Part shown: positions 1-64,000 of the stretch, piece after piece
Layout of the letters: each line of letters starts with the position of its first letter
How positions within the stretch are numbered: the stretch's first letter is position 1
The notes under the pieces: generated by a model
The model's database searches: none
What the model was told of the DNA's origin: nothing
What the model saw: the letters and a program-made list of their open reading frames with translations, nothing else
Virus record (IMG/VR): IMGVR_UViG_2811995368_000001
Span: 1-64,000 of that record
Source of the DNA: a virus
Lineage: Duplodnaviria; Caudoviricetes
Length of the DNA: 64,000 nt
Strand: one strand, 5' to 3'
Made by a program: the position numbers and the translations under genes

Positions 1-252
1 TTACGCAGCCTGGGCGCCGGGTGCGGCGGCCTGCTTGCGCTCTTTCTTGCGGTCGGCAATCCACGCCTCAACCTCGTCGGCATCCCAGCCCACACGGCGG
101 GGCGACACGCGGAATCGGCGGGGGAACTCGCCGCGCTTCTCCATGTTGAGGATGGTGCGCGCACACATGGGCACCTTGGCGAGGACTTGCTCGTGGCTGT
201 AGATGCGCTGTCCTTCCTGGGCAGCGCCTGCTTCATTCTTTGTTTCGGTCAT
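1..252 (-). CDS. AlpA-family DNA-binding protein / excisionase-like
   Basis: CARTILNMEKRGEFPRRFRVSPRRVGWDADEVEAWI matches the AlpA winged-HTH pattern; last gene of the leftward operon, where xis precedes int. Confidence 0.85.
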   Translation of the reverse strand: MTETKNEAGAAQEGQRIYSHEQVLAKVPMCARTILNMEKRGEFPRRFRVSPRRVGWDADEVEAWIADRKKERKQAAAPGAQAA

Positions 253-336
253 TTCGGAATCCTTATAGTTCGTGTAGTTGCCTGCTGATGCCCATGATTG
301 CAAACGTCGTGAGCACCAGCAGGCCATGATTTCCGA

Positions 337-2568
337 TTACGCGACTTGCCCCATGAAGGCCGCTTCGTGGCGGAAGTTCGCCCGCACAAGGGCTTCTGCC
401 TGCACCGGCGACACGCTGTTTCCGCACATGCGAACCTGCGCGGTGGTCGTCAGCGGAACGCGGGGAACAGCCAGAGGGTCGGCAACCTGTATGCCCTCGC
501 TGAAGAGCAGCAGCGGGTCAGGTATTTCGTGGATGATGTAGCTGTCGGGGAATGCCTGGGCGCGGTACAGCTCGCGCGCTTTCAGCATCCGCAGCGTGAT
601 GTCCACCAGCACCCACCAGATGCAGTCGTAGCTCATCAGCACCAGGTCGGCAGGCTCGGAGAAGTGCTCGGGCAGGTGTTCGTGCAGCAGAGCGGCGCAG
701 CGCCTGGCCTTCTCGCGGTGCTCGGGAGAAAGGCAGTCCGCCGGAACCTGAACCGATTGCACCAGGCCCATGCGGCCCTTCGTGGGCAGGGTGTGCATCG
801 GCTCGTCTGCCTTCTGCCACTGGCCGCCGCTGCTGTAATACTTCACTAGGTAGGCCGTGACCAACTGCTGGTTGCTACCCGACGACGTAATGGTGGACAT
901 GGGCGCACCTGCCGGGCGTCCGCCGCCATCGTAGAACCCGCCGTTTGCTTGCTCGAAGAAGGCCGACACGAGCGCGCTGGGCACGCTACTTGCCGTCACC
1001 GAGTTGAGCGGGGTTTCCAGGCTGCGGACTCCGCTGCTCCACCGCTTCGCGCCGGTGCTGCACGATTCGCCATGCCCCATATCGACCAGGTTTGCGACGA
1101 TCAGCGCCTGCTCGCCACGATGTGCGCCCGTCACGGTAGGCAGAGGTTCCGCCGGTGTCGTTCCAGCGCGTTCGCCGTGGTGCGTCAGGTGGGCCAGGTG
1201 CGCGGCCACCAGGGCCTGCTTCACGCCGCCCGCAACGACGGTGCCCAGCGGGGCCTCGATGTCCTGCACGCGCGGCTGCTGGCCTTCACGCTCTCCGTAG
1301 CCAATGGTGACGAGGTGCGCTCCTACCATCGCGTGGTGCGTGCCGCCGGCGGAGATAGTCGAAAGCGGCTGCTCGATGCTGTGGCCGCCCATGTGGGCGT
1401 CGCTGGTTCCGCGTAGCGGGGCCAAGGTCGGCGCGACAACGGAAAAGTGTCCGCCCTTCACCTGGGCGCAGACAGTGCGCAGCGGCGCGTCGGCAGGCAT
1501 GGTGCGCTGGTTGCTGGCATTGGCATGCTCGGTGAGGAACGGCACCAGGGCCGGTGCTACGATAGCGCGGTGGTTCTCCGTGGTGAGCGTGCCGAACGGC
1601 TGATTTGCGGCCACCGGCTTGCCGGAATACGCCGGGCCACCGGCGCCGGCCATGAACGGGGCCAGCACGGGTGCGCCCAGCATGTGGTGATTGCCGGTCG
1701 TCACGGTCGGCAACGGCTCATCAGCCGCTGCCCCGGCATGGCCGGTGGTGTTGGTGACGATGAAGGGCTTGGCGCTTGCCAGGACGTGGCGATACAGGCC
1801 CTTGGCGACGCGCCGCTGGGTATTCACCGCCAATGGCTTCTTGCGGTCGAAGATGCTCTCGGCGGGCAGGCTGAAGTCGATGCACTCGGCAGCGGTTCGG
1901 TACGGCGCCAAGGATCCGGCGATCACTTCGCGCGAGGTAGGCTCGCCGTGGGTCTGTTCAGGCCAAATGATGGGCAAGCCATCGCGGCGCGCCACCAGGA
2001 AGAGGCGCTTGCGGATGGTCGGGGCGCCGTTGTCGCACGCACGCATTTCGCGCCAATCCACCTTGTAGCCGTGCTGGCGCAACTGCCGAATGAAGCTATC
2101 GAAGGTCTTACCCTTGCGCTTCGGGTCTGGGTAGAGCTTGCCGTCCTCGCCGACGACGACCGGCCCCCAGGTCTGAAATTCCTCGACGTTTTCCAGCATG
2201 ATGACGCGCGGTCGGCAAAGCGCAGCCCAGCGCATCGTGACCCAGGCCAGCCCGCGAATCTCCTTGGAAACCGGCGTGCCGCCCTTGGCCTTCGAGAAGT
2301 GCTTGCAGTCCGGCGACAGCCAGACCAAGCCCACGGGCTGATTGCCCGTCACTTCGATGGGATCCACGTCCCAGACACTTTCGCAAAGGTGCTTGGTGTA
2401 GGGGTGATTCAGCGCGTGCATCGCCAGGGCTTCGGGGTCGTGGTTGATGGCGATGTCCACCGGGCGCCCGAAGGCCGCTTCCAGACCAGTGCTGGTGCCG
2501 CCGCCTCCGGCGAAGTTGTCGATGATGAGTTCTCCGGGGAACGGCAGGGCGAGTTGCGGGCGCTGCAT
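337..2568 (-). CDS. DNA (cytosine-5)-methyltransferase with expanded repeat region
   Basis: Motif I DNFAGGGG, motif IV SPDC, motif VI ENV, RKRLF, motif X GNSV; AGGAG upstream of ATG 2568. Confidence 0.93.
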   Translation of the reverse strand: MQRPQLALPFPGELIIDNFAGGGGTSTGLEAAFGRPVDIAINHDPEALAMHALNHPYTKHLCESVWDVDPIEVTGNQPVGLVWLSPDCKHFSKAKGGTPVSKEIRGLAWVTMRWAALCRPRVIMLENVEEFQTWGPVVVGEDGKLYPDPKRKGKTFDSFIRQLRQHGYKVDWREMRACDNGAPTIRKRLFLVARRDGLPIIWPEQTHGEPTSREVIAGSLAPYRTAAECIDFSLPAESIFDRKKPLAVNTQRRVAKGLYRHVLASAKPFIVTNTTGHAGAAADEPLPTVTTGNHHMLGAPVLAPFMAGAGGPAYSGKPVAANQPFGTLTTENHRAIVAPALVPFLTEHANASNQRTMPADAPLRTVCAQVKGGHFSVVAPTLAPLRGTSDAHMGGHSIEQPLSTISAGGTHHAMVGAHLVTIGYGEREGQQPRVQDIEAPLGTVVAGGVKQALVAAHLAHLTHHGERAGTTPAEPLPTVTGAHRGEQALIVANLVDMGHGESCSTGAKRWSSGVRSLETPLNSVTASSVPSALVSAFFEQANGGFYDGGGRPAGAPMSTITSSGSNQQLVTAYLVKYYSSGGQWQKADEPMHTLPTKGRMGLVQSVQVPADCLSPEHREKARRCAALLHEHLPEHFSEPADLVLMSYDCIWWVLVDITLRMLKARELYRAQAFPDSYIIHEIPDPLLLFSEGIQVADPLAVPRVPLTTTAQVRMCGNSVSPVQAEALVRANFRHEAAFMGQVA

Positions 2569-2583
2569 CTGGTGGCTCCTTGC

Positions 2584-2610
2584 AAAAAATCGGGGCGCTC
2601 GCGGCGCCCC
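2584..2610 (-). terminator. Intrinsic terminator after ssb
   Basis: Minus strand GGGGCGC-CGCGA-GCGCCCC followed by GATTTTTT. Confidence 0.65.
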
Positions 2611-2676
2611 TGTAGGTGATGGTGTTTGGTAGGCCCTCGGTGGGGCCTGCACGTTGATGAAGCAGTCGTGCGCTGC

Positions 2677-3174
2677 TCAATCAAAAGGGATGTCGTCATC
2701 CATGTCGGCAAAGCCGCCACCACCGGACGGGGGCGGAGCGGGCCGGGATGCCGGAGCGCCGCGCGCGGGTGCGGAACGCTGTTGCTGGCGCGCCGGCGGT
2801 GCCGATGATTCGCCGCCGTACTGCTGGCCGTCGCCGCTGCCACGCTGCCCCAGCATCTGCATTTCCGTGGCCTCGATCTCGGTCGTGTAGCGGTCTTGGC
2901 CGTCCTTGTCCTGCCACTTGCGCGTGCGGATGCGGCCCTCGACATAGACCGAAGACCCCTTGCGCAGGTACTCGCCGGCGATTTCAGCGAGGCGGCGGTA
3001 GAAAACGACGCGGTGCCATTCGGTGATTTCCTTGCGCTCGCCGCTGGCCTTGTCCTTCCAGCTTTCCGTCGTCGCCAAGCGGATATTGCAGACGGCATCG
3101 CCGTTCGGCATGTAGCGGGTTTCGGGGTCGGCGCCAAGGTTGCCGACGAGGATTACTTTATTGACTGATGCCAT
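2677..3174 (-). CDS. ssb: Single-stranded DNA-binding protein
   Basis: [18 protein letters not shown]...TEWHRVV...C-terminal DDDIPF; betaproteobacterial-type sequence. Confidence 0.98.
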
Positions 3175-3202
3175 GCTCTTCCTTCTCTCTCTGCGGTGGC
3201 CG

Positions 3203-3436
3203 TCAGTGCGCGCGCTGCCTGCGCACGACCTCGGCGGCCAAGTTGCGGGCAGGCTCGTCGATGGGGAGCCGCCCCTTGTCCATCATTCCGTTGCGCCAGC
3301 CATGCCAGTAGGACTTGCTCTTGTCGCTGCCAGGCTCGGGCGCGCCATCCAGGCCGGCAAGGTATCCGGCCACGCAGTCGTCATCGTCCAGCACGTCCAG
3401 CTCGCGCACCGACGAAAGCGGCTGGTACTCGCTCAC
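3203..3436 (-). CDS. Small phage hypothetical protein
   Basis: Coupled ORF in operon, GY..G...SYWHGWRNG motif. Confidence 0.6.
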
Positions 3437-3609
3437 GTCACGCGCTCCCAGATGGAATCCAGTGTGTCGGCCTGCTTCTGGGAAAGCGGGCGATCCTGCG
3501 CGAGCTGGCGCTCGATGCTGTCGATGAAGCTGCGCTCCCAGTCGGTCAGCTTGGCCTCGCGGTCGATGCAGTCCTTCACCATCTGCTGGTGCTCGTCGTG
3601 TGCGCTCAT
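3433..3609 (-). CDS. Small phage hypothetical protein (58 aa, not in the ORF track)
   Basis: ATG 3609: [58 protein letters not shown]; fills the gap and overlaps the next start. Confidence 0.7.
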   Translation of the reverse strand: MSAHDEHQQMVKDCIDREAKLTDWERSFIDSIERQLAQDRPLSQKQADTLDSIWERVT

Positions 3610-3613
3610 GGTG

Positions 3614-3979
3614 TCAGTCGTCCACGTCGTCGGTGCGCTGCAAGCACTTGATCGTCACGCCGTCGGGCGCTTCGATGACGAGGGAAGGCTGGAATCCGTT
3701 GCGGTAGTCCTGCGCCTCGATGCGCATGGGCCAGCGCGGGAAGTCGCGGTCTTCGTAGCTGGGGTCGTAGTTGGCGACGCCGATCAGCCAGCTACCGCTG
3801 TTGCCGGGGCAATGCTGGCCGGTCACGATGATGCCAAGCTGGGGCTGGCCGTCGATGGCCGGGCCAAGCACGAGATATTCAATCGGCTTGCCGCTGGCGC
3901 AGTTGTCGTAGTCGTCCTTGAAGTGGGCTACTTCGCCGAAGGTATCGTCGCTGTAGCCCTCGAAGCGCAGGGTGGGCAT
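3614..3979 (-). CDS. Phage hypothetical protein
   Basis: AAGGAG RBS; LRFEGYSDDTFGE N-terminal motif. Confidence 0.7.
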   Translation of the reverse strand: MPTLRFEGYSDDTFGEVAHFKDDYDNCASGKPIEYLVLGPAIDGQPQLGIIVTGQHCPGNSGSWLIGVANYDPSYEDRDFPRWPMRIEAQDYRNGFQPSLVIEAPDGVTIKCLQRTDDVDD

Positions 3980-3983
3980 GGTG

Positions 3984-4295
3984 TCACTCCTTGGGGTTGG
4001 GTTGATGTTGTGGCGCGGTGCGCGCGCCGTTCTTCAGTTCGGCAATCAGGCGCCGCACGCCACGCTTTTGCTTGGACGTGCCGCGCTCGATCCAGAGGCC
4101 GGTGCCGGGCCAAAAATCGACCGTGCGCCCGTTCGCGGTCACGATGAGGTGCGCGCCCTCGTTCTTCGTCTCGAAGGCGATGCCGGCAGCGGTGAGCATC
4201 TTGGCCGACGATTCGCGGTTGCTCGCCCGCTTTTGCCGGCTTTCCTCCTGCATGGCGGGGCGCACGTCGCGCCAGTAGTCGCCCATGTCACCCAT
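3984..4295 (-). CDS. Phage hypothetical protein
   Basis: MGDMGDYWRD...NEGAHLIV...VDFWPGTGLW; GGAGG RBS. Confidence 0.7.
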   Translation of the reverse strand: MGDMGDYWRDVRPAMQEESRQKRASNRESSAKMLTAAGIAFETKNEGAHLIVTANGRTVDFWPGTGLWIERGTSKQKRGVRRLIAELKNGARTAPQHQPNPKE

Positions 4296-4593
4296 GACAC
4301 ACCTCCTGCTCGGTGCGGGATTCGTCCAGGCGCAAGCGCGATTCAGCCACGGGGAACCAATGGCAGTCCCAGTCCAGCAGATAGCGCGCGCCATTGGCGT
4401 ACATGCCATCCGGCGAAGCCGGGCGCTCATAGAGGCCGGTCACGCGCAGGGCAAATTCGATTCCCGCCGGGTTCGTGTAGATCACTGGGTCGTCGGCCTT
4501 GAACTGCAAGGGTTGGCCGTTCTCCGGGGCGAAGGGCTTTTGGGCGTCGTGCCGGGCGGTGGCTTCTTCGGCCCATTCGTGGTGACTGCTCAT
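4288..4593 (-). CDS. Phage hypothetical protein
   Basis: Coupled ORF with GGGAGG RBS. Confidence 0.6.
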   Translation of the reverse strand: MSSHHEWAEEATARHDAQKPFAPENGQPLQFKADDPVIYTNPAGIEFALRVTGLYERPASPDGMYANGARYLLDWDCHWFPVAESRLRLDESRTEQEVCHG

Positions 4594-4607
4594 GGTCGGC
4601 AGCCTCC

Positions 4608-5141
4608 CTACAGGCTCTTCAGGATGGATTGGAGCTGCTTCAGCTTTTCAAGGCTCTGGGCATTTCCTTCCTGTTCCTGTTCGATGGTGAGCGCAGCTTC
4701 CTCGACCTGGGCCGCCAGTTGCTTCAAGCGCGTGCTGAAGTCGTCGGCAAGGGCCGCAATCTGACTAGACAGGTTGCCCAGGATTTCGAGAGGCGACTTG
4801 CTCGCCGGCGTGGCGCTGACGGATGCTGCTGGCTGGACGATTTGGGGCGCCACGGCGGCTTTTTGCATGGTGATGACTTCCTTCTTCGGGGTTGGCTGGG
4901 GCGTTCTGACGGCATGGCGCTGAAAGCAGCCAGGCTCTGGTTCGCGGACAAGGCCGATTTCGCGCAACGTCGCCAAGCATCCGCGCACGGTATGCAGGTC
5001 GGCGTTGCTGCGTTCGACTTCCTTCAGGGAGTGCCGGATTTGGCTCGCGGGCCAGGCTTCCTTGATGGGAACGACCTCGAAGACCTTACGCGCCAGCGCC
5101 GTTTGCCCCTGAAGGATTTTTTGGAGCTTGCCGGGTGTCAT
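4608..5141 (-). CDS. Putative winged-helix / coiled-coil protein
   Basis: N-terminal wHTH-like segment (CLATLREIGLVREPEPG), C-terminal coiled coil. Confidence 0.6.
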   Translation of the reverse strand: MTPGKLQKILQGQTALARKVFEVVPIKEAWPASQIRHSLKEVERSNADLHTVRGCLATLREIGLVREPEPGCFQRHAVRTPQPTPKKEVITMQKAAVAPQIVQPAASVSATPASKSPLEILGNLSSQIAALADDFSTRLKQLAAQVEEAALTIEQEQEGNAQSLEKLKQLQSILKSL

Positions 5142-5144
5142 GGT

Positions 5145-5459
5145 TCAAGCCCTCCCGTGCGGGGGGGGGGGGGCGACGCTGCGCGCAATCACCCGGTAGA
5201 TGTCCTCGATCACGGTTGCGTCCTCGATGGCGCCGTCGAAAACCTCATCGACGACTTGGGCCAGCAGGTCGCGCGGGATCTCCGGCGGCAGGATGGCCGC
5301 CGCGTCGTCGGCCGCCGTGAGTTCCAGCAGCAGGGCCGCATTGGCCTGCGCAAGGGCGGTGGTCAGCAGCGCGACGCCGTGCTGGCTGGTTTGCACTTCG
5401 AGCCTCGACTTGGCACGCTCGATGTCTTCGCGCAGGGTCTTGATTTTTTCGATGGTCAT
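5145..5459 (-). CDS. Hypothetical protein with C13 tract near its 3' end
   Basis: ATGA-coupled ORF; G13 on + strand at 5161-5173. Confidence 0.55.
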   Translation of the reverse strand: MTIEKIKTLREDIERAKSRLEVQTSQHGVALLTTALAQANAALLLELTAADDAAAILPPEIPRDLLAQVVDEVFDGAIEDATVIEDIYRVIARSVAPPPPHGRA

Positions 5460-6430
5460 TGATGAATCTCCGGGTATCCGTCATGCAGCAGGCCGTCCAG
5501 CGTCCGGCCCGACTTCGTTTTGCCGACGCGCAGCATCACCGCGCCGCCGTTCTTCGTGCTCTCGTTCTCGAAGCAATGCACGGTGCCGGCGTCGGCGACG
5601 ATGAAAGCAGGCACGCGCTGGGCGCGGCCCATCGACGTGTCGTATTCCTCGCCCTCTTCGGGCGGTCGCCAGTCGCCCCACTGTTTGAAGTGGAAGGCGA
5701 CGCCGCCGGCGCAGCACTGTTCGCGCAGCTCACGCACCCAAGTGGGGTGCATGGGGCGCGATTCGGCAGAACCACTTTCACCGCCCACGATGACCCAGTG
5801 CAGGCCGCCGTCGGCAGGCTTGCGCAGTTCCATCTGGCGCTTGCCGGCGTGGGTTCTGAAGTTGCCCGTCGGCTCGCTGAAGATGTGGAAGCGAAGATCC
5901 ACGCGCCCCAGCAACGGCTCCATCGACAGGAACCGCACGGCCACCGGCAGCGCCAGCAGCTTCGGGATGTCGCGGTCGGCTTCGGTCTGGCTGGTGATGG
6001 TCGCGCCCACCCAGACGTTTTCTGGGATGCCGCCGGGGAACATGGCGGCCAGCATCTTGTCGGCATTTCCGATGCGCTTGGTCAGCAGCAGCCAATCCAG
6101 GTGCGGCGTGGCGAGGATGAGAGCGGCCAGGTCGTGCCGCCATTCGTCCGGTGCGGCGTTGTCGAACACGTCGGCCAGCGAGGCGCAGAAGACGCGGTAG
6201 CGCACGCCCAGGCGGGCCGCCGTGGCGTTCCACTTCACCGGCTGTGCCCAGTTCGACGCGCTGGTACGGCGACGCGGCGCGCCCGGCCCCCAGTTGATCG
6301 CCACACCGCCGCCGAAGCGGGCATTGCGCGTCTCGGCATAGCAATGGTCGCAGCCAGGGCCTACCTTCTGGCAGCCTTCCCAGGGGTTGAACGTGTGGTG
6401 CGTCCATTCGATTTTCGAGTTTTCAGCCAT
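5456..6430 (-). CDS. Phage Gp37/Gp68 (DUF5131) family protein
   Basis: SKIEWT..TFNPWEGCQKVGPGCDHCYAE, LLTKR, FLSMEPLLG, WVIVGGESG, FKQWG. Confidence 0.92.
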   Translation of the reverse strand: MAENSKIEWTHHTFNPWEGCQKVGPGCDHCYAETRNARFGGGVAINWGPGAPRRRTSASNWAQPVKWNATAARLGVRYRVFCASLADVFDNAAPDEWRHDLAALILATPHLDWLLLTKRIGNADKMLAAMFPGGIPENVWVGATITSQTEADRDIPKLLALPVAVRFLSMEPLLGRVDLRFHIFSEPTGNFRTHAGKRQMELRKPADGGLHWVIVGGESGSAESRPMHPTWVRELREQCCAGGVAFHFKQWGDWRPPEEGEEYDTSMGRAQRVPAFIVADAGTVHCFENESTKNGGAVMLRVGKTKSGRTLDGLLHDGYPEIHQ

Positions 6431-6806
6431 GAGGCCCATCCTGTTCTTGTGTTGGGTCGAAGAACCCAAGGCGCCCGCGCACGGCCTGAAATGGAAGCGC
6501 CGCCGCATCCTTCAGGACGAATCCATACTTCCCGAAAAACCAGGGCGAAGGGCTGTCTTCGACGCATCCGACGATGGTTGCGCGCCCGACGATGCCGCCG
6601 CGCTCCAAGCCGTCGAATGAGGGGATCGTGATTCCGAGTTGCGCGGCCAAGTCGGCCCCGTCTTCGTATTCGGCGCGCGTCATGCCCTTGGCGGCATGGA
6701 TCAGGAACTGGCCCCGGTATCCCGTCGGCCATGACCTGTTTTCGATGTCCTTGTGGCCGTTGGCGATCAACCAAGCCCAAGGCTGGCGGATAGAGAGGGC
6801 CTTCAT
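6423..6806 (-). CDS. ASCH domain protein
   Basis: MKALSIRQPWAWLIANGHKDIENRSW...LIHA ASCH signature. Confidence 0.9.
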   Translation of the reverse strand: MKALSIRQPWAWLIANGHKDIENRSWPTGYRGQFLIHAAKGMTRAEYEDGADLAAQLGITIPSFDGLERGGIVGRATIVGCVEDSPSPWFFGKYGFVLKDAAALPFQAVRGRLGFFDPTQEQDGPHG

Positions 6807-6808
6807 GG

Positions 6809-7588
6809 TCAGCCCTCCTTGCCGTCCTGCTGCTGGGCCTCGATCTGGGCGCGGCGCGTGTTGTAGTGCTCTTGGCAGCAGAATCCTTGCCCCATCCAGA
6901 GCCGATTCGATGGCTTGCCGCAGTAGCAGGTGGGGAGCGGGTCGGAGCGGTTCGCGTCGAAGTACGCCTGTGCTTCTTTGCCGTAGGGTTCGTCTTCGTC
7001 GGGAATGAGGCCAGGGCCGAACAGGCCGTTCTGAATCCAAACCATCGCTTCCTCGGCGCCCTTGCCGTGCTGCCATTCAATCCAGGCGGCCTGCTGGGCT
7101 ACCGTCATGTCGTGGATGATCTTGCCCAGGTCGTTGAGCGTCTTCTTCAGGCGCTCGACTTCCTCGCTTTCCTTGAGCTGCGTCGGGTGCTTCGGCCAGC
7201 CCGGCAAGCTGGTGGCCACGGCGCCGCCGGCGGTCGCGTACCACTCGATCATTTCGGCCACGCGGCACACGGCGCGCTTGTCCTCTTCCTGCTCGTCTCT
7301 GGTTTGTGGGAACATCGAGCCACGGCGGGCGGCTTCGTCGCCCACGGCACGGATGGCGGAGACGATGCCTTGCCATGCCACCGGCGCCCCCGGCTCCTGC
7401 TCACCCTCGGGCTTCAGCAGCGAGGGAAGCGCGCAAATCAGCAGGAAGCGCCACACGCTGCGCCAGTCGTCGAAGCCGATTTCCGCGCGCACCTTGTGGT
7501 ACTGGTTGTTGTAGGCTTCGTGGCAGGTTTTCTCGTCGTTGGCGAGCGTTTCGCAGCGTTGCGCGAAGGCCGTCTTTTTCTCTTCCAT
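6809..7588 (-). CDS. Hypothetical protein with C-terminal Cys cluster
   Basis: Coupled ORF; CYCGKP...FCCQEH putative zinc finger. Confidence 0.6.
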   Translation of the reverse strand: MEEKKTAFAQRCETLANDEKTCHEAYNNQYHKVRAEIGFDDWRSVWRFLLICALPSLLKPEGEQEPGAPVAWQGIVSAIRAVGDEAARRGSMFPQTRDEQEEDKRAVCRVAEMIEWYATAGGAVATSLPGWPKHPTQLKESEEVERLKKTLNDLGKIIHDMTVAQQAAWIEWQHGKGAEEAMVWIQNGLFGPGLIPDEDEPYGKEAQAYFDANRSDPLPTCYCGKPSNRLWMGQGFCCQEHYNTRRAQIEAQQQDGKEG

Positions 7589-7592
7589 CGGG

Positions 7593-7802
7593 TTATCCCT
7601 CTCGTTTTTCGGTTGCAATCCTGGGGAACTGCATCGGCAGGATGTCGCCCGGCATCGTGCGTCCGTCCAGGTCGGTGTCGATCACGACGGCGCCGCACTT
7701 CGCGCACCAGCGGACGACGGTGAGGGCGTCAGGGGCCAAGCTGTACGGCTGTCGCCCGACTTCGCGCAGGTCGTGCGCGCCACGGTCGAATGCGCAGGCC
7801 AT
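7593..7802 (-). CDS. Small zinc-binding hypothetical protein
   Basis: VVRWCAKCGAVV motif. Confidence 0.55.
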   Translation of the reverse strand: MACAFDRGAHDLREVGRQPYSLAPDALTVVRWCAKCGAVVIDTDLDGRTMPGDILPMQFPRIATEKREG

Positions 7803-7805
7803 GAG

Positions 7806-8063
7806 CTATTCAGCCTTGACGCAGATGTGCTTTCCTTCGCTGTCCAGGCGCGGCGTAATGCCGCCATGCGGGGACACGAGGTATTGGCAGCCGGTCAGCG
7901 CGTCCGTGACCGGCTTGATGCCGCTGCGCCCACCGCCCCATGAACCCATGTCGGTGTCATCGCGCCCGATGGGCGTGAGGGAGAGCGCCCACGAGAAGGC
8001 CATGCCGACGATGAAGAGCCAGAACAGCCAAAGGGCGAATTGCTTGAGTGTTGCGAGTTCCAT
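7806..8063 (-). CDS. Small membrane-anchored protein
   Basis: N-terminal TM helix; TDALTGCQYL...GGITPRLDSEGK; AAGGAG RBS. Confidence 0.65.
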   Translation of the reverse strand: MELATLKQFALWLFWLFIVGMAFSWALSLTPIGRDDTDMGSWGGGRSGIKPVTDALTGCQYLVSPHGGITPRLDSEGKHICVKAE

Positions 8064-8113
8064 GTGGGTGCTCCTTGCCCGCCCAGGCTTGCGCCCAGGC
8101 GGGGCGCTGGTGG

Positions 8114-8944
8114 TTACGGCTTGCCGGAGACGACAGGGAAGCCGGTCGCTTCCTTGATGCGGCCCAGCTCGTCGGTGACGGCGGTCTTGAACACGCGGTC
8201 GGGGCGGATGAGTTCGTACCAGAAGGTCAGCTTGCCGTCCTTCTCGCGGTACTTCAGGCGCGCTTCCAGCGGGTAGGCGCTGGTGCTGCCGTCGAACACC
8301 GGCAGGCCCAGGGTGAAACGCTCGAACGCCTGCATGGTCGTCCGGGTTTCCTGCGTCGAATCATCGACGAACTCGAACTGCACGCCGCCGTCTTGCAGAT
8401 TGACCTTGCTGCGCAGCTTCTTGTCGGAGTTGGCCTCGAAGCCCAGCGCCATCTTCAGGATGTCGGCGCCGGACGGCATACCGGCCACGCTGGCGATGTC
8501 GGACAGGTTTTCTTCCAGCCAGGCAGCGAAGTCGATCTGGCTGAAGTGCTGCTTGTTGCGGGACAGCCAGCGTTTCCACTCCACGGCCTGCGCGGGCTGA
8601 AACTTGCACTGGTGGTCACGCCACTGGGCGGCACCGGCTTCGGTGCCGTGGTCGTTGAGCACGCCGATCAGATTGAAGCGGCTGGCCTCGGCGTCGATGT
8701 CGGCGAAGATGGTGGTGGTATCGGTGACGCCGTGCTTTTTCGTGTAGTGGATGAAGCTGTCGGTGTCGGTGATAGTGACCTCGGCGCGCTTGCGGGTCGG
8801 CGTCGGCAGTAGGCTTTCCAGGTCGTGGATTTTGTAGCCCTCGGGCACGGCCACGAAGGCGATGCCGCCGTGGGTGGTCACGGGCTGCACGCTGGCGGCG
8901 CCGGCGGCGAGCGCGGTCTGGAGGTTGTCGGTGGTTTGTTCCAT
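8114..8944 (-). CDS. DUF2303 (YfdQ-like) protein
   Basis: SFIHY, LNDH, W..W, QIDFAAWLEEN, LPVFDG, ARLKYR pattern; paired with the upstream YfdP-like gene. Confidence 0.85.
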   Translation of the reverse strand: MEQTTDNLQTALAAGAASVQPVTTHGGIAFVAVPEGYKIHDLESLLPTPTRKRAEVTITDTDSFIHYTKKHGVTDTTTIFADIDAEASRFNLIGVLNDHGTEAGAAQWRDHQCKFQPAQAVEWKRWLSRNKQHFSQIDFAAWLEENLSDIASVAGMPSGADILKMALGFEANSDKKLRSKVNLQDGGVQFEFVDDSTQETRTTMQAFERFTLGLPVFDGSTSAYPLEARLKYREKDGKLTFWYELIRPDRVFKTAVTDELGRIKEATGFPVVSGKP

Positions 8945-8977
8945 GAGGAATAGGCTCCTGGGTGGTTGGTGGGTGGA

Positions 8978-9334
8978 TTACTGCGCGACGGCTTTCAGCT
9001 CGCGCACCGGGTCGGGTGCAACAGCCTTGAGGTCGAGCTTGGTTTGGCGCGGGTCTTCGCCAATGAGGTTGCCTTCGGGCGTCGCCCAGAGCAGCGATTC
9101 GGGCGGCAGGCCCTTGGGCTTGGTAATGCTCACGTCGGCCTTGACCGCCATCGCGCCGGCGGTGGAGGGCTTGATGGCGATCTTCAGCGTCAGCGTGCCG
9201 GCCTTCTGGTGGGAGGCGACAGCGTTGATGAGTTCGCTGAACTTCGTGCCTGCCACGTCCATGATGGGCAGCAGGTCGCCATCCTCGGTTTCGACGCGGA
9301 CGGACGTGAGGTTTTCATTGAGCGGCTTCGACAT
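8978..9334 (-). CDS. YfdP-like partner of DUF2303
   Basis: KAGTLTLKIAIKP...WATPEGNLIGEDPRQTKL. Confidence 0.75.
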   Translation of the reverse strand: MSKPLNENLTSVRVETEDGDLLPIMDVAGTKFSELINAVASHQKAGTLTLKIAIKPSTAGAMAVKADVSITKPKGLPPESLLWATPEGNLIGEDPRQTKLDLKAVAPDPVRELKAVAQ

Positions 9335-9370
9335 TTCGGGATTTCCTTTCAGGTTGGTGGGTGAAGCGGG

Positions 9371-10384
9371 CTACGCGGCCAAGGCCACGGCATCCGCCGG
9401 AGCCTGGATCTCGGTGGCGTCCAAGATTTCGATGCCGACGCGGTGAGCGACGTGCATTTCAAGGTGGGCGCCCTCGGATTTCTGCCAGCCGGGCAACATG
9501 GCGATGGCGTCGCAGCCCAGCAGTTCGAGCAAATCGACCCGCAGGCAGTCCTTCCAGCCTTTGCCAGGGTCGGGGTTGAGGTCGGCGGGATTCACCACGT
9601 CGTAGCCCAGCTCGCGCAGGCGCGCGGCTTCGGCGTGGAAGGCCGGGAAGTTGTGCTCCGGCAAGCCGGACATCGGGCCGCTGATGTAGATGCGGCGCTT
9701 CTTCGGCTTGCTGTGCTCGATGGCCTTGTTGGGGGCAGCGGTACGCCAGTCGGGCCAGTCGCGGGCCTCGTTCTTGGCCTGCTTCGCAACCAGCGTGGAG
9801 ACGATTTGCTCCGGCGACGCGCCGGCGCGCCATGCGCCGTCGAGCGCCAGAATCACAACGTCTATCCACTCTTCGATGCTGTCCGGTTCGCCCGCGATTT
9901 CGCGCAACTCCTTCTTGATGTGGTCGATCACGCCCTGGGTGCGGCGGCCCGGCCCGAAGGTCTTGCGCGAGAACTCGGCTTGGCGCTTCAGGTGCGCGTA
10001 GAAGTCGAACGGGCGGCCTGCGCTGTGGCGCGGCCAGGCGCCGGGCGGCATGGCGCGCCCAAACAGGGCATAGGGGCTGTTCTCGGTATCGTAGATTTCC
10101 AGCAGCACCCAGCCGTCGCCAGCGGGCGGCGTGGGCGTCCAGTCGGCGCAGGAAGGATCCGTCTCGGTGTCGAAGTAGCGTTCCGTCACTTCGTCGGGCG
10201 CATCGGATTCCATGCACACGAAAGCGGCTTCGATACCGAACACGGCCAGCAGGTCATCGGCGCGCACGCCTTCGTCACCGATTGGCATGGCCGGGTGGGT
10301 CAGAAAGCCTTGCGCATCGCGCTTGATGGCGCGCGGTGCCAGCAGCTTGTCGCGCAGGTCTTGCAGGTCGGGGGTTTTGCTCAC
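9371..10384 (-). CDS. Fusion: unknown N-terminal domain + DUF550 (dATP/dGTP pyrophosphohydrolase-like) + DUF4406 (nucleoside deoxyribosyltransferase-like)
   Basis: FSRKTFGPG...GVIDHIKKELRE...EWIDVVILALDGAWRAG...KNEARDWPDW; IYISGPMSGLPEHNFPAF...VVNPA...CDAIAMLPGWQKSEGAHLE; GTG start after AAGGA. Confidence 0.85.
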   Translation of the reverse strand: MSKTPDLQDLRDKLLAPRAIKRDAQGFLTHPAMPIGDEGVRADDLLAVFGIEAAFVCMESDAPDEVTERYFDTETDPSCADWTPTPPAGDGWVLLEIYDTENSPYALFGRAMPPGAWPRHSAGRPFDFYAHLKRQAEFSRKTFGPGRRTQGVIDHIKKELREIAGEPDSIEEWIDVVILALDGAWRAGASPEQIVSTLVAKQAKNEARDWPDWRTAAPNKAIEHSKPKKRRIYISGPMSGLPEHNFPAFHAEAARLRELGYDVVNPADLNPDPGKGWKDCLRVDLLELLGCDAIAMLPGWQKSEGAHLEMHVAHRVGIEILDATEIQAPADAVALAA

Positions 10385-10669
10385 GGGCGATCCTTTCTTG
10401 GGGATAGGGGTACGGCCCCGTGCTCGTCGAGTTCCCGCTTCAGGTGCGCCCAGGTATCCGGGTGCATGAAGATCAGGTTGCCGATGAGCATTGGCTTTGG
10501 GGTCGGGGATTTGTGGTGTTTCGGTACGTCTGGCCTGCCACGGGCGCCACGGGCGCGAGAACAGGCGTTCGCGCCAGGGGCGACGGATTTCCACCGGCGG
10601 GCCGGCTACCGTGAGCAAGGGATTGAGCCGCACCAGCATCCCCATGAGGGGGCTGTGCGGGTGGTTCAT
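10381..10669 (-). pseudogene. Small gene apparently frameshifted by one extra base at about 10492
   Basis: MNHPH...IPDPKA continues in another frame as MLIGNLIFMHPDTWAHLKRELDE...stop, overlapping the GTG of the next gene; junction GCC-A-ATG. Confidence 0.55.
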
Positions 10670-11007
10670 GGCTGCTGCGCTTCCGCTTCTGCCTTGGCCT
10701 TTTCCTTGGCCGCCTTGCGCTGCTTGAATTCCTTGAGGATGGAGCAGCGTCCGGGCACGCGCTCCGCCCCGCAGTTCATCGGCGCACCACTGCCACCGAA
10801 GTGTTGGCAATGGGTCATGTAGCAGGGCGGCGGTTCAAGCACCTTGATGACATCGAAGAACAAGCTGTGCATGTCGCGGTCGGACATGCCGCGACGTTCC
10901 AAGGCGGCGCGCAGGTCGCGCACGGTGAAGGTCGTCCCGTTTCCCACTTTGGCGCGAGCAATGGCCTTTTCCAAACGCGGCGTGCTCAATCGGAGAAGGG
11001 TGCTCAT
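10666..11007 (-). CDS. Hypothetical Cys-rich protein
   Basis: ATGA-coupled ORF. Confidence 0.55.
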   Translation of the reverse strand: MSTLLRLSTPRLEKAIARAKVGNGTTFTVRDLRAALERRGMSDRDMHSLFFDVIKVLEPPPCYMTHCQHFGGSGAPMNCGAERVPGRCSILKEFKQRKAAKEKAKAEAEAQQP

Positions 11008-11693
11008 GCCTCACCGCCTTCCTCGATGTCAGCGGCCACCAGCGGAACCGAATCAACGATGCCCAGGATTTCGTTCAGGGCGTCGTACTTGCTGATGCCG
11101 TTCGGTTCCAGGTAGCGGTGCAGGACGCCCAGCACCTTGCGCAGCGCCTGCTTGGCCTGTTCGCCGTCGGCGGTCGGCGGCGAGCTGCGGCTCACCAGGT
11201 AGGGAGCGGCGGCCAGCAGGCCCGCTTCCGTGCTGATGGACGGGGCAATCAGCCTGCCGGCGGCGGCATGACGCTCCGCGCATTTCGCCTCGGCGATGCC
11301 GAACGCTTCAGCAGCACGCTCCATGCGCGAGGCGTCGGCCAGGTTGATGCGCTCGCCGCGCTCCCAGAGGAACATGCAGAAGTTCGCCACGTCGCGCGGG
11401 TCGCCCTTCCAGAGGTGGCCCACCAGCATGTCGGTCAGTTCGTCGCCGGACACCTGGGCCTTATCCTCCCAGCCGCCGCGCCCCTTCGCGCGCGCCACGG
11501 CCAGCTTGCCCTTCAGCACGGCGGCGAAGCGATCCACGGCCTCGTCGTCGGGATGAATGGCCTGGGCGTTCTCTTCGCTGTGCCCGAGCTCGCTGCACGG
11601 CTCCCAGCACTGAGAGCGGTTCGTGCAGGCGTGCTCGCCCATGTGAGCGCCGTCGGGGCAGACCGCCGGCGCAGCTTGTTGAACGGTGCTCAT
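11004..11693 (-). CDS. Phage hypothetical protein (Ead/Ea22-like region)
   Basis: HPDDEAVDRFA...KLA.AR.KGRGGW...KGDPRDVANFCMFL motif. Confidence 0.7.
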   Translation of the reverse strand: MSTVQQAAPAVCPDGAHMGEHACTNRSQCWEPCSELGHSEENAQAIHPDDEAVDRFAAVLKGKLAVARAKGRGGWEDKAQVSGDELTDMLVGHLWKGDPRDVANFCMFLWERGERINLADASRMERAAEAFGIAEAKCAERHAAAGRLIAPSISTEAGLLAAAPYLVSRSSPPTADGEQAKQALRKVLGVLHRYLEPNGISKYDALNEILGIVDSVPLVAADIEEGGEA

Positions 11694-11702
11694 GGACTTC
11701 CC

Positions 11703-13352
11703 CTATGCGGCCATGCTGTCAGCGATGCGCTGGCTGGCGGCTTCGAGGTCGATTTCGAGCAGCCAGGACACCACGACGGATTCATGGACACGGAAGTGCA
11801 GCGCCAGCGCGTCGATGATTTCGTCATCGCTGGGGCGGCTCTTGCTGGTGGGCGCCTGGCTGGCGCGGGATACCGACGGCGTGGCGGAAGGCCGGGCCGT
11901 GGTGGCGGGTTTGGTTGTGGCCTGGGGTGCCGGGTCGGCCAGCGGAATGGCGGGCGTGGCGGCCTGCTGTTCGGCGCGCAGCTTCGCTTCAGCTTCGGCC
12001 TTCGCCTTGGCCTCTTCCTCCTGCCGGATACGCGCGCGCTCCGCTTCCAGACGGTCGGCCTCGGCCTTCTTGTGCGCGTCGATTCGCGCCGTTACCGCCA
12101 GCTTGAAGTCGTCGAACGGCTTGGCCGCGAGCTGTTGCAGGTCGGCCAGCAGCGCGCGGTGCTCGGCAGCATTCACGTCCAGCCAGCCCAGCTTCGTGCG
12201 GATGTCGGCGGCCTGCTGGTCGGCAGCTATCTTGCCGTTCGCCAGCGCGGTGTCGAGCTTGTCCTGCATACTTTCCAGTGTCTTCAGGCCCTTGATGGCG
12301 CCCGCGAAGTCCGGGGTGGCAACGTCCATCCGCACGCCGGCAATCTCGCGCTGAAGGTCGGCGACGTGCGTGACGAAAGCCTTGCGGGCCGTCTCCACTT
12401 TCTCCGCGCGCCGGCGCGTCTTCTCGCTTTCCAGCAGCTTCTCGGCCATGAGGCGGTTGTCGCGCGTCAGCTTGTAGAGCATGTCTTTCTGGCGCTTCGC
12501 TTCATCGACGCTCTGGATTTGCGCCAGCATCATCGTCTCGGCGGAGTTCAGCGCGTCTTCCGCCTTCTTCAGCGCCTTGATCTGGGCGTCGAGGTCGATG
12601 AAGTCCTTGTCGGTCTGCGGTTCGCGGATGAGGCGGTTTTCGAGGAAATGCCGCAAGGCCGCCTCGAATACCTGGAAGTTGCTCTGAACCGCGATTTCGC
12701 CGCTGATCTGCACCGCCACCGCCGGCAGCGCCTGCACGGCATCGGCCACGATGACGGGCTTGGCCTCGGGCAGCACGTAGTCGGCCAGGTCGCGGTCGAA
12801 CTGCGCCCAGCCCGCCTCGATGCGGACGAACCAGGCGGGATCCGGCAGGACTTCGACATGCACGCAGTTATCGGGCGTGCCGTCGGATACGGTGAAGATG
12901 ACGCGCTTGGCGCCCGTCACCAGCATGATTTGCTGGCACTGGGGCATGTGCTCGTCGGGTAGCACGCCGGCGGCGACAGACGCGGCCAGCTCGGCGGCCC
13001 ATTGCTTGTGCTCGAAGGCCGTGTCGTAGCCCATCGTCAGGCCGTCGCACGACGCGGAGAGGATGCCGCCGGTGTCCTCGTTGGAGCACGTCACCGGGTA
13101 CAGGTCTTCGCCGATCAGGTCTTCGATGATGGGGCGCGCCATCGCTTCGACTTCGTGGCCGTAGTCGAGGATGTTCACCTGCACCCAGTCGCTGAATTCC
13201 TTGGGCGTGCCGGTGTGTTTCATGCGCAGCAGTTCGGAGCGCGTCGTTTTCTTCGACAAGCCCAGCATCGCCGCCGCCTCGCTGGCGCCGTGGTGGGTCA
13301 GGCGGAAGGCTTGCCACTCGGGGCTGCCTTGCTGAAGGTCATGGATTTTCAT
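11703..13352 (-). CDS. YqaJ-like viral recombinase exonuclease
   Basis: QGSPEW...ASEAAAMLG...GHEVE...SASCDG...EHK...QCQQIMLV; long coiled-coil C terminus. Confidence 0.92.
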   Translation of the reverse strand: MKIHDLQQGSPEWQAFRLTHHGASEAAAMLGLSKKTTRSELLRMKHTGTPKEFSDWVQVNILDYGHEVEAMARPIIEDLIGEDLYPVTCSNEDTGGILSASCDGLTMGYDTAFEHKQWAAELAASVAAGVLPDEHMPQCQQIMLVTGAKRVIFTVSDGTPDNCVHVEVLPDPAWFVRIEAGWAQFDRDLADYVLPEAKPVIVADAVQALPAVAVQISGEIAVQSNFQVFEAALRHFLENRLIREPQTDKDFIDLDAQIKALKKAEDALNSAETMMLAQIQSVDEAKRQKDMLYKLTRDNRLMAEKLLESEKTRRRAEKVETARKAFVTHVADLQREIAGVRMDVATPDFAGAIKGLKTLESMQDKLDTALANGKIAADQQAADIRTKLGWLDVNAAEHRALLADLQQLAAKPFDDFKLAVTARIDAHKKAEADRLEAERARIRQEEEAKAKAEAEAKLRAEQQAATPAIPLADPAPQATTKPATTARPSATPSVSRASQAPTSKSRPSDDEIIDALALHFRVHESVVVSWLLEIDLEAASQRIADSMAA

Positions 13353-14446
13353 TCTTGAGCACCCCCGGCGCTGGCCCAGCCCGCAATCTCCATCTTCATG
13401 TCGGGCGTGAGCAGTTCTTTGGTTTCGATCATGGCGATGAGGTCATTCACCGGCTTGCCGGCTTCGACCTGCTTCTTCCAGCCCGCCGACTTCTTGGCGA
13501 AGTTTTCGGCGCTGCACGTCGGCAACGTCTTCCCGCCGCCCGTGCCCGCGCCGCCGGTGTTTCCGGTGCCCGCGCCAGCACTCTTTCCGGCCTGCTCGGC
13601 TTTGTTCTCCATGACGCTCTTCCACGAGGATTCCCCGTCACGGATGGCGCCGTAGATGCCGCGCAGATTGACCAGCTCGGCAGGCGAGCAGGTGTCCAGC
13701 GTGTGGCCCAGGTATTCGGTCAGGTCGGCAGCCTTGACGCCGATTTCGCCGAAGGCATCGGCGATGCGCTTGCGCTCGGTGTCCGGGTCGCGCGCCGCTT
13801 CGTCGAGGCGGATTGCCTTGATGATGGATTCGGCCTCGTCCTGCATGTCGCCGGGGATGATGCGCAGGCCCAAGGTGCGGATGGCCTTGGAGATTTGCGC
13901 GGCGCGCTTGTTCAGCAGGTCATCGTCGGTGGCGGGCACCGTATAGACGTTGCGGTTGTAGCTGTTCTTGCGCACGCTGATGTAGGTGCCATCGTCGGCG
14001 GGCTTCGAGCGTTCGACGGTCTTGGTCACGCGCACGTCGAGCGGATAGGTCAGGTTGGATTCCAGGTCGGTCACGCTGACGCGGTGGATTTCCTTGCTCT
14101 CGTCCTCGAAGATCATGGTGGTTTCCACCAGGACGTTCGTCATGCAGCGTAGGGCGACTTCGACGAAGCGGATGCCCAGACCTTCCACGCCGTCGCCGAT
14201 GGGCTTGCGGTAGTAGGCGCTCTTGTTATGCGCGAAGCTGGGGCGCTTGCATTCCTTCAGCAGGTCTTGGCGAACCTGATCCCAGTTGCGCGGACGGCGC
14301 AGCGCCATCACGTAGCGGGCTTCGACGACGGCCTTGGCCTGTGCGGCCACGTAGGCGGACGCGGTTTCGGTGGTAGCGAGCGTGACGGCAGAGCCGCCGA
14401 ACTCTTGGCGGGCAGCGAGCGCGCCGCCCTGTTGCATGTCGTTCAT
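13349..14446 (-). CDS. Putative single-strand annealing recombinase (partner of YqaJ)
   Basis: ATGA-coupled upstream of the exonuclease; PRNW...AYYRKP...EGLGIRFVE...KAIRTLGLRIIPGD. Confidence 0.65.
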   Translation of the reverse strand: MNDMQQGGALAARQEFGGSAVTLATTETASAYVAAQAKAVVEARYVMALRRPRNWDQVRQDLLKECKRPSFAHNKSAYYRKPIGDGVEGLGIRFVEVALRCMTNVLVETTMIFEDESKEIHRVSVTDLESNLTYPLDVRVTKTVERSKPADDGTYISVRKNSYNRNVYTVPATDDDLLNKRAAQISKAIRTLGLRIIPGDMQDEAESIIKAIRLDEAARDPDTERKRIADAFGEIGVKAADLTEYLGHTLDTCSPAELVNLRGIYGAIRDGESSWKSVMENKAEQAGKSAGAGTGNTGGAGTGGGKTLPTCSAENFAKKSAGWKKQVEAGKPVNDLIAMIETKELLTPDMKMEIAGWASAGGAQE

Positions 14447-14477
14447 GGTTTCTCCTTGATGATGGGATGGGCGGCGG

Positions 14478-14576
14478 TTACAGCGTCACCTTGGCGAGGC
14501 GCCAGGACTTGCGGATGCCGTACCCGCGTTTGAGGTAGTAGTGAAAATCGGCCAGCAGTTTCAGCGTCTTCTTCAT
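14478..14576 (-). CDS. Small basic peptide (32 aa)
   Basis: MKKTLKLLADFHYYLKRGYGIRKSWRLAKVTL; GGAG RBS and ATGA coupling. Confidence 0.5.
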   Translation of the reverse strand: MKKTLKLLADFHYYLKRGYGIRKSWRLAKVTL

Positions 14577-14770
14577 CGGGCCGGCTCCACGCTGATTTTG
14601 GAAATGCCGAACCGTTCGAGCGCGTCGATGGCGGCGTCGCAGGTGCTGGCGAAGAGCGCGGCGTAGCGGAAGCGTGCGCCGGTGGTCGTCGTCACCTTGA
14701 CCTGGCACTTGATGAGCGGCTTGGGGCGTGCGAAGTCGCCCGCCAAGGCCGCAGCCTGCGGTGTGCTCAT
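14573..14770 (-). CDS. Small hypothetical protein
   Basis: AAAGGGA RBS; ends in ATGA overlap. Confidence 0.5.
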   Translation of the reverse strand: MSTPQAAALAGDFARPKPLIKCQVKVTTTTGARFRYAALFASTCDAAIDALERFGISKISVEPAR

Positions 14771-14781
14771 GGCTATCCCTT

Positions 14782-15348
14782 TCAGATGGTTCCGAACGGA
14801 TGCAGGCACCGCTTGGCGTCGATGTACGCCTGCTGGGCCTGCAATGGGTCGGAGAAATGGCCCAGGAATTGACGCTCCCGGTTCAGCGTGATGTGGGCGC
14901 GGAATGTGCCTTCGCGCCGGCCTTGGCTGACGCCTATCAGGCCGGTGCTGCTATGCCGCGCTGCGCGGCGGCGGTTCTGCTGGTTCTCGGTATTCGAGAG
15001 TTCGCGCAGGTTGCCGATGCGGTTGTCGTCGCGCCTGCCGTTGATGTGATCGACCAGCTTTTCCGGCCAGACCCCATACATGTAGAGCCACGCGAGACGG
15101 TGCGCGTTGTAGTCCTTGCCCGCGATGCGAATGCGGACGTAGCCGTTGCGCCGCGTGCCGGCGGGTTTGCCGGCGGGAGCGCGGTTCGACTGGGGAACAC
15201 GCCAGGTGAAGACGCCGGTGTAGGGGTCATAGTGCAGAAGGAGCCGGAGCACTTCCGCCGTGATCGCCGGAGTGCCAGTTTCCGCGCCGCGAAAAAACCG
15301 GGCGGCCTGCTCGGCAGGCTCGCCCGGATACATGACACATGCCGACAT
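14782..15348 (-). CDS. HNH homing endonuclease with C-terminal AP2-like domain (start uncertain)
   Basis: LLHYDPYTGVFTW...AHRLAWLYMYG...VDHINGRRDDNRIGNLR...GVS...LGHF...AY. Confidence 0.9.
   Translation of the reverse strand: MSACVMYPGEPAEQAARFFRGAETGTPAITAEVLRLLLHYDPYTGVFTWRVPQSNRAPAGKPAGTRRNGYVRIRIAGKDYNAHRLAWLYMYGVWPEKLVDHINGRRDDNRIGNLRELSNTENQQNRRRAARHSSTGLIGVSQGRREGTFRAHITLNRERQFLGHFSDPLQAQQAYIDAKRCLHPFGTI
15292..15327 (-). terminator. GC-rich hairpin plus T6 behind the CLec gene (terminator and/or DGR target hairpin)
   Basis: Minus strand CCGGGCG-A-GCCTGC-CGA-GCAGGC-CGCCCGG-TTTTTT. Confidence 0.7.
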
Positions 15349-15354
15349 GACCCA

Positions 15355-16329
15355 TTACACCTTTGCGAGGCGACCGCCGATACTCGCGTTGACGTCCGAC
15401 GCGGGATTATTGACATTGAGGCAGAACAACCCATCGTTCGCCCCGTTCGCCCAATGGCCGCCGTGGTAGGCGACGCCGCCAGACCAGAACCACGAGTAGT
15501 TGCCGTAGGCCGCGTCCTCTTGCTCGTCGCGGGTCTTCTTCGGCACGAACACCGCGCCCAGGTCGAAGCCCTCGCCGACGTTGCGCAGGCGCTTGTGGAT
15601 CCAGCCATGCTCCGGCGCTTCGATGCTGGTGTTGAGCAGGTTGCGGTGGCCGTCCTTGCCCCAGATGAGGAACTCGCGGTTCGCGCTGGTCTGCAAGCCG
15701 TCCAGCATCTGCCAGACGTTACCCCAGAGGCCCGTGATGCCACGGTAGGCGGCCTGCACCACCTCGGCGTCATCGACCTTGCGCACGCCGTTTCCGTCGG
15801 TGTAGCCCTCGCCCAGAATGGACTTGACGTTGGGCGTGCCGCACTCGATCAGGGCCAGCGCCTGGATGGCCGCGAGCTGGTAGATGCTCCACAACATCCA
15901 GCCATCGCCGCGCGCGGCGGCGCGCGCCTGCATGGTGGGGAAGTCGATGCGCGCCAGCGGCATCAGGCCGGCTTGCGAACCCAGCTTGTCGTCGCCGTCC
16001 GGCGTGCCCTGGTACTTGCCCAGCCAGTATTGCGCGAGGTCGGCGCCGTGGTTGCGGAAGGCCGGATGCAGCGCGTAGCCTTCGGCGGGTTCGTCGCTCA
16101 CCCAGAGCGCCTTCTTGCCCAGCAGCGGGCCGTCGCGCACGATGTCGGAGCGGTAGTAGAAGGCCGGCACACGCACCATGCTCTGGCCGTCGATGTCCTC
16201 GTCGGCGATGCCGGCGAAAGTCGGGTGGTTGCTGAAGAAGCTGGCGTCCGGGTCGATGATGGCGCCGCTGTTGTCGATGCGCGTCCAGGGCGCGTGCTTC
16301 TTGCCGAAGACGATGCCGATTTGGCTCAT
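15355..16329 (-). CDS. C-type lectin-fold (FGE/Mtd-like) protein ending in a DGR-type variable region
   Basis: MVRVPAFYY, LHPAF, GKYQG, YRGITGLWGNVWQMLDG and C-terminal GGHWANGANDGLFCLNVNNPASDVNASIGGRLAKV; AAGGA RBS. Confidence 0.8.
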   Translation of the reverse strand: MSQIGIVFGKKHAPWTRIDNSGAIIDPDASFFSNHPTFAGIADEDIDGQSMVRVPAFYYRSDIVRDGPLLGKKALWVSDEPAEGYALHPAFRNHGADLAQYWLGKYQGTPDGDDKLGSQAGLMPLARIDFPTMQARAAARGDGWMLWSIYQLAAIQALALIECGTPNVKSILGEGYTDGNGVRKVDDAEVVQAAYRGITGLWGNVWQMLDGLQTSANREFLIWGKDGHRNLLNTSIEAPEHGWIHKRLRNVGEGFDLGAVFVPKKTRDEQEDAAYGNYSWFWSGGVAYHGGHWANGANDGLFCLNVNNPASDVNASIGGRLAKV

Positions 16330-16574
16330 GTTGATGTCCTTTGCGTTGATGGGGGTGCTTGATGGGCGGTGATGGGTTCCGGCTTTCACCATGTCCGGCA
16401 TGGGCCTGTGCGCGTTCAGGCTCGCGTCCTACTCGCTGCGTCTGGCTGCGCACGACCGCCGGGGCAGTCCCATACCAGCATCCGCTTTCGTTCCGGTTTC
16501 CACGACCTCCGGCTGGTCGAATAGACATGCGCCCGGTTTGATTCCCAGTCCAGCCTGTCAGTGGGGTCGGAAGG

Positions 16575-16650
16575 TGGTAGCGGCGGCTGGAATCGAACCA
16601 GCGACCTCCGGGTTATGAACCCGGCGAGCTTCCAACTGCTCTACGCCGCA
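16575..16650 (-). tRNA. tRNA-fMet (CAT), initiator type, CCA encoded
   Basis: TGCGGCG TA GAGC AGTTGGAA GCTC G CCGGG TTCATAA CCCGG AGGTC GCTGG TTCGATT CCAGC CGCCGCT A CCA; 1:72 mismatch, A11-U24, three G-C pairs in the anticodon stem. Confidence 0.95.
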
Positions 16651-16656
16651 ATTCGG

Positions 16657-16920
16657 TCAATCGAGGCCGGTTTCGGGCGGCGCGGTGCGCACGATGCGCG
16701 CCGCTTCCTCGAAGGCTTTGGCGAGCTGCTCCCGGCGCGCCGGCGACTTGGGCAGCCAGAACGTCACGGCGCTGCGGTCATCGTCCTGCGGCGGGTGGTG
16801 CAGCCGTTCGCTGCTGTGCAAGATGAACTGAACGGCGTGATACGTGACGCCGGTGTTGCTCGGCTTCTCCACCCGCAACACCTCATCGGTCAGCTCTTGG
16901 CTGTAGATGTTGATGCGCAT
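16657..16920 (-). CDS. Phage hypothetical protein
   Basis: TAAGGA RBS; MRINIYSQELT...DDDRSAVTFW. Confidence 0.65.
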   Translation of the reverse strand: MRINIYSQELTDEVLRVEKPSNTGVTYHAVQFILHSSERLHHPPQDDDRSAVTFWLPKSPARREQLAKAFEEAARIVRTAPPETGLD

Positions 16921-16924
16921 GTCC

Positions 16925-17212
16925 TTACCCCTGCACGGCGCAGTGGAAGTGCCCGGTGAAGGCGTAGCGGAAGTGCGCCCGTGCGCTGGTGTTGCCGATA
17001 GTGCGCTGGCGGAAGGTGCGGTCGTCATACTGGCCGCCCTTCGCCATCCAGCCGAAGGCGATGCCAAGATGCAGCACGCGATCACGCCAGCCGCGTCCGC
17101 TGCCGCTCCGACGGAAGCCGCCAAGGATCCCCGGCGGGGTGGGGCCATCGACGGCCCAGCCAGTGCCGGCCAGGGCTATGCGACGGAAGAAGCGTTCGAT
17201 GCGTTTCATCAT
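16925..17212 (-). CDS. Hypothetical basic protein
   Basis: GGAG RBS; fills the gap between the structured leader and the next gene. Confidence 0.45.
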   Translation of the reverse strand: MMKRIERFFRRIALAGTGWAVDGPTPPGILGGFRRSGSGRGWRDRVLHLGIAFGWMAKGGQYDDRTFRQRTIGNTSARAHFRYAFTGHFHCAVQG

Positions 17213-17535
17213 GGTGGCGATGCTCCGGTGGTTGATGAGGTTGATGGCGGTCGGGCTACCTGCACCATTTGCAAGCGCGCTTTTCTCGCCCGTGTGTGCG
17301 GGGTCGTCGAGGCTCGTCCGCCGCCTGCCCGTCCTCACGGGTAGGGGATTCGGTCATGCGACCGCCATCAAGGGGCACCCCGGAGACAGGCTCCAACTGG
17401 CCTCGGGTGGGTACTTCGCTCTGGGTTGGTCGTCACTGGATTTGCCCAGGGTGCCTATTGATGGCCCCGGCCTTTCACCGGGCTGCGACTGTTGGCGTCG
17501 TCCCTCCGCCTATCGCGCGGCGGCGCAGGCGTGGA

Positions 17536-17832
17536 TTACGCGGCGGCGGCCTCGGTGCTCTCGGGCGGCTCGGCCACGCGCAGGTAGGGATGCTTCTCGG
17601 TTTCCTTCTTGATGTGCTGGCTGAAGTGCGTACCCAGCGATTCGGCGCTGTCGAAGGTGGCGAAGTCTTCGGGGGTGAAGTTGCCGTAGTGGTACAGCGC
17701 GCCGTGGCTGCCGTCGGCACGCTTGAAGCGGATGGCGAGGGTGTTGGTTTCGGCGTTGTGGCCGATCTCGGCGATGCGCGAGGATTCGACCGCCTTCATG
17801 GCGATGGGACTGGCGTCAATTTGCGTGGTCAT
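17536..17832 (-). CDS. KTSC domain protein
   Basis: VESSRIAEIGHNAETNTLAIRF...LYHY...F..AESLGTHFSQHIK KTSC signature. Confidence 0.88.
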   Translation of the reverse strand: MTTQIDASPIAMKAVESSRIAEIGHNAETNTLAIRFKRADGSHGALYHYGNFTPEDFATFDSAESLGTHFSQHIKKETEKHPYLRVAEPPESTEAAAA

Positions 17833-17862
17833 GGTGGGCCTTTCGGTTGTGGTTGAGGGAAG

Positions 17863-18250
17863 CATCAGCACCGGCGACTGGGTGCAATCGGCGGTGGTGA
17901 TGGCCCTGTTGCCAGGGCATCACTCCGGCCAGACGCTGGGCCTGGCCGGTTGCGGCATTGATGCGACGTAGTGCGCGCGCCGCGCCCCTGCTATGCCCGC
18001 TGTCACGGGCGTCTCGCCCCGACTTCGCGGGGCCTGGTGCAGGTGGCTTTACTTCTGCCCGTCGTTACCTGCGCCACGGACGGGTGGGCGTTCGCAGTTC
18101 GCAAATGGCGAACAAGCGAACCGAACCTATGGTTTCAACGCAGCCCCACGGGCCACTCCCCCAGGGAGATTCGGGTTTCGCGCACTTTTGCTTCTGCCGT
18201 GCGCGCCACGGGGCAGGAGGTTGTCGCCGCCCGCTTTCGCAGGGGCCTCG
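17863..18250 (-). ncRNA. Highly structured PL leader RNA (hairpins and two pseudoknot-like repeats)
   Basis: About 480 nt from PL to the first gene without a convincing ORF; many complementary segments (see findings). Confidence 0.5.
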
Positions 18251-18269
18251 CCTCTATTCATCCACCAAG

Positions 18270-18282
18270 TTTTTAAGGAGCG
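18270..18282 (-). promoter_or_regulatory. boxA-like antitermination element
   Basis: CGCTCCTTAAAAA about 40 nt after PL, resembling lambda nutL boxA; GAAA-loop hairpin (CCTGC-GAAA-GCGGG) just downstream. Confidence 0.65.
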
Positions 18283-18325
18283 TTGCGCTTGGCAGTTGCC
18301 TGCTGTTGCGCGTGTTGTTAGGCGA

Positions 18326-18368
18326 ATCTTAGGCGACGCCTAACGATGTGTCAATAGGCAAAGCCTAA
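18326..18368 (-). promoter_or_regulatory. PL promoter with operators OL1 (18329-18343) and OL2 (18354-18368)
   Basis: TTGACA-17-TAAGAT; palindromes TTAGGCGACGCCTAA and ATAGGCAAAGCCTAA. Confidence 0.9.
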
Positions 18369-18378
18369 GATTTTTGAC

Positions 18379-18408
18379 AAAACAAAACCCGGCCATGTGG
18401 CCGGGCTT
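18379..18408 (-). terminator. Terminator of the cI operon
   Basis: Minus strand GCCCGGCC-ACAT-GGCCGGGT-TTTGTTTT. Confidence 0.8.
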
Positions 18409-18490
18409 GGGGAGGGTGAAAAATGGGAAGGTGCGAGGTGCCAGCTATGTCAGCGGCAAAGGTGGTTGTGTATCGCGGCGCATCGCGTGG

Positions 18491-18712
18491 CTACGAACTT
18501 CTGTCCATGCGGCGCTTGAGGCCGTCGCGGTAGAGAATCGCGCCGATGTCGGAAAGCGCGGCCATGTCGTCTTCGGTGAGCCGGTCTTTGGCGAGTTGCA
18601 TCCAGCTCGCCAGCTTGACGATGGCATCATCAGGTTGGGTAGGCTGGCCCGTGGCGTCTAGCACCTCGGCCCGATTCTCGAAGAGGGCGATCAGCGGGTG
18701 CAGGTTTTCCAT
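18491..18712 (-). CDS. Small hypothetical protein in the cI operon (rex position)
   Basis: GAGG RBS; lies between cI and OL. Confidence 0.6.
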   Translation of the reverse strand: MENLHPLIALFENRAEVLDATGQPTQPDDAIVKLASWMQLAKDRLTEDDMAALSDIGAILYRDGLKRRMDRSS

Positions 18713-18716
18713 GCCA

Positions 18717-19148
18717 CTACCTCATTCCAGCGCCTTGCAGGCCAAGGATAATCACTGGGACATTCGGCTCAAGGGTAGAGTCCCAAACGGTCTTCAGGTC
18801 TTCGGTCTTCAGGCCGGACAGTTCCTTGAGGCGTTCGCGTACCGCTTCGCCCGCATATAAGGGATGTGCGCCGCGCCGCTGTGCCCGTGCATAGCTGGCT
18901 TCGATGAATGTGCCCGCCATCGCGGCCACCCCGCACGCAGCTACCACGTTCTTGTCGGCGCGCTTCGTCTTCGATGCGTCGTCCCAGCACTTCATTTCGT
19001 CCGCGAACATTTGGTTCACGTTGCCCTCTATGTAGGCTTGAAACATCATGCCTGCGATCTGGGTTATCTGCTGCGGTGACAGGAGTGACCCATCGGCCCA
19101 AGCCGCAGGCGAAACCAGTAGGACTATGTAGAGAAACAGCTTTTTCAT
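18717..19148 (-). CDS. Exported protein in the cI operon (lysogenic conversion / exclusion candidate)
   Basis: Signal peptide MKKLFLYIVLLVSPAAWA; two Cys; AAAGGA RBS; lower GC. Confidence 0.75.
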   Translation of the reverse strand: MKKLFLYIVLLVSPAAWADGSLLSPQQITQIAGMMFQAYIEGNVNQMFADEMKCWDDASKTKRADKNVVAACGVAAMAGTFIEASYARAQRRGAHPLYAGEAVRERLKELSGLKTEDLKTVWDSTLEPNVPVIILGLQGAGMR

Positions 19149-19191
19149 CCCGATCCTTTCTCACGGAATTGCGTCATTGACCCAGACCAGT

Positions 19192-19650
19192 TTAAGCCGC
19201 GTTCTTGGTCTTTTTTCTCTCGTGTAGCAGCTTGGCGGCACTGGCTTTCCATACGTTCAGTATGCCGTGCGCCGTGGCATCAAGCCAAGGCGGGACTTTG
19301 CCCACCCCAAGAATCGCATCCACGATTGCCCTGGTGGCGTCATCCGCACGCTCGTAGGCATCCCATACTGACGGTTGTTCGCTGGTCGAATCAGGGGTGG
19401 ACGCGCTACCGCTGTCCGCCGGCAATTCCTTCAGGCCCCAGTGTTCCGGCCCGACGACATCCGAGAAATAGCGCCACAACTCCGGCAGCTTTTCCTTCGA
19501 GATCGTCCCCCGTTTTTTCCAATCGGCAAGGGACGGCTGCTTCACGCCGAAGTGGCGAGCGACTTCCACTTCGCGGCTGATCGCTCCCGAAGCCTTTTTT
19601 AGTTTTATGGCCTGGGCAATAGCCTGGCCTAGTTCTTTCCCATTAAGCAT
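19192..19650 (-). CDS. CI-like repressor (HTH, no S24 peptidase domain)
   Basis: EVARHFGVKQPSLADWKKRGTISK HTH; divergent from cro across the operators. Confidence 0.85.
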   Translation of the reverse strand: MLNGKELGQAIAQAIKLKKASGAISREVEVARHFGVKQPSLADWKKRGTISKEKLPELWRYFSDVVGPEHWGLKELPADSGSASTPDSTSEQPSVWDAYERADDATRAIVDAILGVGKVPPWLDATAHGILNVWKASAAKLLHERKKTKNAA

Positions 19651-19721
19651 TGCCTAAGAATCCTCTACCGTGCATGTGTTAGGCAATTCCTATTGACATG
19701 AAATTAGGCGTCGCCTAAGAT
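19643..19721 (+). promoter_or_regulatory. PR promoter with operators OR3 (19643-19657), OR2 (19679-19693) and OR1 (19704-19718)
   Basis: TTGACA(19693)-17-TAAGAT(19716); TTAAGCATTGCCTAA, TTAGGCAATTCCTAT, TTAGGCGTCGCCTAA. Confidence 0.9.
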
Positions 19722-19729
19722 TCGTCCTT

Positions 19730-20008
19730 ATGGAACCGACCAAACACCAAAAAGCCATCAGGGAAGCGTGCCGAATCGTCGGCGGGCAGGCCGTTCTGGC
19801 CCGGCTTCTCGGGGTTTCTCCGCCCACGGTGAATCAGTGGGTATCCGGGGCACGCCAAGTCCCCGCCGAACGCTGCCCGGCCATCGAGAAGGCCACGGGC
19901 GGTGCCGTGACGTGCGAAGAGCTGCGCCCTGACGTTGATTGGGCCTACCTGCGCGGCTCTGGCGCTGCTGCAAATAACGAGACGACTGGAAGCGAGGCTG
20001 CTGCATGA
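19730..20008 (+). CDS. cro: Cro-like (YdaS family) regulator
   Basis: GGQAVLARLLGVSPPTVNQW...PAERCPAIEKATGGAVTCEELRPDVDW. Confidence 0.9.
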   Translation: MEPTKHQKAIREACRIVGGQAVLARLLGVSPPTVNQWVSGARQVPAERCPAIEKATGGAVTCEELRPDVDWAYLRGSGAAANNETTGSEAAA

Positions 20009-20088
20009 CGGGTTTCCTTTCTTTCGACGAAGCCAGTTTCCACCACCGCCAAGCGCGGGACTAGACGAAAAAAAGGAGACGTTCGCCA

Positions 20089-20547
20089 ATGCGCCGACCC
20101 ATCAAACAAGCTCACCGCGCCCTGTTTCTGGCCCTCCAGGCCGACGCCAAGGAATACCCTGGCGGCGTCCGCGCCATCGCCGAAACGATGGGCATGAACG
20201 GCAACACCCTTGCCAACGGCATCAACCCCGACCACGAGGCCCCGCCGCCGTCCTTCAGCGTCATCCTCGAAATCGTCGTCGTGGCCCAGGCCAAGCGCGC
20301 CATCTTCGCGCTGGCGCACCTCGTCGGGCAGGTTCCGATGGACTTTGAACTGGAAGAGCGCCCGCCTGCCGAGGCCGTGCGCCTGTTCCTGTCCTTGGTT
20401 GCGTCGGCGTCCAGCCTGTTCGGCACCGGATCCGAGGCCGCGAAAGATGGCCGCTTCGACGCCGACGAGCGCCGCCAACTTGAACCGCTGCTGCTGGGTC
20501 TGATGAAGGCCAGCGGCGAGCTTTTGCAGGCCATCCGGGGGAACTGA
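20089..20547 (+). CDS. CII-like regulatory protein (phage 186 CP76 / YmfL type)
   Basis: YPGGVRAIAETMG...TLANGINPD...AAKDGRFDADE; position after cro. Confidence 0.75.
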   Translation: MRRPIKQAHRALFLALQADAKEYPGGVRAIAETMGMNGNTLANGINPDHEAPPPSFSVILEIVVVAQAKRAIFALAHLVGQVPMDFELEERPPAEAVRLFLSLVASASSLFGTGSEAAKDGRFDADERRQLEPLLLGLMKASGELLQAIRGN

Positions 20548-20549
20548 CC

Positions 20550-20942
20550 ATGATGGCCGCCGAAACCCTGCAACGCCCATCGCACGCCCGCCGCGCCGCT
20601 ACTGCCCGCCGTCTGGGCGAGCAGCAGATGCAGCTTTCCTTCGACGCGGCCACGTCTTCCGACCCGAGCTTCGGGGAGCGTGCCTATGCCTTCATCGTGG
20701 CCTACGTGCGCGAGCAGGCCGCCGCGCTGGGCAGCGTGCCTGGCGAGCAGGTGACGCTCGCCGCGCGTGCCGCCGGCATTCGCCCGAAGGACGACCGAGC
20801 TTTCGGCTCCATCTACGCCAAAGCCATCCGCAACGGCGACATCCGAGTGGCGGGCACCTGCGCGCGAGTGCGCGGGCACGGCACCGCCGGCGGACGCCTC
20901 TATGCGCCCGGCAACGGCAAACAGGCGGAGGGCCAGGCTTGA
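20550..20942 (+). CDS. Hypothetical protein
   Basis: PKDDRAFGSIY...HG motif; coupled ORF. Confidence 0.6.
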   Translation: MMAAETLQRPSHARRAATARRLGEQQMQLSFDAATSSDPSFGERAYAFIVAYVREQAAALGSVPGEQVTLAARAAGIRPKDDRAFGSIYAKAIRNGDIRVAGTCARVRGHGTAGGRLYAPGNGKQAEGQA

Positions 20943-21445
20943 ACGTCCTCTTTGAAACCGGCGAATCCGGCGCGACCGCCACGACGCACGACTGGCTGAC
21001 CCCGCCTGAAATCCTAAACGCGCTGGGCGAGTTCGACCTCGATCCCTGCGCGAGCGAGTTCCAGCCGTGGCGCACGGCACGCCAGCAATTCACCATCCGC
21101 GACGACGGCTTGACCCGTGAATGGGAAGGCCGCGTCTGGTGCAACCCGCCGTATGGCCCGTTCGCGGCGCGCTGGCTGGAACGCTGCGCCGCCCACGGTA
21201 ACGCCGTCGCGCTGGTGTTCGCCCGCACTGAAACCGCCGTCTTCCAAGACCATGCCTTTCAGAAGGCCCACGCCATGCTGTTCCTGCGCGGGCGGCTGTC
21301 GTTCAGGCTTCCTGGGGGGGGGCGTGCAGGAAATGCAGGCGCACCGTCCGTCCTGATCGCCTTCGGCAAGGCCAATGCCGACATCCTCGCCGCCTGCGGG
21401 CTGGCTGGCGCATTCGTGCGCCTTGGAGGTCGTGATGCGCATTGA
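20939..21445 (+). CDS. Phage DNA N6-adenine methyltransferase (small Dam-type family)
   Basis: DWLTP, FDLDPCA, DGL...W, VWCNPPY, ARTET, FLRGRL; G9 tract at 21314-21322. Confidence 0.9.
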   Translation: MNVLFETGESGATATTHDWLTPPEILNALGEFDLDPCASEFQPWRTARQQFTIRDDGLTREWEGRVWCNPPYGPFAARWLERCAAHGNAVALVFARTETAVFQDHAFQKAHAMLFLRGRLSFRLPGGGRAGNAGAPSVLIAFGKANADILAACGLAGAFVRLGGRDAH

Positions 21446-22694
21446 CCAATGCTACTTCGGCGACTGCCGAGATTCCATGCGCGCGATGATCGCTGCGGGG
21501 GGGGGGCGTAAGGTGCAAACCATCGTCACTTCTCCGCCGTACTGGGGCCTGCGCGACTACGGCAACCCGCTGGGAATCTGGGGCGGGGATCCTGCCTGCG
21601 AGCACGCCTTCGACATGGAGCGCACCGAGCATGAGCACCGCACGGGGCTTGGTCTGGCCGACCTTGGCGAGAAATACGCCGGCGGTGGGCACAAGCAAGG
21701 CAAGATCGGCAGCATCGCGGTGGAGCAAGGCACCTGCCCGAAGTGTGGAGCATGGCGCGGCGCCCTGGGTCACGAACCGACGCCGCAGCTTTTCGTCGAT
21801 CACCTGGTTGAGGTGTTCCGCCATGCCCGCGACCTGCTGGCTGATGACGGCACGCTCTGGCTGAATCTGGGCGACAGCTACGCCTCGAAGCCGAACGGCC
21901 CGAAGGCAAGCGCATCTTGCGCGCTGAACTCGCAGGCGCATGGGAAATGGCGCAACGAGCACGGACAGCGCAGCCGTGGCCTTGCTGGCGGACTGAAGCA
22001 CAAAGACCTGGTAGGAATCCCGTGGCGCGTCGCGCTGGCCCTTCAGGACGATGGCTGGTATCTCCGACAGGACATCATCTGGCACAAGCCGAATCCGATG
22101 CCGGAGAGCGTCGCTGACCGCTGCACGAAGGCCCACGAATACCTGTTCCTGCTGTCCAAGTCGGACAGGTACTACTTCGACAACGAGGCTATCAAGGAAC
22201 CGGCGCGCTACACCGGCCTGGCGAATCAGGACGCCAGCGGTTTCAAGAACCCGATGGACTTCAATGGGAAGCACGCCCATTCCGACGTGCGCGGTGATCG
22301 CGGCAGCAAGCGCAATAGTTTCGCGCGCGTCACCAAAGACAGTGCCGGCGAGCACGGCCAGAAGCCGCAATTCCGGCCTGACCGCGAGGATGTGGACTAC
22401 GCCGGGCTGCGCAACAAGCGCAGCGTCTGGACGGTTGCCACCGAGGGCTACAGCGGCGCGCACTTCGCCGTGTTCCCGCCGGCGCTCATCGAGCCGTGCA
22501 TCTTGGCCGGCAGCAGGCCGGGCGACATCGTGCTTGATCCGTTCCTTGGCTCTGGCACCACGGCGCAGGTTTCGCAGGCCCTTGGCCGGCATTGGGTGGG
22601 CTGCGAACTGAACCAGGAGTATTCGTCACTCCAAGAGGCGCGCACGCGCCAGCGCGGCCTGATGCTGACCGTGGAAGGGGCTTGCGATGCGTGA
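21435..22694 (+). CDS. DNA N4/N6 methyltransferase (beta class)
   Basis: GDC, TSPPYWGLRDY, WLNLGDSY, IIWHKPN, HFAVFP, DPFLGSGTT; G10 tract at 21497-21506. Confidence 0.93.
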   Translation: MRIDQCYFGDCRDSMRAMIAAGGGRKVQTIVTSPPYWGLRDYGNPLGIWGGDPACEHAFDMERTEHEHRTGLGLADLGEKYAGGGHKQGKIGSIAVEQGTCPKCGAWRGALGHEPTPQLFVDHLVEVFRHARDLLADDGTLWLNLGDSYASKPNGPKASASCALNSQAHGKWRNEHGQRSRGLAGGLKHKDLVGIPWRVALALQDDGWYLRQDIIWHKPNPMPESVADRCTKAHEYLFLLSKSDRYYFDNEAIKEPARYTGLANQDASGFKNPMDFNGKHAHSDVRGDRGSKRNSFARVTKDSAGEHGQKPQFRPDREDVDYAGLRNKRSVWTVATEGYSGAHFAVFPPALIEPCILAGSRPGDIVLDPFLGSGTTAQVSQALGRHWVGCELNQEYSSLQEARTRQRGLMLTVEGACDA

Positions 22695-23607
22695 TTACTC
22701 GAAAGTCGGCCCCCAGTTCTGGATCGGCCCCACCGGCAAGAAGCTGCGCGCAGCAGGCATGGAGGCGCAAATCGTTGCCATGTACCTGCTGACCAGCCCG
22801 CACGCCAACATGCTGGGCCTGTATTACTGCCCCGTCATGTTCATTGCGCACGAAACCGGGCTTGGGATTGAAGGGGCTAACAAGGGGCTTCAAAGGGCCA
22901 TCGAAGCGGATTTTTGCCAGTACGACGAGGCATCCGAAGTGGTCTGGGTGATGGAAATGGCCTCGTACCAAGTAGGGGAGGCCCTGAAGGCAAATGACCT
23001 GCGTGTTAAGGGGGTGCAGAACGAGTACGCATCCCTGCCAGAAAACCCTTATCTGGCGCGGTTTTACGAGAAATACAGCGAGGCTTTTTGCATGTCGTCT
23101 TGCCGTGGAAACAGTAGCCCCTATGAAGCCCCTATGAAGACCCTTGCAAGCCAAGAACAGGAACAGGAACAGGAGAAAGAACAGGAACAGGAACAGAAAG
23201 AAAAAGGCGCTGGCGCGCCTGCCTCTCTCGATTCTCATGGGACTGACGACCAAGGTTCGCTTGCCGACGGCGGCAAGGGTGGCGGCAAGCTGCCGCGCGA
23301 GTTGGGTGTGCGCGAGCTGGTTGCCGAGGGCGTGGAGCGCCAGCACGCCGAGGACTGGCTGAAGGCGCGGCGCGCCAAGAAGCTGCCCCTGACCGAAACC
23401 GCCCTCGACCTCGTGAAGACCGAGGCCGGAAAGGCTGGGCTGACCCTGCCGCAGGCCATCGCCCGCGCTGCCGGCGAGGGGTGGGCCGGATTCAAGGCGA
23501 GCTGGTTGAGCCAGCCGCCGCGGCACGGCGGGCCGCGCCAGCACGCCCCTGTCCCCACGCAACCACAACAGCCGAAGGAACCACGCGATGTCGTCACTCG
23601 CATCTGA
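22687..23607 (+). CDS. Phage replication initiator (O-like)
   Basis: MRDYSKVGPQFW...YLLTSPHANMLGLY; EQ-repeat linker; C-terminal W..R.AKK.PLT...GW.GFKASW; precedes DnaC. Confidence 0.85.
   Translation: MRDYSKVGPQFWIGPTGKKLRAAGMEAQIVAMYLLTSPHANMLGLYYCPVMFIAHETGLGIEGANKGLQRAIEADFCQYDEASEVVWVMEMASYQVGEALKANDLRVKGVQNEYASLPENPYLARFYEKYSEAFCMSSCRGNSSPYEAPMKTLASQEQEQEQEKEQEQEQKEKGAGAPASLDSHGTDDQGSLADGGKGGGKLPRELGVRELVAEGVERQHAEDWLKARRAKKLPLTETALDLVKTEAGKAGLTLPQAIARAAGEGWAGFKASWLSQPPRHGGPRQHAPVPTQPQQPKEPRDVVTRI
22868..23207. repeat. Iteron-like repeats, candidate replication origin inside the initiator gene
   Basis: AAGGGGCT x2 plus AAAGGGCC at 11-bp spacing (22868-22899); inverted AGCCCCTATGA x2 plus AGACCCTTGCA (23116-23150); purine-rich GAACAG repeats (23155-23207). 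Confidence 0.65.
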
Positions 23608-24391
23608 TCTGCTGCCCGCTGGCATGGTGCAGCGCGCCCGCGCGGGTGCTGGTGCTGACGGTGCCGCCGCGCCTGCCGAGCGCTCGACCTTCCGCCCGGA
23701 GTTCGGCACCTGCGAGCAGCACGGCCAGTACCCGCGCAACACGATCGACGAGGATGGCCGCGAACGGTGGTTCCCCGACGCCTGCCCGGCCTGCGCCAAG
23801 CAGGGCGCCGTGCGCCGCCTGATGCAGCGCGCCGAAATCTCGCCCCGCTTCGAGGGCTGCACCTTCGACGGCTACGAGGCCGTCACCGACGAGCAGGCGC
23901 AGGCGCTAGAAATTTGCCGGGGCTATGCCGACACCTTCAACGACGCCATGAAGGCCGGGCGCTGCCTCATCCTGCGCGGCAACCCCGGAACCGGCAAGAA
24001 CCACCTGGCCGTCGCCATCACGAAGCAGGTGCTGGCGCAGGGCTACACGGCGTTGCACGCCACCGCCTACGAGATCGTCTGCCGCATCCGCGAAACATGG
24101 GGGCGGCGCGGCGAGCAGACCGAGCAGGACGTGACTCGCACGCTGGGCGCGGTCGATCTGCTGGTCATCGACGAGGTGGGCCGCCAGTACGGCACCGAGG
24201 GCGAGCAAATCCACCTGTTCCACGTCATCGACCACCGCTACCGGCTGATGAAGCCCACCATCGTCATCAGCAACAAGGAGCCGGACGAGATCCGCGCCTA
24301 CTTGGGCGACGCTGCCTACGACCGCCTGCGCGAGGGCGGCGGCGTGCTGGTGAACTTCGACTGGCAATCCCATCGCGGGGGTGCCGCATGA
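23588..24391 (+). CDS. DnaC/IstB-like helicase loader ATPase
   Basis: CEQHG...CPAC zinc site, Walker A GNPGTGKN, LLVIDEVG, ISN, DRLRE. Confidence 0.93.
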   Translation: MSSLASDLLPAGMVQRARAGAGADGAAAPAERSTFRPEFGTCEQHGQYPRNTIDEDGRERWFPDACPACAKQGAVRRLMQRAEISPRFEGCTFDGYEAVTDEQAQALEICRGYADTFNDAMKAGRCLILRGNPGTGKNHLAVAITKQVLAQGYTALHATAYEIVCRIRETWGRRGEQTEQDVTRTLGAVDLLVIDEVGRQYGTEGEQIHLFHVIDHRYRLMKPTIVISNKEPDEIRAYLGDAAYDRLREGGGVLVNFDWQSHRGGAA

Positions 24392-24537
24392 TCGAGACGG
24401 TCTTCTTCCTCGTCATGGGCGGGATTCTGGTCATGGCCTGCCTGCTGGGCCTCGTCGTGCGCGCGCTGGCCTGGGCCTTTCGCTGCGACCACGAAGGACA
24501 CGCCGGCATCGGCGGAAAGGACAGCGGCGATGCCTAA
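24388..24537 (+). CDS. Small membrane protein
   Basis: ATGA-coupled; one TM helix. Confidence 0.5.
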   Translation: MIETVFFLVMGGILVMACLLGLVVRALAWAFRCDHEGHAGIGGKDSGDA

Positions 24538-24727
24538 GCCTGGCGAGAAGCACCACAAGGCCCGACTGTCCGATGCCAGGGTGCGCGAAATGCGCGCCAT
24601 GTACCACGGCTGGCAGGCCGGCAACTGCGCGCACCGCAAGGGTTACGGCGCGCTGGGCCGGATCTTCGGTTGCAGCCCCTGGACGGCGCGCGACATCGTG
24701 ACCTACCGCACGCGGATTGGAGCCTGA
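24530..24727 (+). CDS. Small HTH protein
   Basis: GEKHHKARLSDARVREMR...LGRIFGCSPWTARDI. Confidence 0.65.
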   Translation: MPKPGEKHHKARLSDARVREMRAMYHGWQAGNCAHRKGYGALGRIFGCSPWTARDIVTYRTRIGA

Positions 24728-24729
24728 CC

Positions 24730-25203
24730 ATGAGCGACATCGTGCTGGTCAAGACCCTCAACGGCGCGCTGGCGCCGGCGGACGCGGAAGCCTCTACCTT
24801 CATCGAAAAGCTGAAGGCCGGCCAGGGCGTGCGTGCCACCGTGCGCAAGGCGCGGAACGTGAAGTTCCACCGCAAGGCGTTCGCCCTATTCAAGCTGGCT
24901 TTCGAGGTCTGGGAGCCGGTCGCGCCCCTGGAATACAAGGGCCTGCCCGTCGCCAAGGACTTCGAGCGGTTCCGCAAGGACATGACCATCCTCGCCGGGT
25001 TCTACAAGCCGGTTTACAACGTGCGCGGCGAGCTGCGCCTGGAAGCCGAAAGCCTGTCCTTTTCCAGCATGGACGAAGAGCGGTTCGAGCAGGTGTTCCG
25101 CGCTGTGCTCACCGTGGTCTGGGAGCGCGTGCTGAAGGCCGCCGGGTACGCCACGGAGGAAGAGGTGGAGCGCGTCGTGAATGAACTGATGAGGTTCGAG
25201 TAA
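24730..25203 (+). CDS. DUF1367 family protein
   Basis: RNVKFHRKAFAL...KDFERFRK...AGFY...SLSFSSMDEERF. Confidence 0.85.
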   Translation: MSDIVLVKTLNGALAPADAEASTFIEKLKAGQGVRATVRKARNVKFHRKAFALFKLAFEVWEPVAPLEYKGLPVAKDFERFRKDMTILAGFYKPVYNVRGELRLEAESLSFSSMDEERFEQVFRAVLTVVWERVLKAAGYATEEEVERVVNELMRFE

Positions 25204-25505
25204 TGGCCCGCACCGCTACCGCCGCCGAAAAGCGCCACATGGGCCGCGTCGCCGCCCTGGGCTGCATCCTCTGCGACCACTTGGGCCTTGGCGCGACGCC
25301 AGCGCAGGTGCATCACATCCGCGAGGGGCAGGGAGCCAGCCAGCGCGCCAGCAACTTCCTGACCGTCCCGCTGTGCCCGGAGCACCACCAGGGCAAGAGC
25401 GGCCTGCATGGGTTGGGCACCAACGCCTTCGAGCGCACCTACAAGCTGTCCGAGCTGGACTTGCTCGCCATGACCATTGAACGACTGGGGGCCGGATGCC
25501 GGTAA
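25203..25505 (+). CDS. Ref-like (recombination enhancement) HNH nuclease
   Basis: EKRHMGRVAALGCILC...VHHIR...VPLCPEHH. Confidence 0.8.
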   Translation: MARTATAAEKRHMGRVAALGCILCDHLGLGATPAQVHHIREGQGASQRASNFLTVPLCPEHHQGKSGLHGLGTNAFERTYKLSELDLLAMTIERLGAGCR

Positions 25506-25726
25506 ATGCCGACGACACCGTGAAGTGCATCGACTGCGCCCATTTCCGGCTGAAGGATGCCGGCCAGATGGGGAAGCTGGGCTTCGGCCTCTGCGCCATG
25601 AACCCCAGCACGTCGTCCTTCCAGTCGTCGGTGTATCCCCGCCAGTGCGCCCAGTGGCGCCTGGCCGACGAGCAGACCCTGGGCGCGCGCCGCGCGTGGA
25701 TGGAAAAACGCGAGGGGGTTGCCTGA
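25496..25726 (+). CDS. Small Cys-rich hypothetical protein
   Basis: CIDCAHF...GLC...C; coupled ORF. Confidence 0.55.
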   Translation: MPVNADDTVKCIDCAHFRLKDAGQMGKLGFGLCAMNPSTSSFQSSVYPRQCAQWRLADEQTLGARRAWMEKREGVA

Positions 25727-25742
25727 TGGCCGCGAATACCTT
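25702..25742 (+). promoter_or_regulatory. Putative late promoter 1
   Basis: GGAAAA-N29-TACCTT. Confidence 0.5.
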
Positions 25743-26172
25743 GCGCTGGACGGAAGAGCAGTTGGCCGCCCACCAGAAGCGCGTGCCGGCGCTCGCCAAG
25801 CCCGCCCCGGATGCTGCGCCTGCATCGCCTGCGCTCCCGGTTGCCACGGGCACGGTGCGCGAACCCGACATGAACAAGACCGAGGCCGAGTACGCCGGGA
25901 TGCTGGAAGCCCGGAAGAGCAGCGGGGAAATCCTCTGGTGGGCGTATGAGGCCGTCACGCTGAAGCTGGCCGACAACACGCGCTACACCCCGGACTTCCT
26001 GGTGATGCTGGCCGACGGGACGCTTGAGATTCACGAAACGAAGGGCGGATTCATCCGCGAGGACGGCTGGCTGAAGTTGAAGGTGGCCGCCGGTATGTTC
26101 CCGTTCCGGTTCTTCCTCTGCCAGAAGCAGGCGAAGAAGGCGGGCGGCGGATGGCAAATCAGGAGGGTGTAG
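25726..26172 (+). CDS. PD-(D/E)XK nuclease, DUF1064-like (possible resolvase)
   Basis: MNKTEAEY...YEAVTLKLADNTRYTPDF...HETKG. Confidence 0.8.
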   Translation: MAANTLRWTEEQLAAHQKRVPALAKPAPDAAPASPALPVATGTVREPDMNKTEAEYAGMLEARKSSGEILWWAYEAVTLKLADNTRYTPDFLVMLADGTLEIHETKGGFIREDGWLKLKVAAGMFPFRFFLCQKQAKKAGGGWQIRRV

Positions 26173-26174
26173 CG

Positions 26175-26801
26175 ATGGCAGCAGAGAAGAAAACCATGTC
26201 CATGACGACCCGCCAAGAGCAGGCAGCGGCGGTCAAGACCATCGGCGCCCGGATGCGGCAGGCCCGCGAACTGTGCAACCTGTCCCAGAGCGCAGCCGCG
26301 AAGCGTCTGGGCTACCAGAACCCCTCGAAGCTGTCGAAGGTGGAACTGGCGACCGATACCAACAGCGTGCCGCTCTGGCTCATTGTCCGGGCCGCGCGCG
26401 TGTATGAGGTGTCGGTGGACTTCCTCTTCGGCGCGACCGACGACTGGGAAGTGGGTGCCCGGATGACGCAGGAACGGGAAACGTCCGCTTGGATGTTCGA
26501 TGCCTGGGAGAAGGCCCGGCAGCGCGACATGGAAACCCTGAAGCGCCTGCATGACCGCGTGCAGACCCTGACCGAGGCCGTGGCCGTCATGCTGGCCGCG
26601 TCCGAGGAATCCGCCTTGGCGCTGGCCCGCTTCGCCGAGCTGAATCCCGAGTTCGAGGAAATGCGCGCCGGATCCCGCCTCGTCGGTGCCGTGGAGCGTG
26701 CCAACGACGCCGCCAAGAACGCGAAGACCAAGATGGAGCGGTTTCGGATGGATTGCTCTGTCGCCGCCCCTCACTCGCACCAGTTGAGCCTGGTGCTCTG
26801 A
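26175..26801 (+). CDS. XRE-family HTH regulator with coiled-coil C terminus
   Basis: IGARMRQARELCNLSQSAAAKRLG...LSKVE...YEVSVDFLFG; AGGAGG RBS. Confidence 0.85.
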   Translation: MAAEKKTMSMTTRQEQAAAVKTIGARMRQARELCNLSQSAAAKRLGYQNPSKLSKVELATDTNSVPLWLIVRAARVYEVSVDFLFGATDDWEVGARMTQERETSAWMFDAWEKARQRDMETLKRLHDRVQTLTEAVAVMLAASEESALALARFAELNPEFEEMRAGSRLVGAVERANDAAKNAKTKMERFRMDCSVAAPHSHQLSLVL

Positions 26802-26824
26802 TACCTTGAAGATAGGAATGCAGG

Positions 26825-28030
26825 ATGGCTGCACCCCCGAAACTCTCGCCGCAGAAATGGGCCGCTGTCCGGGTCAAGTGGGAGAACGACCCGCGCGACG
26901 GCTACACCTGGCTGGTGGCCGAAATGTCCCTGCCCGTGTCCGCGCCTGCCGTGCGCAAGCGGGCGTCCGCTGATGGCTGGCTGAAGAAGTCGCCGCTGCA
27001 CCTGCCCGGTGAGAAACCGACGCCGGAAACCATCGAAACCAAGGCAAAGACCGGCAAGAGCGCGAAGCAGAAGGCAAAGGTTTCTGGCCGCATGGTTTCC
27101 AAGGGTGGCGAAACCATCGACAGCGAAACCATCGAAACCTTGCCGATGACGACCGCGCAGGCCGTCGAGCGTGACCCGGATGAGTTCGGGGTGTTCGCTG
27201 ACCTGACCGACCAGCAGGAAATCTTCGTGCGGGAATACCTGGTGGATTGGAACGCATCGGCGGCGGCTATCCGGGCCGGGTACAGCCCCAAGGCCGCCAT
27301 GCAGCAGGGGTGGAGCCTGCTTCAGAACCCGAAGGTAAGCCACGCCATCGTCACGCTCGCCACGGCGCGCGCGCGGCGCCTGGGCATCGACGGCGACGAG
27401 CTGATGCGCCTGTGGGCCGCCATCGTCACGTTCGACGCGAACGAAATCTCGCAACTCCGCCGGGTGTGCTGCCCCTACTGCTGGGGCGAGGGGCACGCCC
27501 GTCAATACACCCCGTCCGGCTTGGAAGAAGCCAAGAAGAAGCACGACCGGGAGCGCGCACGGCGGAAGAAGGCCGACAGCGCCGACGACATCGGCGAGTT
27601 CCCCGAATACACGGATGCCTGGTACGACAAGCGCAAGGCGCCGCATGAGGACTGCCCGGAGTGCCACGGCCACGGCATCGAGGAAGTGTTCTTCAACGAC
27701 ACCCGCAACCTGTCGCCGGCGGCGCGGCTGGTGTATTGCGGCGTGAAGGTGGGCAAGGAAGGCATCGAAGTCCTGATGCTCTCCAAGGAGAAGGCGATGG
27801 ACAACCTGGCGCGCGCGCTGGGCCTGTTCAAGGAGAAGGATGTCGAGGTCAATATCAACATGGTGTCGGGCGAAGACCTGTACCGCATCTACGAGGACAA
27901 GATGCACCAGGCCCGCACCAGGCAGGCGGCGGTGCTGACCGAGCGCGGCCTGATCGAGGACGCCACGCCGTCGGCGGGCGACGACGAGGGCGGACAGTCG
28001 CCGCAAGAGCCGGAATCCACGGGCAGCTAG
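26825..28030 (+). CDS. pacA: Terminase small subunit, P1 PacA-like
   Basis: LTDQQEIFVREYLVDWNASAAAIRAGYS...LLQNPKV; CCPYCWG...CPECHGHG; GVKVGKEGIE. Confidence 0.88.
   Translation: MAAPPKLSPQKWAAVRVKWENDPRDGYTWLVAEMSLPVSAPAVRKRASADGWLKKSPLHLPGEKPTPETIETKAKTGKSAKQKAKVSGRMVSKGGETIDSETIETLPMTTAQAVERDPDEFGVFADLTDQQEIFVREYLVDWNASAAAIRAGYSPKAAMQQGWSLLQNPKVSHAIVTLATARARRLGIDGDELMRLWAAIVTFDANEISQLRRVCCPYCWGEGHARQYTPSGLEEAKKKHDRERARRKKADSADDIGEFPEYTDAWYDKRKAPHEDCPECHGHGIEEVFFNDTRNLSPAARLVYCGVKVGKEGIEVLMLSKEKAMDNLARALGLFKEKDVEVNINMVSGEDLYRIYEDKMHQARTRQAAVLTERGLIEDATPSAGDDEGGQSPQEPESTGS
27013..27139. repeat. Cluster of eight GAAACC/GGTTTC hexamers (candidate pac site)
   Basis: GAAACC at 27013, 27026, 27035, 27110, 27125, 27134; GGTTTC at 27079, 27094. 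Confidence 0.65.
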
Positions 28031-28037
28031 GCGCATC

Positions 28038-29612
28038 ATGGCGGCCAAGAAGAAGAATCGGAACCTACTGGAAGACCCGCGCTACGCGGACTTCGTGGAG
28101 CGGTATCACGCCGACCCGCTGCGCTTCGCCGTCGAGGTGACGGGCTTTGTCCCCAGTGCCGACCAGGAAAGCCTGTTCGAGGCCATCACGCCGGAGAGCG
28201 CCAAGGTGTCCGTGGTGTCCGGCACCGGCACCGGCAAGACCGCCGCCTTCGCGCGCATCGCGCTCTGGCATCTGCTGTGCTTCCCCGTGGCGGTCTATGA
28301 AGGCAAGGTCGAGGTGGGCAGCAACACCTACATCGGCGCGCCGTTCATCCAGCAGGTGGCCGACGGCATCTGGAAGGAAATGCAGGACACCCGCATCGCC
28401 ATTGCGAACGGGCCGCACGCCTGGCTGAACGACTTTTTCACCATCACCAAGACCCGCGTCCATGTGAACGGGTTTGCGGAGCAGTGGTTCATCACCCAGA
28501 TCGCCATGAAGAAGGGTGAGGCTATCGGGGTGGCCGGCAAGCACCGCTATTGGCAGCTCATCATCATCGACGAGGCCGCCGGCGTGCCGGACGACCACTT
28601 CAACGTCATCGACGGCACGCAGACCCAGGGCGGCAACCGCACACTGATGGCATCGCAGGGGGCGCGCAATGCCGGGCGCTTCTACGATTCGCACCACACC
28701 CTGAACCGCAAGAACGGCGGAAGCTGGCACGCGCTGCGCTTCAACTCCGAGCTGTCGCCCTTCGTCACCACGCAATGGCTGCGCGAGCGTGCGAACGAGA
28801 GCGGCGGGCGGAATTCCGTCGAATACCAGATCCGGGTGCTGGGCCTGTTCGCCCAGAGTAGCAGCAACGTCCTCTTGACCCGCGCCGACATCGAGGCCGC
28901 CTTCGTGTCGCGCAAGCTGATTGCCGACGACGAACCCTTCGGCCTCGTGGTGCTGTCCGACGTGGCTCTGGGCGAATACCGGGACGATTCCGTGGCCGTC
29001 GTCGCCAAGATCATCGGGGATGCCGACCACGGGCCGGACGCGCGCCGCGTGGAATACATCGAAATCCCCATCGCGGCCAATGACAAGAACGAAATCGACC
29101 TGGCCGGCGACCTGGTGAATCTCGTCGGCAAGCTGTCGAACGCGACGCTCTACGTCGATGCCGGCGGCGTGGGCGCGACCGTGTGCAAGCTGATCGAGCG
29201 TTCCGGCGCCACGGTGGTGCGGGTGAATTGGGGCATCCCTTGCTTCAAGAACGAATACAAGAGCCGGTTCTACAACCTGCGAGCGTGCGCGATGGTGCGC
29301 TTCCGCGACGCCATCCGGCAGGGCCGCGTGGTGCTGCCGCAGGGCATTTCCAAGAAGCTGCGCGAGAAGATCATCGACCAGGGTTCCCGGCTGCCGTACC
29401 ACTTCAGCGAGGCCGGCGGCCTGCGCTACGTCATGCAGTCGAAAGAGGACATGCGCCGCGACGGCATCAAGTCCCCCGACTTGATTGACGCCATGAGCTT
29501 TGCCTTCCTCGAAGGCGCTACCTACATGGTGAGCGACAGCGCGGCGGGCCTGACCAACAGCCTGACCGATGAGGTATCGAAGAAGGCCGCCGAAATGTTC
29601 GCCGACGTGTAG
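28038..29612 (+). CDS. pacB: Terminase large subunit, P1 PacB-like
   Basis: VSVVSGTGTGKT Walker A, IIIDEAAGV Walker B, nuclease LSDVA...DDSV, SPDLIDA. Confidence 0.93.
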   Translation: MAAKKKNRNLLEDPRYADFVERYHADPLRFAVEVTGFVPSADQESLFEAITPESAKVSVVSGTGTGKTAAFARIALWHLLCFPVAVYEGKVEVGSNTYIGAPFIQQVADGIWKEMQDTRIAIANGPHAWLNDFFTITKTRVHVNGFAEQWFITQIAMKKGEAIGVAGKHRYWQLIIIDEAAGVPDDHFNVIDGTQTQGGNRTLMASQGARNAGRFYDSHHTLNRKNGGSWHALRFNSELSPFVTTQWLRERANESGGRNSVEYQIRVLGLFAQSSSNVLLTRADIEAAFVSRKLIADDEPFGLVVLSDVALGEYRDDSVAVVAKIIGDADHGPDARRVEYIEIPIAANDKNEIDLAGDLVNLVGKLSNATLYVDAGGVGATVCKLIERSGATVVRVNWGIPCFKNEYKSRFYNLRACAMVRFRDAIRQGRVVLPQGISKKLREKIIDQGSRLPYHFSEAGGLRYVMQSKEDMRRDGIKSPDLIDAMSFAFLEGATYMVSDSAAGLTNSLTDEVSKKAAEMFADV

Positions 29613-29622
29613 GAGAAACCCG

Positions 29623-30453
29623 ATGAAGGACATCATCACCCGCTTTTTCGCTGTCATCGTTACCGGCCTGGCCGTGTCTATGGCCGTCGTCAGCGCATGG
29701 CATCGTGCCGGCGCGGACGTGGATAGGTGGCTTCTGGCCGGACTGTCCGCCGTGATCGTGCTGGCCGTGCATCTGCTGCCCGCGCTGCTGGGCCGCCTGT
29801 CCCGGCTGGTGGTCTGGCCGGTCTGGTGCCTGTGCTTCCTGGCTGCGCTCTGGGGGCACATCTGGTTCTTCGCCAATGCCAGCCACGGTGCCGCCGAGAG
29901 CCGCGCCGCCACGTCGGCCAAGTCCCAGGCCATCCAAGAGCAGCGCGCCGCCATCGAAGCCGAGCTGGCGGCCAACAAGGCCCGCAGCGCCGCGACCGTG
30001 GCCGGCATCCTCGCCCGCACAAAAGACCCGAAGGCCCGCGTCCCGCTGGAAATCGAACTGGAACAGGGGAAGCGGGCAAACGACCTGCGCGCCCGGCTGG
30101 TGGGCTTGACCGACCAGGAAGCCGCCAGTGCCGAAGTGGATCCAGTGGTGGCGCGCGTGACCGCCGTGACTGGCCTGCCCATCGAGGCGCTGAATACGTG
30201 GTCTGGCGTGGTCATCGCCATGCTGCTTGAGGTGCTTGGCTCCCTGCTATGGGTGGCGGCACTGGCCGGGCAAACGGTGGCGCAGCGGGGCCAGCCGGAC
30301 GATTCCGACATGGTGGAACGGCTCTACGCGGCCCTCGAAAACAGCGAAATCAGCCCGACCCAAGAGGATGTTTGCAAGTTCATCGGTGGGTGCAGCCACG
30401 ACACCGCCCACCGCCTTTTGCGCGGCCTCGAAGTGCGGATGAAGGCCCGGTAG
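29623..30453 (+). CDS. Multi-pass membrane protein with coiled coil and C-terminal HTH-like segment
   Basis: Three N-terminal TM helices, coiled coil, TM, then PTQEDVCKFIGGCSHDTAHRL; AGGAG RBS. Confidence 0.7.
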   Translation: MKDIITRFFAVIVTGLAVSMAVVSAWHRAGADVDRWLLAGLSAVIVLAVHLLPALLGRLSRLVVWPVWCLCFLAALWGHIWFFANASHGAAESRAATSAKSQAIQEQRAAIEAELAANKARSAATVAGILARTKDPKARVPLEIELEQGKRANDLRARLVGLTDQEAASAEVDPVVARVTAVTGLPIEALNTWSGVVIAMLLEVLGSLLWVAALAGQTVAQRGQPDDSDMVERLYAALENSEISPTQEDVCKFIGGCSHDTAHRLLRGLEVRMKAR

Positions 30454-30465
30454 CGCGCAAGAACG

Positions 30466-30506
30466 GGAAAAAGCGACCCATCCCGCCAGCGTCCGCAACC
30501 TACCAT
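30466..30506 (+). promoter_or_regulatory. Putative late promoter 2 (before pro)
   Basis: GGAAAA-N29-TACCAT, intergenic. Confidence 0.7.
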
Positions 30507-30533
30507 CAGGCGAGTGAAGAAAGGGGGAACCCC

Positions 30534-31352
30534 ATGCAAACCAACGTCATCACTTACAACCTGAAGGAACGGGGCCGTCAGTATCGCGGCAAGGAGCGGC
30601 ACTTCAACATCCGCGCCATCGTCTCTGCCATCAACGGGCCGGCCTGCCAGGAGCGCGTGCGCAACCGCGACATGCAGGGCTACTACGGGCACTGGCCGCG
30701 CATCAAGTTCGGGCTGAACCCTGCCGAGGGCGGCCTGGACGGCGGCAAGCCGGCCCTCGTCGAACCGGCCCTCGTCACCACGCTGCTGCGCGCGCACGAC
30801 GACGGCACCATCGAGCATCAAGCCGAATTTCTGGACACGGATTCCGGCCAAGTGGCCGCGAAGCTGTACGCCAGCCGCACCGGCGGCTTTTCGTCTGCCA
30901 TCGACCAGACCCGCCCCGAGTTCTTCGGTTTCGACTATGTGCTTGAACCCAACTACAGCACGAACCGGGGCTACACCCTGGACGACGTGCGCGACATGAC
31001 GCTGGACGACATCGAGGCCGCCATCTACGACGAGCAGTTGCGCGGCATGGCCCACATGCTGGACGCGGCCAACGCGGAGCGCGAGCGCGCCAGCGACGTG
31101 ATCGAGCGATTGAGCGCCGAGAACGAGCAGCTTCTTTCCCTGCTGGCCGCCAAGGGCATCGACGCCGGCACCGCGCTGGACGCCGCCGGGATTGCCCCGC
31201 TGGTGCTGGCCGGCGGCATCACCGAGCGCATGACCCGCGACATGGCCGCTTTCCATAGCGCCGGCGCGCTGCCGCGTTTCATCGAGCCGAAGCCTGACGA
31301 ACCCGTAGCCGACCCGCTGTATGGCCGCCTGCTGGGCAAATTCACCCGCTGA
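30534..31352 (+). CDS. pro: Prohead protease, P1 Pro-like
   Basis: GYYGH..R, DDGTIEH.AEFLDT.SG, SRTGGFS, FFGFDYV.EPNY match recalled P1 Pro motifs. Confidence 0.8.
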   Translation: MQTNVITYNLKERGRQYRGKERHFNIRAIVSAINGPACQERVRNRDMQGYYGHWPRIKFGLNPAEGGLDGGKPALVEPALVTTLLRAHDDGTIEHQAEFLDTDSGQVAAKLYASRTGGFSSAIDQTRPEFFGFDYVLEPNYSTNRGYTLDDVRDMTLDDIEAAIYDEQLRGMAHMLDAANAERERASDVIERLSAENEQLLSLLAAKGIDAGTALDAAGIAPLVLAGGITERMTRDMAAFHSAGALPRFIEPKPDEPVADPLYGRLLGKFTR

Positions 31353-31364
31353 TAGGGCGCCGCG

Positions 31365-32162
31365 ATGCTCCAACCCCTCAAGGAAGCCTTCGGGAGGTTC
31401 ATGGGCCGCTACTACGCGACCCTGGTTCCCACCACGAAGCCGCTACAGGAATACGTGACGCGCGGGGTGGCAAAAAGTATCGCCTGGGCGCCCGCGCGCA
31501 TGACCGACGCCGCCGAGGATATGCTGTCCCTCTGGATGCGCAGCGACATCCACGATTCGCCCACGCGCCCGCCTGACATGCCCGCAATTCTGGTGGCGAT
31601 GGCGAAGGACTACACCCCGACGCCGCGCGACTACACCCGCCAAGTGGCCGACCGGGAAATGGTCATCATCCCGACCGACCCGAAGGAGCGGATGTTCGGC
31701 CTGCGGGCCGTGGCTGGCGACATCCGGGCGCAGATCGTCATTTTCGCCACGGACGAACCCACTGCGCACTCGCTGGCTGCGCAATTCGGCCTGTTCCTCG
31801 ATGCCACGCCGAACCGCCGATTCACGGCGCGCTACGCCTTCGCCAGCCAGCCGATGGATTGGCCCGTGCAGGTGGAGCTGCCCGACGTGCCGGCCATGAA
31901 CATCCCGACCGAGGCCAAGAACCTGACGGTACTCGCCATCGACATCACCCTGCGCGCTGAAATCCCGCTCTTCGATGCACCCAAGGCCGGCGAGCCGAAC
32001 GACGGCAAGGGTACGCCGGGCGACATTGCAGATCCCGCAGGCTATCCCGTGGTGCAGGGCATCAGCATCACCAGCCGCGAGGCCGGGCCGGACGGCGGCG
32101 CAACCGACATCCGCCCATACGGCGTGGCCGTGGAAGACGGCGACGAGGGGGCGGCACCATGA
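31365..32162 (+). CDS. Putative structural protein (neck/tail completion)
   Basis: Position in the late operon; family not confidently recognised. Confidence 0.5.
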   Translation: MLQPLKEAFGRFMGRYYATLVPTTKPLQEYVTRGVAKSIAWAPARMTDAAEDMLSLWMRSDIHDSPTRPPDMPAILVAMAKDYTPTPRDYTRQVADREMVIIPTDPKERMFGLRAVAGDIRAQIVIFATDEPTAHSLAAQFGLFLDATPNRRFTARYAFASQPMDWPVQVELPDVPAMNIPTEAKNLTVLAIDITLRAEIPLFDAPKAGEPNDGKGTPGDIADPAGYPVVQGISITSREAGPDGGATDIRPYGVAVEDGDEGAAP

Positions 32163-32647
32163 TCCAGATTCAGGCGACCTTCACCGGCTACGGCGGCCAG
32201 CCGTGCAGCCTGTTTTCGGCCTACGACCCCGAGGCCCGCGTGCTGGTGGTGAGCGCCGAGGCGCCGTATCGCCCCGAGCGCCGCGAAGGCTGCACGGTGC
32301 TGACCAACGTGCCGGACATCACCCGCGACAAGCTCTTCACCGACGCCGACCTGCTGCCGGCCATTACCGCCTTCCATTCCCTGAGGAACGGGGTGGCGGG
32401 CGACGGCAAGGCCGCGCGCCTGGTGTTCGGCGACCGGGCGAACCGGGCGAACCCCGGCCCGGCTATAGAGCAGGACGGCATCGAAACCAGCGGCCCCAAG
32501 TACCGCATCAACGCCGGCGTGACGTGTGCCCAGGTGGCGGCGCTGGCGACCTGTCTCTACGCCGTCCGCTCCGACACCGTGGAGCGCACCGTGCAGATGG
32601 CCGAAGCCTTCCGGCACCTCGCCGGCGGCGGCATCTTGACCATTTGA
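32159..32647 (+). CDS. Putative morphogenesis protein
   Basis: ATGA-coupled late-operon ORF. Confidence 0.5.
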   Translation: MIQIQATFTGYGGQPCSLFSAYDPEARVLVVSAEAPYRPERREGCTVLTNVPDITRDKLFTDADLLPAITAFHSLRNGVAGDGKAARLVFGDRANRANPGPAIEQDGIETSGPKYRINAGVTCAQVAALATCLYAVRSDTVERTVQMAEAFRHLAGGGILTI

Positions 32648-32656
32648 GGCCCGGCC

Positions 32657-32995
32657 ATGCTCGACCAAGACACCCGCGCCGCCAAATCCTTCTACCGCGA
32701 AGTGCGCAAGTTCGCGGAAAGCATCAAGCCCTGGGACACCACGGCCATCTTCTACGAGACGAAGCCGGACGAAGCCCTCGACCTGACGCTGGTTTCCGAG
32801 CGCGTCTATGGACGCCGCGACGAATACCTTGCCGTCATGGCTGCCGCCGGCCTCGATAGCCTCGATCAGCCGCTGCCCCAGAAACGCATCGTGCTCCCGA
32901 ACGAGGGCCAACTCATCGCCATCAAGCGCCGCGTGGGCTTTGAATCCATCGACGAGTACCGAGAGAACGGTGCGCCGATTTGGGCGGGGGCGTAG
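32657..32995 (+). CDS. Baseplate protein, P1 gp26-like (tail X / LysM-like)
   Basis: DLTLVSERVYGRRDEYLAVMAAAGL...IVLP. Confidence 0.65.
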   Translation: MLDQDTRAAKSFYREVRKFAESIKPWDTTAIFYETKPDEALDLTLVSERVYGRRDEYLAVMAAAGLDSLDQPLPQKRIVLPNEGQLIAIKRRVGFESIDEYRENGAPIWAGA

Positions 32996-32997
32996 CT

Positions 32998-33690
32998 ATG
33001 CTGACCATGCCGCAATTGCGGGCTGTGGTGTATCGCGGCACCGTGCTGGACACCATCGACGACGACGGGCGCAAGCACGACGAGCGCGGGAGGTTCGCGC
33101 GCAAGGACGGTAGCGCCGCTTCGCAGATTGGTGGAAAGAAGGAAGCAAAGGCGCACGCTTCCAAGGTACTGCAAGGCGCGCCAGTGGCATCCCTGCGGAT
33201 TGGCGATGCGCCGCGCGGATACCCCGCACTTCGAGAGTGGGCATCTAAGTTGTTCAAGGCGGCTGGCGGAAAAGCTATCAGCCCAGAGCTGGGAGAGGTG
33301 GCTCTGGACGACCGCGCTGTCCGAGATTCAATGGCGCACGGCATGAACCCCTACAAGGCAGCGGCATTTGCGGCGGTGAAGGATGTGATTGAAAAGGGGG
33401 TTGTCGTTTTGAAGTCGGCCCACGGGCGCGACATGACCAGCGCGTATGTCAGCGCGCCAGTGAGAATTGATGGGGCTGATGATGTAGTGACTGTTCTCGT
33501 GCGGAAAGACCCGAACAGCCAGCGCATGTACCTACATAGCGTGACCACAAAAGAAAATCTCCTGAAGGCCAGGGATTCCGGGACTGACGCCGATTTTGGC
33601 GTGGAGCGATCCGGCAAGGTCACTTCAGGAGACGTTGCAAGTGTATTGCACGAACTGCTGAATTTCAAGGGTGGCATCAATGGCGACTAA
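32998..33690 (+). CDS. Putative LPD3-like (BECR fold) nuclease-domain protein, moron-like
   Basis: RAVRDSMAHG...KAAAFAAVKDVIEKG...APVRI...MYLHSV; N-terminal HDERGRF motif; lower GC than neighbours. Confidence 0.65.
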   Translation: MLTMPQLRAVVYRGTVLDTIDDDGRKHDERGRFARKDGSAASQIGGKKEAKAHASKVLQGAPVASLRIGDAPRGYPALREWASKLFKAAGGKAISPELGEVALDDRAVRDSMAHGMNPYKAAAFAAVKDVIEKGVVVLKSAHGRDMTSAYVSAPVRIDGADDVVTVLVRKDPNSQRMYLHSVTTKENLLKARDSGTDADFGVERSGKVTSGDVASVLHELLNFKGGINGD

Positions 33691-34747
33691 AAAGCCTACG
33701 GGCCGCTCCGCCGGCGGCTCTAGCCCCAGCGGCTGGCTGCCCAAGCTGCGCGGCTCTGCATCTGACCAGAAGGCGCGCGCTGCCGAGGATGCGGCCACCC
33801 GGCGCGCTGCCGGCGAATCGTCCAAATCTGTCATCCTCACCGCCAAGGACGTGCAGGGTGAATACGACGCCTACCGTGGCCTGATGACGACGATGGGCGG
33901 GAAGGTTCGCTCGCTAACGCACGACGACCTGGCCGCGTTCCGCCACAACGTCAGGACGATGCAGAACCGCTACAAGGGCGGTATCCGCGCCCGTCAGGTG
34001 CTTGACCTGTCTCTGCCGGACGACCGCGCGCGCGCGAACGAGCAAATCCGAACCGCCGTTCCGGTGGCCGCCCACGGGAGCCGCGTGCGCTTTATGACCA
34101 ACGCCGGGCCAGATTCCGACGTGAGCCACCACCATGTCATCGTCGATTTTCTGTCCTATGCTTCCGCCGCATCCGGCGCGCGCGGGGATGGGAAGAAGTC
34201 GGCGGCATGGATGCGCAAGGAACCGCTGCGCATCGAGTGCGACTGCGGGCGCTGGCGCTACTGGTTCCGCTACATCGCCACCATCGGCAAGTTCAATGCC
34301 GGGCGCGACGAGACGGGCTACCCGAAGGTGCGCAACCCGAACCTGCACGGCGTCGCCTGCAAGCACATCCTGCGCGTCATGGCCGAGGTGGAATCCTCGC
34401 CATCCATCCAGAACTTCCTCGCCCGGCTGATCGACAAGGCCCGCGCCCAGGACAACAACCGCGTCAGCGTGCAGATGTCCCAGGAAGAGGCGGATAAATT
34501 GGCCGGTAAGCCCGCGTCTCGGATCCGCGATGTCGAAGCCACCATGCGCCAGCGCCAGCGCGCGCGGGAGCGTTCCGCGCTTGTCCGGGCCGCCAAGAAG
34601 GCTGCGCCGCCTCCCCCGAAGAAGAGGGCGGCAGCCAGCCGCCGCGCTGAACGCGAATCCGCCGAGGTGCTTGGCAAGAGGTTCGGCCTCGATCCCAAGC
34701 AAGTAATGAAGCTACTGGCCCAGGCCCAACAGAACCAGAAGGGATAG
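33680..34747 (+). CDS. SWIM zinc-finger morphogenesis protein, P1 gp6-like
   Basis: ECDCGRWRYWFRYIAT...YPKVRNPNLHGVACKHIL. Confidence 0.75.
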   Translation: MATKKPTGRSAGGSSPSGWLPKLRGSASDQKARAAEDAATRRAAGESSKSVILTAKDVQGEYDAYRGLMTTMGGKVRSLTHDDLAAFRHNVRTMQNRYKGGIRARQVLDLSLPDDRARANEQIRTAVPVAAHGSRVRFMTNAGPDSDVSHHHVIVDFLSYASAASGARGDGKKSAAWMRKEPLRIECDCGRWRYWFRYIATIGKFNAGRDETGYPKVRNPNLHGVACKHILRVMAEVESSPSIQNFLARLIDKARAQDNNRVSVQMSQEEADKLAGKPASRIRDVEATMRQRQRARERSALVRAAKKAAPPPPKKRAAASRRAERESAEVLGKRFGLDPKQVMKLLAQAQQNQKG

Positions 34748-34750
34748 AAG

Positions 34751-35296
34751 ATGCTCAACAACGTGCCCGAGGCAATCAACCGCATGGCCCGCAATGTCGT
34801 GGTCAATCACCCCAACGCATTCAACATCCAGCTTTTCCGCAAGAGCGTCACGCGCTCCGGCGTCGGCGAGGAAACTGTGGATGGCAACCCGACGCTGGGC
34901 GGCCTGGCCGTGCTCAACACCGGCGACGAAGAGCAGTTCGAGTACGCCTATGTCGGCAACGGCTACGCTTTGCCCGCTGACCCATTCGGGGCGGCGCCGA
35001 TGATGGACAGGAAGGACGCGAACACGGGGGGCATTGACGAGTTCCGCTTCCTGATCGAGCCGGAAGGCCCGTCGGGTAGCCCGGAGTGGTTCGACGTGCG
35101 CACCAACGACGTGATCTATCTGCTGCTGGGCGACGGCCCGGCGCCGGCGCGCATCGCCTTCGAGGTTGTGGGATACGAAACCACGTCCAATATCCCGCCC
35201 TACACGACGCGCTACGTCACGAACCGGCGTGACGACCTGCACCTGCCAGCCGGGCCGGTGGAAGACCCCGAGGACGGGGCGCCGGATGAACCCTGA
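34751..35296 (+). CDS. Putative structural protein
   Basis: Late-operon ORF; weak recalled resemblance to P1 gp24. Confidence 0.5.
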   Translation: MLNNVPEAINRMARNVVVNHPNAFNIQLFRKSVTRSGVGEETVDGNPTLGGLAVLNTGDEEQFEYAYVGNGYALPADPFGAAPMMDRKDANTGGIDEFRFLIEPEGPSGSPEWFDVRTNDVIYLLLGDGPAPARIAFEVVGYETTSNIPPYTTRYVTNRRDDLHLPAGPVEDPEDGAPDEP

Positions 35297-35456
35297 CCAG
35301 TACCACATCATTCCGCTTGACGACCAGCGTGAGCACGAGGCCAGCGTTTCATGCTGGTGTCGCCCGTCGTCGGACGACGACGAACCGAGCGTATTTGTGC
35401 ATCACGCGATGGACGGGCGCGAGCAATTCGAGAGCGGGGAACGGCTCCCGTCGTAG
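35286..35456 (+). CDS. Small His/Cys-rich peptide (56 aa)
   Basis: MNPDQYHIIPLDDQREH...CWCRP...VHHAMDGRE; overlaps upstream stop. Confidence 0.55.
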   Translation: MNPDQYHIIPLDDQREHEASVSCWCRPSSDDDEPSVFVHHAMDGREQFESGERLPS

Positions 35457-35481
35457 CCCCTAAAGGGCGCGGGATAAAACC

Positions 35482-35521
35482 GGAAAAACCGCCTTTGGCG
35501 TGGTTTTGCGGCCCGGAGAAT
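35482..35521 (+). promoter_or_regulatory. Putative late promoter 3 (before major capsid)
   Basis: CGGAAAA-N28-GAGAAT, intergenic. Confidence 0.55.
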
Positions 35522-35584
35522 GACCAGCAGTCGGCTACCAGTCGGCATTCCTGTGTTTGAACTTCTCCGAAAGGACACGAAACC

Positions 35585-37267
35585 ATGACCAAGCGCATCC
35601 AACAGGATTACTTCAAGCGCGAGACTGCCGAAGTATCCAATTTCATCACCTCCCTGAAGGACAATGCCGCCCCCAGCGGCACCTTCGACAGCGCCGCCGC
35701 CGCCGATTTCATGGCGACCGCGACCAACCAAAGCTCGGGCATCAAGATCCCCGAAACCCTGCAAGCCGTCCTCGACGACTGCAAGGACGATGCCGAGAAG
35801 GAGCGCGTCACCCGCGCCATCCTCGACGGCGTGAAAATCTACGAAGAGCAGCACGGCATGAGCGTCCCCGCCGACGTGGCCGAACAAGCTCTGCACCTGG
35901 CCTACGCCACCTCCAGCGAAGCCAAGCGCAAGTACGGCGCCGCGCTGGATTCGGCCTCGTCCATCCATCACGACCAGGGTTCCATCCAGCCGAACCGCGC
36001 CGTGGTGTCCATCCTGACCACCTTCGCTGAAGCCATCCCGTTCGCGCACTACCTGCCGGCGGACATCGGCTCCAACGAAGCCAAGCTCGCCATCGTGAGC
36101 CACCAGGCCGGCAACACCTTCGGCGCTTACGCCCAGAACGACCTGCTGGACGGCACGCACTCCGGCGGCGCCTACGTCGGCGCGTCCCGCGTCCATACCA
36201 CCACTCCGGCGACCGCTGACGGCACCGTGGGCGGCAAGCTGACCGTCGGTCAAGCCACCAGCGACACCTGCGACCAGGGCGCCACCGGCGTCAAGCTGCT
36301 GCGTGGCCGCTCGCAGGTGTATGTCAATGGCGTGCTCGCCGCCCAGGAGCCGATCAACAGCTCCGGCTCCGGCAACTCGCCGGTCAATGGCAGCATCACC
36401 ATCGCGGGCACCACCTACGTGATCGGCGGCACCATCAACACCGACACCGGCGTGTATGCGCTGACCACGACCCCGAAGATGCCCGACACCATCCCCGTGA
36501 CGGTGGAAGGCTTCATCGACTTCGAGCGTGACCCGAGCGTGACCCCCTCGATCATCACGTCCGTCAGCACCTTCCCGCTGTATGCGGCTCCGTGGCGCGT
36601 CATTACCCGTCAGAGCATCGACGGCCGCACCCAGATGGCGAACGAACTGAACCTGGATCCGTACAGCGAAAGCATCATCGCCATCCAGAACCAGTTTGCC
36701 AACGAGCGCCACTACAACGTGCTGGCGAAGGCCCGCCGTCTGGCCGCGAACAACCAGTCCACCTACAACTTCGACTGGACGAACCGTTCGACGCAGCTCA
36801 AGCGCAACGACATCTGGCACGACTTCGGCGCGGCTCTCGCCAATGCGTCGCAACAGATGGCCGTCGATACCATGAACCACGGTATCACCCACCTGTACGT
36901 CGGCAAGGACATCGCTTCGCAGTTCCTGACGCTCGCCAACGACATCTTCGAGCCGTCCGGTATCGCCGTCCGTCCGGGCATCTTCCGCGTGGGCCGTCTC
37001 TTCGGCCAGTACGAGGTGTACTACACCCCGAAGGAAGTGGCCGAAACCTCCAACAGCGGCAACATCCTCTGCGTGGGCCGTGCTACCGACGTGGCGCGCA
37101 ACCCCATCGTCCTGGGCGATGCCGTTCCCCCGACCGTCAAGCCCCTGCTGGCCGGCGATGACCTGCGCGAAGGCGCCGGCTTCTACGCCCGCAACTTCAC
37201 GGCGGTCAATCCGCACGGCCCGTCTTCGCTGGGCTGCGCGACCATCAACGTGACCAACCTGCGCTAA
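35585..37267 (+). CDS. Major capsid protein, P1 gp23-like
   Basis: 560 aa, strong codon bias, AAGGA RBS, upstream of sheath and gp21-like genes as in P1. Confidence 0.8.
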   Translation: MTKRIQQDYFKRETAEVSNFITSLKDNAAPSGTFDSAAAADFMATATNQSSGIKIPETLQAVLDDCKDDAEKERVTRAILDGVKIYEEQHGMSVPADVAEQALHLAYATSSEAKRKYGAALDSASSIHHDQGSIQPNRAVVSILTTFAEAIPFAHYLPADIGSNEAKLAIVSHQAGNTFGAYAQNDLLDGTHSGGAYVGASRVHTTTPATADGTVGGKLTVGQATSDTCDQGATGVKLLRGRSQVYVNGVLAAQEPINSSGSGNSPVNGSITIAGTTYVIGGTINTDTGVYALTTTPKMPDTIPVTVEGFIDFERDPSVTPSIITSVSTFPLYAAPWRVITRQSIDGRTQMANELNLDPYSESIIAIQNQFANERHYNVLAKARRLAANNQSTYNFDWTNRSTQLKRNDIWHDFGAALANASQQMAVDTMNHGITHLYVGKDIASQFLTLANDIFEPSGIAVRPGIFRVGRLFGQYEVYYTPKEVAETSNSGNILCVGRATDVARNPIVLGDAVPPTVKPLLAGDDLREGAGFYARNFTAVNPHGPSSLGCATINVTNLR

Positions 37268-37294
37268 TCGGCCAGGCCGGAAAGGAGCACCAAC

Positions 37295-37915
37295 ATGACC
37301 AAGATCGTCAAGCTGGGCGCTCCTTCCCTCACGGGGAAGGACGCCAACCAACTCGTGGCCGAGGCTTTCGCCGACGCCAAGTACCCGCTCACCGTCACGG
37401 TGAAGAACCACATGCCCCGCGACGTGGTTTTCCCTGAGGTGCCGGGCCTGTTCCTGAAGCACGTCGCCCATGCCACGGAAAGCGTGAAGACCGTCAAGGT
37501 TGCCTCGCATGACCTGTTCCAGCGCGTGGCGTCGAGCATCGAGCAGATCGCCGAGCTGAACCGCTACAAGCTGGCCGTGACCATTTCCGACGGCGCCATC
37601 CCGACCGAGGCCGAGGGTGACGACGCTGGCGGCGAAGGTTCCGGCACGGGCACGGGCACCGGCGGCGAGGGCGACGAAACCATCGTCAAGAAGCCGTCCG
37701 AAGGTCTGTCCTACGACCAGCTCAAGGACGCGCTGAAGGCCAAGGGCATCGACTTCCAGGCCAACGCCAAGAAGGCCGACCTGGCCGCGCTGCTGGATGC
37801 TGCGCCCGCCGCTGTCGAAAGCGACGAGAAGCCCGCCGGTGACGCTGGCGGCGAAGGTTCCGGCTCTGCCGGTGACGCAAACGGCTCTGCCGACGGCCAG
37901 GCCGGCGGCGAGTAA
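37295..37915 (+). CDS. Structural protein with HeH/LEM-like domain in an acidic Gly-rich tail
   Basis: LSYDQLKDALKAKGIDFQANAKKADLAALL; AAGGAG RBS. Confidence 0.65.
   Translation: MTKIVKLGAPSLTGKDANQLVAEAFADAKYPLTVTVKNHMPRDVVFPEVPGLFLKHVAHATESVKTVKVASHDLFQRVASSIEQIAELNRYKLAVTISDGAIPTEAEGDDAGGEGSGTGTGTGGEGDETIVKKPSEGLSYDQLKDALKAKGIDFQANAKKADLAALLDAAPAAVESDEKPAGDAGGEGSGSAGDANGSADGQAGGE
37622..37864 (+). repeat. 24-bp direct repeat flanking the HeH domain
   Basis: GACGCTGGCGGCGAAGGTTCCGGC at 37622-37645 and 37841-37864. Confidence 0.85.
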
Positions 37916-37930
37916 GAGAAGGGAGAGGCC

Positions 37931-39628
37931 ATGAGTACCGCTTTCGTGCGACAACTCGGTGCGGAATCCGGCGTTCAGCTCAACCCGCTGCGCGACAACT
38001 CCGAGATTCCCGCCGGTGATAACTCCGACCAGGTGTTCGGGATCATGATGCGGGCCACTCGTGGCCGTATCGACAAGCCGTTCGCCGTGGATCGCGGCAA
38101 CGTGTTCAAGAAGCTGGGCAGCGGCGAGCAGATGCGCCTGTCCGCGCTCAACGAGGCGTGGGTGCATGTGGTGGAAGCCCTGAATAAGGGTGCCTACCAG
38201 GCCATCATTCAGCGCCTTTCGACGACTTCCGCCGCCATCAAGTGGCTGGTGGTGGCCGTCGAAATGACGCCCGGCGATGCCGAGGCCGTCCCGCCCGTGC
38301 TTCCGGCGCCGACCGGCGATTTCACCTACACGGTGATGACCGAGGATGCGTTCGAGGAACTGGAAACCCCGTTCCTGTTCGCCGTCAAGCACCTGGAATG
38401 CCACAACGACGGCATCCAGATCGAGTTCCGCGCCGAATCGGTGCAGGACGCCGGCCTGGATGTTGCCAATGACAAGCTGACCCTGCGCCTGCGCGACAAG
38501 GACGACAACCTGCTGTACGAGTTCTACGGCTCGCTGAAGGCCGATTCCAAGGACGACTACGGCAACTCGAACTACCTGCCCGACGTGGCCCAGTCCCAGA
38601 CCGATGCCGTCGAATTGCAGACTGGCGTCCTGGGTGCTGCTGCCGTCATCGCCGCCGGCTCCGAAGCCTACGGCTACGACACCAACGGACGCCAGCAATG
38701 GGCGAAGTCCGGCGTGCAGGTGTGCTTCTCCGAGGGTGGCACGGCCTACACCACGCAGGACTACATGGGCGCGCGCGAAAAGCTGCAATACACGCAGTTC
38801 GACTACGCCTATATCTCGTCCGGCGGCACGCAGGCACCGGCCTTGCTGGCGCAGCTCGCGCAACTGGCGTTCGACACGAACCGCCAGCTTCGCTTCGACA
38901 TCCCCGGCAGCCTGTCGGTGGAGGCGGCCATCGCGTTCGTCAATCAGCTCAACATGGGTGCCAGCCAGACCGCGCACCTGATGCACGCCTTCTGGGCGCC
39001 GCTGAAGAGCGACGACCCGACGGGCGTGAATCCCAACGGCTACATCGGCGCGGCGACGCTCAACATCGCCTACGCCTGCGGTCGTAACGCCCAGGTGAAT
39101 GCCAAGGGCTTCGCGCCGAAGAATTACCCGGTGGCGGGCCGCGAGTGGGCCATCCAGCGCACGAAGATTTCGCAGACCGTCAAGCTGCGCGACCAGGACT
39201 TGAACGCGCTCGCGCGGGCCAAGATCAACCCGGTGGTGTACGAAACCTACACCGGCGGCGGGCGCTACGTCTTCCGCGATTCGCTGACCTGCGCGCTGGT
39301 CGAATCCAGCCTCAAGAAGCTGATCGCGGTGGCGGATATGTCCACCAGCATCGACGAGGCCGTGACACGCGCCGCGAAGGACAACCTGCAACTGCCGATG
39401 GACATGGCGGTGAAGAAGACCAAGGACTTCCTGCAAACCCTCTTCGAGGGCGCGGAGGCGTCCAAGTGGATCGTGCCTTCCAGCGAGCCGGAAATGGGCG
39501 GCAAGGCGTTCGTGTATGACGTGCGTCCCAATGAAGTCCGGCCCTACGAGGACATGGACGTGACCTACGCCCTGCGCTACGACGGCACGAACCGCCGCAC
39601 CTTCGTGACGCAGACCTTGAGCAAGTAA
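37931..39628 (+). CDS. Contractile tail sheath protein (P1 gp22-like)
   Basis: RATRGRIDKPF, LARAKINPV...VFRDSLT, C-terminal sheath-like fold; 565 aa. Confidence 0.8.
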   Translation: MSTAFVRQLGAESGVQLNPLRDNSEIPAGDNSDQVFGIMMRATRGRIDKPFAVDRGNVFKKLGSGEQMRLSALNEAWVHVVEALNKGAYQAIIQRLSTTSAAIKWLVVAVEMTPGDAEAVPPVLPAPTGDFTYTVMTEDAFEELETPFLFAVKHLECHNDGIQIEFRAESVQDAGLDVANDKLTLRLRDKDDNLLYEFYGSLKADSKDDYGNSNYLPDVAQSQTDAVELQTGVLGAAAVIAAGSEAYGYDTNGRQQWAKSGVQVCFSEGGTAYTTQDYMGAREKLQYTQFDYAYISSGGTQAPALLAQLAQLAFDTNRQLRFDIPGSLSVEAAIAFVNQLNMGASQTAHLMHAFWAPLKSDDPTGVNPNGYIGAATLNIAYACGRNAQVNAKGFAPKNYPVAGREWAIQRTKISQTVKLRDQDLNALARAKINPVVYETYTGGGRYVFRDSLTCALVESSLKKLIAVADMSTSIDEAVTRAAKDNLQLPMDMAVKKTKDFLQTLFEGAEASKWIVPSSEPEMGGKAFVYDVRPNEVRPYEDMDVTYALRYDGTNRRTFVTQTLSK

Positions 39629-39668
39629 CCGCCACCCGCAAACCGTATAGAGGAAAGGAAGCAAAACC

Positions 39669-40358
39669 ATGACGAATCTGACTGAAATGCTGCGTGGCGC
39701 GCTCAAGCGCCCGGATCCCGCAGCCAAGAAGCCGGTGCTTGACGCCGCCGACGACGAACCGAGCCTGTCCGGCGCCGACGACTACACCATCGCCGACATT
39801 TCCGTGTCGGCGGTGGCTGCCGTCCAACAATGGGCGGAAACCGACGACCTGGACGATGGCGAAAGCTACGCCGACCGCCTGATGGCCCTCTTCGTGGGTA
39901 TCGCCGACGCCAACAAGGACGGCGACATCACCGAGGACGAGCAAGGCGTGCTGCAAGTGGCGCTCAACACCGCCTGGGACTACCTCGTGAAGTGCGGCGT
40001 GTCCGACGAGGACGCCGGCGCGCTGCTGAACGACTGGGATAGCGACGCTGCCGACCGCGTGCGCGACCTGGTGGCGTCCGTGCTGCCCGATGGTGAAGAC
40101 GATGCCGGCTCCGACATCGACGCCTTCGTGTTCTCGGACGACGACCAGGAAGCCGCGCTGGACGCCGCCTATCGCAAGAAGGTGGTCATCCGTGGCGGCA
40201 AGAAGGTGCGCATCAACAAGCGCATTTCCGGCCACGTCCGCCTGTCCGCCAAGCAGAAAGTCGCCATCCGCAAGGCGCGGATGAAGAGCCATTCCGCCGG
40301 GGCGATGATGCGCCGCATGAAGTCCATGCGCATCCGCCAGCGCGCGGGCCTGAAGTAA
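39669..40358 (+). CDS. P1 gp21-like protein (acidic N terminus, very basic C terminus)
   Basis: YRKKVVIRGGK...RLSAKQKVAIRKARMKS...RRMKSMRIR; DANKDGDITEDE EF-hand-like loop. Confidence 0.7.
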   Translation: MTNLTEMLRGALKRPDPAAKKPVLDAADDEPSLSGADDYTIADISVSAVAAVQQWAETDDLDDGESYADRLMALFVGIADANKDGDITEDEQGVLQVALNTAWDYLVKCGVSDEDAGALLNDWDSDAADRVRDLVASVLPDGEDDAGSDIDAFVFSDDDQEAALDAAYRKKVVIRGGKKVRINKRISGHVRLSAKQKVAIRKARMKSHSAGAMMRRMKSMRIRQRAGLK

Positions 40359-40386
40359 GAAGTTCTCCTTGCCATGATGGGGCCTT

Positions 40387-40423
40387 GGGCGCTGCTGCGA
40401 GAGCGGTAGCGCCCTCTTTTCTT
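40387..40423 (+). terminator. Intrinsic terminator of the capsid/sheath operon
   Basis: GGGCGCTGCTGC-GAGA-GCGGTAGCGCCC-TCTTTTCTT. Confidence 0.75.
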
Positions 40424-40425
40424 CT

Positions 40426-41247
40426 ATGCCGAACGTACCTATTCCCGGTTCCGTACCCAGCCTTACCGCTCCGGCCCTTGGGTCTTTGTGGGACGGGCTT
40501 TCGCCGCACCTGATCGCCAGCTTCTACGAGGTGGCGAAAACTGGCGAGAACTCGTGGGGGCAAATCCCAGATAAGACGGATCCCATCGTCGTTAGGGGGC
40601 CACTCGTCGATTCCAACCTTGAATCTGTTTTGAATTGGCAAAGCCCGTTCGAGCAGGCTGGGCCGGAATCGAAGGCTCCGGCATTGTTTGCCATGCTTCA
40701 GTCCGGCGCGCTTCAGCCCATCGTCGATTCGCTCAATCCATTCGCCAGCAAGAAGTCGGCATCGGATCCGCAATCACAACAGCAGGCCGAGACGTTTCTC
40801 AAGCAGTTCGAGGGCCGCACTGGCATCACGAAGCTGAACAGCACGCAGGTGTTCAACGGGATGCCGCCGGTGAAGATCACGGTCACTGTCTTGTTCCGTG
40901 CTTGGCGCGATGCGGCAAACGAGGTCGAGGCCCCGTTCAACAAGCTGATGGAGTGGGCATTGCCCATCGAACTTGCCAAGGACGGTTCATTGTTGTCGCG
41001 TGCCGCCGAAATGGCAAAGGGGACGATGGGTTACGTCGAGGCATTGCTTCCGTCGAAGTCGCCAACGCGGATTGCCATGAAATACAAGGGCAACCTCTAT
41101 TCCCCGCTGGTCATCGAATCCATCGGGATGCCAATGAATTCCCCCGTGGATGCGAACGGAAGATACGTCGAGCTTCTTGTTCCCATGACCCTCTGCACGC
41201 TGACCGCCATTGACCGCTCCGATTGGAAGCAGGTCAGCAAAAAATAA
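40426..41247 (+). CDS. Putative baseplate / tail-tube-initiation protein
   Basis: NWQSPFE...STQVFNG.PP...LFRAW...PLVIES. Confidence 0.6.
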   Translation: MPNVPIPGSVPSLTAPALGSLWDGLSPHLIASFYEVAKTGENSWGQIPDKTDPIVVRGPLVDSNLESVLNWQSPFEQAGPESKAPALFAMLQSGALQPIVDSLNPFASKKSASDPQSQQQAETFLKQFEGRTGITKLNSTQVFNGMPPVKITVTVLFRAWRDAANEVEAPFNKLMEWALPIELAKDGSLLSRAAEMAKGTMGYVEALLPSKSPTRIAMKYKGNLYSPLVIESIGMPMNSPVDANGRYVELLVPMTLCTLTAIDRSDWKQVSKK

Positions 41248-41256
41248 GGAGCCACG

Positions 41257-42030
41257 ATGATTTATTTCCCACCCCTGCGCACGCGCCGCTTGACGGTGCA
41301 ACTGCGCGAACTATCCATCGGCGATTCGCTGACCCTGGCCGCTATGCCGGGCCACATGGAAGAGGCCAGCACCACGGCCTTCCTGCGCTGTGCGGTCGAT
41401 GCTGCCAAGGTTGCCGTGGAAGACCCGGCGCGCTGGACGGTGCAGGAGCGCATCCTGGCCGTCTGCCACTACCTTTCCGCCACGACCGAGGATGGCCCCG
41501 ACTTCTCGCTGGGCGAGGGGCACTACTCTGATTACCTGCAAGGCGAGGCCGACATCCAGACTTCGGTGCAGGCCGTCGAGGTGGGCGAGGTCGGCGGCGA
41601 CACCTGGCATGTCCGCCACCTGACCGGCGCGATGGCTGAATCCATCGAACGCATGGCCGGCGAGATCGAGGGGCTTTCGGGCCGCCTGCATTGGCTCTTC
41701 GGCGCGATGGCCGCGCAACTGGTGCGCACCGGCGAGGAAGTGCCGGACGCCGCCGCCGGCGAGGGCGCATTCGACGAGTTCTTGCTGTCGCGCGTGATGG
41801 TGCTGAAGGGCTACCCGGAAAGCGACTTCGCCAAGCTGATGACGCTGTACCTCGAAGGGCGCGACAAGCTGCACCACTTCTTCAAGCTGGAATTCACCGA
41901 GGACGGCATCGTGGCTATGCCGAAAGGAGGGGCGGCGGGCAACCTGCCGCCGGCCCGATTTCCGGTTCATACCTGTCTCTCCCGAATGGCGCGCGAGCTG
42001 GTCGGAAAACCTGATGGGGACGGCATCTAG
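41257..42030 (+). CDS. Putative baseplate/tail assembly chaperone
   Basis: LRELSIGD...DPARWTVQER; late-operon position. Confidence 0.55.
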   Translation: MIYFPPLRTRRLTVQLRELSIGDSLTLAAMPGHMEEASTTAFLRCAVDAAKVAVEDPARWTVQERILAVCHYLSATTEDGPDFSLGEGHYSDYLQGEADIQTSVQAVEVGEVGGDTWHVRHLTGAMAESIERMAGEIEGLSGRLHWLFGAMAAQLVRTGEEVPDAAAGEGAFDEFLLSRVMVLKGYPESDFAKLMTLYLEGRDKLHHFFKLEFTEDGIVAMPKGGAAGNLPPARFPVHTCLSRMARELVGKPDGDGI

Positions 42031-42044
42031 CCTCACCCTATATT
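42004..42044 (+). promoter_or_regulatory. Putative late promoter 4 (before lysis cassette)
   Basis: CGGAAAA-N29-TATATT. Confidence 0.6.
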
Positions 42045-42241
42045 CATCCACATCACTTAACGACGCCCTGGCGATGCAGCCCAGCGTCGTCAAGCGGTTC
42101 TTCGAGGGAAGGCCGTTTGAGGATTGGAAAAAGGGAAAGGAAGCAGAGTTGAAAACCCATGCCGCAGCCGTTGATCGCCTGAACACCGTGATTCGCTCTA
42201 TCGGCAATCTCGGCAAGGTGCTTGCCCGTCGGAGGATGTAA
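42014..42241 (+). CDS. Small hypothetical protein (start uncertain)
   Basis: ORF filling the gap between the chaperone-like gene and the lysis genes. Confidence 0.5.
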   Translation: MGTASSLTLYSSTSLNDALAMQPSVVKRFFEGRPFEDWKKGKEAELKTHAAAVDRLNTVIRSIGNLGKVLARRRM

Positions 42242-42243
42242 AG

Positions 42244-42603
42244 ATGCTGGACGGACTTCCACCCGAACAGAAAGTAGGCGGCACGGCTGGCCTGATGTTG
42301 CTTGGCTTCATGATCCTGCGATGGATTGGTCTGCGCGTCAGCAAGGACGCCGTGACCCTCAAGGCCGATGCTTCCGACCGTGACGCCTTTACCAGGTTGC
42401 AGAAGCGCGTCGAAGACCTCGATGAGCGCCTTGCCGAGGTCGAGGCGGCGCGCAATCACATCTTCGGCTTCGTGACGAAGTGCATGGCGTACATCAGCCG
42501 CTGCGAGTGCGACGGCGTGGAGCCGCCGACGCGCGAAGAGTTGCAGCGCGACTACTACGACCTGATCCAGGGCATGACGGACAAATTCAAGAAGGGGGGC
42601 TGA
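42244..42603 (+). CDS. Single-TM coiled-coil protein (holin/antiholin candidate)
   Basis: N-terminal TM and coiled coil, directly before the endolysin; GGAGG RBS. Confidence 0.6.
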   Translation: MLDGLPPEQKVGGTAGLMLLGFMILRWIGLRVSKDAVTLKADASDRDAFTRLQKRVEDLDERLAEVEAARNHIFGFVTKCMAYISRCECDGVEPPTREELQRDYYDLIQGMTDKFKKGG

Positions 42604-42604
42604 T

Positions 42605-43213
42605 ATGGCGACGCCTGAATCCAAGCGGCTGATCCACGCCGACTTCCTGAAGGCGGCCCTGCTGCTTTCCGTTCCTGTGGCAGCGGTCAAGGCCGTCACC
42701 GAGGTTGAAAGCCGTGGCTCCGGCTTCTATGACGACGGGCGCCCCGTCATCCTGTTCGAGCGGCACATCATGTACCGCCGGCTGAAGGATGCCATCGGCC
42801 CGCAGATGACCGAGAGCTATGCCAAAAGCCACCCCGGCGTCGTCAATGCGACGCCGGGCGGCTACCGTGGCGGCGTCGCCGAGTGCGACCGCCTGGACGA
42901 GGCGGCAAAAATTCATCGAGCCTGCGCGCTTGAGTCCGCGAGCTGGGGCCTGTTCCAGATCATGGGCTTTCACTGGCAACTGCTGGGCTATGGCTCCGTG
43001 CAGGAGTTCATCAACGCCATGTACCGCGACGAGGCTGCGCAACTGGACGCCTTTGTGCGCTTCGTGAAGGCGAATCCGGCCATCTGGTCGGCGCTGAAGG
43101 CCCAGGACTGGGCGAAGTTCGCCAAGAACTACAACGGCCCGAACTACGCCGCCAACAAGTACGACACCAAGATGGCCGCCGCTTTCGAGCGGCACGATAC
43201 GGAACTCGCCTGA
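42605..43213 (+). CDS. Endolysin, N-acetylmuramidase (DUF3380)
   Basis: AVTEVESRGSGF...ILFERH...SASWGLFQIMGFH...FAKNYNGPNY...YD. Confidence 0.95.
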   Translation: MATPESKRLIHADFLKAALLLSVPVAAVKAVTEVESRGSGFYDDGRPVILFERHIMYRRLKDAIGPQMTESYAKSHPGVVNATPGGYRGGVAECDRLDEAAKIHRACALESASWGLFQIMGFHWQLLGYGSVQEFINAMYRDEAAQLDAFVRFVKANPAIWSALKAQDWAKFAKNYNGPNYAANKYDTKMAAAFERHDTELA

Positions 43214-43476
43214 TGGCGGAAAGGAACAGCGACATGGCGCTCAAGGATCTCATCACCGACTACGACGGCGAAACGCTGGAAACCGGACGGGTTGCCGCCA
43301 TCGTCGGCATCGTGGCCTTCATCGTCCTGGCCGCCTGGGGCGTGATCGCCCAGGGCAAGGACTTCGACATGCAGGCGTTCGGCATCGGCTTCGGCTCGCT
43401 GGTCGGTGGCCTGGGCGTGTATCTGATGGGCGACAAGAGCAAGCCCAAGGAGCACGCCGGAGGCGAGGCGCAATGA
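43213..43476 (+). CDS. Two-TM holin candidate (alternative start 43234)
   Basis: Two hydrophobic helices and a charged C terminus; between endolysin and spanins. Confidence 0.65.
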   Translation: MAERNSDMALKDLITDYDGETLETGRVAAIVGIVAFIVLAAWGVIAQGKDFDMQAFGIGFGSLVGGLGVYLMGDKSKPKEHAGGEAQ

Positions 43477-43898
43477 ACCCGCTCAACCCTTTGCTGTGGA
43501 AGGCGCTGGGCGTCATCGCCATGATCGCCGTGGGAATCGGGCTTGGCTACAAGGCTACGTCCGCTTACTACTCGCCCAAGGTGGCCGCCCTCGAAACGCA
43601 GCTCAAGGCGGCCAATGAGCGCGCCGATTCTTTCGAGCAGTCCTACAACGCCGTCGCCGTCGCCGCGCAGAAGCAGAACGACGAGCTGACCAAGCTGGTT
43701 GCACAGGCGCAGGAGCGCGAGAAGCGGGCGCAGGCCGCCGCCGAGAAGGCCAAGGCCGAATCTGCCGGCTACCAGGCGCAGGCCGCCGCCATCATGCAGT
43801 CCCAGCCGCCCGCCGGCGCAGACGAATGCACCGCTGCCGCCGCAGCGGGTGCCGCGTTCGACGCGGAGCTGAAAGCCGAGCGAGGAAAGAAACCATGA
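43473..43898 (+). CDS. i-spanin (Rz-like)
   Basis: N-terminal TM plus long coiled coil. Confidence 0.75.
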   Translation: MNPLNPLLWKALGVIAMIAVGIGLGYKATSAYYSPKVAALETQLKAANERADSFEQSYNAVAVAAQKQNDELTKLVAQAQEREKRAQAAAEKAKAESAGYQAQAAAIMQSQPPAGADECTAAAAAGAAFDAELKAERGKKP

Positions 43899-44170
43899 TG
43901 CACCGTATCCACTTCATCGCCATGCTGGCCGCCCTGATGGTGCTGGCCGGCTGCGCCACTCCCGCGCAGCGCGCGCCCGACGTGCAGCAGGTGTTCATCC
44001 CCACGCCGGTGCCGTGCAAGCTGTCCGCGCCCACGAAGCCGGCCTTCGCCGTGGATGCGCTGTCTGTCGGCTCTGGCGTCTTCCGGCAGATGTCGGCCCT
44101 GCGCGCCGAGCGCAAGCAGCGCCAGGGCTACGAGGCCGAGCTGGAAGCGGCCATCAAGTCCTGCCAGTAG
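43895..44170 (+). CDS. o-spanin lipoprotein (Rz1-like)
   Basis: Lipobox LAGC, Pro-rich, PVPC and C-terminal Cys. Confidence 0.85.
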   Translation: MMHRIHFIAMLAALMVLAGCATPAQRAPDVQQVFIPTPVPCKLSAPTKPAFAVDALSVGSGVFRQMSALRAERKQRQGYEAELEAAIKSCQ

Positions 44171-44173
44171 CGC

Positions 44174-44214
44174 GGAAAACTGCGCCGGGTGCAGGTCATG
44201 GTGTGCCATACAGT
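44174..44214 (+). promoter_or_regulatory. Putative late promoter 5 (before tail tube)
   Basis: CGGAAAA-N29-TACAGT, intergenic. Confidence 0.7.
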
Positions 44215-44253
44215 GAGCAGGTACGTCTCCATCCCCTACGAAAGGACAACGAC

Positions 44254-44754
44254 ATGACCGTTTCTACCTCTGCCCTTTTGAAGGGGCACTACGACGCGAC
44301 CCGCGCCTTGGGCGCCAAGGCTATTTCCAGCGACTTCTCCCTGGAAATCGAGGGCTTCGAGCAAAGCTGGCTGAAGTGCAAGCAGTTCCCGTGGCCGCAG
44401 ACCGCGCCCGCCGGCGAAATCGAAGTTCCGATGCCGCTGGGTTCGATGATGTACCAGGCCCAGCAAATCAAGATCGCCCACCAGGGCCAAATCTCCCTGC
44501 TGGAAGACGTGGCCGGCAGTGTCGATCAGATGCTGGTCAATCTCATCGCCAAGGGCGGCTACTTCAACGCCAAGGTGTATGAAGGCACGCCGCAGCAGTA
44601 CCTGCGCGTCAAGCGCATCGTCGATTGCTTCATCCAGGTGGATGACCCCGACCGCGACTGGGAGAACCGCTCGCAGGTGCTGATGATTACCGGCACGGCG
44701 TTCTTCCACTACTTCGGCGAAACCACCGCCGGCAACTCGAACGACTACCGCTAA
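44254..44754 (+). CDS. Tail tube protein (P1 BplB-like)
   Basis: LKGHY.A..ALG.KAISSDFSLEIEG; 166 aa, AAGGA RBS. Confidence 0.65.
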   Translation: MTVSTSALLKGHYDATRALGAKAISSDFSLEIEGFEQSWLKCKQFPWPQTAPAGEIEVPMPLGSMMYQAQQIKIAHQGQISLLEDVAGSVDQMLVNLIAKGGYFNAKVYEGTPQQYLRVKRIVDCFIQVDDPDRDWENRSQVLMITGTAFFHYFGETTAGNSNDYR

Positions 44755-45137
44755 TGGCAATGCTCTCCGCGCTGGCTTCGCAGTTCGCCACGCAAGAGCG
44801 GCCCGCCGGCAATCTGCTGGACGAGGAAACGGTACTTGCGCAAGCGATGGCGGCCACCCGGTTCTATGCCGGGTATGCCGTCATCCGCGCGCGCGAGGGC
44901 GCCGACCCGGTTCCAGCCATCGACGGCGACCTGGAAATCAACGAATCCGAGTGGGCGTTGATTCGCCCCCTGTTCCTGCTGTACGTCGAGCGCGAGACGG
45001 CCTTGCAGCTCGAAGCGTCGCGCGGCATGGGTGTCGATCCCTTCGGGCGCTCTGCCAGCGAGATTGCCGGCGACATCGCCCAGATCGAGGCGGAAATGCC
45101 GCATAGGGCCTTCTTCCAACCCATCCTGACGGTGTAG
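44754..45137 (+). CDS. P1 PmgG-like morphogenesis protein
   Basis: EWALIRPLF...LEASRGMGVDPFGRS.SE. Confidence 0.55.
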   Translation: MAMLSALASQFATQERPAGNLLDEETVLAQAMAATRFYAGYAVIRAREGADPVPAIDGDLEINESEWALIRPLFLLYVERETALQLEASRGMGVDPFGRSASEIAGDIAQIEAEMPHRAFFQPILTV

Positions 45138-45139
45138 CC

Positions 45140-46036
45140 GTGATTGTGACCTTCGCCGACGGTAAGCAGCTTCGCGGCGACCTCATCAAGTCCGCCACGC
45201 TACGCTCTGACCTATCCCCCATCCCTCTTACGCTGGAAGCCGAGATCCGGGCCGGCGACGACGGGCTGGACAAGCGCCTTGCCGAGGGCCAGGTGCTGAC
45301 CGTTGGCAGCGACGCGCTGCGCATCGTCAAGTCCAAGCGCATCGCCGGGCGCTCCGCCCAAGGGCAGCGTGACATGGAAGCCTACAGCGTGACCGCGCTG
45401 CTCGATGCGTGTCAGGGCGCCGCCTACGTGCGCAGCCGGGCCATCATCAAGGAGAACGCCTCGCTGGCCGCCATCTACCGGGCCGCCGGAGCGACCATCA
45501 GGGGCGTGGATGCCGACTTCCCGGTGCCGCGCTTCTGCTGCCCCGTGGGCGACACCCCGACCTTCCACATTGCCCGCCTGCTGCAAGAAGAGGGCGGCGC
45601 GGTGCGCTGGAAGGGCGGCAAGCTGCAATTCGTCCGTCTGGGCGACCTGTTCAAGCAGGCCACGGTGCTGACGCTGCCCGATAACACTTCCGAGGACGTG
45701 GAGAGCGGCTTTCTCGAACGGCATACCGTGCCGTGGTTCTTCTCGCTGGCCGCATCAGGCGAAGCGGTATTCGGCAACCGGGACAAGCCGCGCGCGGTGC
45801 GGTTTTCACCCTTCAAGGATGCCCAGCGCCTGCGCAACATGACGCGCTGCCTCGTGCATCGCAAGACCTCGCGCACGACCCTTCGCGGGAACGTCGTGGC
45901 TGGCGACCTGATCGCCTACGCCGGTGGCGCCAAGCTGGCGGTCATCACGGCAGCCCATGTCTTCGGCAGCGGCACGGACGACGGCGGTGCGCAGGAAGCC
46001 TACACCCGGCTCTGGGTAGGGAGCCTCGAAGAATGA
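45140..46036 (+). CDS. Putative baseplate hub protein
   Basis: Directly upstream of the spike gene; beta-rich. Confidence 0.55.
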   Translation: MIVTFADGKQLRGDLIKSATLRSDLSPIPLTLEAEIRAGDDGLDKRLAEGQVLTVGSDALRIVKSKRIAGRSAQGQRDMEAYSVTALLDACQGAAYVRSRAIIKENASLAAIYRAAGATIRGVDADFPVPRFCCPVGDTPTFHIARLLQEEGGAVRWKGGKLQFVRLGDLFKQATVLTLPDNTSEDVESGFLERHTVPWFFSLAASGEAVFGNRDKPRAVRFSPFKDAQRLRNMTRCLVHRKTSRTTLRGNVVAGDLIAYAGGAKLAVITAAHVFGSGTDDGGAQEAYTRLWVGSLEE

Positions 46037-46659
46037 AGGCCGGCGAATCCTACGGTTTCCTGCCTGGCCGCTATCCGGCCATCGTGCGCGGCTACGATGC
46101 CGACGCGCGCATGTGCCGAGTGGAGATTCCGGGCCTGACCGACGGCGGCGATGTGCTGCCGCTGGCTGAAATCGAGTATTCCCTGGGCGACAAGTCGCGC
46201 GCCGGCGCGAACACCACTGAAATCGAAATCACGGCGGGCGATCCCGTCTGGGTTGCCTTCATCGGCGGCGATGCTCGCTACCCCATCATCACCGGCTACC
46301 GTAACCCGCAGGCGGGAAATTCGACGGGCTGGCGGCGCTGGCACCATGCCAACATGGAATTGCTCGCCGATGCGCTGATGAACCTGATCGCCCAGGGCGA
46401 CGTGCTCATCAAGTCCGGCTCGCATGTCACGGTGCAGGCCCCGCAGGCAACGATTGATTCGCCAGAAACGACCTGTACCGGCAATCTGACTGTGGCCGGC
46501 GGCCTGACGGTGCAAGGCGCCGGCGGCAAGGCATCCACGGTGAATGGTGGCTTTGCCGTCGAGGGCGGTTCCCTGACGCACAACGGCAAGAACGTGGGTA
46601 GCGACCACAAGCACGGTGGCGTAGCGAAGGGCGGCTCCAACACCGACGACCCGATTTGA
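46033..46659 (+). CDS. Baseplate central spike (gpV/gp5-like)
   Basis: OB-fold GDPVWVAFIGGD.RYPII.G, beta-helix, apex HKHGG. Confidence 0.88.
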   Translation: MKAGESYGFLPGRYPAIVRGYDADARMCRVEIPGLTDGGDVLPLAEIEYSLGDKSRAGANTTEIEITAGDPVWVAFIGGDARYPIITGYRNPQAGNSTGWRRWHHANMELLADALMNLIAQGDVLIKSGSHVTVQAPQATIDSPETTCTGNLTVAGGLTVQGAGGKASTVNGGFAVEGGSLTHNGKNVGSDHKHGGVAKGGSNTDDPI

Positions 46660-46679
46660 AAGAGAAAGGAAACCAGACC

Positions 46680-47162
46680 ATGAAAAACCTGCTTTTCAGC
46701 TTTGAAGACCTGTCCGCCAAGGACAAGGCGGCCAAGCAGGCCGTCCGCTTCTTCTCGCGCGCCGGCGCGAATGTCGTGCAGCAGGACGTGCCTGCCACGG
46801 TGAAGCGTTCGTCCGGCATCACCTACCGGGAAATGACCCTGACCTTCGCCGATTCTCAGCAGGTGGTGCTGCGCATCAAGCAGTCGGGCGACATCTTCCA
46901 GGTGCTGGTGAATGGCAAGGCGCTTCCCATCAAGAACCAGGACGACCATGTGAAGGCCATCGCGGAAATCGTGCAGGCGCTGGACGCCGGGCGCGTCAAG
47001 TTCCAGAAGACGCTCGCCGCCGCGAAGGTGCGCCCGCCCGCCGGGATTCGCACCGCCGCGCCGAAGATGGAACAGGTACTGACCCAGAAGCGCGACGCCC
47101 TGAAGGAATCCATTGCGTCCGTGCGCGAGCAGATCGCCAGCCTGGCACCCGCCGCCGCCTGA
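46680..47162 (+). CDS. hdf: Hdf-like protein (DarA N-terminal-type domain)
   Basis: KRSSG...FADSQ...SGDIFQVLVNGK.LP plus coiled coil; upstream of darA. Confidence 0.65.
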   Translation: MKNLLFSFEDLSAKDKAAKQAVRFFSRAGANVVQQDVPATVKRSSGITYREMTLTFADSQQVVLRIKQSGDIFQVLVNGKALPIKNQDDHVKAIAEIVQALDAGRVKFQKTLAAAKVRPPAGIRTAAPKMEQVLTQKRDALKESIASVREQIASLAPAAA

Positions 47163-47166
47163 CACC

Positions 47167-47307
47167 ATGAGCAGCAGTACCGCGCCGCAGCCGCAGCCAG
47201 AATCACCGGCCAAGCGGCTGCGCGCGATGGCCGATGAAATGGCCGACATCTGCATCCTCATCCACCAGATTGCCGCCGACCTTCAGGCGGAAAACTCCCC
47301 GAATTGA
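47167..47307 (+). CDS. Small hypothetical peptide
   Basis: 46-aa ORF filling the hdf-darA gap. Confidence 0.35.
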   Translation: MSSSTAPQPQPESPAKRLRAMADEMADICILIHQIAADLQAENSPN

Positions 47308-47328
47308 CAGGCAAGCGGGCCATACCAT
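47289..47328 (+). promoter_or_regulatory. Putative late promoter 6 (leaderless darA)
   Basis: CGGAAAA-N28-TACCAT; ATG begins 7 nt after the -10 box, no RBS. Confidence 0.7.
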
Positions 47329-47334
47329 GCCTGC

Positions 47335-50300
47335 ATGACCAGTACGCCTCTGCACCTCATCGAGAGCGCGGCCCACGAGGGCGCTTTCGGCCAGAACCTG
47401 ACGCCCGAACCGTCGGCGGCCCAGTGCCGCGCTGGCAACTACAAGATGGGGCGGGTGGGCCTGCACGGGCTGAACCTTGTGATCGAGCAGCCGCGCGGGA
47501 GCACGCGCTCCGGCGTGGATGAAGCGACCGGCAAGGCATGGTCTAGCCGCATGGCGGCGCATTACGGGTACATCGGCGGCACGACCGGCGCGGACGGCGA
47601 TGGCGTGGATTGCTTCATCGGCCCCTACCCGGACGCCGAGCGGGCCTACGTCATCAACCAGAACGTCGGCGGGCAGTTCGACGAGCACAAGGTAATGCTC
47701 GCCTTCCCTGACCTGGCATCGGCGCGCAGCGCCTACTTGAACAGCTACGAACGCGGCTGGAACGGGCTGGAAAGCATCGTCCCGGCTTCTCTTTCTCAAC
47801 TCAAGTGGTGGCTGACACACGGCGACCTGAAGCGCCCGCTACGGGCCGACACCCTACCCAAGGAAGGACTTGAAACCATGAAGAAAACTCACTGGAACAC
47901 CGACGCGCAGCCCTACAACACCACTTTGGCCCAGGTGCTGTACGACATCCGGCGCTCCGACAGTGGCGAGGGCCTTCTTCTGGATGCCGTTACCGCCCAG
48001 GAAATCATCGACGACGCCGAGGGCGCGCTGGCCTTCGACGCGCTGGTGACGCCCTATGCCAAGCTGGAACGCCGGATGGAACTGCTGCGCGGCATCATGG
48101 AGCGCACCGGCGACAAGGTGAAGCCCGTCGCCCTGCAAATCACCGACCCGTTCAAGCAGCGCGGCGTCGCCAATGTGGCCGCCATCTTCGAGCTGTCCGA
48201 CGGCCAGACCGTGACCATTTTCTTCCACAACCCCGACGTGACGCCGAACAAGATGGCGCCGGCGGACGAGGTTATCTCGTGGAAGTGGTTGCTGAACAAG
48301 AAGGACATCACCATCGTCGTCGCGCCGGAGCGCGGCGCCGACCTGAACATCCGCGAGGTGGCGCGCCGCATCATGCGCCTGGCCGAGAAGAACAGCGAGG
48401 CGTTCCAGCGCGTGAATGCCACGCGCGCGACGCGGATGCAGAACATCCAGTCCCTGAAGGACGAGATCGCCGGACTGGAAAACGAGCTGGCGACCGCCCA
48501 GCATGAACTCGAAGTGGCGAAGGTGGCTGCCGAAGGCAAGCCGGAATTCGACCCGACCACGCCCGAAGGCTACGCCAAGGTGCGCGGCGACGAAGCCCTG
48601 CAACTCTACTGGCAAGACCGTCTCGACGCCTTCTTCCAGGGCCGCATTGTTGCCGTCCGCAACTCCCTGCGTGTTCTGGGCTGGGAAGGCCGCGAGCCGA
48701 ACGACACCCGCCTCTACAAGGAAGACGCCGAGGTGCAGCCGACCTTTACGCACGTCGGCGCAGGCCGCAACGTCGCCGGCTGGGCCATGAACGGCATCGA
48801 CGACGACCTGACCAAAACCCCGGAAGAGTACGCCGCCCAAGTGGATGCGGCGGCGATGGCCGAGGTTGCGCGCCGCGCGCAAGCCGCGAAGGGTGCGCAG
48901 CAGAAGACCGACATCACCTATCGCAACAGCGCCGACGGCCTCTTCACGTCGTTCTTCCCGAATACGCCGGAAGGCGAAAAGGCGTGGAACATCATCAATG
49001 CCACGCCGGGCGCCGAGGGCGGCAAGGTGCTGGCTGCCCATGCCGAGCCGACCATTGCGCAACTGCGCGAGGCCGGCTACACCGTGGCCGATGACACCAG
49101 CGCGCCGATGACGCCCGAAGAGGAAGCAGCCCTGCTGAAGGAGCTTGGCGGGGATGCGGCCGCCGCCCAGCCGAAGAAGTCGGCTCCGTGGTGGGAAGGT
49201 TCCGTGGGCGAGAAGTACGCTGCCGTGTATCTGCTGGGAAAATCTCGCGGCAACGACTATCTGACCATGACCGAACAGGGCGGGGCCTACTTGGCGCACG
49301 TCAAGGACGGCAATCTTGGCCGTGAGAAGGTGGGCACTCCCGCCGACATCGTGGAATGGTTGCGTGCCGATGTATTTGTCGGGATGGGCGACGCCTTCGC
49401 CGGAAAGTCGCTGACCGTGGATGATGTGCGCGCAAAACTCAAGCTGGTCAAGGGTGAAGACATCCTGTTCAGCAATGCCGCCAAGCAACCTGCCGAACAG
49501 GAGCTGATCGCCGCCTATTCCCGTTCCTTCAGCGAGGCTGCTGCCGTGCTCAATGCTGCCGTGGCGGCGGTGAACTGGGACGGCATCACCGATACCGCCA
49601 CCATGCGCGCGGAACTCGATAAGCTGAACGTCGCCTCGCGCACCGGCCAGCACGACATCATCGGCAAGGCTTCCAGTGCCCTCGAAGCCATCGGCATCAA
49701 GACGTGGGACGAGCGCCTTTCCAGCCTGCGCGGCGAGGCCGGATTCATCGCGTGGCGCGACGCGCTGGACGCCTCGCGCGCGGCCTTCGACAAGATTCAG
49801 GCCGTCGCCAAGGAACGCCTGATCGCCAAGGGCACGGCGGAAGTCGCTGCGCTGACCGCCGAAAGCCCGCTCGCCGACGTGGCCGCCGCTATCTTCCACA
49901 AGGCGGGCATCGACACCGGCACCCAGACCCCGCAAATCGTCGCCGCCATCGAGGCCAAGGACGCCGCGCTGGCGTGGAGCATCCTGCGCAACCTCGACAA
50001 CAAGGCCAGTGCGGAGATTTTCGAGCGCGCCACCGGCGTCAAGCTGGCGAAGACCCAGCGCGACCGCCGCCCGCAGATCGACGCCTGGGCCGGTATCACG
50101 CCGGAACAGCGCGCGGAACTCGAAGCGCAGCGCACCGAAGCGCAGGCCGCCAAGGAACGCGACGAAAACCTGAAGCGCGCCTGGAACGGGCTGACCTCCA
50201 TCAGCGTGCGCGCCAGCGACGGCAACGTGAGCAACGGCCAGGACTTCCTGAAGTCGCTCTTCGCCAAGGGATTCGACGAAGTGGTGGTGCGCAAGCGCGG

Positions 50301-52677
50301 TGCCGTGCCCACGTACTACATGCGCAACGCCGAAAGCCAAATCACCGGCGTCAAGAGCAAGAACTTTAACGGCTTCTTGAAGGCTGCTCTGACCCTTGGC
50401 GGCCTGCGCCAGGCACTGGAATCCCTGGGCGTGATCGAGGTGCAGGCCGAGAAGACTGACGCCGAGAAAATCGCCGCCGTCGATGACGCCTACCGCTTCA
50501 CCAGTGCCACCGACGAATTCAAGCTATGGCTGGCTGAATCCGTGCTCAAGGACGACTATTCGCCCTTCCTGACCGCGAAGGGCATGGACGAGGCCGCCAA
50601 GCGCCACGGCGCTGAAATCGAGTGGGGCGAGTTCGCCGGCGCCGCGATGGATTCTGTCCATACCATCGCCGGTGAGCAATTTGACGGCGGCGAGTTCGAC
50701 ACGCTGCGCGCCATGAAGGAGAACCCCAAGATCGAGGACGGCGACGTGCCGTCCAAGGCGTCCCGCGATTCGCTGGTGGAGCGCGGCTACGTCGAACGCC
50801 GTGACGGCTACAACTGGCTGACGAACAAGGGCCGGGATCTTGTCGCGGCTCTCGACGACGTGGGCCATGCCGTCGCTACCCTGCAACAGGCGCTGGACGT
50901 GGCCCAGACCAATGAACCCATCAACCGTGCCGAGGGCAACACCGAGCAAGCCGACCTCGAAGCCGAGGTGGCGGCCAGTATCAAGGAAGCCATCGCCATC
51001 CTGACCGAGGGCGACTACGAGCCGGACGAAGCCGAAACCGGCATCACGTTCGACGTGGAAACGGCCCTGGACAGTGCCGCCGCTTTCGAGGCCGAAACCG
51101 AGGCGCGCGGCGTGGCTGCCACCAAGGCCCTGCTCAACGGCTTCAGCGCCTTCTTGGCATCGGATGCGAAGTTCTCCCCGCTGCTGGACAGCGTGCGCGA
51201 GATTGCCACCTTCGACAGCGCGCTCACGCCGCTGCGCTCCATGATGTCCTGCCGCGCCTCGCTTTCCGGCGTGGAAATGACGCAGGATGAAGCGGAGCGC
51301 ATGGATGCCTTCGCCAACGATGCTCGCGCCATCAGCGACCGCCTGACCGGGCGCGCCGGCGCGAACCCCGAGAAAAATCCTGCGCTGGATGGTGTGGATG
51401 ACGACGGCTACGTGGGCAAGGTCAAGAAGGGCGACCAGGTGCTGGGCCGCATCGACATCGGCGACGACGGCAAGGCGATGGTGTATGTCGGCGAAGCCGG
51501 CGACGAGCGCGTGAAGGGTAGCGAAGGCCGCCCGTTCATGTATTCCGAGGATGACGCCCCGGAAATGGTGGAAGCCCTGTTCGCCGCCGAGGAATCGCCC
51601 GCTGCGCAATCTGCCGCCTTCGTCGGCCCGGCGAAAGACCGCATGGCCGCGCTCAAGGTGCTGACCGATACCGGCATGAACCGCTGGATGTCGGAGTCCC
51701 AAAACAAGGCCGTCATCGCCGGATTGATGGGCGAGGAATGGCAGTTCTTCGCGGACAAGATGAAGGAGTTGGCCGGCGTCATCGCCACCATGCCGAAGAC
51801 CTACGACCAGGACGGCAAGGGGGATGAGGCCGTAGCGCACCTGCACTACTTCCGTGGCGCTGGCGACTGGTACATCACCGAGAAGGACATGGAAGGTCAC
51901 GGCACCGAGCAAGCCTTCGGCCTGGCCGACCTGTACGGCGACGGCGGCGAGCTGGGCTACATCAGCATCATCGAACTTGCGGAGGCCGGCGTGGAACTGG
52001 ACTTTCACTTCAAGCCCAAGACCATCGGGCAAATCCGTGGCGGCGCGTCCGGCGCCAGCGAAGAGCAACAGCAGGAACCCGGCGGCGGCAACCCGGATGC
52101 GACGCCTGCTGCTGCCGCGCCGGCCAGCGAGGCCGACCAATCCCTGCGCGCCTTCGCTGCCGCCACCAACAGCGAACTCTACGACCCGGACTACAGCGGC
52201 GGCCAGTGGATGATCGAAGCGGTGGAGACGCAGGAAACCATCGCCGACTTCGTGGCCGCATCCGCCAGCTACCAGGAAGCGACCGCGCCCAAGTTCGGCC
52301 AGATCGCCGGTTTCAAGTTCGTTGCCTTCTCGAAGGTGCAGGCGCGCAAGGGCGACCAGCGCCGCGAGCTGTCCGTTATCGACTTCGGCTTCGCGCGCTT
52401 TGCCCTCAATGCCGACCTGACCAACTTCGACTACCAGGCGTGGGACGGCACCTATCCCGACCAGACGGCAGCGGCAGACCAGAAGACGGTTGATCGCGCC
52501 CTGTTCCAGTCCGTCATCGACGGCACCGCTCCCGACATCCTCGCGCCCGACCTGGCTGATTCCCTGGAAGCCGCTTTCAATCGCAACCAGGGCGACCCGG
52601 ACATGGTGAATCTGTTTGAACTGGCCGTCGGCGCTTACCAGAACGCCATGCTGGCCGCCACCGCGAACCTCTCCTGA
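47335..52677 (+). CDS. darA: DarA-like polyvalent antirestriction protein (InPase domain + DarA-N + several modules + DUF2958/DarA-C-like domain)
   Basis: AGNYKMG...IEQPRGSTRSG...HYGYIGGTTGADGDGVDCF (InPase); LSDGQTVTIFFH...LLNKKDIT..VAP...LAEKNS.AFQR (DarA); LHYF...DWYITEKD...ELGYIS. Confidence 0.85.
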   Translation: MTSTPLHLIESAAHEGAFGQNLTPEPSAAQCRAGNYKMGRVGLHGLNLVIEQPRGSTRSGVDEATGKAWSSRMAAHYGYIGGTTGADGDGVDCFIGPYPDAERAYVINQNVGGQFDEHKVMLAFPDLASARSAYLNSYERGWNGLESIVPASLSQLKWWLTHGDLKRPLRADTLPKEGLETMKKTHWNTDAQPYNTTLAQVLYDIRRSDSGEGLLLDAVTAQEIIDDAEGALAFDALVTPYAKLERRMELLRGIMERTGDKVKPVALQITDPFKQRGVANVAAIFELSDGQTVTIFFHNPDVTPNKMAPADEVISWKWLLNKKDITIVVAPERGADLNIREVARRIMRLAEKNSEAFQRVNATRATRMQNIQSLKDEIAGLENELATAQHELEVAKVAAEGKPEFDPTTPEGYAKVRGDEALQLYWQDRLDAFFQGRIVAVRNSLRVLGWEGREPNDTRLYKEDAEVQPTFTHVGAGRNVAGWAMNGIDDDLTKTPEEYAAQVDAAAMAEVARRAQAAKGAQQKTDITYRNSADGLFTSFFPNTPEGEKAWNIINATPGAEGGKVLAAHAEPTIAQLREAGYTVADDTSAPMTPEEEAALLKELGGDAAAAQPKKSAPWWEGSVGEKYAAVYLLGKSRGNDYLTMTEQGGAYLAHVKDGNLGREKVGTPADIVEWLRADVFVGMGDAFAGKSLTVDDVRAKLKLVKGEDILFSNAAKQPAEQELIAAYSRSFSEAAAVLNAAVAAVNWDGITDTATMRAELDKLNVASRTGQHDIIGKASSALEAIGIKTWDERLSSLRGEAGFIAWRDALDASRAAFDKIQAVAKERLIAKGTAEVAALTAESPLADVAAAIFHKAGIDTGTQTPQIVAAIEAKDAALAWSILRNLDNKASAEIFERATGVKLAKTQRDRRPQIDAWAGITPEQRAELEAQRTEAQAAKERDENLKRAWNGLTSISVRASDGNVSNGQDFLKSLFAKGFDEVVVRKRGAVPTYYMRNAESQITGVKSKNFNGFLKAALTLGGLRQALESLGVIEVQAEKTDAEKIAAVDDAYRFTSATDEFKLWLAESVLKDDYSPFLTAKGMDEAAKRHGAEIEWGEFAGAAMDSVHTIAGEQFDGGEFDTLRAMKENPKIEDGDVPSKASRDSLVERGYVERRDGYNWLTNKGRDLVAALDDVGHAVATLQQALDVAQTNEPINRAEGNTEQADLEAEVAASIKEAIAILTEGDYEPDEAETGITFDVETALDSAAAFEAETEARGVAATKALLNGFSAFLASDAKFSPLLDSVREIATFDSALTPLRSMMSCRASLSGVEMTQDEAERMDAFANDARAISDRLTGRAGANPEKNPALDGVDDDGYVGKVKKGDQVLGRIDIGDDGKAMVYVGEAGDERVKGSEGRPFMYSEDDAPEMVEALFAAEESPAAQSAAFVGPAKDRMAALKVLTDTGMNRWMSESQNKAVIAGLMGEEWQFFADKMKELAGVIATMPKTYDQDGKGDEAVAHLHYFRGAGDWYITEKDMEGHGTEQAFGLADLYGDGGELGYISIIELAEAGVELDFHFKPKTIGQIRGGASGASEEQQQEPGGGNPDATPAAAAPASEADQSLRAFAAATNSELYDPDYSGGQWMIEAVETQETIADFVAASASYQEATAPKFGQIAGFKFVAFSKVQARKGDQRRELSVIDFGFARFALNADLTNFDYQAWDGTYPDQTAAADQKTVDRALFQSVIDGTAPDILAPDLADSLEAAFNRNQGDPDMVNLFELAVGAYQNAMLAATANLS

Positions 52678-52690
52678 AGGGAAGAAAGAC

Positions 52691-55600
52691 ATGCTGAACC
52701 GTATCGCCTTCGATAGCGCCGTGGGAAGCGGCGGCGTGCTGGCACGGCTGAAACTGGTGGGCGAACTGGCCCGCGTCAAGGCGGAACTGAAGGGGGCAAA
52801 CGGTGCGCTCGCGCGCCTGAAGCTGTCCGCGCGCGCGAACCAGATCCGCGCCGAGCTGGGGGCAATGCAAACGGCCACGGGGGGCGCCGCCGAAGGTGAG
52901 CAGCCCGCCGCGCCGGATGCCACCGCTGGCGATGATGCTCCGTCCGCACCGCGCAACCAGACGGCCCAGTATTACGAGTTCGACCCGAACCGCAAGCCCG
53001 CCCAGCGCAAGAAGGACAACACCGAGGCGATGGCTCTGCTTCGTCGCATCGACGCTGGCGAGGTGGATTCGGCGCGCCTGACGCCGGAAGAAAAGCTGGC
53101 GCTGGCGAAGTATTCCGGCACGGGCGGCGCGCTCATCGGCGCCGACGGCAAGAAGGGCAGCGCCTACGAGTATTACACCCCCAAGCCCATCGCCGAGGGC
53201 GTCTGGGAGTTGATGGGCGAGCTGGGCTTCTCCGGCGGCAAGGTGCTCGACCCGTGCGCCGGTGTTGGCGTCTTCGGTGCGACCGCACCCCTGTCCGCCG
53301 CCATCGACGCGGTGGAGCTGAACGAAACGTCGGGCCGCATCAACGGCCTGGTCAATGCCGGCCCTGGCTACACCGCAACGGTTTCCCCGTTCGAGAAGGT
53401 GGCCGCCGCAACCCCGGACGAGCAATACGACGCTGTGGTGACGAACGTCCCGTTCGGCGGCGTAGCCGACCGTGGCGGGAATCAACTGCTGGACAGCCGC
53501 TACCAGAAGGAACCGCTGCAAAATTACTTCATCCTGCGCTCGCTCGAAAAGCTGAAGCCGGGCGGCCTGGCCGTGTTCATCACGCCGCCGCGCTGCGTCT
53601 CCGGCAAGGGCGGAAAGGAAGAAGAGCTGCGCGTGAAGGCCAGCTACGTCGCCGAATTCCTGGGCGCCTACCGGCTCCCCAATTCCGTGTTTGGAACGGC
53701 CAGCGCGGACACCATGACGGACGTGATCGCGTTCCGCAAATACAGCCGCGACACCCTGGACAAAATCGCCGAACTGCGCGAGCAGTCGCCCAAGGTGCTG
53801 ATCGAGGCGAACGTGCAATGGCAGCCCTTCATCGACGGGCGCTACTTCGACGGCGAGGGCAAGCGGTTCGTGCTGGGCGAGTTCGTGCCCAAAGACCCGA
53901 CCAAGTTCCGCGACGTAGATCGCGTCATCACCAAGGCCCCCATCGGTGAAATCGGGCGGATGCTCAAACGCTTCCCTGATTCCCGTGTGAATTGGGACAT
54001 GCTGGGCGCGTCCGAAACCACGCCCATCATCTACCGCGACGGCGACACCATCACCCAGGCCGGGCAGACCCTGCAAATGCAGGATGGCCGCTGGGTGCCG
54101 CTGGCGCGTGGTGAGGACAGCGCAAGCATGGCCGACCTCGTGGGCAAGATGAAAGACCCCTACGCCGCCTTCGAGGCCGGCGCCACCTGGCCGGATGCTG
54201 AAAAGTGCGTCGATTACATGGTGGAAACCTCGCAGTCGCTGGACATTCCGGACTGGCTGCGCGGAGCGATGGCCGAAATTCGCCGCCTGAAGGCCGCCGA
54301 CCAGCGCGCCCAGTTCTGGAACGCTGGCATCGTCGGCATGGCCGCCGCGCAGGTGCTGCAAGAGCGCCTTGGCGAGGAAACCGGCGTCAATTTCCTGGCC
54401 GAATATCCTGCCCTGTCCGACGCCATGCAGCGCGTCGCCGGCGTCGCCAAGAAGCGCCCGTCGGCGCTGGGCGGCAAGCTGCGCGACGGCTTGCTGACCA
54501 TCGGCAACCACTACCAGAAGAAGACCGGATTTTCGGCGGTCTGGCGCGGCGACGTGCAGCAGCAGGCCCCGAGCGTCGAATCCACGGCGGATTCCACCTT
54601 CGAGGGCTTGCGCTACAAGACGAAATCCATCTGGGCGAGCCTGGAAGACACCAGGGCCATCTACGGCGAAGGATTCGACCCGCACGCGGATCCCGCGTGG
54701 TGCCTGTCGCCCGACGGAAAGAGCGTCACGCGCGCGGACGACTACTACGTGGGCAACTACGCCGAGTTCTTGGCGCGCGTGGATGCCGACATCGCCGGCG
54801 CGGCCAGCGACGACATCCGAGCCAAGCTGCTGCGCCAGAAGATGGACGCCGCCGCCCGCATCGACAAGGTGGATGTGTCGAAGCTGACCTTCAACCTGTT
54901 CAGCCCGCACGTCTCCCTGGAAGAGAAGGCCGACTTCCTGCGCCGTTTCGTCCATCCGTCTGCCGCTGTCATCTACGACGAGCGCACGGGCGAGAAGCGC
55001 GTGGACATCGACGTGCCCGGAAGCAACCTGACCGACCGCGAAAAGCTGCTGAACCGCATCGGCGACTACCTGAAGAACGGCACGATCACCCTGGGCGGCG
55101 TCAAGCTGGGGATGGACGATGCCAAGGCCCTGCATGAGCTGCGCCGGATGGTGAATACTGCCAACGAGCAGTTCAACGGCTGGGTGCGCGGCAACCGCGC
55201 CATCGTGGCGCGTCTGGAAGCCATCGCATCCGACCCGGCGAAGCTGCGTTTCCGCCAGGTGGAGGACGAGGCGCCGATGCCGATTCCCGGCATGAACCCC
55301 GACCTCACCCTGCACGGCTACCAGAACGCCTACGTGCGCAAGACCAGCCGCGAGTTCGGCGGCATCAACGGCTTCGGCGTGGGTCTGGGCAAGACCTTCA
55401 CGGCGCTGGCGGCCACCCAGTACGCCCAGAGCATCGGCGTCAAGTCGAAAACCGCCTTCGTGGTGCCCAACTCCGTGCTGTCCAACTGGCGCAAGGAGGC
55501 CGCGCGCGCCTACGCCAACACCGACGACTGCCTGTTCATCGGCCTGCGCGTCGGAAAGGACGGCAAGGCAACCGTGAGTTCGTCGAATTTCGACACCGAC

Positions 55601-58600
55601 CTGACGGCGGTCATGGAAAACCGCCATAGCAAGATTTTTATGACGCTCGAAGCCTTCGAGCGCATCCGCCTGCGCGACGACACCATCAGCGCCTACGAGG
55701 GCTTCATGCGCCAGGCTGACGCCAGCTTCGCCGAGAGCATGGACAAGAAGGAGGACGAGCGCGCCAAGGGCAAGCAAGCCGGGCTGCTGTCTGTGCTGTC
55801 CGACAAGCGCGGCGGCGCGCCGTACCTGGAAGACATGGGAATCGACAGCCTTGTTTTCGACGAGGCCCACGTCTTCAAGAACTCCGCCCAGACGGTGGAC
55901 TTCAAGGGCGCCAAGTTCCTTTCCCTGTCGCCGGCTTCCCGGCGCGGCATCGACGCCCAGGCCAAGGCTTGGTTCATCCGTGGGAAGTCCGAACGTAAGG
56001 ACGGCGTGCTGATGCTGACGGCCACGCCGATCACGAATAGCCCGCTGGAAATGTACGCGATGCTGTCTCTGGCCGCCGGCCATGAGCGCGTCAATGATAT
56101 GTGCCTGGGCATCCGGGGCGCCGACAACTTCATGGAAATGATGTGCGCCAAGGAGAACCAGGACGACGTGACGATGGACGGTGTGGCGCGCACCACGGAC
56201 GTGTTCGTGGGCCTGAACAACGTGGGCGTGCTGCGCAAGGCCATCGGCGAGGTGGCGACCATCAAGAGCGCCGAGGACGTGGGCGAGCAAATCGTGGTTC
56301 CCGACCGCGAAGAGAAGGCCACGCCGGTGACGCTTCCGCCTGAAATCGTGGATCGCCTGAAGCTCTACAAGGGCGCGTTCCGCTGGGCAATCGACCTCAT
56401 TTCCGAGAAGTCGCCGAACCGTGGCGACCAGGCCGCCTACGACGAGGTGGCGGAGCACTTCGGCGAGGAATTGAACCTCATCGGGCACCCATTCAACCTC
56501 ATCAACAAGATGACGCTGCTGATCGCGGATCCCGAACTCGACCAGCGCGCTACCTTCTACAGCTTCATCCCGACCCAGGCCGCCAAGGCCAAGGACGCCA
56601 TCGCGCAATTCAACGGCAAGAAGTTCATCGAGGAACGCCCCCGGCCAGGCCCCATGACTGACGAGAAGGCCATCGTCGGGCATCGCACCATCAAGGACAC
56701 CGCCGGCGCCGAAACCGAACTGCTGAAAGTGCAGGTGCAGGCCAAGGTCATCGACGGAAACCGCGTGGTGATTGACACCATCGACCCGGACACGCAGAGC
56801 GCCTTCGAGGCCATTGCCGAAAAGCTTGGCCTTGACCTGGATGTTTCCGTGCCGCCGAAACTGGCCGCGATGCTCGAAAACTTCCAGCACGAGCAGGCCA
56901 GCCCGCGCGGCATTGACGAGAACGGCGCCGCCACGTCCATCGTGAAGCAGATCGTCTTCTGCGACATCCTGCCCCTGCACAACAAAATCAAGCGGCTGCT
57001 GACCCGCCGGGCCGGCATCCCGTCCGGCGCCATCGCCGTTATCACGGGCCGCACGAACAACTCGCCCGACGAGATTCTTGCGGTGCAGGACGGCTTCAAC
57101 GCCGCCGGCGAGGACAACAAGTACCAGACCGTGATCGCCAACGAGAAGGCCGAGGTGGGCATCAACCTTCAGAAGGGCACGCAGGCCATCCATCACCTGA
57201 CCATCGGCTGGACGCCTGACAGCCTGGAACAGCGCAACGGGCGCGGCGTGCGCCAGGGCAACCAGACCGCGCGCGTGAGCCTCTACTACTACGATGCCGA
57301 CGGCACCTTCGACACCAGTAAGCGTTCGATGGTGAACAAGAAAGCGGACTGGATCGGCCAGGTCATGGATGTGAATGGCTCCGGCAGCGTGGCCGTGACC
57401 GGCGGCCTGTCCAAGGAGCAAATGGAAGCCCTGATCGACGTGGTGGGCGACGCCGACGCCATGCGCCGGATGCAGGAAACCATCGCGGTCAAGGAAGCCC
57501 AGTCTCGCGCGGCCAACAACCGCGACCGCCAGATGATTAATCTGGACACCATCCGCAAGCAAAACGCCTTCCTGAACGACAACAAGAGCGCGGACAGCTT
57601 CATCATCCGCAAGGTCATCGGACTGTGGAAGCTGGAACGGCAGGCCGCCAACCTGCGCGACCGCATCAGCAACCCGAAGGCCACGGCTACCGCCGTCGCC
57701 AAGAATGAAAGCCTGCTGGCCGAGCTGACCGCGAGCATGGGCGGCCTGCGCCGGCAGATCGAGGAATCGGCGACCCTGTTCCGCACCGAGTGGCGCGCCG
57801 GCGGCCAGGTGAAGGAGCGGGCCACGCTGGACGCCTTCTTCGCCGCGCTGCGCAACAACCCGAGGAAGCAGAAGGACGACGACATCGAATCCATGCTGAT
57901 GGGGCGCGCCTATCCGGCGTTCGCCATCGAGGCCATCGAGGGCGGCCCCATCACCAATGAATGGCAGGCCGAAGTCGATATGGCGCAGTCCATGATCGAC
58001 GAATCCAAGGCCAACTTCGCGCGCCAGGCTGACGAGGCGGGCGGCTATCCTGCGGGCGTGGCGGACGACATCGCCGCCGGCAACGGCATCATCTACAACG
58101 GCAAGCCGCTGGTGGATGGAACCTTCGTGCGCCTGAAGGGCGGACTGGCCGTGCTGTCCCTGGTCAAGGGTGTTCCGCGCGCCTTTGGCCGGATGCTCAA
58201 CGGCCAGCCGATGGCGGCCAACACCCAGGACGTGCTCGCGGGCGAATGGGTCTATCGCGGCACCGCCGACTACGATTCCTGCATCACCGATGCCGCCCAG
58301 ATCGAGGACAAGGTGAATGGCGGCGGCACCATCGAAAACGGCTTCAATGAGGTGGTGCCCGAAGTGGCGCAGCGCCGCAAGACCGAGGCGCTGGTGGCGT
58401 ATGCCACGCATTCGTACATGCTGCCGCAGCCGTTTTTCCCCTACGTCATCCCCCCGCGCGATGCCAGCAAGACCCCGGTCATGCAGCGCATCTTTGACAG
58501 CCAAAAGGCCATCATCAGGTCGTTCGATGAGGCTGGAAATTTCGTGGTGCCCAGCGATGCAGCGGTGGAGCGCATCGGCGGCGGAGCCTATGGCAACAGC

Positions 58601-59134
58601 GCCGACAAGCACCGCGCCGCGATGCGCGAGTTCGCCACGGCCAACGGGTTGAAGATGACCATAGCGGACTTCGACAACTTCGATATGTGGGTGCAGAACG
58701 AGATCGAGCACAATGTCTCGCTCGACGCCCTGAAGTCTGCCCTGACCGGAGAGAGCGAGCCGGAAATCATCGAGCAGGCTTCCACGTTCATGCGCGCCGC
58801 CGCGCCGTGGTTCGACTGGCAGGGCAAGGATCCGGCCAGCGACTACCTGCCGTACCAGTTCAAGCGTGCCATCGAGGAAGCTGTGCGCAAGGTGGTGGCG
58901 GGCGGCCAGCCCAAGGGCGACCTGCCGAACGACGTGGTGGGCATCAAGGGGAACACCCGCGCCTGGAAGGAAACTATCAAGCAATGCGCCGGCGTGGCCG
59001 GGAGCGGCAAATTCAAGTGGGATGGAGACGCCCTGACGTGGAACGTGTATCGTTCTACGTGGGAATACCTCATCAAGACCTACCCGAAGGCGCAGGAGCA
59101 ATTGGAGCTTGCCCCTGCCACCCGCGAAATTTAA
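52691..59134 (+). CDS. darB: DarB-like N6-methyltransferase-SNF2 helicase fusion
   Basis: EYYTP, VLDPCAGVGVF, NVPF; GVGLGKT, DEAH, TATP..NSP, GINLQ, QRNGRGVRQGN. Confidence 0.92.
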   Translation: MLNRIAFDSAVGSGGVLARLKLVGELARVKAELKGANGALARLKLSARANQIRAELGAMQTATGGAAEGEQPAAPDATAGDDAPSAPRNQTAQYYEFDPNRKPAQRKKDNTEAMALLRRIDAGEVDSARLTPEEKLALAKYSGTGGALIGADGKKGSAYEYYTPKPIAEGVWELMGELGFSGGKVLDPCAGVGVFGATAPLSAAIDAVELNETSGRINGLVNAGPGYTATVSPFEKVAAATPDEQYDAVVTNVPFGGVADRGGNQLLDSRYQKEPLQNYFILRSLEKLKPGGLAVFITPPRCVSGKGGKEEELRVKASYVAEFLGAYRLPNSVFGTASADTMTDVIAFRKYSRDTLDKIAELREQSPKVLIEANVQWQPFIDGRYFDGEGKRFVLGEFVPKDPTKFRDVDRVITKAPIGEIGRMLKRFPDSRVNWDMLGASETTPIIYRDGDTITQAGQTLQMQDGRWVPLARGEDSASMADLVGKMKDPYAAFEAGATWPDAEKCVDYMVETSQSLDIPDWLRGAMAEIRRLKAADQRAQFWNAGIVGMAAAQVLQERLGEETGVNFLAEYPALSDAMQRVAGVAKKRPSALGGKLRDGLLTIGNHYQKKTGFSAVWRGDVQQQAPSVESTADSTFEGLRYKTKSIWASLEDTRAIYGEGFDPHADPAWCLSPDGKSVTRADDYYVGNYAEFLARVDADIAGAASDDIRAKLLRQKMDAAARIDKVDVSKLTFNLFSPHVSLEEKADFLRRFVHPSAAVIYDERTGEKRVDIDVPGSNLTDREKLLNRIGDYLKNGTITLGGVKLGMDDAKALHELRRMVNTANEQFNGWVRGNRAIVARLEAIASDPAKLRFRQVEDEAPMPIPGMNPDLTLHGYQNAYVRKTSREFGGINGFGVGLGKTFTALAATQYAQSIGVKSKTAFVVPNSVLSNWRKEAARAYANTDDCLFIGLRVGKDGKATVSSSNFDTDLTAVMENRHSKIFMTLEAFERIRLRDDTISAYEGFMRQADASFAESMDKKEDERAKGKQAGLLSVLSDKRGGAPYLEDMGIDSLVFDEAHVFKNSAQTVDFKGAKFLSLSPASRRGIDAQAKAWFIRGKSERKDGVLMLTATPITNSPLEMYAMLSLAAGHERVNDMCLGIRGADNFMEMMCAKENQDDVTMDGVARTTDVFVGLNNVGVLRKAIGEVATIKSAEDVGEQIVVPDREEKATPVTLPPEIVDRLKLYKGAFRWAIDLISEKSPNRGDQAAYDEVAEHFGEELNLIGHPFNLINKMTLLIADPELDQRATFYSFIPTQAAKAKDAIAQFNGKKFIEERPRPGPMTDEKAIVGHRTIKDTAGAETELLKVQVQAKVIDGNRVVIDTIDPDTQSAFEAIAEKLGLDLDVSVPPKLAAMLENFQHEQASPRGIDENGAATSIVKQIVFCDILPLHNKIKRLLTRRAGIPSGAIAVITGRTNNSPDEILAVQDGFNAAGEDNKYQTVIANEKAEVGINLQKGTQAIHHLTIGWTPDSLEQRNGRGVRQGNQTARVSLYYYDADGTFDTSKRSMVNKKADWIGQVMDVNGSGSVAVTGGLSKEQMEALIDVVGDADAMRRMQETIAVKEAQSRAANNRDRQMINLDTIRKQNAFLNDNKSADSFIIRKVIGLWKLERQAANLRDRISNPKATATAVAKNESLLAELTASMGGLRRQIEESATLFRTEWRAGGQVKERATLDAFFAALRNNPRKQKDDDIESMLMGRAYPAFAIEAIEGGPITNEWQAEVDMAQSMIDESKANFARQADEAGGYPAGVADDIAAGNGIIYNGKPLVDGTFVRLKGGLAVLSLVKGVPRAFGRMLNGQPMAANTQDVLAGEWVYRGTADYDSCITDAAQIEDKVNGGGTIENGFNEVVPEVAQRRKTEALVAYATHSYMLPQPFFPYVIPPRDASKTPVMQRIFDSQKAIIRSFDEAGNFVVPSDAAVERIGGGAYGNSADKHRAAMREFATANGLKMTIADFDNFDMWVQNEIEHNVSLDALKSALTGESEPEIIEQASTFMRAAAPWFDWQGKDPASDYLPYQFKRAIEEAVRKVVAGGQPKGDLPNDVVGIKGNTRAWKETIKQCAGVAGSGKFKWDGDALTWNVYRSTWEYLIKTYPKAQEQLELAPATREI

Positions 59135-59143
59135 GGACGAATC

Positions 59144-59557
59144 ATGGCCTACACCGAATACAAGTTCGACAAGGACGCCATCAAGGCTCTGGTGGCAGAA
59201 CGCGCCGCCGGCCTGCGTGCCAATCGCGGGTTCTCGAATCTGCTGGGCTTCGGCCTGGGCGTGGTGGCGGAGCGGTTGCAGAAAGACCCGCGCCGCTACC
59301 GCGACTATGGCCCGTACTGGTGGGCGCTGAAGGATGCGCTGAAGACGGGCGGGTACGAGCTGGGCGATCAGGGCGACCCACTCATCCAGCGGGCCTACCA
59401 GGGGGAGACTGCCGAGGAAACCCTCATCATGGCCGACGAGTTTCGCACGGCCTACCTGGCGTCGAACATCATCTACACCAACCAGTTCATGCTCGACGCC
59501 GATAACCCGGACTTCTACACTCTGTTCGACAAGGACATGGAGTTTCCGGCGGCGTAG
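59144..59557 (+). CDS. ulx: Ulx-like Dar accessory protein
   Basis: RLQKDPRRYRDYGPYWWALK...GY matches the recalled P1 Ulx motif; follows darB as in P1. Confidence 0.75.
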   Translation: MAYTEYKFDKDAIKALVAERAAGLRANRGFSNLLGFGLGVVAERLQKDPRRYRDYGPYWWALKDALKTGGYELGDQGDPLIQRAYQGETAEETLIMADEFRTAYLASNIIYTNQFMLDADNPDFYTLFDKDMEFPAA

Positions 59558-59570
59558 CGCCGAACCCAGC

Positions 59571-59604
59571 GGCGGGCGTATTGCCCGCCATTGCGCGTCC
59601 TTTT
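59571..59604 (+). terminator. Possible terminator after the dar operon
   Basis: GGCGGGCG-TAT-TGCCCGCC hairpin; T-tract is displaced. Confidence 0.4.
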
Positions 59605-59614
59605 CCACCGAGGC

Positions 59615-59655
59615 GGAAAAATAGGCGATAGGCCGGCGGCGGGGCATCCTACCCT
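59615..59655 (+). promoter_or_regulatory. Putative late promoter 7 (leaderless portal)
   Basis: CGGAAAA-N29-TACCCT; ATG begins 7 nt after the -10 box, no RBS. Confidence 0.7.
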
Positions 59656-59661
59656 TGCCGC

Positions 59662-61236
59662 ATGGCCGACATTTCCAATACCCCCGTCCCGCCCAAGCCC
59701 GGCTTCCTGGCCCGCCTTGGTCTGTCCCGCAAGCGGTGGGCGTCTTCGCACATCGCGCCGGCGCAGCAGATCACGGCGTCGGATGCCTTCATGTACGGGG
59801 CCGGAACCACCACCATCGCGTCTCTGCTGGGTTCTGGAAACCGTGGCGCGCGCGCCCGGCAAATCATCTACGAGAAGTGGTCGATGATGGAGGGCGACCC
59901 CATCATTTCGACGGCCCTCATGCTGCTGGTCACTTCGGCCCTGGGTGGGCACGAAACCAACGGCGACCTTGTTTTCGTTGAAAAGAAGTCCGAGACGAAG
60001 AAGGACAAGCGCCTTTCCGCCATCGTCGATGACATCGCCGCCGAGCTGGCGCCGCTCTTCAACAAGACGGCCTTCCAGGCGGCCTACATCGGCGGCGCGT
60101 TCGGGGATTCCTACGCGCGCCTCTATACGAACTCGCGCGGCGTGGTGGACATCCACATGGACGAAACCATCCGCCCGCCGATGGTGCAGCCGTTCGAGCG
60201 TGGCAGCCGCACGGTGGGCTTCGCCGTCTATACCGGGGAGCGAGGCTTCGAGCGGCTTGACGTTTCGCAGATGGCCCGCCTGAAGATGCCGCGCGTCCAG
60301 TGGGTGCCACAGTACGGCGTCGTCGAAAAAGCGGTGCGCCTGGCAATCGCCGAGGACGACATCGACAGCTTGCCCATCATGCCCAGCATGGTCGGCGGCT
60401 CTCTGCTCTACAGCGCCGAAGGGCCTTACGACAATCTCACGGCGTCCCTGCTGGGCTTGGTCGGGCAGCGGTGGATGGATTCGATTGACGAGCAGATGGT
60501 GGCGGTCAATCTGGAATCCATGAACCTCGATCAGCAACAGCGGTTCGTCGAATCGGTCAAGGCTATGCTCATGGCGTCGAAAGCCTACGCCGAACAGGCC
60601 GTGAAAACTGGCCGCCCGGTGATGGAGAGGATCCGGCACATCATCCCGGTTTTCAATGAGAAACAGCTTTCCACGGTGGGGCCGGCGAATGGCGGCGCAC
60701 CTGGCCGCGCCGCGACTATCAGCATCGAGGACGTGATGCTGCACGCCCGGATGCTGGCCGGCGCGCTGGGTGTCGATTTGTCCATGCTGGGTTTTGCCGA
60801 CCAGCTTTCCGGCGGTCTGGGCGAGGGCGGCTTCTTCCGCGTGTCCGCGCAGGCAGCCGAGCGCGCGCGCATCATCCGCGTGGCGCTGGCCGACTTCTTC
60901 AACCACGTCATCGACATCCACACCATGCGCCGCTACGGCGTGGTGTTCGACCCCAAGGAGCGTCCCTGGACGATCAATTTCTTCGGGTCTATTTCGGCCC
61001 TGGAAGCCGAGAAGCAGCGCACGCGCTCCGATTCGATGAACGCGGGGATGCTGCTGGCCCAGTCCATGCAGATGATGAAGGAGCTGGGCGCGAGCAAGGA
61101 GGTGATGACCGAGTTCCTCGTGAAGACTATGATGCTTGATGAAGACCAGGCCAAGCTCTACGCATCCGTCGTGGATGCGAAGCCGCCCGAGGACGACGGC
61201 GGAATGGGCGGCGGGTTTGGTGGCATGAGGGGCTAA
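59662..61236 (+). CDS. prt: Portal protein, P1 Prt-like
   Basis: MEGDPIISTAL...AL, FGDSYARLY, GGSLL, LGVDLSMLGFADQLSGGLGEGGFFR. Confidence 0.8.
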   Translation: MADISNTPVPPKPGFLARLGLSRKRWASSHIAPAQQITASDAFMYGAGTTTIASLLGSGNRGARARQIIYEKWSMMEGDPIISTALMLLVTSALGGHETNGDLVFVEKKSETKKDKRLSAIVDDIAAELAPLFNKTAFQAAYIGGAFGDSYARLYTNSRGVVDIHMDETIRPPMVQPFERGSRTVGFAVYTGERGFERLDVSQMARLKMPRVQWVPQYGVVEKAVRLAIAEDDIDSLPIMPSMVGGSLLYSAEGPYDNLTASLLGLVGQRWMDSIDEQMVAVNLESMNLDQQQRFVESVKAMLMASKAYAEQAVKTGRPVMERIRHIIPVFNEKQLSTVGPANGGAPGRAATISIEDVMLHARMLAGALGVDLSMLGFADQLSGGLGEGGFFRVSAQAAERARIIRVALADFFNHVIDIHTMRRYGVVFDPKERPWTINFFGSISALEAEKQRTRSDSMNAGMLLAQSMQMMKELGASKEVMTEFLVKTMMLDEDQAKLYASVVDAKPPEDDGGMGGGFGGMRG

Positions 61237-61239
61237 CCC

Positions 61240-62145
61240 ATGTCCCTCTACAACAACATCGCCGAGAGCCTTTCCAGCAACGGCCTGTTCGGCTCCATCA
61301 AGTCTGGCTTGAACTCCGTGCTGGGCAGCGCCGCCGGCGCGGCGACCGATGCGCTTGGCGGCGGGAAGCTGGCAAAGACCGTGACCAGCATGGGCCAGAG
61401 CATGGCGTCCAACGCCGCGATGAACCTGGTCAATAAGTACGTTCCGCTTCAGGCCCAGCGCATGATTAACGTGGGCGGCGGCGCGCTGGGTGACGTACTG
61501 CAAGGCAACTGGGAAGACGCCGGGATGCGCCTGCTGGATTCCGGCCTGCTGAACGACCTGCTACCCGGCATGGGTGGCGTGGCCTCGCAGACGATGTATT
61601 GGGGTTCTCCCACCCCGCTATTCGGCGGCATCAGCCCGACCGAAGCGCGCAACATCTACGACGACATGCGCAGCCAGAAGCTGGCGAAAAAGAACCTCTG
61701 GCTGATCGAGGTTTCGAGCCGCCTGAACGGCGATATGTCGCAGCGGTTCAATCTCTTCGCTACCGAGGTCGAATACGAGCCGTTCATCGTCGCCGGCGAG
61801 AAGCGCCGCGTGGGCGGGGCCGTGATCGACGCGGTGCAGGGCGCGGAACACGTTGAACTGCGCCTGACCACCATCGACGACCAGCAAGGCACGCTCAAGC
61901 GGTGGTTTGCGGCACATCACGGCGCGGCGGCGGCGCGTGACGGCACTGTAGGCGTGCCGGACAGCTACGCCATCACCATCAAGGTAGTCCATGCCTTCAT
62001 CACCAGGGGCAGCAACCGTGGCGGCTATGAGGATGTCGGCATGTTCCGCCCGGCCAACATGGCCGTGAGCCTGTCCCGCCGTGAGGATGGGCTGGAAGAG
62101 GTGCAAATGTCCTTCTCGCAACTCGACACCTTTATGAGGCCGTAG
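61240..62145 (+). CDS. Putative tail-tube-like baseplate protein
   Basis: Gly-rich N terminus and tube-like beta C-terminal domain; precedes the tape measure. Confidence 0.55.
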   Translation: MSLYNNIAESLSSNGLFGSIKSGLNSVLGSAAGAATDALGGGKLAKTVTSMGQSMASNAAMNLVNKYVPLQAQRMINVGGGALGDVLQGNWEDAGMRLLDSGLLNDLLPGMGGVASQTMYWGSPTPLFGGISPTEARNIYDDMRSQKLAKKNLWLIEVSSRLNGDMSQRFNLFATEVEYEPFIVAGEKRRVGGAVIDAVQGAEHVELRLTTIDDQQGTLKRWFAAHHGAAAARDGTVGVPDSYAITIKVVHAFITRGSNRGGYEDVGMFRPANMAVSLSRREDGLEEVQMSFSQLDTFMRP

Positions 62146-62146
62146 C

Positions 62147-64000
62147 ATGGCACTCAAGCACGACGCACAAGGATTCCTGACCGGCGACCCCATCGACATC
62201 GGGCGTGCGCTCAAGGTCTGGGACGACATCCACGAGGACGTGCGCGCGATTCGCCGCGCCCTGACCAGCGGCACGCATGGAACGACTGCGCGCCCTGGCC
62301 GCGCCGACAGGGGCGGAAACGAGGTGGCGCGCCCGATGGCGCCCGCCCCGAGCAGCCCGCGCGCATCCAGCCAGATCCCGGCGCTGCTGCGCAAAGCCAC
62401 TACGCCGCAGACGGGCGGAGCCAGCGCAAGCGCCATCCGGCGCGACGCCCAAGCGGTTGAAGTCGCCGGCCAGGCCGTGGCCGCCGTGCGCGCGGCCAGC
62501 CAAGCCACGCAGCGCGCCGTCGCCAAGCCGGTATCCCGCGACGGGCGCGGGCGCTTCGTGCGCGGCGAGGGCCGAGGCCCCGGCGGGGCTGGCGGCTCTG
62601 GCCCTGGCTCCGGTAACGGCCCCAGCGATCCCGACGAAACCGGCGCGCTGCGCGGCGTAGCCGACCGCATTGCAGGCGCCATCAGGGAATCCGGCAGCGG
62701 CATGGAGGAAGCCGACCCGGCCATCAAGGCCATGAACGAGGTGGCGCGCCCGATGGCGCGCGGCTACGAACTGCTGACCGGCGGCAACCGCGAGAAGCGG
62801 CAGGAAGGATGGCTGCGCCGCATCTGGACTTCGCTGACCGGGTTCCGCAAGGACGAAACGACCTTCAACAAGGCGGCCAACAAGAGCCTGAAGAACATCG
62901 AGGAAAAGCCAGACGCCGAGGCGCCCGGTGGTTCCGGCCTGCTGGGCGGGATGTTCGGCGGCCTTGGCCGCGCTCTGACGCGCATCCCGATTGTGGGCGG
63001 CCTGTTGGGCGCCGGCGGCGGCTTGCTCAAGGGCGCTGGCCGCCTTCTTGGTTTCGGCGGCAAGGAAGCCGCCGCAGCCAGCGGTGCCGCGAAAGAAGCC
63101 GGACTGCTGGGCAAGGCTGGCGGGCTGCTGAAGGAAGGCGGCGCGCTCTCCAAGATGGGCGGGCTGCTGAAGCGCGTCCCGATTCTGGGGGCGCTGCTGG
63201 CCGGCGCCGGTGCGGCGGCAGACGTGTATTCGTCCGAATCCGACGATACGCTTTCGCGGCGCGACAAGGACAAGAAGACCGGGGCCGCCGTCGGCGGGTT
63301 CGCTGGCTCGATGGCTGGCATGGCCGCAGGGGCGGCGGGCGGCGCAGCTCTTGGCACGCTCATTTTCCCCGGCATCGGTACGGCAATCGGCGGCGCAATC
63401 GGCGGCGCCGTGGGCATGTTCCTAGGCGACGACGCCGGGAAGATTCTCGGAGACACCGTAGGCGGCTGGGTCAATGACCTGCGCGCCGCCGACATCCCCG
63501 GCATCATCGGCAACGCCTGGAACGAGGTCAAGGTGATGGCGCTGGGCACCTTCGACTGGGTGAAGTCTGGCTGGGATTCGGTGGTGGGCACGTTGCAGAA
63601 GGGTTGGGACGCCACTATGTCCGCCTTCTCCGCCGTGGGCGACACCATCAAGAAAGCATGGGGCGGCTTCGTGGATACCGCGAAGGCGGGCTGGGAATCC
63701 GTCTCTGGCGCGTTCGCATCGGCCTACGAAGGGCTGAAATCTCTACCCGGCATTGGCCCGGCCATCAAGGCCGCAGAGGCCGGCGCGCGCAAGATCGCCG
63801 AGGTGGCTGGCGCGGTGAAGGATGGAGCCGTCGAGCTGGGCGGCAAGGCTGTCGATGCTGTCCAGTCCGGCGCAAGCACCGCATGGAACGCGACGAAGAA
63901 CGCCGCCGGTAGTGCGTGGAGTGGCACCAAGGACTTCGCCGCTAGCATGGTGCCGCAGGGCCTGAAAGACCGCATCGCGGCCCGCCGGGCGATGGAAACC
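62147..64000 (+). CDS. Tape measure protein (runs off the window end; absent from the ORF track)
   Basis: ATG 62147 MALKHDAQGFL...; Gly-zipper GAALGTLIFPGIGTAIGGAIGGAVG, RVPILG motif, periodic W/F repeats; I saw no stop before 64000. Confidence 0.8.
   Translation, partial: MALKHDAQGFLTGDPIDIGRALKVWDDIHEDVRAIRRALTSGTHGTTARPGRADRGGNEVARPMAPAPSSPRASSQIPALLRKATTPQTGGASASAIRRDAQAVEVAGQAVAAVRAASQATQRAVAKPVSRDGRGRFVRGEGRGPGGAGGSGPGSGNGPSDPDETGALRGVADRIAGAIRESGSGMEEADPAIKAMNEVARPMARGYELLTGGNREKRQEGWLRRIWTSLTGFRKDETTFNKAANKSLKNIEEKPDAEAPGGSGLLGGMFGGLGRALTRIPIVGGLLGAGGGLLKGAGRLLGFGGKEAAAASGAAKEAGLLGKAGGLLKEGGALSKMGGLLKRVPILGALLAGAGAAADVYSSESDDTLSRRDKDKKTGAAVGGFAGSMAGMAAGAAGGAALGTLIFPGIGTAIGGAIGGAVGMFLGDDAGKILGDTVGGWVNDLRAADIPGIIGNAWNEVKVMALGTFDWVKSGWDSVVGTLQKGWDATMSAFSAVGDTIKKAWGGFVDTAKAGWESVSGAFASAYEGLKSLPGIGPAIKAAEAGARKIAEVAGAVKDGAVELGGKAVDAVQSGASTAWNATKNAAGSAWSGTKDFAASMVPQGLKDRIAARRAMET

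Follow-up and report, generated by a model that had tools for sequence, protein, structure and literature searches.

In the DGR of Bordetella phage BPP-1 (Brt, Avd, TR and Mtd), the gene for the single target, Mtd, stands next to the cassette within the late region; its product, a small protein docking on fibres, is located on the fibre tips. Remote DGR targets are known from cellular genomes, and many of these carry export signals. In phages, DGR hypermutation is understood almost entirely as tropism switching of tail fibres, and distant second targets in prophages have been recorded and left unexplained. According to the accessible parts of the publications, phage-associated DGRs that pair an adjacent target with a non-adjacent one have already been published, as have two phage-associated DGRs with a sole target about 20 kb away (Wu et al. 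2018, PMC5758913); Bacuni phage F1 combines one TR with a target beside the cassette and a second one elsewhere (PMC8143477), and 'large and small' DGR targets are described for the Faecalibacterium phages Lelie and CP11 (PMC11792537). In the accessible parts of the literature searched, no DGR target of a phage was described as early, intracellular or anti-defence.

The window, the whole stretch of 64,000 nucleotides analysed here, is the first part (bases 1-64000) of a provirus record of 75,893 bases. It contains a short gene that a preliminary description, made from the window only, had taken for an orphan DGR target with a C-type-lectin variable region. The following features make up the gene and its 3' end:

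15358..16329, minus strand: proposed short DGR target gene, an open reading frame for a stand-alone variable protein of 324 aa with predicted C-type-lectin fold (stop codon at 15355-15357)
15362..15471, minus strand: VR2, the variable repeat, covering the last 37 codons of the short gene (match to TR)
15358..15378, minus strand: IMH-like 3' end of VR2 (GGCGGTCGCCTCGCAAAGGTG), identical in VR1 and VR2
15298..15327, minus strand: GC-rich 13-pair hairpin 3' of VR2 (folded as DNA), terminator-like in this lineage

The start at 16329 (MSQIG) is backed by relatives with the same start position in the alignment, and AAGGA can be read 7 nt 5' of it. The first-ATG open reading frames are 322-328 aa long in 10 of the 12 complete short-form loci, the other two being L007 (348 aa) and L015 (388 aa). 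The C terminus, ...AYHGGHWANGANDGLFCLNVNNPASDVNASIGGRLAKV, has the CLec variable-region pattern described before, and the T-ending codons of the VR are indeed atypical for the gene (7/38 in the VR vs 11/286 elsewhere, Fisher p 0.002). Outside the VR, dN/dS was 0.16-0.20; the body of the short gene is under purifying selection. Pfam contained no family for the protein at E 0.01. Among deposited phages no close relative was found, neither by megablast of positions 14000-18000 (4 records, each covering at most 9%) nor by tblastn (6 records at 24-28% identity).

No RT or template repeat had been detected within the 64 kb, and a cassette beyond the window had been suspected. Both statements hold: at 68.4-73.6 kb of the record a complete cassette with long target, bAvd, TR and RT is present, 57 kb from the short gene.

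68378-70942 of the record, plus strand: long fibre-like target, 854 aa, with VR1 at 70826-70935
71833-72279 of the record, plus strand: bAvd (PF22296, 84.8 bits vs a cut-off of 40)
72307-72416 of the record, plus strand: TR (match to VR2 and VR1)
72578-73642 of the record, plus strand: RT (RVT_1, 87.5-89 bits)
73631-74923 of the record, minus strand: integrase

RVT_1 was matched only once in the whole record (72791-73399), and the YMDD and LTSQ motifs, which mark DGR RTs, are readable in this protein. Copies of VR2 elsewhere in the record were restricted to 70821-70952 (90%) and 72314-72425 (94%), likewise beyond the window. The term 'orphan' has to be given up, since the cognate TR and RT are found in the same prophage record (72.3-73.6 kb).

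The search of the rest of the genome for a copy beside an RT that differs at adenines, as proposed earlier, thus led to TR. Over 104 nt, all 5 differences between VR2 and TR are on TR adenines (hypergeometric P 7e-4), and the same is true for the 12 differences between VR1 and TR and the 12 between VR1 and VR2. If 6 nt of the 5' edge are added, 5 of 7 VR2-TR differences are on adenines, the other two being T-to-C changes common to VR1. With 10 AAY codons and 4 single-adenine codons, TR would give access to roughly 10^11-10^14 protein variants by our own arithmetic. Between the short and the long gene, nucleotide identity is 67% 5' of the VR and 87% in the block of VR, IMH, spacer and hairpin. 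Three copies share 104-180 nt of high identity in one replicon with a RecE-type module, and the likeness of VR2 to VR1 and TR could in principle come from ordinary recombination or gene conversion instead of retrohoming. However, gene conversion would not limit the differences to TR adenines (5/5, 12/12 and 12/12, repeated in four other records). Moreover, VR1 and VR2 both end in ...CGCAAAGGTG (...AAAGGTG), whereas TR retains its own 3' end, ...CGCAAACGAC (...AAACGAC), which is the polarity of an IMH-directed transfer. Such an origin of VR2 is very hard to reconcile with these patterns and we regard it as highly improbable. That the short gene might serve as a spare copy to be recombined into the fibre gene appears less plausible: VR1 and VR2 are inverted relative to each other, and an exchange would invert 55 kb.

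The VR form of the IMH is kept in 34/34 aligned VR ends of relatives. The GC hairpin begins 27 nt past the stop of the short gene, as described before, and is followed by T6 at 15292-15297. Folded as DNA it reaches -20 kcal/mol (z -4.05), a value equalled by none of 200 shuffles; the VR1 copy, which also has a z of -4.05, carries compensatory stem changes (GCCTGC/GCAGGC against GCGCGC/GCGCGC). Across the 34 VR ends, 86% of the hairpin cells were paired and 9 of 11 pairs had changed on both sides (equalled by 0/500 shuffles), a count made on the single-sequence-fold structure and hence biased to that structure, with far lower values for slid controls. This way of counting was used because the RNAalifold consensus recovered only 4 hairpin pairs, plus a helix inside the IMH. 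By the mechanism of BPP-1, TR RNA would be copied by RT with bAvd into cDNA, with misincorporation opposite adenines, and IMH and hairpin would guide this cDNA to replace VR2 without involving VR1.

We next consider that VR2 could be the relic of a duplicated fibre tip, a passive copy that is no longer rewritten in this prophage. Merely 5 of the 26 TR adenines are changed in VR2, fewer than in VR1 (12) or in the short VRs of relatives (10-19), and in some relatives the match between TR and VR decays. On the other hand, IMH and hairpin of VR2 are intact and of the same kind as those of VR1, the VR2-TR differences are all at adenines, and the reading frame is intact with a dN/dS of about 0.2. 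Genes from three other sources (L007, L084 and L085) whose proteins are 93-94% identical bear quite different VRs: 28-30 differences in the 858 nt upstream of the VR compare with 23-28 in the 110-nt VR and 2-4 in the 104 nt downstream, a seven-fold excess of VR differences among near-identical relatives. In metagenome contigs from 3 studies, the differences from the window are mostly inside VR2; among at least 26 differing places listed, TR adenines account for 15, and at 8 the letter is that of the G001-type TR. In the contig set with the same TR, all 5 VR2 differences among those listed lie at TR adenines; these comparisons concern assembled contigs and hence variation between samples. Altogether, a relic appears improbable, and VR2 may have been rewritten rarely or recently in this prophage.

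The comparison of alleles in relatives, also suggested in the preliminary description, gave the same picture. Among 62 IMG/VR loci, 12 were complete short forms of 322-388 aa and one was a cut short form, while the rest mostly encoded about 840-868 aa. In the tree (26 short vs 37 long rows), the short forms were one clade with a support of 100/100 and a long stem branch (0.61); the hosts are Burkholderiales and some other Pseudomonadota, which carry these genes in prophages. The short gene of Castellaniella denitrificans CCUG 39541 is 94% identical, and locus L085 comes from a strain of this species. The records of L011, L015 and L041 contain both short and long forms, and the contigs of L014/L030 and others end at a VR, as expected when assemblies break at repeats. 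Of 10 records searched, 6 yielded an RT ortholog, and the four without it are 21-73% complete. Among 10 further genomes or records with a TR, 9 have a short VR that departs from this TR mainly at adenines. Examples are G001 (13/13 differences at adenines of its own TR), G002 (10/11), G005 (19/20) and G007 (14/14). All 5 isolate genomes have the RT ortholog, with adenine shares of 20/24, 8/11, 12/16, 12/16 and 14/17 over spans that take in the 5' edge and, in two of the five, also the IMH end. In G003/G012, the TR beside the orthologous RT fits the short VR poorly (9/20 differences at adenines). For G004, a search of positions 63000-75113 gave no copy of its short VR and hence no matching TR, and the reading frame of the orthologous RT is short. 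Judged from these sequences, the TR-VR link seems to have decayed or been lost in these two lineages. G003/G012 and G013 possess a second RT and TR without an adjacent target.

Comparison of VR1 with VR2 in five records gave 9-15 differing places in every case. Because of this, VR2 appears to be rewritten independently of VR1 of the fibre tip, and for the same reason the idea of a matched receptor decoy is disfavoured.

The AF2 model of the short protein had a pLDDT of 91 and a pTM of 0.92. Foldseek placed TaqVP (5vf4, E 1.3e-14) at the top, followed by PvdO, Mtd, EgtB-IV and TvpA, with weaker matches to FGE chains; the short protein is thus predicted to share the C-type-lectin fold found in DGR variable proteins, and its C terminus holds the VR. 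Taken together, the cassette in the record, the adenine-only differences between VR2 and TR, the common IMH, the conserved hairpin, the fold and the purifying selection combined with a varying VR indicate, with high probability, that the prophage's own DGR has in the short gene a genuine second target, which is non-adjacent and inverted.

The genomic context of the short gene is composed of the following elements:

11703-13352, minus strand: RecE-like exonuclease, downstream of the target (YqaJ PF09588; phrog_7655, E 2.7e-163)
13349-14446, minus strand: phrog_3657 protein, downstream of the target (phrog_3657, E 6.5e-61)
14782..15348, minus strand: HNH endonuclease gene (PF13392, E 3.8e-15; phrog_99, E 1.6e-58)
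16575..16650, minus strand: tRNA-Met gene, just upstream of the short gene (ARAGORN)
18326..18354, minus strand: promoter-like site TTGACA-17-TAAGAT at the head of the leftward arm (consensus scan only)
18385-18408: terminator-like hairpin just before the promoter-like site

The short gene is placed between the immunity region and the recombination genes; the recombination module (11703..14446, minus strand) has the same gene order in relatives, and a CII-like gene and the replication genes are on the strand opposite to the short gene. From this lambda-like layout, 18326..18354 (minus strand) is a putative PL-like promoter, and the arrangement is consistent with expression of the short gene from it. 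The HNH gene directly 3' of the hairpin appears to be a lineage-specific insertion: it is beside the short gene in G000, L007, L084 and L085 only, and in other relatives the p78 homolog follows directly on the short gene with no HNH gene between them. Contigs of metatranscriptome X15 cover stretches of the HNH gene and of the short gene's 5' half, and depth accumulates on IMH and VR, where related DGRs add to it; these contigs cannot tell transcription, strand or level.

Residues 530-854 of the long target match the short protein at 49% identity (E 2e-108), and no other residues of the long target do, so that the short protein is without the 529-residue fibre part. The PHROG match, phrog_5302 (E 2.8e-36), is confined to profile positions 227-541 of 548. 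Both limits agree with the earlier remark that a virion anchor is not obvious. No signal-like features were seen by eye at the N terminus. Compared with the long forms, the short forms are richer in charged residues (K+R 9.2% vs 6.2%, D+E 13.0% vs 7.8%), and two charged motifs were present in 12/12 short but 0/16 long rows. The absence of a fibre part and of a signal-like N terminus, the position between immunity and recombination genes and the higher charge than in fibre tips tip the balance slightly towards a short protein that would be a soluble hypervariable binder, expressed from the early leftward arm and working apart from the virion; this reading draws on position, domain content and composition only.

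Alternatively, the short protein may be a virion component: a second receptor-binding tip, encoded separately, that would attach to the tail or the long fibre and provide the phage with two independently diversified specificities, its gene merely having an unusual position. In favour of this are its paralogy with the fibre tip and the match to a PHROG with the annotation 'tail protein'; Mtd is also small and docks, so that small size alone does not exclude a role in the virion. The other two-target phages, Bacuni (PMC8143477) and the Faecalibacterium phages (PMC11792537), are likewise read as two-adhesin phages in the accessible text. Yet every residue upstream of the CLec domain is missing from the short protein. 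Among the 32 short-form loci, 15 are co-oriented with RecE-type recombination genes and 17 have unrecognised neighbours, whereas in the flanks examined neither long target nor RT was seen beside any of them (0/32). The length of the stem branch of the short clade and the charged motifs lacking from the 16 long rows also speak against a simple tip. We consider a docking tip possible, if rather doubtful.

Within the off-virion reading, we tentatively propose, as a possibility and not as the expected outcome, that the DGR diversifies a virion-independent, cytoplasmic, antibody-like binder, expressed early from the PL-like arm and directed against a variable partner in the cell, for instance host defence proteins or components of competitors. 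The preliminary description had suggested a possible anti-defence or host-takeover factor. If so, this function would be valuable enough for the short form to be retained as one clade across several bacterial families, and G003/G012 and G013 would even devote a second RT and TR to it. The short-form family offers a clean case, with the variable lectin domain alone, without a fibre, in the early recombination arm of many prophages. Should the short protein act as a free lectin or within the cell, the use of targeted hypermutation by phages would extend beyond adsorption; if it is a docking tip instead, the prophage would encode an ordinary two-adhesin phage. Cultured hosts such as Castellaniella denitrificans CCUG 39541 make an off-virion role directly testable.

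Among known systems, TaqVP of Thermus aquaticus (PDB 5vf4), a DGR variable protein of about 380 residues, is the best structural match (E 1.3e-14, TMq 0.56); the chain aligns with nearly the whole short-protein model, at a sequence identity of only 15-17%. TvpA of Treponema denticola and other remote cellular targets also lie far from the RT and use a common TR, as described in the accessible part of PMC5758913, and TvpA shares the CLec/FGE-type fold (2y3c, E 3e-3, Foldseek). Unlike these cellular targets, the short gene lies within a phage genome and its product has, by eye, no signal-like N terminus. The DGRs of Wu et al. (PMC5758913) with a sole target about 20 kb away resemble, as far as the accessible text describes them, the second DGR of G003/G013 seen here, and the short-form family may already be among the non-adjacent targets of that study. 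In their accessible parts, PMC5758913, PMC8143477 and PMC11792537 do not locate the distant target within an arm of early or recombination genes; both targets are read there as adhesins. With the BPP-1 DGR the system described here has in common RT, Avd and TR with adenine-specific TR-to-VR differences, a VR at the C terminus of a C-type-lectin fold (Mtd chains matched the short protein with E 2e-4 to 1.5e-3), an IMH at the VR 3' end that is unlike the TR copy and a GC-rich hairpin downstream. Unlike BPP-1, the prophage has two targets, and the short one, devoid of a fibre-docking part, is encoded 57 kb off on the opposite strand, as part of the leftward early arm.

The short target is encoded on the minus strand. 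The MSQIG-type methionine is the start site used by its relatives, and a longer open frame extends to 16401. Counted from the first ATG, the ORF comprises 322-328 aa in 10 of the 12 complete short-form loci from IMG/VR, and 348 and 388 aa in the loci L007 and L015, respectively.

15358-16329, minus strand: short target, coding ORF (stop codon 15355-15357)
15327-15298, minus strand: 13-pair GC-rich hairpin, starting 27 nt past the short-gene stop and followed by six T
14782-15348, minus strand: HNH (AP2-type, phrog_99) endonuclease gene, directly past the hairpin of the short-gene variable repeat (VR2)

The protein ends in AYHGGHWANGANDGLFCLNVNNPASDVNASIGGRLAKV, and T-ending codons account for 7 of 38 codons in the VR segment vs 11 of 286 in the remainder of the gene (p 0.002). 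With gene, CLec-type C terminus, codon endings and downstream hairpin all found, every element observed in the preliminary description was confirmed. An HNH gene adjoining the short gene is confined to the lineage of the window (G000, L007, L084, L085) and resembles an insertion, possibly of a homing endonuclease, immediately behind the hairpin. Its annotated start overlaps the hairpin (15292-15327 including T6), and as hairpin and T6 resemble an intrinsic terminator, the HNH gene may in fact start elsewhere or be reached by antitermination read-through. The leftward arm also contains a tRNA-Met gene (16575-16650, minus strand); the short target lies 245 nt downstream of it.

The provirus record comprises 75,893 bases (86% complete according to CheckV), of which the window covers bases 1-64000. 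When 15340-15560 was compared with the whole record, two more copies were found at 70821-70952 (90%) and 72314-72425 (94%), both oriented opposite to VR2. The sole RVT_1 match of the record (72791-73399) is located outside the window, in agreement with the earlier statement that the 64 kb hold no RT. The proposal of a remote target served by a cassette elsewhere also held, since the same record contains a complete DGR at 68.4-73.6 kb; the label 'orphan' was wrong. The region past the window is, by its sequence, a canonical DGR, with two small ORFs between long target and bAvd (record coordinates):

68378-70942, plus strand: long target, 854 aa
71020-71601, plus strand: small ORF (L006 9020-9601), phrog_2618 of unknown function, E 1.4e-31
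71618-71926, plus strand: small ORF (L006 9618-9926) without family, overlapping the bAvd frame
71833-72279, plus strand: accessory protein bAvd, PF22296, 84.8 bits
72307-72416, plus strand: template repeat (TR)
72578-73642, plus strand: RT, 354 aa, YMDD and LTSQ readable
73631-74923, minus strand: tyrosine integrase
75156-75893, minus strand: open frame that continues beyond the record end, perhaps flanking host DNA

The template copy near the RT differs from VR2 only at TR adenines. In an ungapped register of 104 nt with 26 TR adenines, 5/5 differences between VR2 and TR (P 7e-4) and 12/12 between TR and VR1, the variable repeat of the long target (P 6e-9), fell on TR adenines, as did all 12 differences between VR1 and VR2. 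Six bases further 5', two T-to-C differences from TR are common to both VRs and were read as the fuzzy 5' edge of the repeat. VR1 and VR2 both end in ...CGCAAAGGTG-TAA and the TR in ...CGCAAACGAC-TAA, corresponding to the arrangement of IMH against IMH*. Past both VRs, a common spacer of ~30 nt is followed by the hairpin, whose inner stems differ between the VR1 and VR2 copies by compensatory changes (GCCTGC/GCAGGC vs GCGCGC/GCGCGC). Over 34 VR ends the hairpin is kept by structure: 86% of cells were paired (slid controls 38-50%), and 9 of 11 pairs showed changes on both sides, which 0 of 500 shuffles reached. While short and long genes share 67% DNA and 49% protein identity 5' of the VR, the block of VR, IMH, spacer and hairpin is 87% identical; such a TR-like block amid a far-drifted gene is the pattern predicted by repeated retrohoming.

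The short gene has every sequence part of a DGR target, in conserved form. Following the BPP-1 model, TR RNA would be reverse-transcribed by the RT with bAvd, adenines being miscopied, and the cDNA would replace VR2 via IMH and hairpin, independently of VR1. By arithmetic, the 10 AAY and 4 single-adenine codons of the TR correspond to roughly 10^11 to 10^14 proteins.

Scanning IMG/VR yielded 62 loci, comprising by ORF length 12 complete short forms (322-388 aa, 59-93% identity), one further short form cut by a contig end, and mostly forms of ~840-868 aa. Of 10 short-form records searched, 6 yielded an RT ortholog (the records of L011, L015 and L041 lay outside this set); the remaining four are 21-73% complete. 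Differences between short VR and own TR were at adenines in 13/13, 10/11, 19/20 and 14/14 cases in G001, G002, G005 and G007, and those between long VR and TR in 14/15, 8/9, 11/13 and 14/14. Among species-representative genomes, 41 loci were found, 19 of them short forms; hosts include Castellaniella, Xylophilus, Bordetella hinzii, Comamonas, Pigmentiphaga, Burkholderia, Gulbenkiania, Azonexus, Pseudothauera, Pseudomonas and one Porticoccaceae MAG. All five isolate genomes tested contain an RT ortholog, with adenine shares between short VR and neighbouring TR of 20/24, 8/11, 12/16, 12/16 and 14/17; most non-adenine differences arise because these spans include the 5' edge and, in 2/5, also the IMH end. 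The exception is the Comamonas genome (G012), with only 9/20 differences at adenines. Altogether, of 10 further genomes or records that contain a TR, 9 show the adenine-specific pattern seen in the window's record.

Two DGR RTs in tandem, of types 43-46% identical, occur in G003 (L079), G004 (L080), G012 (L127/L132) and G013 (L133). A separate TR/VR pair, on the adjacent target, belongs to the first, and the second is the ortholog of the window record's RT; the TR beside it had no other copy within the 15-18 kb examined. The remote short target is matched by this TR in G013 (12/16 differences at adenines) and in decayed form in G003/G012 (9/20); G004 has a short second RT frame and, in the stretch examined, no matching TR. 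Second RT and TR resemble a DGR that serves the short target alone, with decay in some lineages.

Allele comparison with the near relatives L007, L084 and L085 (proteins 93-94% identical) revealed that differences crowd in the VR: 28-30 in the 858 nt upstream, 23-28 in the 110-nt VR and 2-4 in the 104 nt downstream. Outside the VR, dN/dS was 0.16-0.20.

All or part of the stretch is contained in 20 public sequencing runs from 12 studies, mostly of wastewater, but also of mine drainage, landfill, soil and freshwater. In this comparison of assembled contigs, the short gene was spanned in three DNA runs from three studies, with differences from the window at no fewer than (at least) 26 places in the 110-nt VR2 vs at least 9 in the other 858 nt. 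Among the 26 listed, 15 are TR adenines, 8 carry the G001-type TR letter and 3 neither. Run X8 contains one contig with exactly the window record's TR end, and in its gene contig each of the five VR2 differences listed falls on a TR adenine. Contigs of X5 and X8 break at the IMH/VR edge, as is usual for assemblies at repeats. Such variation distinguishes populations and does not prove activity within any one of them. The 75-kb linear contig G007 carries the long-target VR at both ends (L082 near 10988 and L083 near 25, both minus strand) in two versions with 3 differences, all at TR adenines by eye; this points to circular permutation of the assembly, with each end capturing a different VR1 variant from a single population.

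The layout of the prophage is lambda-like, with two divergent promoter-like sites of identical hexamers and spacing.

19693-19721, plus strand: promoter-like site, TTGACA-17-TAAGAT, heading the rightward genes
19192-19650, leftward: small protein, 152 aa, weak DNA-binding PHROG hit (E 2.6e-4)
18408-18385, leftward: terminator-like hairpin between the gene of a 73-aa protein and the following site
18354-18326, minus strand: promoter-like site, TTGACA-17-TAAGAT, heading the leftward arm

Rightward follow a CII-like activator, a methyltransferase, DnaD/O-like and DnaC-like replication genes and then structural genes as far as the long target; in this arm two very long ORFs (47335-52677, 1780 aa, and 52616-59134, 2172 aa, both plus strand) sit upstream of baseplate-like genes and the long target. 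Between the sites, the leftward genes for the 152-aa, a 143-aa and the 73-aa protein occupy the position of lambda cI-rex. Downstream of 18354-18326 come a KTSC protein, a phrog_20753 protein, tRNA-Met and the short target, followed by the HNH endonuclease, a 78-aa protein (p78), a phrog_3657 protein, a RecE-like exonuclease, and nucleotide-metabolism and methyltransferase genes. From this position, the short target is probably early. Among 32 short-form loci (13 from IMG/VR and 19 from species genomes, some being the same prophage seen twice), the short gene is followed on its own strand by p78, phrog_3657 and RecE in 13; in 3, RecE lies upstream of it in the same orientation (one of these, L100, represents in the species set the phage of L012 or a near relative), and in 16 the neighbours are unrecognisable with the window's proteins.

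The short protein aligns end to end with long-target residues 530-854 (E 2e-108), and its phrog_5302 'tail protein' match covers profile positions 227-541 of 548; a Pfam search of it found no family. An AlphaFold2 model built on 28 relatives (pLDDT 91, pTM 0.92) gave DGR variable proteins and the FGE/PvdO/EgtB group as best PDB matches (TaqVP E 1.3e-14, TMq 0.56; Mtd E 2e-4 to 1.5e-3; TvpA E 3e-3). Alignment span and predicted fold thus indicate a lectin-fold variable domain alone, without the 529 fibre residues. In a maximum-likelihood tree of the domain minus its last 40 residues, leaving out duplicates, contig-cut rows and L096, the 26 distinct short rows group as a single clade (support 100/100, stem length 0.61) nested among 37 long-form rows. 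L096 (Castellaniella MAG, near 4001-4976) has a short-form frame of only 64 aa from the first ATG, its tblastn match beginning at 4062, which may reflect either a broken gene or an indel in the assembly. L098 (Burkholderiaceae MAG, 1-534 and 4001-4957) holds two short-type copies with VR ends, ~3.4 kb apart on the same strand, which look like a tandem pair of small targets.

We somewhat favour the view that the short protein acts as a soluble binder off the virion, since it has neither fibre part nor export signal (no signal-like stretch was seen by eye at its N terminus, MSQIGIVFGKKHAPW...), its location within the early arm has been conserved and its clade sits on a long stem branch. Its charged-residue content also exceeds that of fibre tips (K+R 9.2% vs 6.2%, D+E 13.0% vs 7.8%), and two charged motifs, W[FIL][HR][KR]R and TR[DE][DE]R[DE][DE]S-like, occur in 12/12 short and 0/16 long rows. 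The intracellular role proposed in the preliminary description, as an anti-defence or host-takeover factor, may apply to such a binder. A serious rival, which we consider possible with rather low confidence, is that the protein docks as a second tip. A matched receptor decoy is unlikely, because 9-15 differences separate VR1 from VR2 in each of the five records compared.

In the literature searched, we found no fibre-less lectin-domain target in a recombination arm, while Table S1 of Wu et al. may list the short-target family; nor was a function for such distant DGR targets found, supplementary tables lying outside the search. One published metagenome survey was unable to detect remote targets (Roux et al. 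2021, PMC8144416), and many DGRs associated with phages combine an adjacent target with a second, non-adjacent one within about 50 kb, whereas in two the only target is non-adjacent (Wu et al. 2018, PMC5758913). Likewise, one distant and one adjacent target are described for Bacuni phages (PMC8143477), and 'large and small' targets for Faecalibacterium phages (PMC11792537). As these published phage DGRs, so far as described there, share the two-target architecture of this prophage, the combination of an adjacent and a distant target is already known.

Follow-up and report, generated by a model that had tools for sequence, protein, structure and literature searches.

A lambda-type nut site consists of boxA and boxB and is bound by N together with Nus factors, and boxA also protects rRNA transcripts from Rho. 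Lambda and HK022 each have a left and a right site (nutL/nutR and putL/putR); nut and put are far smaller than 300–400 nt, put being small and present in two copies. To our knowledge, few RNA elements reprogram elongating RNA polymerase outside enteric phages, examples being nut and put, EAR and the LoaP leaders. Here, we describe the early-left leader of a betaproteobacterial prophage group, in which boxA is followed by what is, with high confidence from the comparison of homologous sequences, a conserved, folded, non-coding, multi-domain RNA that has not been described before. It was noticed in a window of 64,000 nt (the whole stretch analysed, positions 1 to 64,000 of the virus record IMGVR_UViG_2811995368_000001), where the surrounding features are:

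18326–18354, minus strand: PL-like sigma-70 promoter, TTGACA-17-TAAGAT (promoter scan, 10/12 hexamer matches)
18270–18282, minus strand: boxA-like element CGCUCCUUAAAAA, just 3' of the PL-like promoter; CGCUCUUUAACAA in relatives
17536–17832, minus strand: KTSC-domain protein (98 aa) encoded by the first ORF of the operon (Pfam PF13619, E 4.5e-15)
16575–16650, minus strand: tRNA-Met (CAT) inside the early-left operon (ARAGORN and Rfam)

The PL-like promoter is overlapped by a 15-bp palindrome, TTAGGCGTCGCCTAA, at 18343–18329, of which a second copy lies at the divergent PR-like promoter, its twin on the plus strand at 19693–19721 (promoter scan). An exact boxA-like CGCTCCTTAAAA, the boxA after which the sequence-only reading had placed the domain, is indeed present at 18282–18271 and has no other exact match in the window; the window scan found no boxA near PR or in the PR operon. 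By its sequence the element appears to be of the rrn type that binds NusB/NusE, as in lambda-type nut sites, when set against what we take to be the E. coli boxA consensus. That consensus was not found spelled out in PMC2800207 or PMC3177189. The 12-mer of the relatives, GCTCTTTAACAA, is present in 23 of the 31 genomes of the family to which the host genome G001 belongs, and at one of two places checked (L125) the distance from it to the 16S rRNA downstream is about 245 nt. The exact boxA 12-mer is absent from G001 and G002, both of them draft genomes from which rRNA operons may be missing.

Homologous leaders were found at 20 loci (17 distinct sequences) from proviruses, metagenomes and four genomes, one of them, L034, being carried by a strain of Castellaniella denitrificans; all comparative counts given below refer to the 17 distinct homologues in alignment A1. 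The conserved core spans about 310 nt, from GGATGAA (18263) to TGCCGC (17952), and two more hairpins extend the RNA to about 17897, so that the "roughly 260 nt" proposed at first was too low; the total size is about 310–400 nt. The parts follow each other in the order P0, PK1, P3, HP2, P5, P6, all on the minus strand:

18257–18263, minus strand: GGAUGAA, the 5' edge of the conserved RNA, with GGAU and AA invariant in 17/17
18217–18255, minus strand: P0, a hairpin domain of variable sequence with GAGG/CCUC as its closing stem; the cap in the window is CCUGC-GAAA-GCGGG
18179–18216, minus strand: PK1, an H-type pseudoknot, both stems of which covary
18216–18212 with 18198–18194, minus strand: PK1 stem S1, 5 bp, CTGCC/GGCAG
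18211–18206, minus strand: PK1 loop L1, CCGUGG, 6 nt
18205–18199 with 18185–18179, minus strand: PK1 stem S2, 7 bp, CGCGCAC/GTGCGCG, with no L2
18193–18186, minus strand: PK1 loop L3, AAGCAAAA, 8 nt, A-rich
18121–18174, minus strand: P3 domain with the outer helix CCGAAUCU/AGGUUCGG (RNAalifold)
18090–18120, minus strand: optional hairpin insert UUCGC...GCGAA, present in 8/17; CGAAAG instead in the other 9
18058–18084, minus strand: HP2, hairpin CCCGUC/GACGGG with loop CGUGGCGCAGGUAAC, i.e. copy 2 without its stem 2
18046–18057, minus strand: purine-rich single strand CAGAAGUAAAGC, related to L3 of PK1
17985–18045, minus strand: P5 domain, C(A)CCUGC (18045–18039) paired with GCAGGGG (17991–17985)
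17952–17983, minus strand: P6, GCGGCG/UGCCGC (RNAalifold; 96% paired)
17949–17925, minus strand: 3' hairpin CCGGCCAGG...CUGGCCGG (leader fold and 17-sequence alignment)
17923–17897, minus strand: 3' hairpin GUGAUGCCCUG-GCAA-CAGGGCCAUCAC (leader fold and 17-sequence alignment)

That this RNA is structured as a whole is, from the pairing patterns in the alignment, very probable. Over ten helices with 55 pairs, 96.8% of the 932 cells are paired, and 18 pairs show changes on both sides; none of 500 shuffles matched the observed percentage of pairing, the number of covarying pairs or the covariation score, and sliding the partners by 1–3 columns reduced pairing to 35–44%. The 491-nt leader folds with a z of −4.47. 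Counted over the alignment, 90 G-U cells stand against 8 A-C cells, and pairing is 96.8% on the minus versus 88.0% on the plus strand; the G-U excess indicates that the RNA is read from the minus strand. It should be kept in mind that the covariation comes from few lineages, because the family is small (20 loci). A 44-codon ORF (18261–18127) has lost its ATG in 2/17 sequences and acquired a TAG after five codons in 4/17. With its reading frame thus broken in 6/17, it was ruled out as an N-like peptide. The changes in PK1 are compensatory in the RNA and non-synonymous in this ORF.

Rfam 15 gave no match at gathering score, nor any at E ≤ 10 in 17700–18500, in line with the proposal that the RNA is new. 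No match was obtained by blastn with three leaders of the family against 50,697 GenBank phage records, and in the order to which G001 belongs (401 genomes) that genome itself was the sole real match; the other 27, which are 20–54 nt long, fall in G+C-rich stretches and have E values from 1e-4 to 9e-3, were taken as chance. A first pattern scan of viral sequences, with a pattern that was too strict, gave 0 matches, and 52 of 56 matches in genome contigs, many of them a conserved coding motif on the opposite strand, as well as 10 of 18 in metagenomes were dropped as chance. With the covariance model R1, a single copy was detected in the window, in the complete provirus record and in each of the 20 related loci that have the 5' half, and no copy in L117. 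Group I introns, HDV-like and other ribozymes were rejected for misfit of topology and lack of an Rfam match. A literature search did not retrieve a description of this leader RNA. PMC10690425 has, in its supplements, 8,495 candidate RNAs from IMG/VR, and parts of the leader may be among them.

The sequence-only reading had seen two related H-type pseudoknots in the leader, on the minus strand. Both copies are located exactly as described (18216–18179 and 18084–18039), and the pattern common to both, CCGTGGCGC-N(3-16)-GGCAGAAGYAAA, was counted two times where 100 shuffles gave an expectation of 0.00. For copy 1, PK1, the assignment stands: homologues were found, and both stems are paired in 100% of the 17 sequences, with two pairs in each changed on both sides. 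These are two of the five pairs of S1, each in 8/17 sequences, and two of the seven pairs of S2, in 5/17 and 8/17, where in addition one G-C pair has become G-U in 4/17. Slid controls of PK1 were paired to 23–43%. The loops are nearly invariant beside the covarying stems. On a single sequence the fold is unremarkable (z −0.17, 87/200 shuffles as good); the case for PK1 therefore rests on covariation and not on single-sequence folding energy. The alternative simple hairpin CCGTG/CACGG suggested for copy 1 is paired to 83.5%, the same as in all 500/500 shuffles, and one of its pairs is broken in 8/17.

Copy 2 kept only half of its proposed structure. Its stem 1 (CCCGTC/GACGGG) is 96% paired, with three of six pairs changed on both sides, but stem 2 (GCAGGT/ACCTGC) is paired to 77% with no pair changed on both sides; its central A-U is broken in 7/17, and the U-A pair is found in the window alone. 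What is left is a hairpin, HP2. Judged by these pairing patterns, the leader is predicted to have one pseudoknot, not two, and copy 2 falls outside the H-type class. The 15-nt loop of HP2 is identical in 16/17 sequences and one base shorter in L097, and CAGAA in the purine-rich strand that follows is retained in 15/17, the remainder of the strand being variable. The 3' strand of the former stem 2 was reassigned to P5, because it pairs with GCAGGGG in a covarying long-range helix. This helix is 91.6% paired with three pairs changed on both sides, occurs in the variants CCCC/GGGG, CUUCC/GGAAG and, in L097, GCUUU/GAAGC, and encloses the hairpins GGCCCCG-CGAAGU-CGGGGC and GCCCGU-GACA-GCGGGC; the P5 fold has −33.3 kcal/mol (z −3.32, 0/200 shuffles as good). 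A pairing of GUGGCG in the HP2 loop with UGCCGC of P6 was also considered; it is possible, and both strands being invariant, it gives no covariation test.

Among the remaining parts, the fifth base of GGAUGAA is G in 15/17. P0 ends in a GAAA or GCAA tetraloop in 9/17 and in other caps in four; in the other four (L034, L042, L103, L108) the whole domain is swapped for GGCGC-loop-GCGCC. A boxB-like hairpin with a GAAA loop, as first noted, is present in the window, but loop and stem vary between relatives and it is missing in 4/17. It had been thought to compete with a helix of GCCCCTGC and GCAGGGGC closing the region. The 3' arm lies at 17991–17984 as given, but the 5' arm lies at 18245–18238, one base off 18246–18239; the helix is paired to 76.9%, a value that 84 of 500 shuffles reach, and its 5' arm is missing in 8/17. 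The supposed competition falls with it, since it depends on an unsupported helix and a non-conserved hairpin. The outer helix of P3 (95.6% paired, three pairs changed on both sides) encloses UGG/CCA and the hairpin GUGGCCC/GGGCUGC, inner helices that are 100% paired with one-sided changes only, and P3 includes a block that was invariant in the first six relatives compared. P6 encloses the invariant stretches CGCGCAC and GUCGCAUCAAU; its GUCGCAUCAAUGCCG is identical in 16/17 and is found in L117, too. The 3' hairpin part (17897–17949) exists in two alternative versions among relatives, one each.

The RNA is always preceded by a terminator, an operator-bearing promoter and boxA, and it is conserved across at least four operator/immunity types and before differing first genes: L061, L064 and L117 have other first ORFs, and L067 has none, its first genes being deleted and the leader RNA retained. 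Neighbouring ORFs have no Pfam match or match families of unknown function only, and N-like proteins are too divergent for such libraries to exclude them. The untranslated stretch is about 480 nt long, the operon about 16 kb; it includes recombination-type genes, and a tRNA-Met lies 3' of the RNA in L004, L034 and L108 as well. On the minus strand, no terminator-like site was found between promoter and first ORF, and on the operon strand 3' of the RNA no intrinsic terminator occurs in the window before 2610–2592; the same scan found none in L112 and one weak in L063. A gene for an HNH homing endonuclease (about 500 nt) is inserted between boxA and the RNA in 4/17 relatives, and in those four GGAUGAA is retained 3' of the insertion, the junction having been read in L108. 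Modules swap independently: L097 retains the 5' half and L117 the 3' half, which suggests that they may have separate functions. Contigs from metatranscriptome libraries (four runs, four studies) cover pieces of 17768–18287, two of them stopping at 18287, and cover nothing in 18452–19705; such contigs show neither ends nor levels, and DNA in the libraries is possible.

In L117 the 5' half of the RNA is replaced, partly by the Rfam motif Burkholderiales-2 (RF02917, 87.9 bits), which lies 6 nt after boxA; farther 3', L117 carries the P5–P6 module of this leader family. The motif was found in 87 viral contigs, and an inverted boxA with at most two substitutions lies 6–7 nt from it in 52 of 72 distinct viral instances, compared with 1/69 in controls. 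A structured RNA directly after boxA is thus a recurrent design in these prophages, since RF02917 sits there too. Like the leader RNA, it is an RNA of unknown function 6–7 nt from boxA in leaders of related proviruses. Unlike it, RF02917 is a 74-position motif of two hairpins without a pseudoknot, the Rfam model runs on the strand opposite to boxA, and the model has no match in the window at gathering score nor at E ≤ 10 in 17700–18500. The count of G-U and A-C does not settle the strand of RF02917 either way. Among 151 genomes of the order it had 0 matches in a test that is weak, the controls being likewise silent, and a literature search found no paper naming Burkholderiales-2.

What does the RNA do? 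It probably controls transcription of the early-left operon. We tentatively favour, by analogy and with somewhat less than even confidence, a cis-acting module on transcription elongation that either antiterminates or shields the transcript from Rho. In this model NusB/NusE would be brought in by boxA, while the folded RNA would remain associated with the polymerase during elongation or with its Nus factors. Transcription through the long untranslated leader, through the tRNA and through the operon of about 16 kb would thereby resist termination, chiefly by Rho. The RNA would then be a functional analogue of nut and put sites, belonging to neither. A need for protection from Rho is suggested by the untranslated 480 nt and the tRNA in the operon. 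Against such a mechanism stand the single copy per phage and the lack of a boxA in the PR operon, the size of 300–400 nt, the independent exchange of modules and the scarcity of intrinsic terminators on the operon strand in the window, L112 and L063, so that any terminators overcome would have to be Rho-dependent. The endonuclease gene between boxA and RNA in 4/17 argues against a fixed, nut-like composite of the two. A bolder version is that betaproteobacterial phages have, in PK1, P3 and HP2 together, a novel type of RNA-only processive antiterminator or Nus-complex scaffold with a triple-helix-type pseudoknot, interchangeable as a cassette with Burkholderiales-2; we consider this unlikely. 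If true, RF02917 would likewise be an antitermination element linked to boxA, and its catalogue entry would be on the wrong strand.

That the RNA is conserved whatever gene follows, and even in L067 without first genes, would also be expected of a stand-alone non-coding RNA made from PL and processed from the leader, which acts in trans or as a protein-binding scaffold while boxA only guards the untranslated transcript from Rho. The modular build and the tolerated separation from boxA by an inserted gene fit as well, and an invariant HP2 loop and nearly invariant PK1 loops beside covarying stems are expected of a partner-binding site. The RNA-library contigs over 17768–18287, two ending at 18287, are a weak hint, ends and levels being unreadable from contigs. 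Yet the minus strand has no 3' end signal from the RNA to the first ORF, and the promoter scan gave no promoter of its own besides PL. We regard this explanation as a serious but less probable alternative. On a par with it is a cis-acting leader that works after transcription, where a bound protein would control how stable the early-left mRNA is and how it is processed or translated, for which the pseudoknot before T4 gene 32 and the RNase III-sensitive leader of lambda N are models. In its favour, the RNA belongs to a 5' untranslated region, and the operon carries recombination-type genes; passages of PMC10690425 present pseudoknots upstream of phage gene 32 as a known autoregulatory device. 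Against it, the first ORF varies and lies 65–130 nt or more past the conserved part, no pairing to its ribosome-binding site is conserved, and the RNA persists with first genes deleted (L067) or a gene inserted upstream.

A riboswitch, in which expression of the operon would be set by a small molecule bound to PK1, alone or together with HP2, is considerably less probable still. PK1 does have the layout of small pseudoknot aptamers (5-bp stem, A-rich third loop, nearly invariant loops), but no Rfam riboswitch matches at E ≤ 10, there is neither an adjacent terminator nor a sequestered ribosome-binding site, the second unit is not a pseudoknot and the candidate switch hairpin CCGTG/CACGG is not conserved. 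That there is no functional RNA, only chance pairing in G+C-rich DNA or conservation of the 44-codon ORF or of DNA-level sites, is hardly tenable: the window is G+C-rich and PK1 on a single sequence folds no better than shuffles, but 18 pairs changed on both sides (0/500 shuffles), an ORF broken in 6/17 and the G-U strand bias speak against it.

With the elongation module as the preferred reading, this leader family is a compact betaproteobacterial example in which boxA precedes a large folded RNA that has a pseudoknot backed by covariation, is built of exchangeable modules and is shared by phages of different immunities. The orphan motif Burkholderiales-2 gains a context and possibly a corrected strand. 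Should it instead turn out to be, for example, a phage non-coding RNA or to serve as a protein sponge, it would remain a structured RNA over 300 nt long that is not yet catalogued.

The likeness to lambda nut is in the site just past PL, the rrn-type boxA and, in 9/17 relatives, a GNRA-capped hairpin after boxA. Here, however, no N-like protein is recognisable and the first ORF encodes a KTSC-domain protein; the hairpin cap varies, the domain is missing in 4/17 and no boxB is conserved at a fixed distance; and the conserved RNA is 300–400 nt long with a pseudoknot and can be parted from boxA by an inserted gene. Unlike nut and put, it has no second site in the PR operon. With HK022 put it shares the nature of a folded RNA in a lambdoid early leader that, as proposed here, would act in cis without a phage protein. 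put is described as acting via the zinc-binding domain of RNA polymerase β′ (passages of PMC9378689); in the passages of that paper searched, 'pseudoknot' and 'boxA' occur 0 times. The leader described here, with one copy, a boxA and a pseudoknot, differs in these features from put as described. The pseudoknot itself has no match to the family models of preQ1, SAM-II, guanidine-III and fluoride riboswitches at E ≤ 10 and no adjacent terminator and, unlike small H-type pseudoknots with an A-rich third loop, it has no Rfam match, expression platform or translated frame (ORF broken in 6/17). The layout of PK1 is nevertheless that of these pseudoknots, as seen in the preQ1-I, SAM-II and guanidine-III aptamers and in viral frameshift pseudoknots: its stems are placed for coaxial stacking, with no L2, and its 8-nt A-rich loop faces the G+C-rich stem of 5 bp.

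The RNA studied here lies in the leader of a phage early-left operon. A lambdoid immunity region is confirmed by the flanking genes for a Cro/YdaS-type and a CII protein, and with the promoter in place the name PL leader, used in the sequence-only reading, is a fair one.

Features of the locus (positions in the window)
18408-18385, minus strand: intrinsic terminator-like hairpin, preceding the leader promoter
18354-18326, minus strand: sigma-70-type promoter TTGACA-17-TAAGAT, downstream of this hairpin
18282-18271, minus strand: boxA-like CGCTCCTTAAAA, the sole exact match within the window
from 17832, minus strand: KTSC-domain ORF, the first with a family match (E 4.5e-15)
16575-16650, minus strand: tRNA-Met (CAT) gene of the early-left operon, about 1.2 kb beyond the RNA
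19192-19650, minus strand: candidate repressor gene, only a weak PHROG match (DNA-binding protein, E 2.6e-4)
19693-19721, plus strand: identical promoter TTGACA-17-TAAGAT, facing the opposite way
19730-20008: Cro/YdaS-type protein gene (E 2.8e-31)
20089-20547: CII (CP76) protein gene (E 3.6e-16)

The hexamers of the two divergent promoters are identical, and both promoters are overlapped by a 15-bp palindrome, TTAGGCGTCGCCTAA (18329-18343 and 19704-19718), probably a repressor operator. Other palindromes are found at the same promoter position in relatives. A Pfam search with the candidate repressor (19192-19650) gave no match. The untranslated stretch before the KTSC ORF is about 480 nt long. 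It should be mentioned that a tRNA also lies downstream of the RNA in three homologous loci (L004, L034, L108) and that a 348-aa protein of the operon (15355-16401, minus strand) matches phrog_5302, 'tail protein' (E 3.7e-36), an odd site for a tail gene that is nevertheless kept behind the RNA in many relatives.

The sequence-only reading had proposed two related H-type pseudoknots, a helix closing the region and an alternative CCGTG/CACGG hairpin. Both copies lie exactly where it had placed them, and the pattern common to them occurs twice, with 0.00 occurrences expected; the closing-helix sequences are present in the window, but the 5′ arm was off by one base. Structure was analyzed on an alignment of 17 distinct sequences (A1), for which RNAalifold predicted 65 pairs, 16 with changes on both sides.

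Helices in A1 (cells paired; changes on both sides)
Copy 1, stem 1: 100%; two of five pairs, in 8/17 sequences each
Copy 1, stem 2: 100%; two of seven pairs (5/17 and 8/17), plus one G-C to G-U change (4/17)
Copy 2, stem 1: 96%; three of six pairs
Copy 2, stem 2: 77%; none, central A-U broken in 7/17
C(A)CCUGC/GCAGGGG: 91.6%; three pairs
Proposed closing helix: 76.9% (reached by 84/500 shuffles); two pairs, three cells (169/500 shuffles)
CCGTG/CACGG hairpin: 83.5% (reached by 500/500 shuffles); none

Copy 1 (18216-18179, hereafter PK1) is indeed an H-type pseudoknot, since both stems are fully paired and both covary; the two variable pairs of stem 1 occur in all four combinations. Copy 2 is not, because its second stem is 77% paired with no covarying pair and a broken A-U in 7/17 sequences; what stands is its hairpin (HP2, 18084-18058). 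The 3′ strand of the proposed second stem pairs instead with GCAGGGG (17991-17985), and in this long-range helix, which closes the domain P5, CCCC/GGGG is replaced by CUUCC/GGAAG and, in L097, which is divergent elsewhere, by GCUUU/GAAGC. This helix takes the place of the closing helix proposed before, which is unsupported and whose 5′ arm is absent in 8/17 sequences. The CCGTG/CACGG hairpin pairs no better than all 500 shuffles and does not covary. Thus, the earlier observation was partly confirmed and its interpretation partly supported. In the full model (55 pairs, 10 helices) 96.8% of cells are paired and 18 pairs changed on both sides, values reached by 0/500 shuffles; slid partners gave 35-44% pairing. 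Folded as single sequences, the P5 domain (z −3.32) and the whole leader (z −4.47) beat their shuffles; PK1 did not differ from them (z −0.17).

A 44-codon ORF (18261-18127) spans PK1. L098 and L107 lack its start codon, and in L034, L042, L103 and L108 a stop comes after the fifth codon; the substitutions in PK1 compensate at the RNA level, yet for the ORF they are non-synonymous. With 90 G-U pairs to 8 A-C oppositions, 96.8% of cells are paired on the minus strand versus 88.0% on the plus strand. The conserved element is an RNA, not a protein, and lies on the minus strand.

Conservation extends from GGAUGAA (18263) to UGCCGC (17952), followed by two more hairpins, to about 17897, a part of which relatives have one of two versions. 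Where the alternative 3′ version is present, an A-run precedes the hairpin GCCCGGUAGGCCGGGC (L063:9421-9436, minus strand), so that the opposite strand is a good terminator-like site (six G-C pairs, then a T-run) that could halt antisense transcription entering the leader. A covariance model built from PK1-P3-HP2 (R1) found a single copy in the window, which was also the only one of the whole provirus record (175.6 bits; next match only 9.6 bits). Of 21 related loci, the 20 with the 5′ half (PK1-P3-HP2) each yielded one copy and L117 none. The most divergent relative has, about 1.4 kb downstream of its first, a weak second HP2-like hairpin with the loop UCGUGGCGAUGUAACU (L098:7553-7583, minus strand; R1 E 0.07); the window has no such second site. 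The leader is modular: in L097 the 5′ half is retained beside a different 3′ half in which the P5 helix still forms, and L117 retains the promoter, boxA and 3′ half (P5 and P6), with other sequence replacing PK1-P3-HP2. In 4/17 relatives (L100, L103, L108, L112) boxA and GGAUGAA are separated by a free-standing HNH homing-endonuclease gene (in L108, 4619-5122, minus strand; 167 aa; phrog_374, E 1.1e-51). The ribosome-binding site of the inserted gene is the GGTGG after boxA.

The scan of Rfam 15 proposed earlier gave no match to the RNA at gathering score; at E<=10 all 8 weak matches fell on the upstream terminator hairpin (18371-18478), none on the RNA. Blastn of the leader had no match among GenBank phages, and against 401 genomes of the order only the centre genome was matched, which makes the RNA a rare element. 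Relatives came from a protein search with the KTSC gene and from pattern scans of viral contigs, species genomes and metagenomes. Judged true were 4/56 species-genome matches (a Xylophilus MAG, a Zoogloeaceae MAG, Castellaniella denitrificans and a 2.2-kb contig binned as Anaerolineaceae) and 8/18 metagenome matches. Twenty loci, 17 of them distinct, have the 5′ half; L117 in addition has the 3′ half only. At least four different operator sequences occur among the relatives, hence different immunities, and their downstream genes differ in part. The 2176-nt contig in the Anaerolineaceae MAG bin (L042, identical to L069) carries this betaproteobacterial prophage leader in typical form and was probably misbinned.

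The relatives' boxA 12-mer GCTCTTTAACAA, from which the boxA in the window differs at two positions, is present in 23/31 genomes of the host's family, where the reversed control pattern is rare. At one of two places checked (L125) 16S rRNA follows it at a distance of about 245 nt; at the other (L124) no rRNA was found within 2 kb. In L117 boxA is followed by 75 nt (6882-6956, plus strand) that match RF02917 (Burkholderiales-2) with 87.9 bits (gathering score 67.9), on the strand opposite to boxA. A pattern derived from the RF02917 model retrieved 87 viral contigs. Among the 72 distinct instances with enough flank, an inverted boxA 12-mer (<=2 substitutions) starts 6-7 nt beyond the motif in 52, compared with 1/69 control stretches. 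Read on the boxA strand, RF02917 therefore comes first among the folded elements of a prophage early leader, and Rfam may show it in inverted orientation. The G-U/A-C count gave 92.6% versus 88.4% paired, but 63/75 G-U cells come from one pattern-fixed pair, without which the values are 92.2% versus 93.6%. A literature search found no text under the name Burkholderiales-2, which is also absent from the main text of PMC5737381. Whatever the strand of RF02917, a conserved folded element adjoining boxA recurs in these proviruses, and the RNA fills this place.

Fold, strand, location after PL and boxA, single copy and modularity are established. As to function, we tentatively favor a module that would act in cis on the elongation complex: NusB/NusE would be loaded through boxA, and the folded RNA would maintain resistance to termination across the long untranslated leader, the tRNA and the operon of about 16 kb. 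Three observations count against this elongation module: the rightward operon has no copy of the RNA; the endonuclease insertion parts boxA from it; and a scan of the operon strand gave no intrinsic terminator ahead of 2610-2592 in the window, none for L112 and a single weak one for L063, which leaves Rho-dependent sites as the sole possible targets. Less probable, and given equal weight, are a processed non-coding RNA protected by boxA and a leader acting post-transcriptionally. Metatranscriptome-library contigs from four studies contain leader pieces, a weak hint of leader transcription and no more. A riboswitch is improbable, as no model matched and no expression platform was seen. Chance pairing or coding conservation, against which stand the shuffles and the broken ORF, is scarcely credible.

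The RNA is not a nut site, since a conserved boxB, a recognised N and a nutR are all lacking and spacing varies among its relatives. It is not RF02917 either, to which nothing in it matched in Rfam 15 at E<=10. With HK022 put the comparison was by description: the passages searched in PMC9378689 contain neither 'pseudoknot' nor 'boxA'. PMC10690425 lists 8,495 candidate RNAs mined from IMG/VR, which may include parts of this leader, and the novelty of the RNA is to be read as set against Rfam. We think that the RNA works like nut, put and RF02917, and on this ground we regard it as a structured RNA of a phage early leader adjoining boxA, a new variant of a kind already known.
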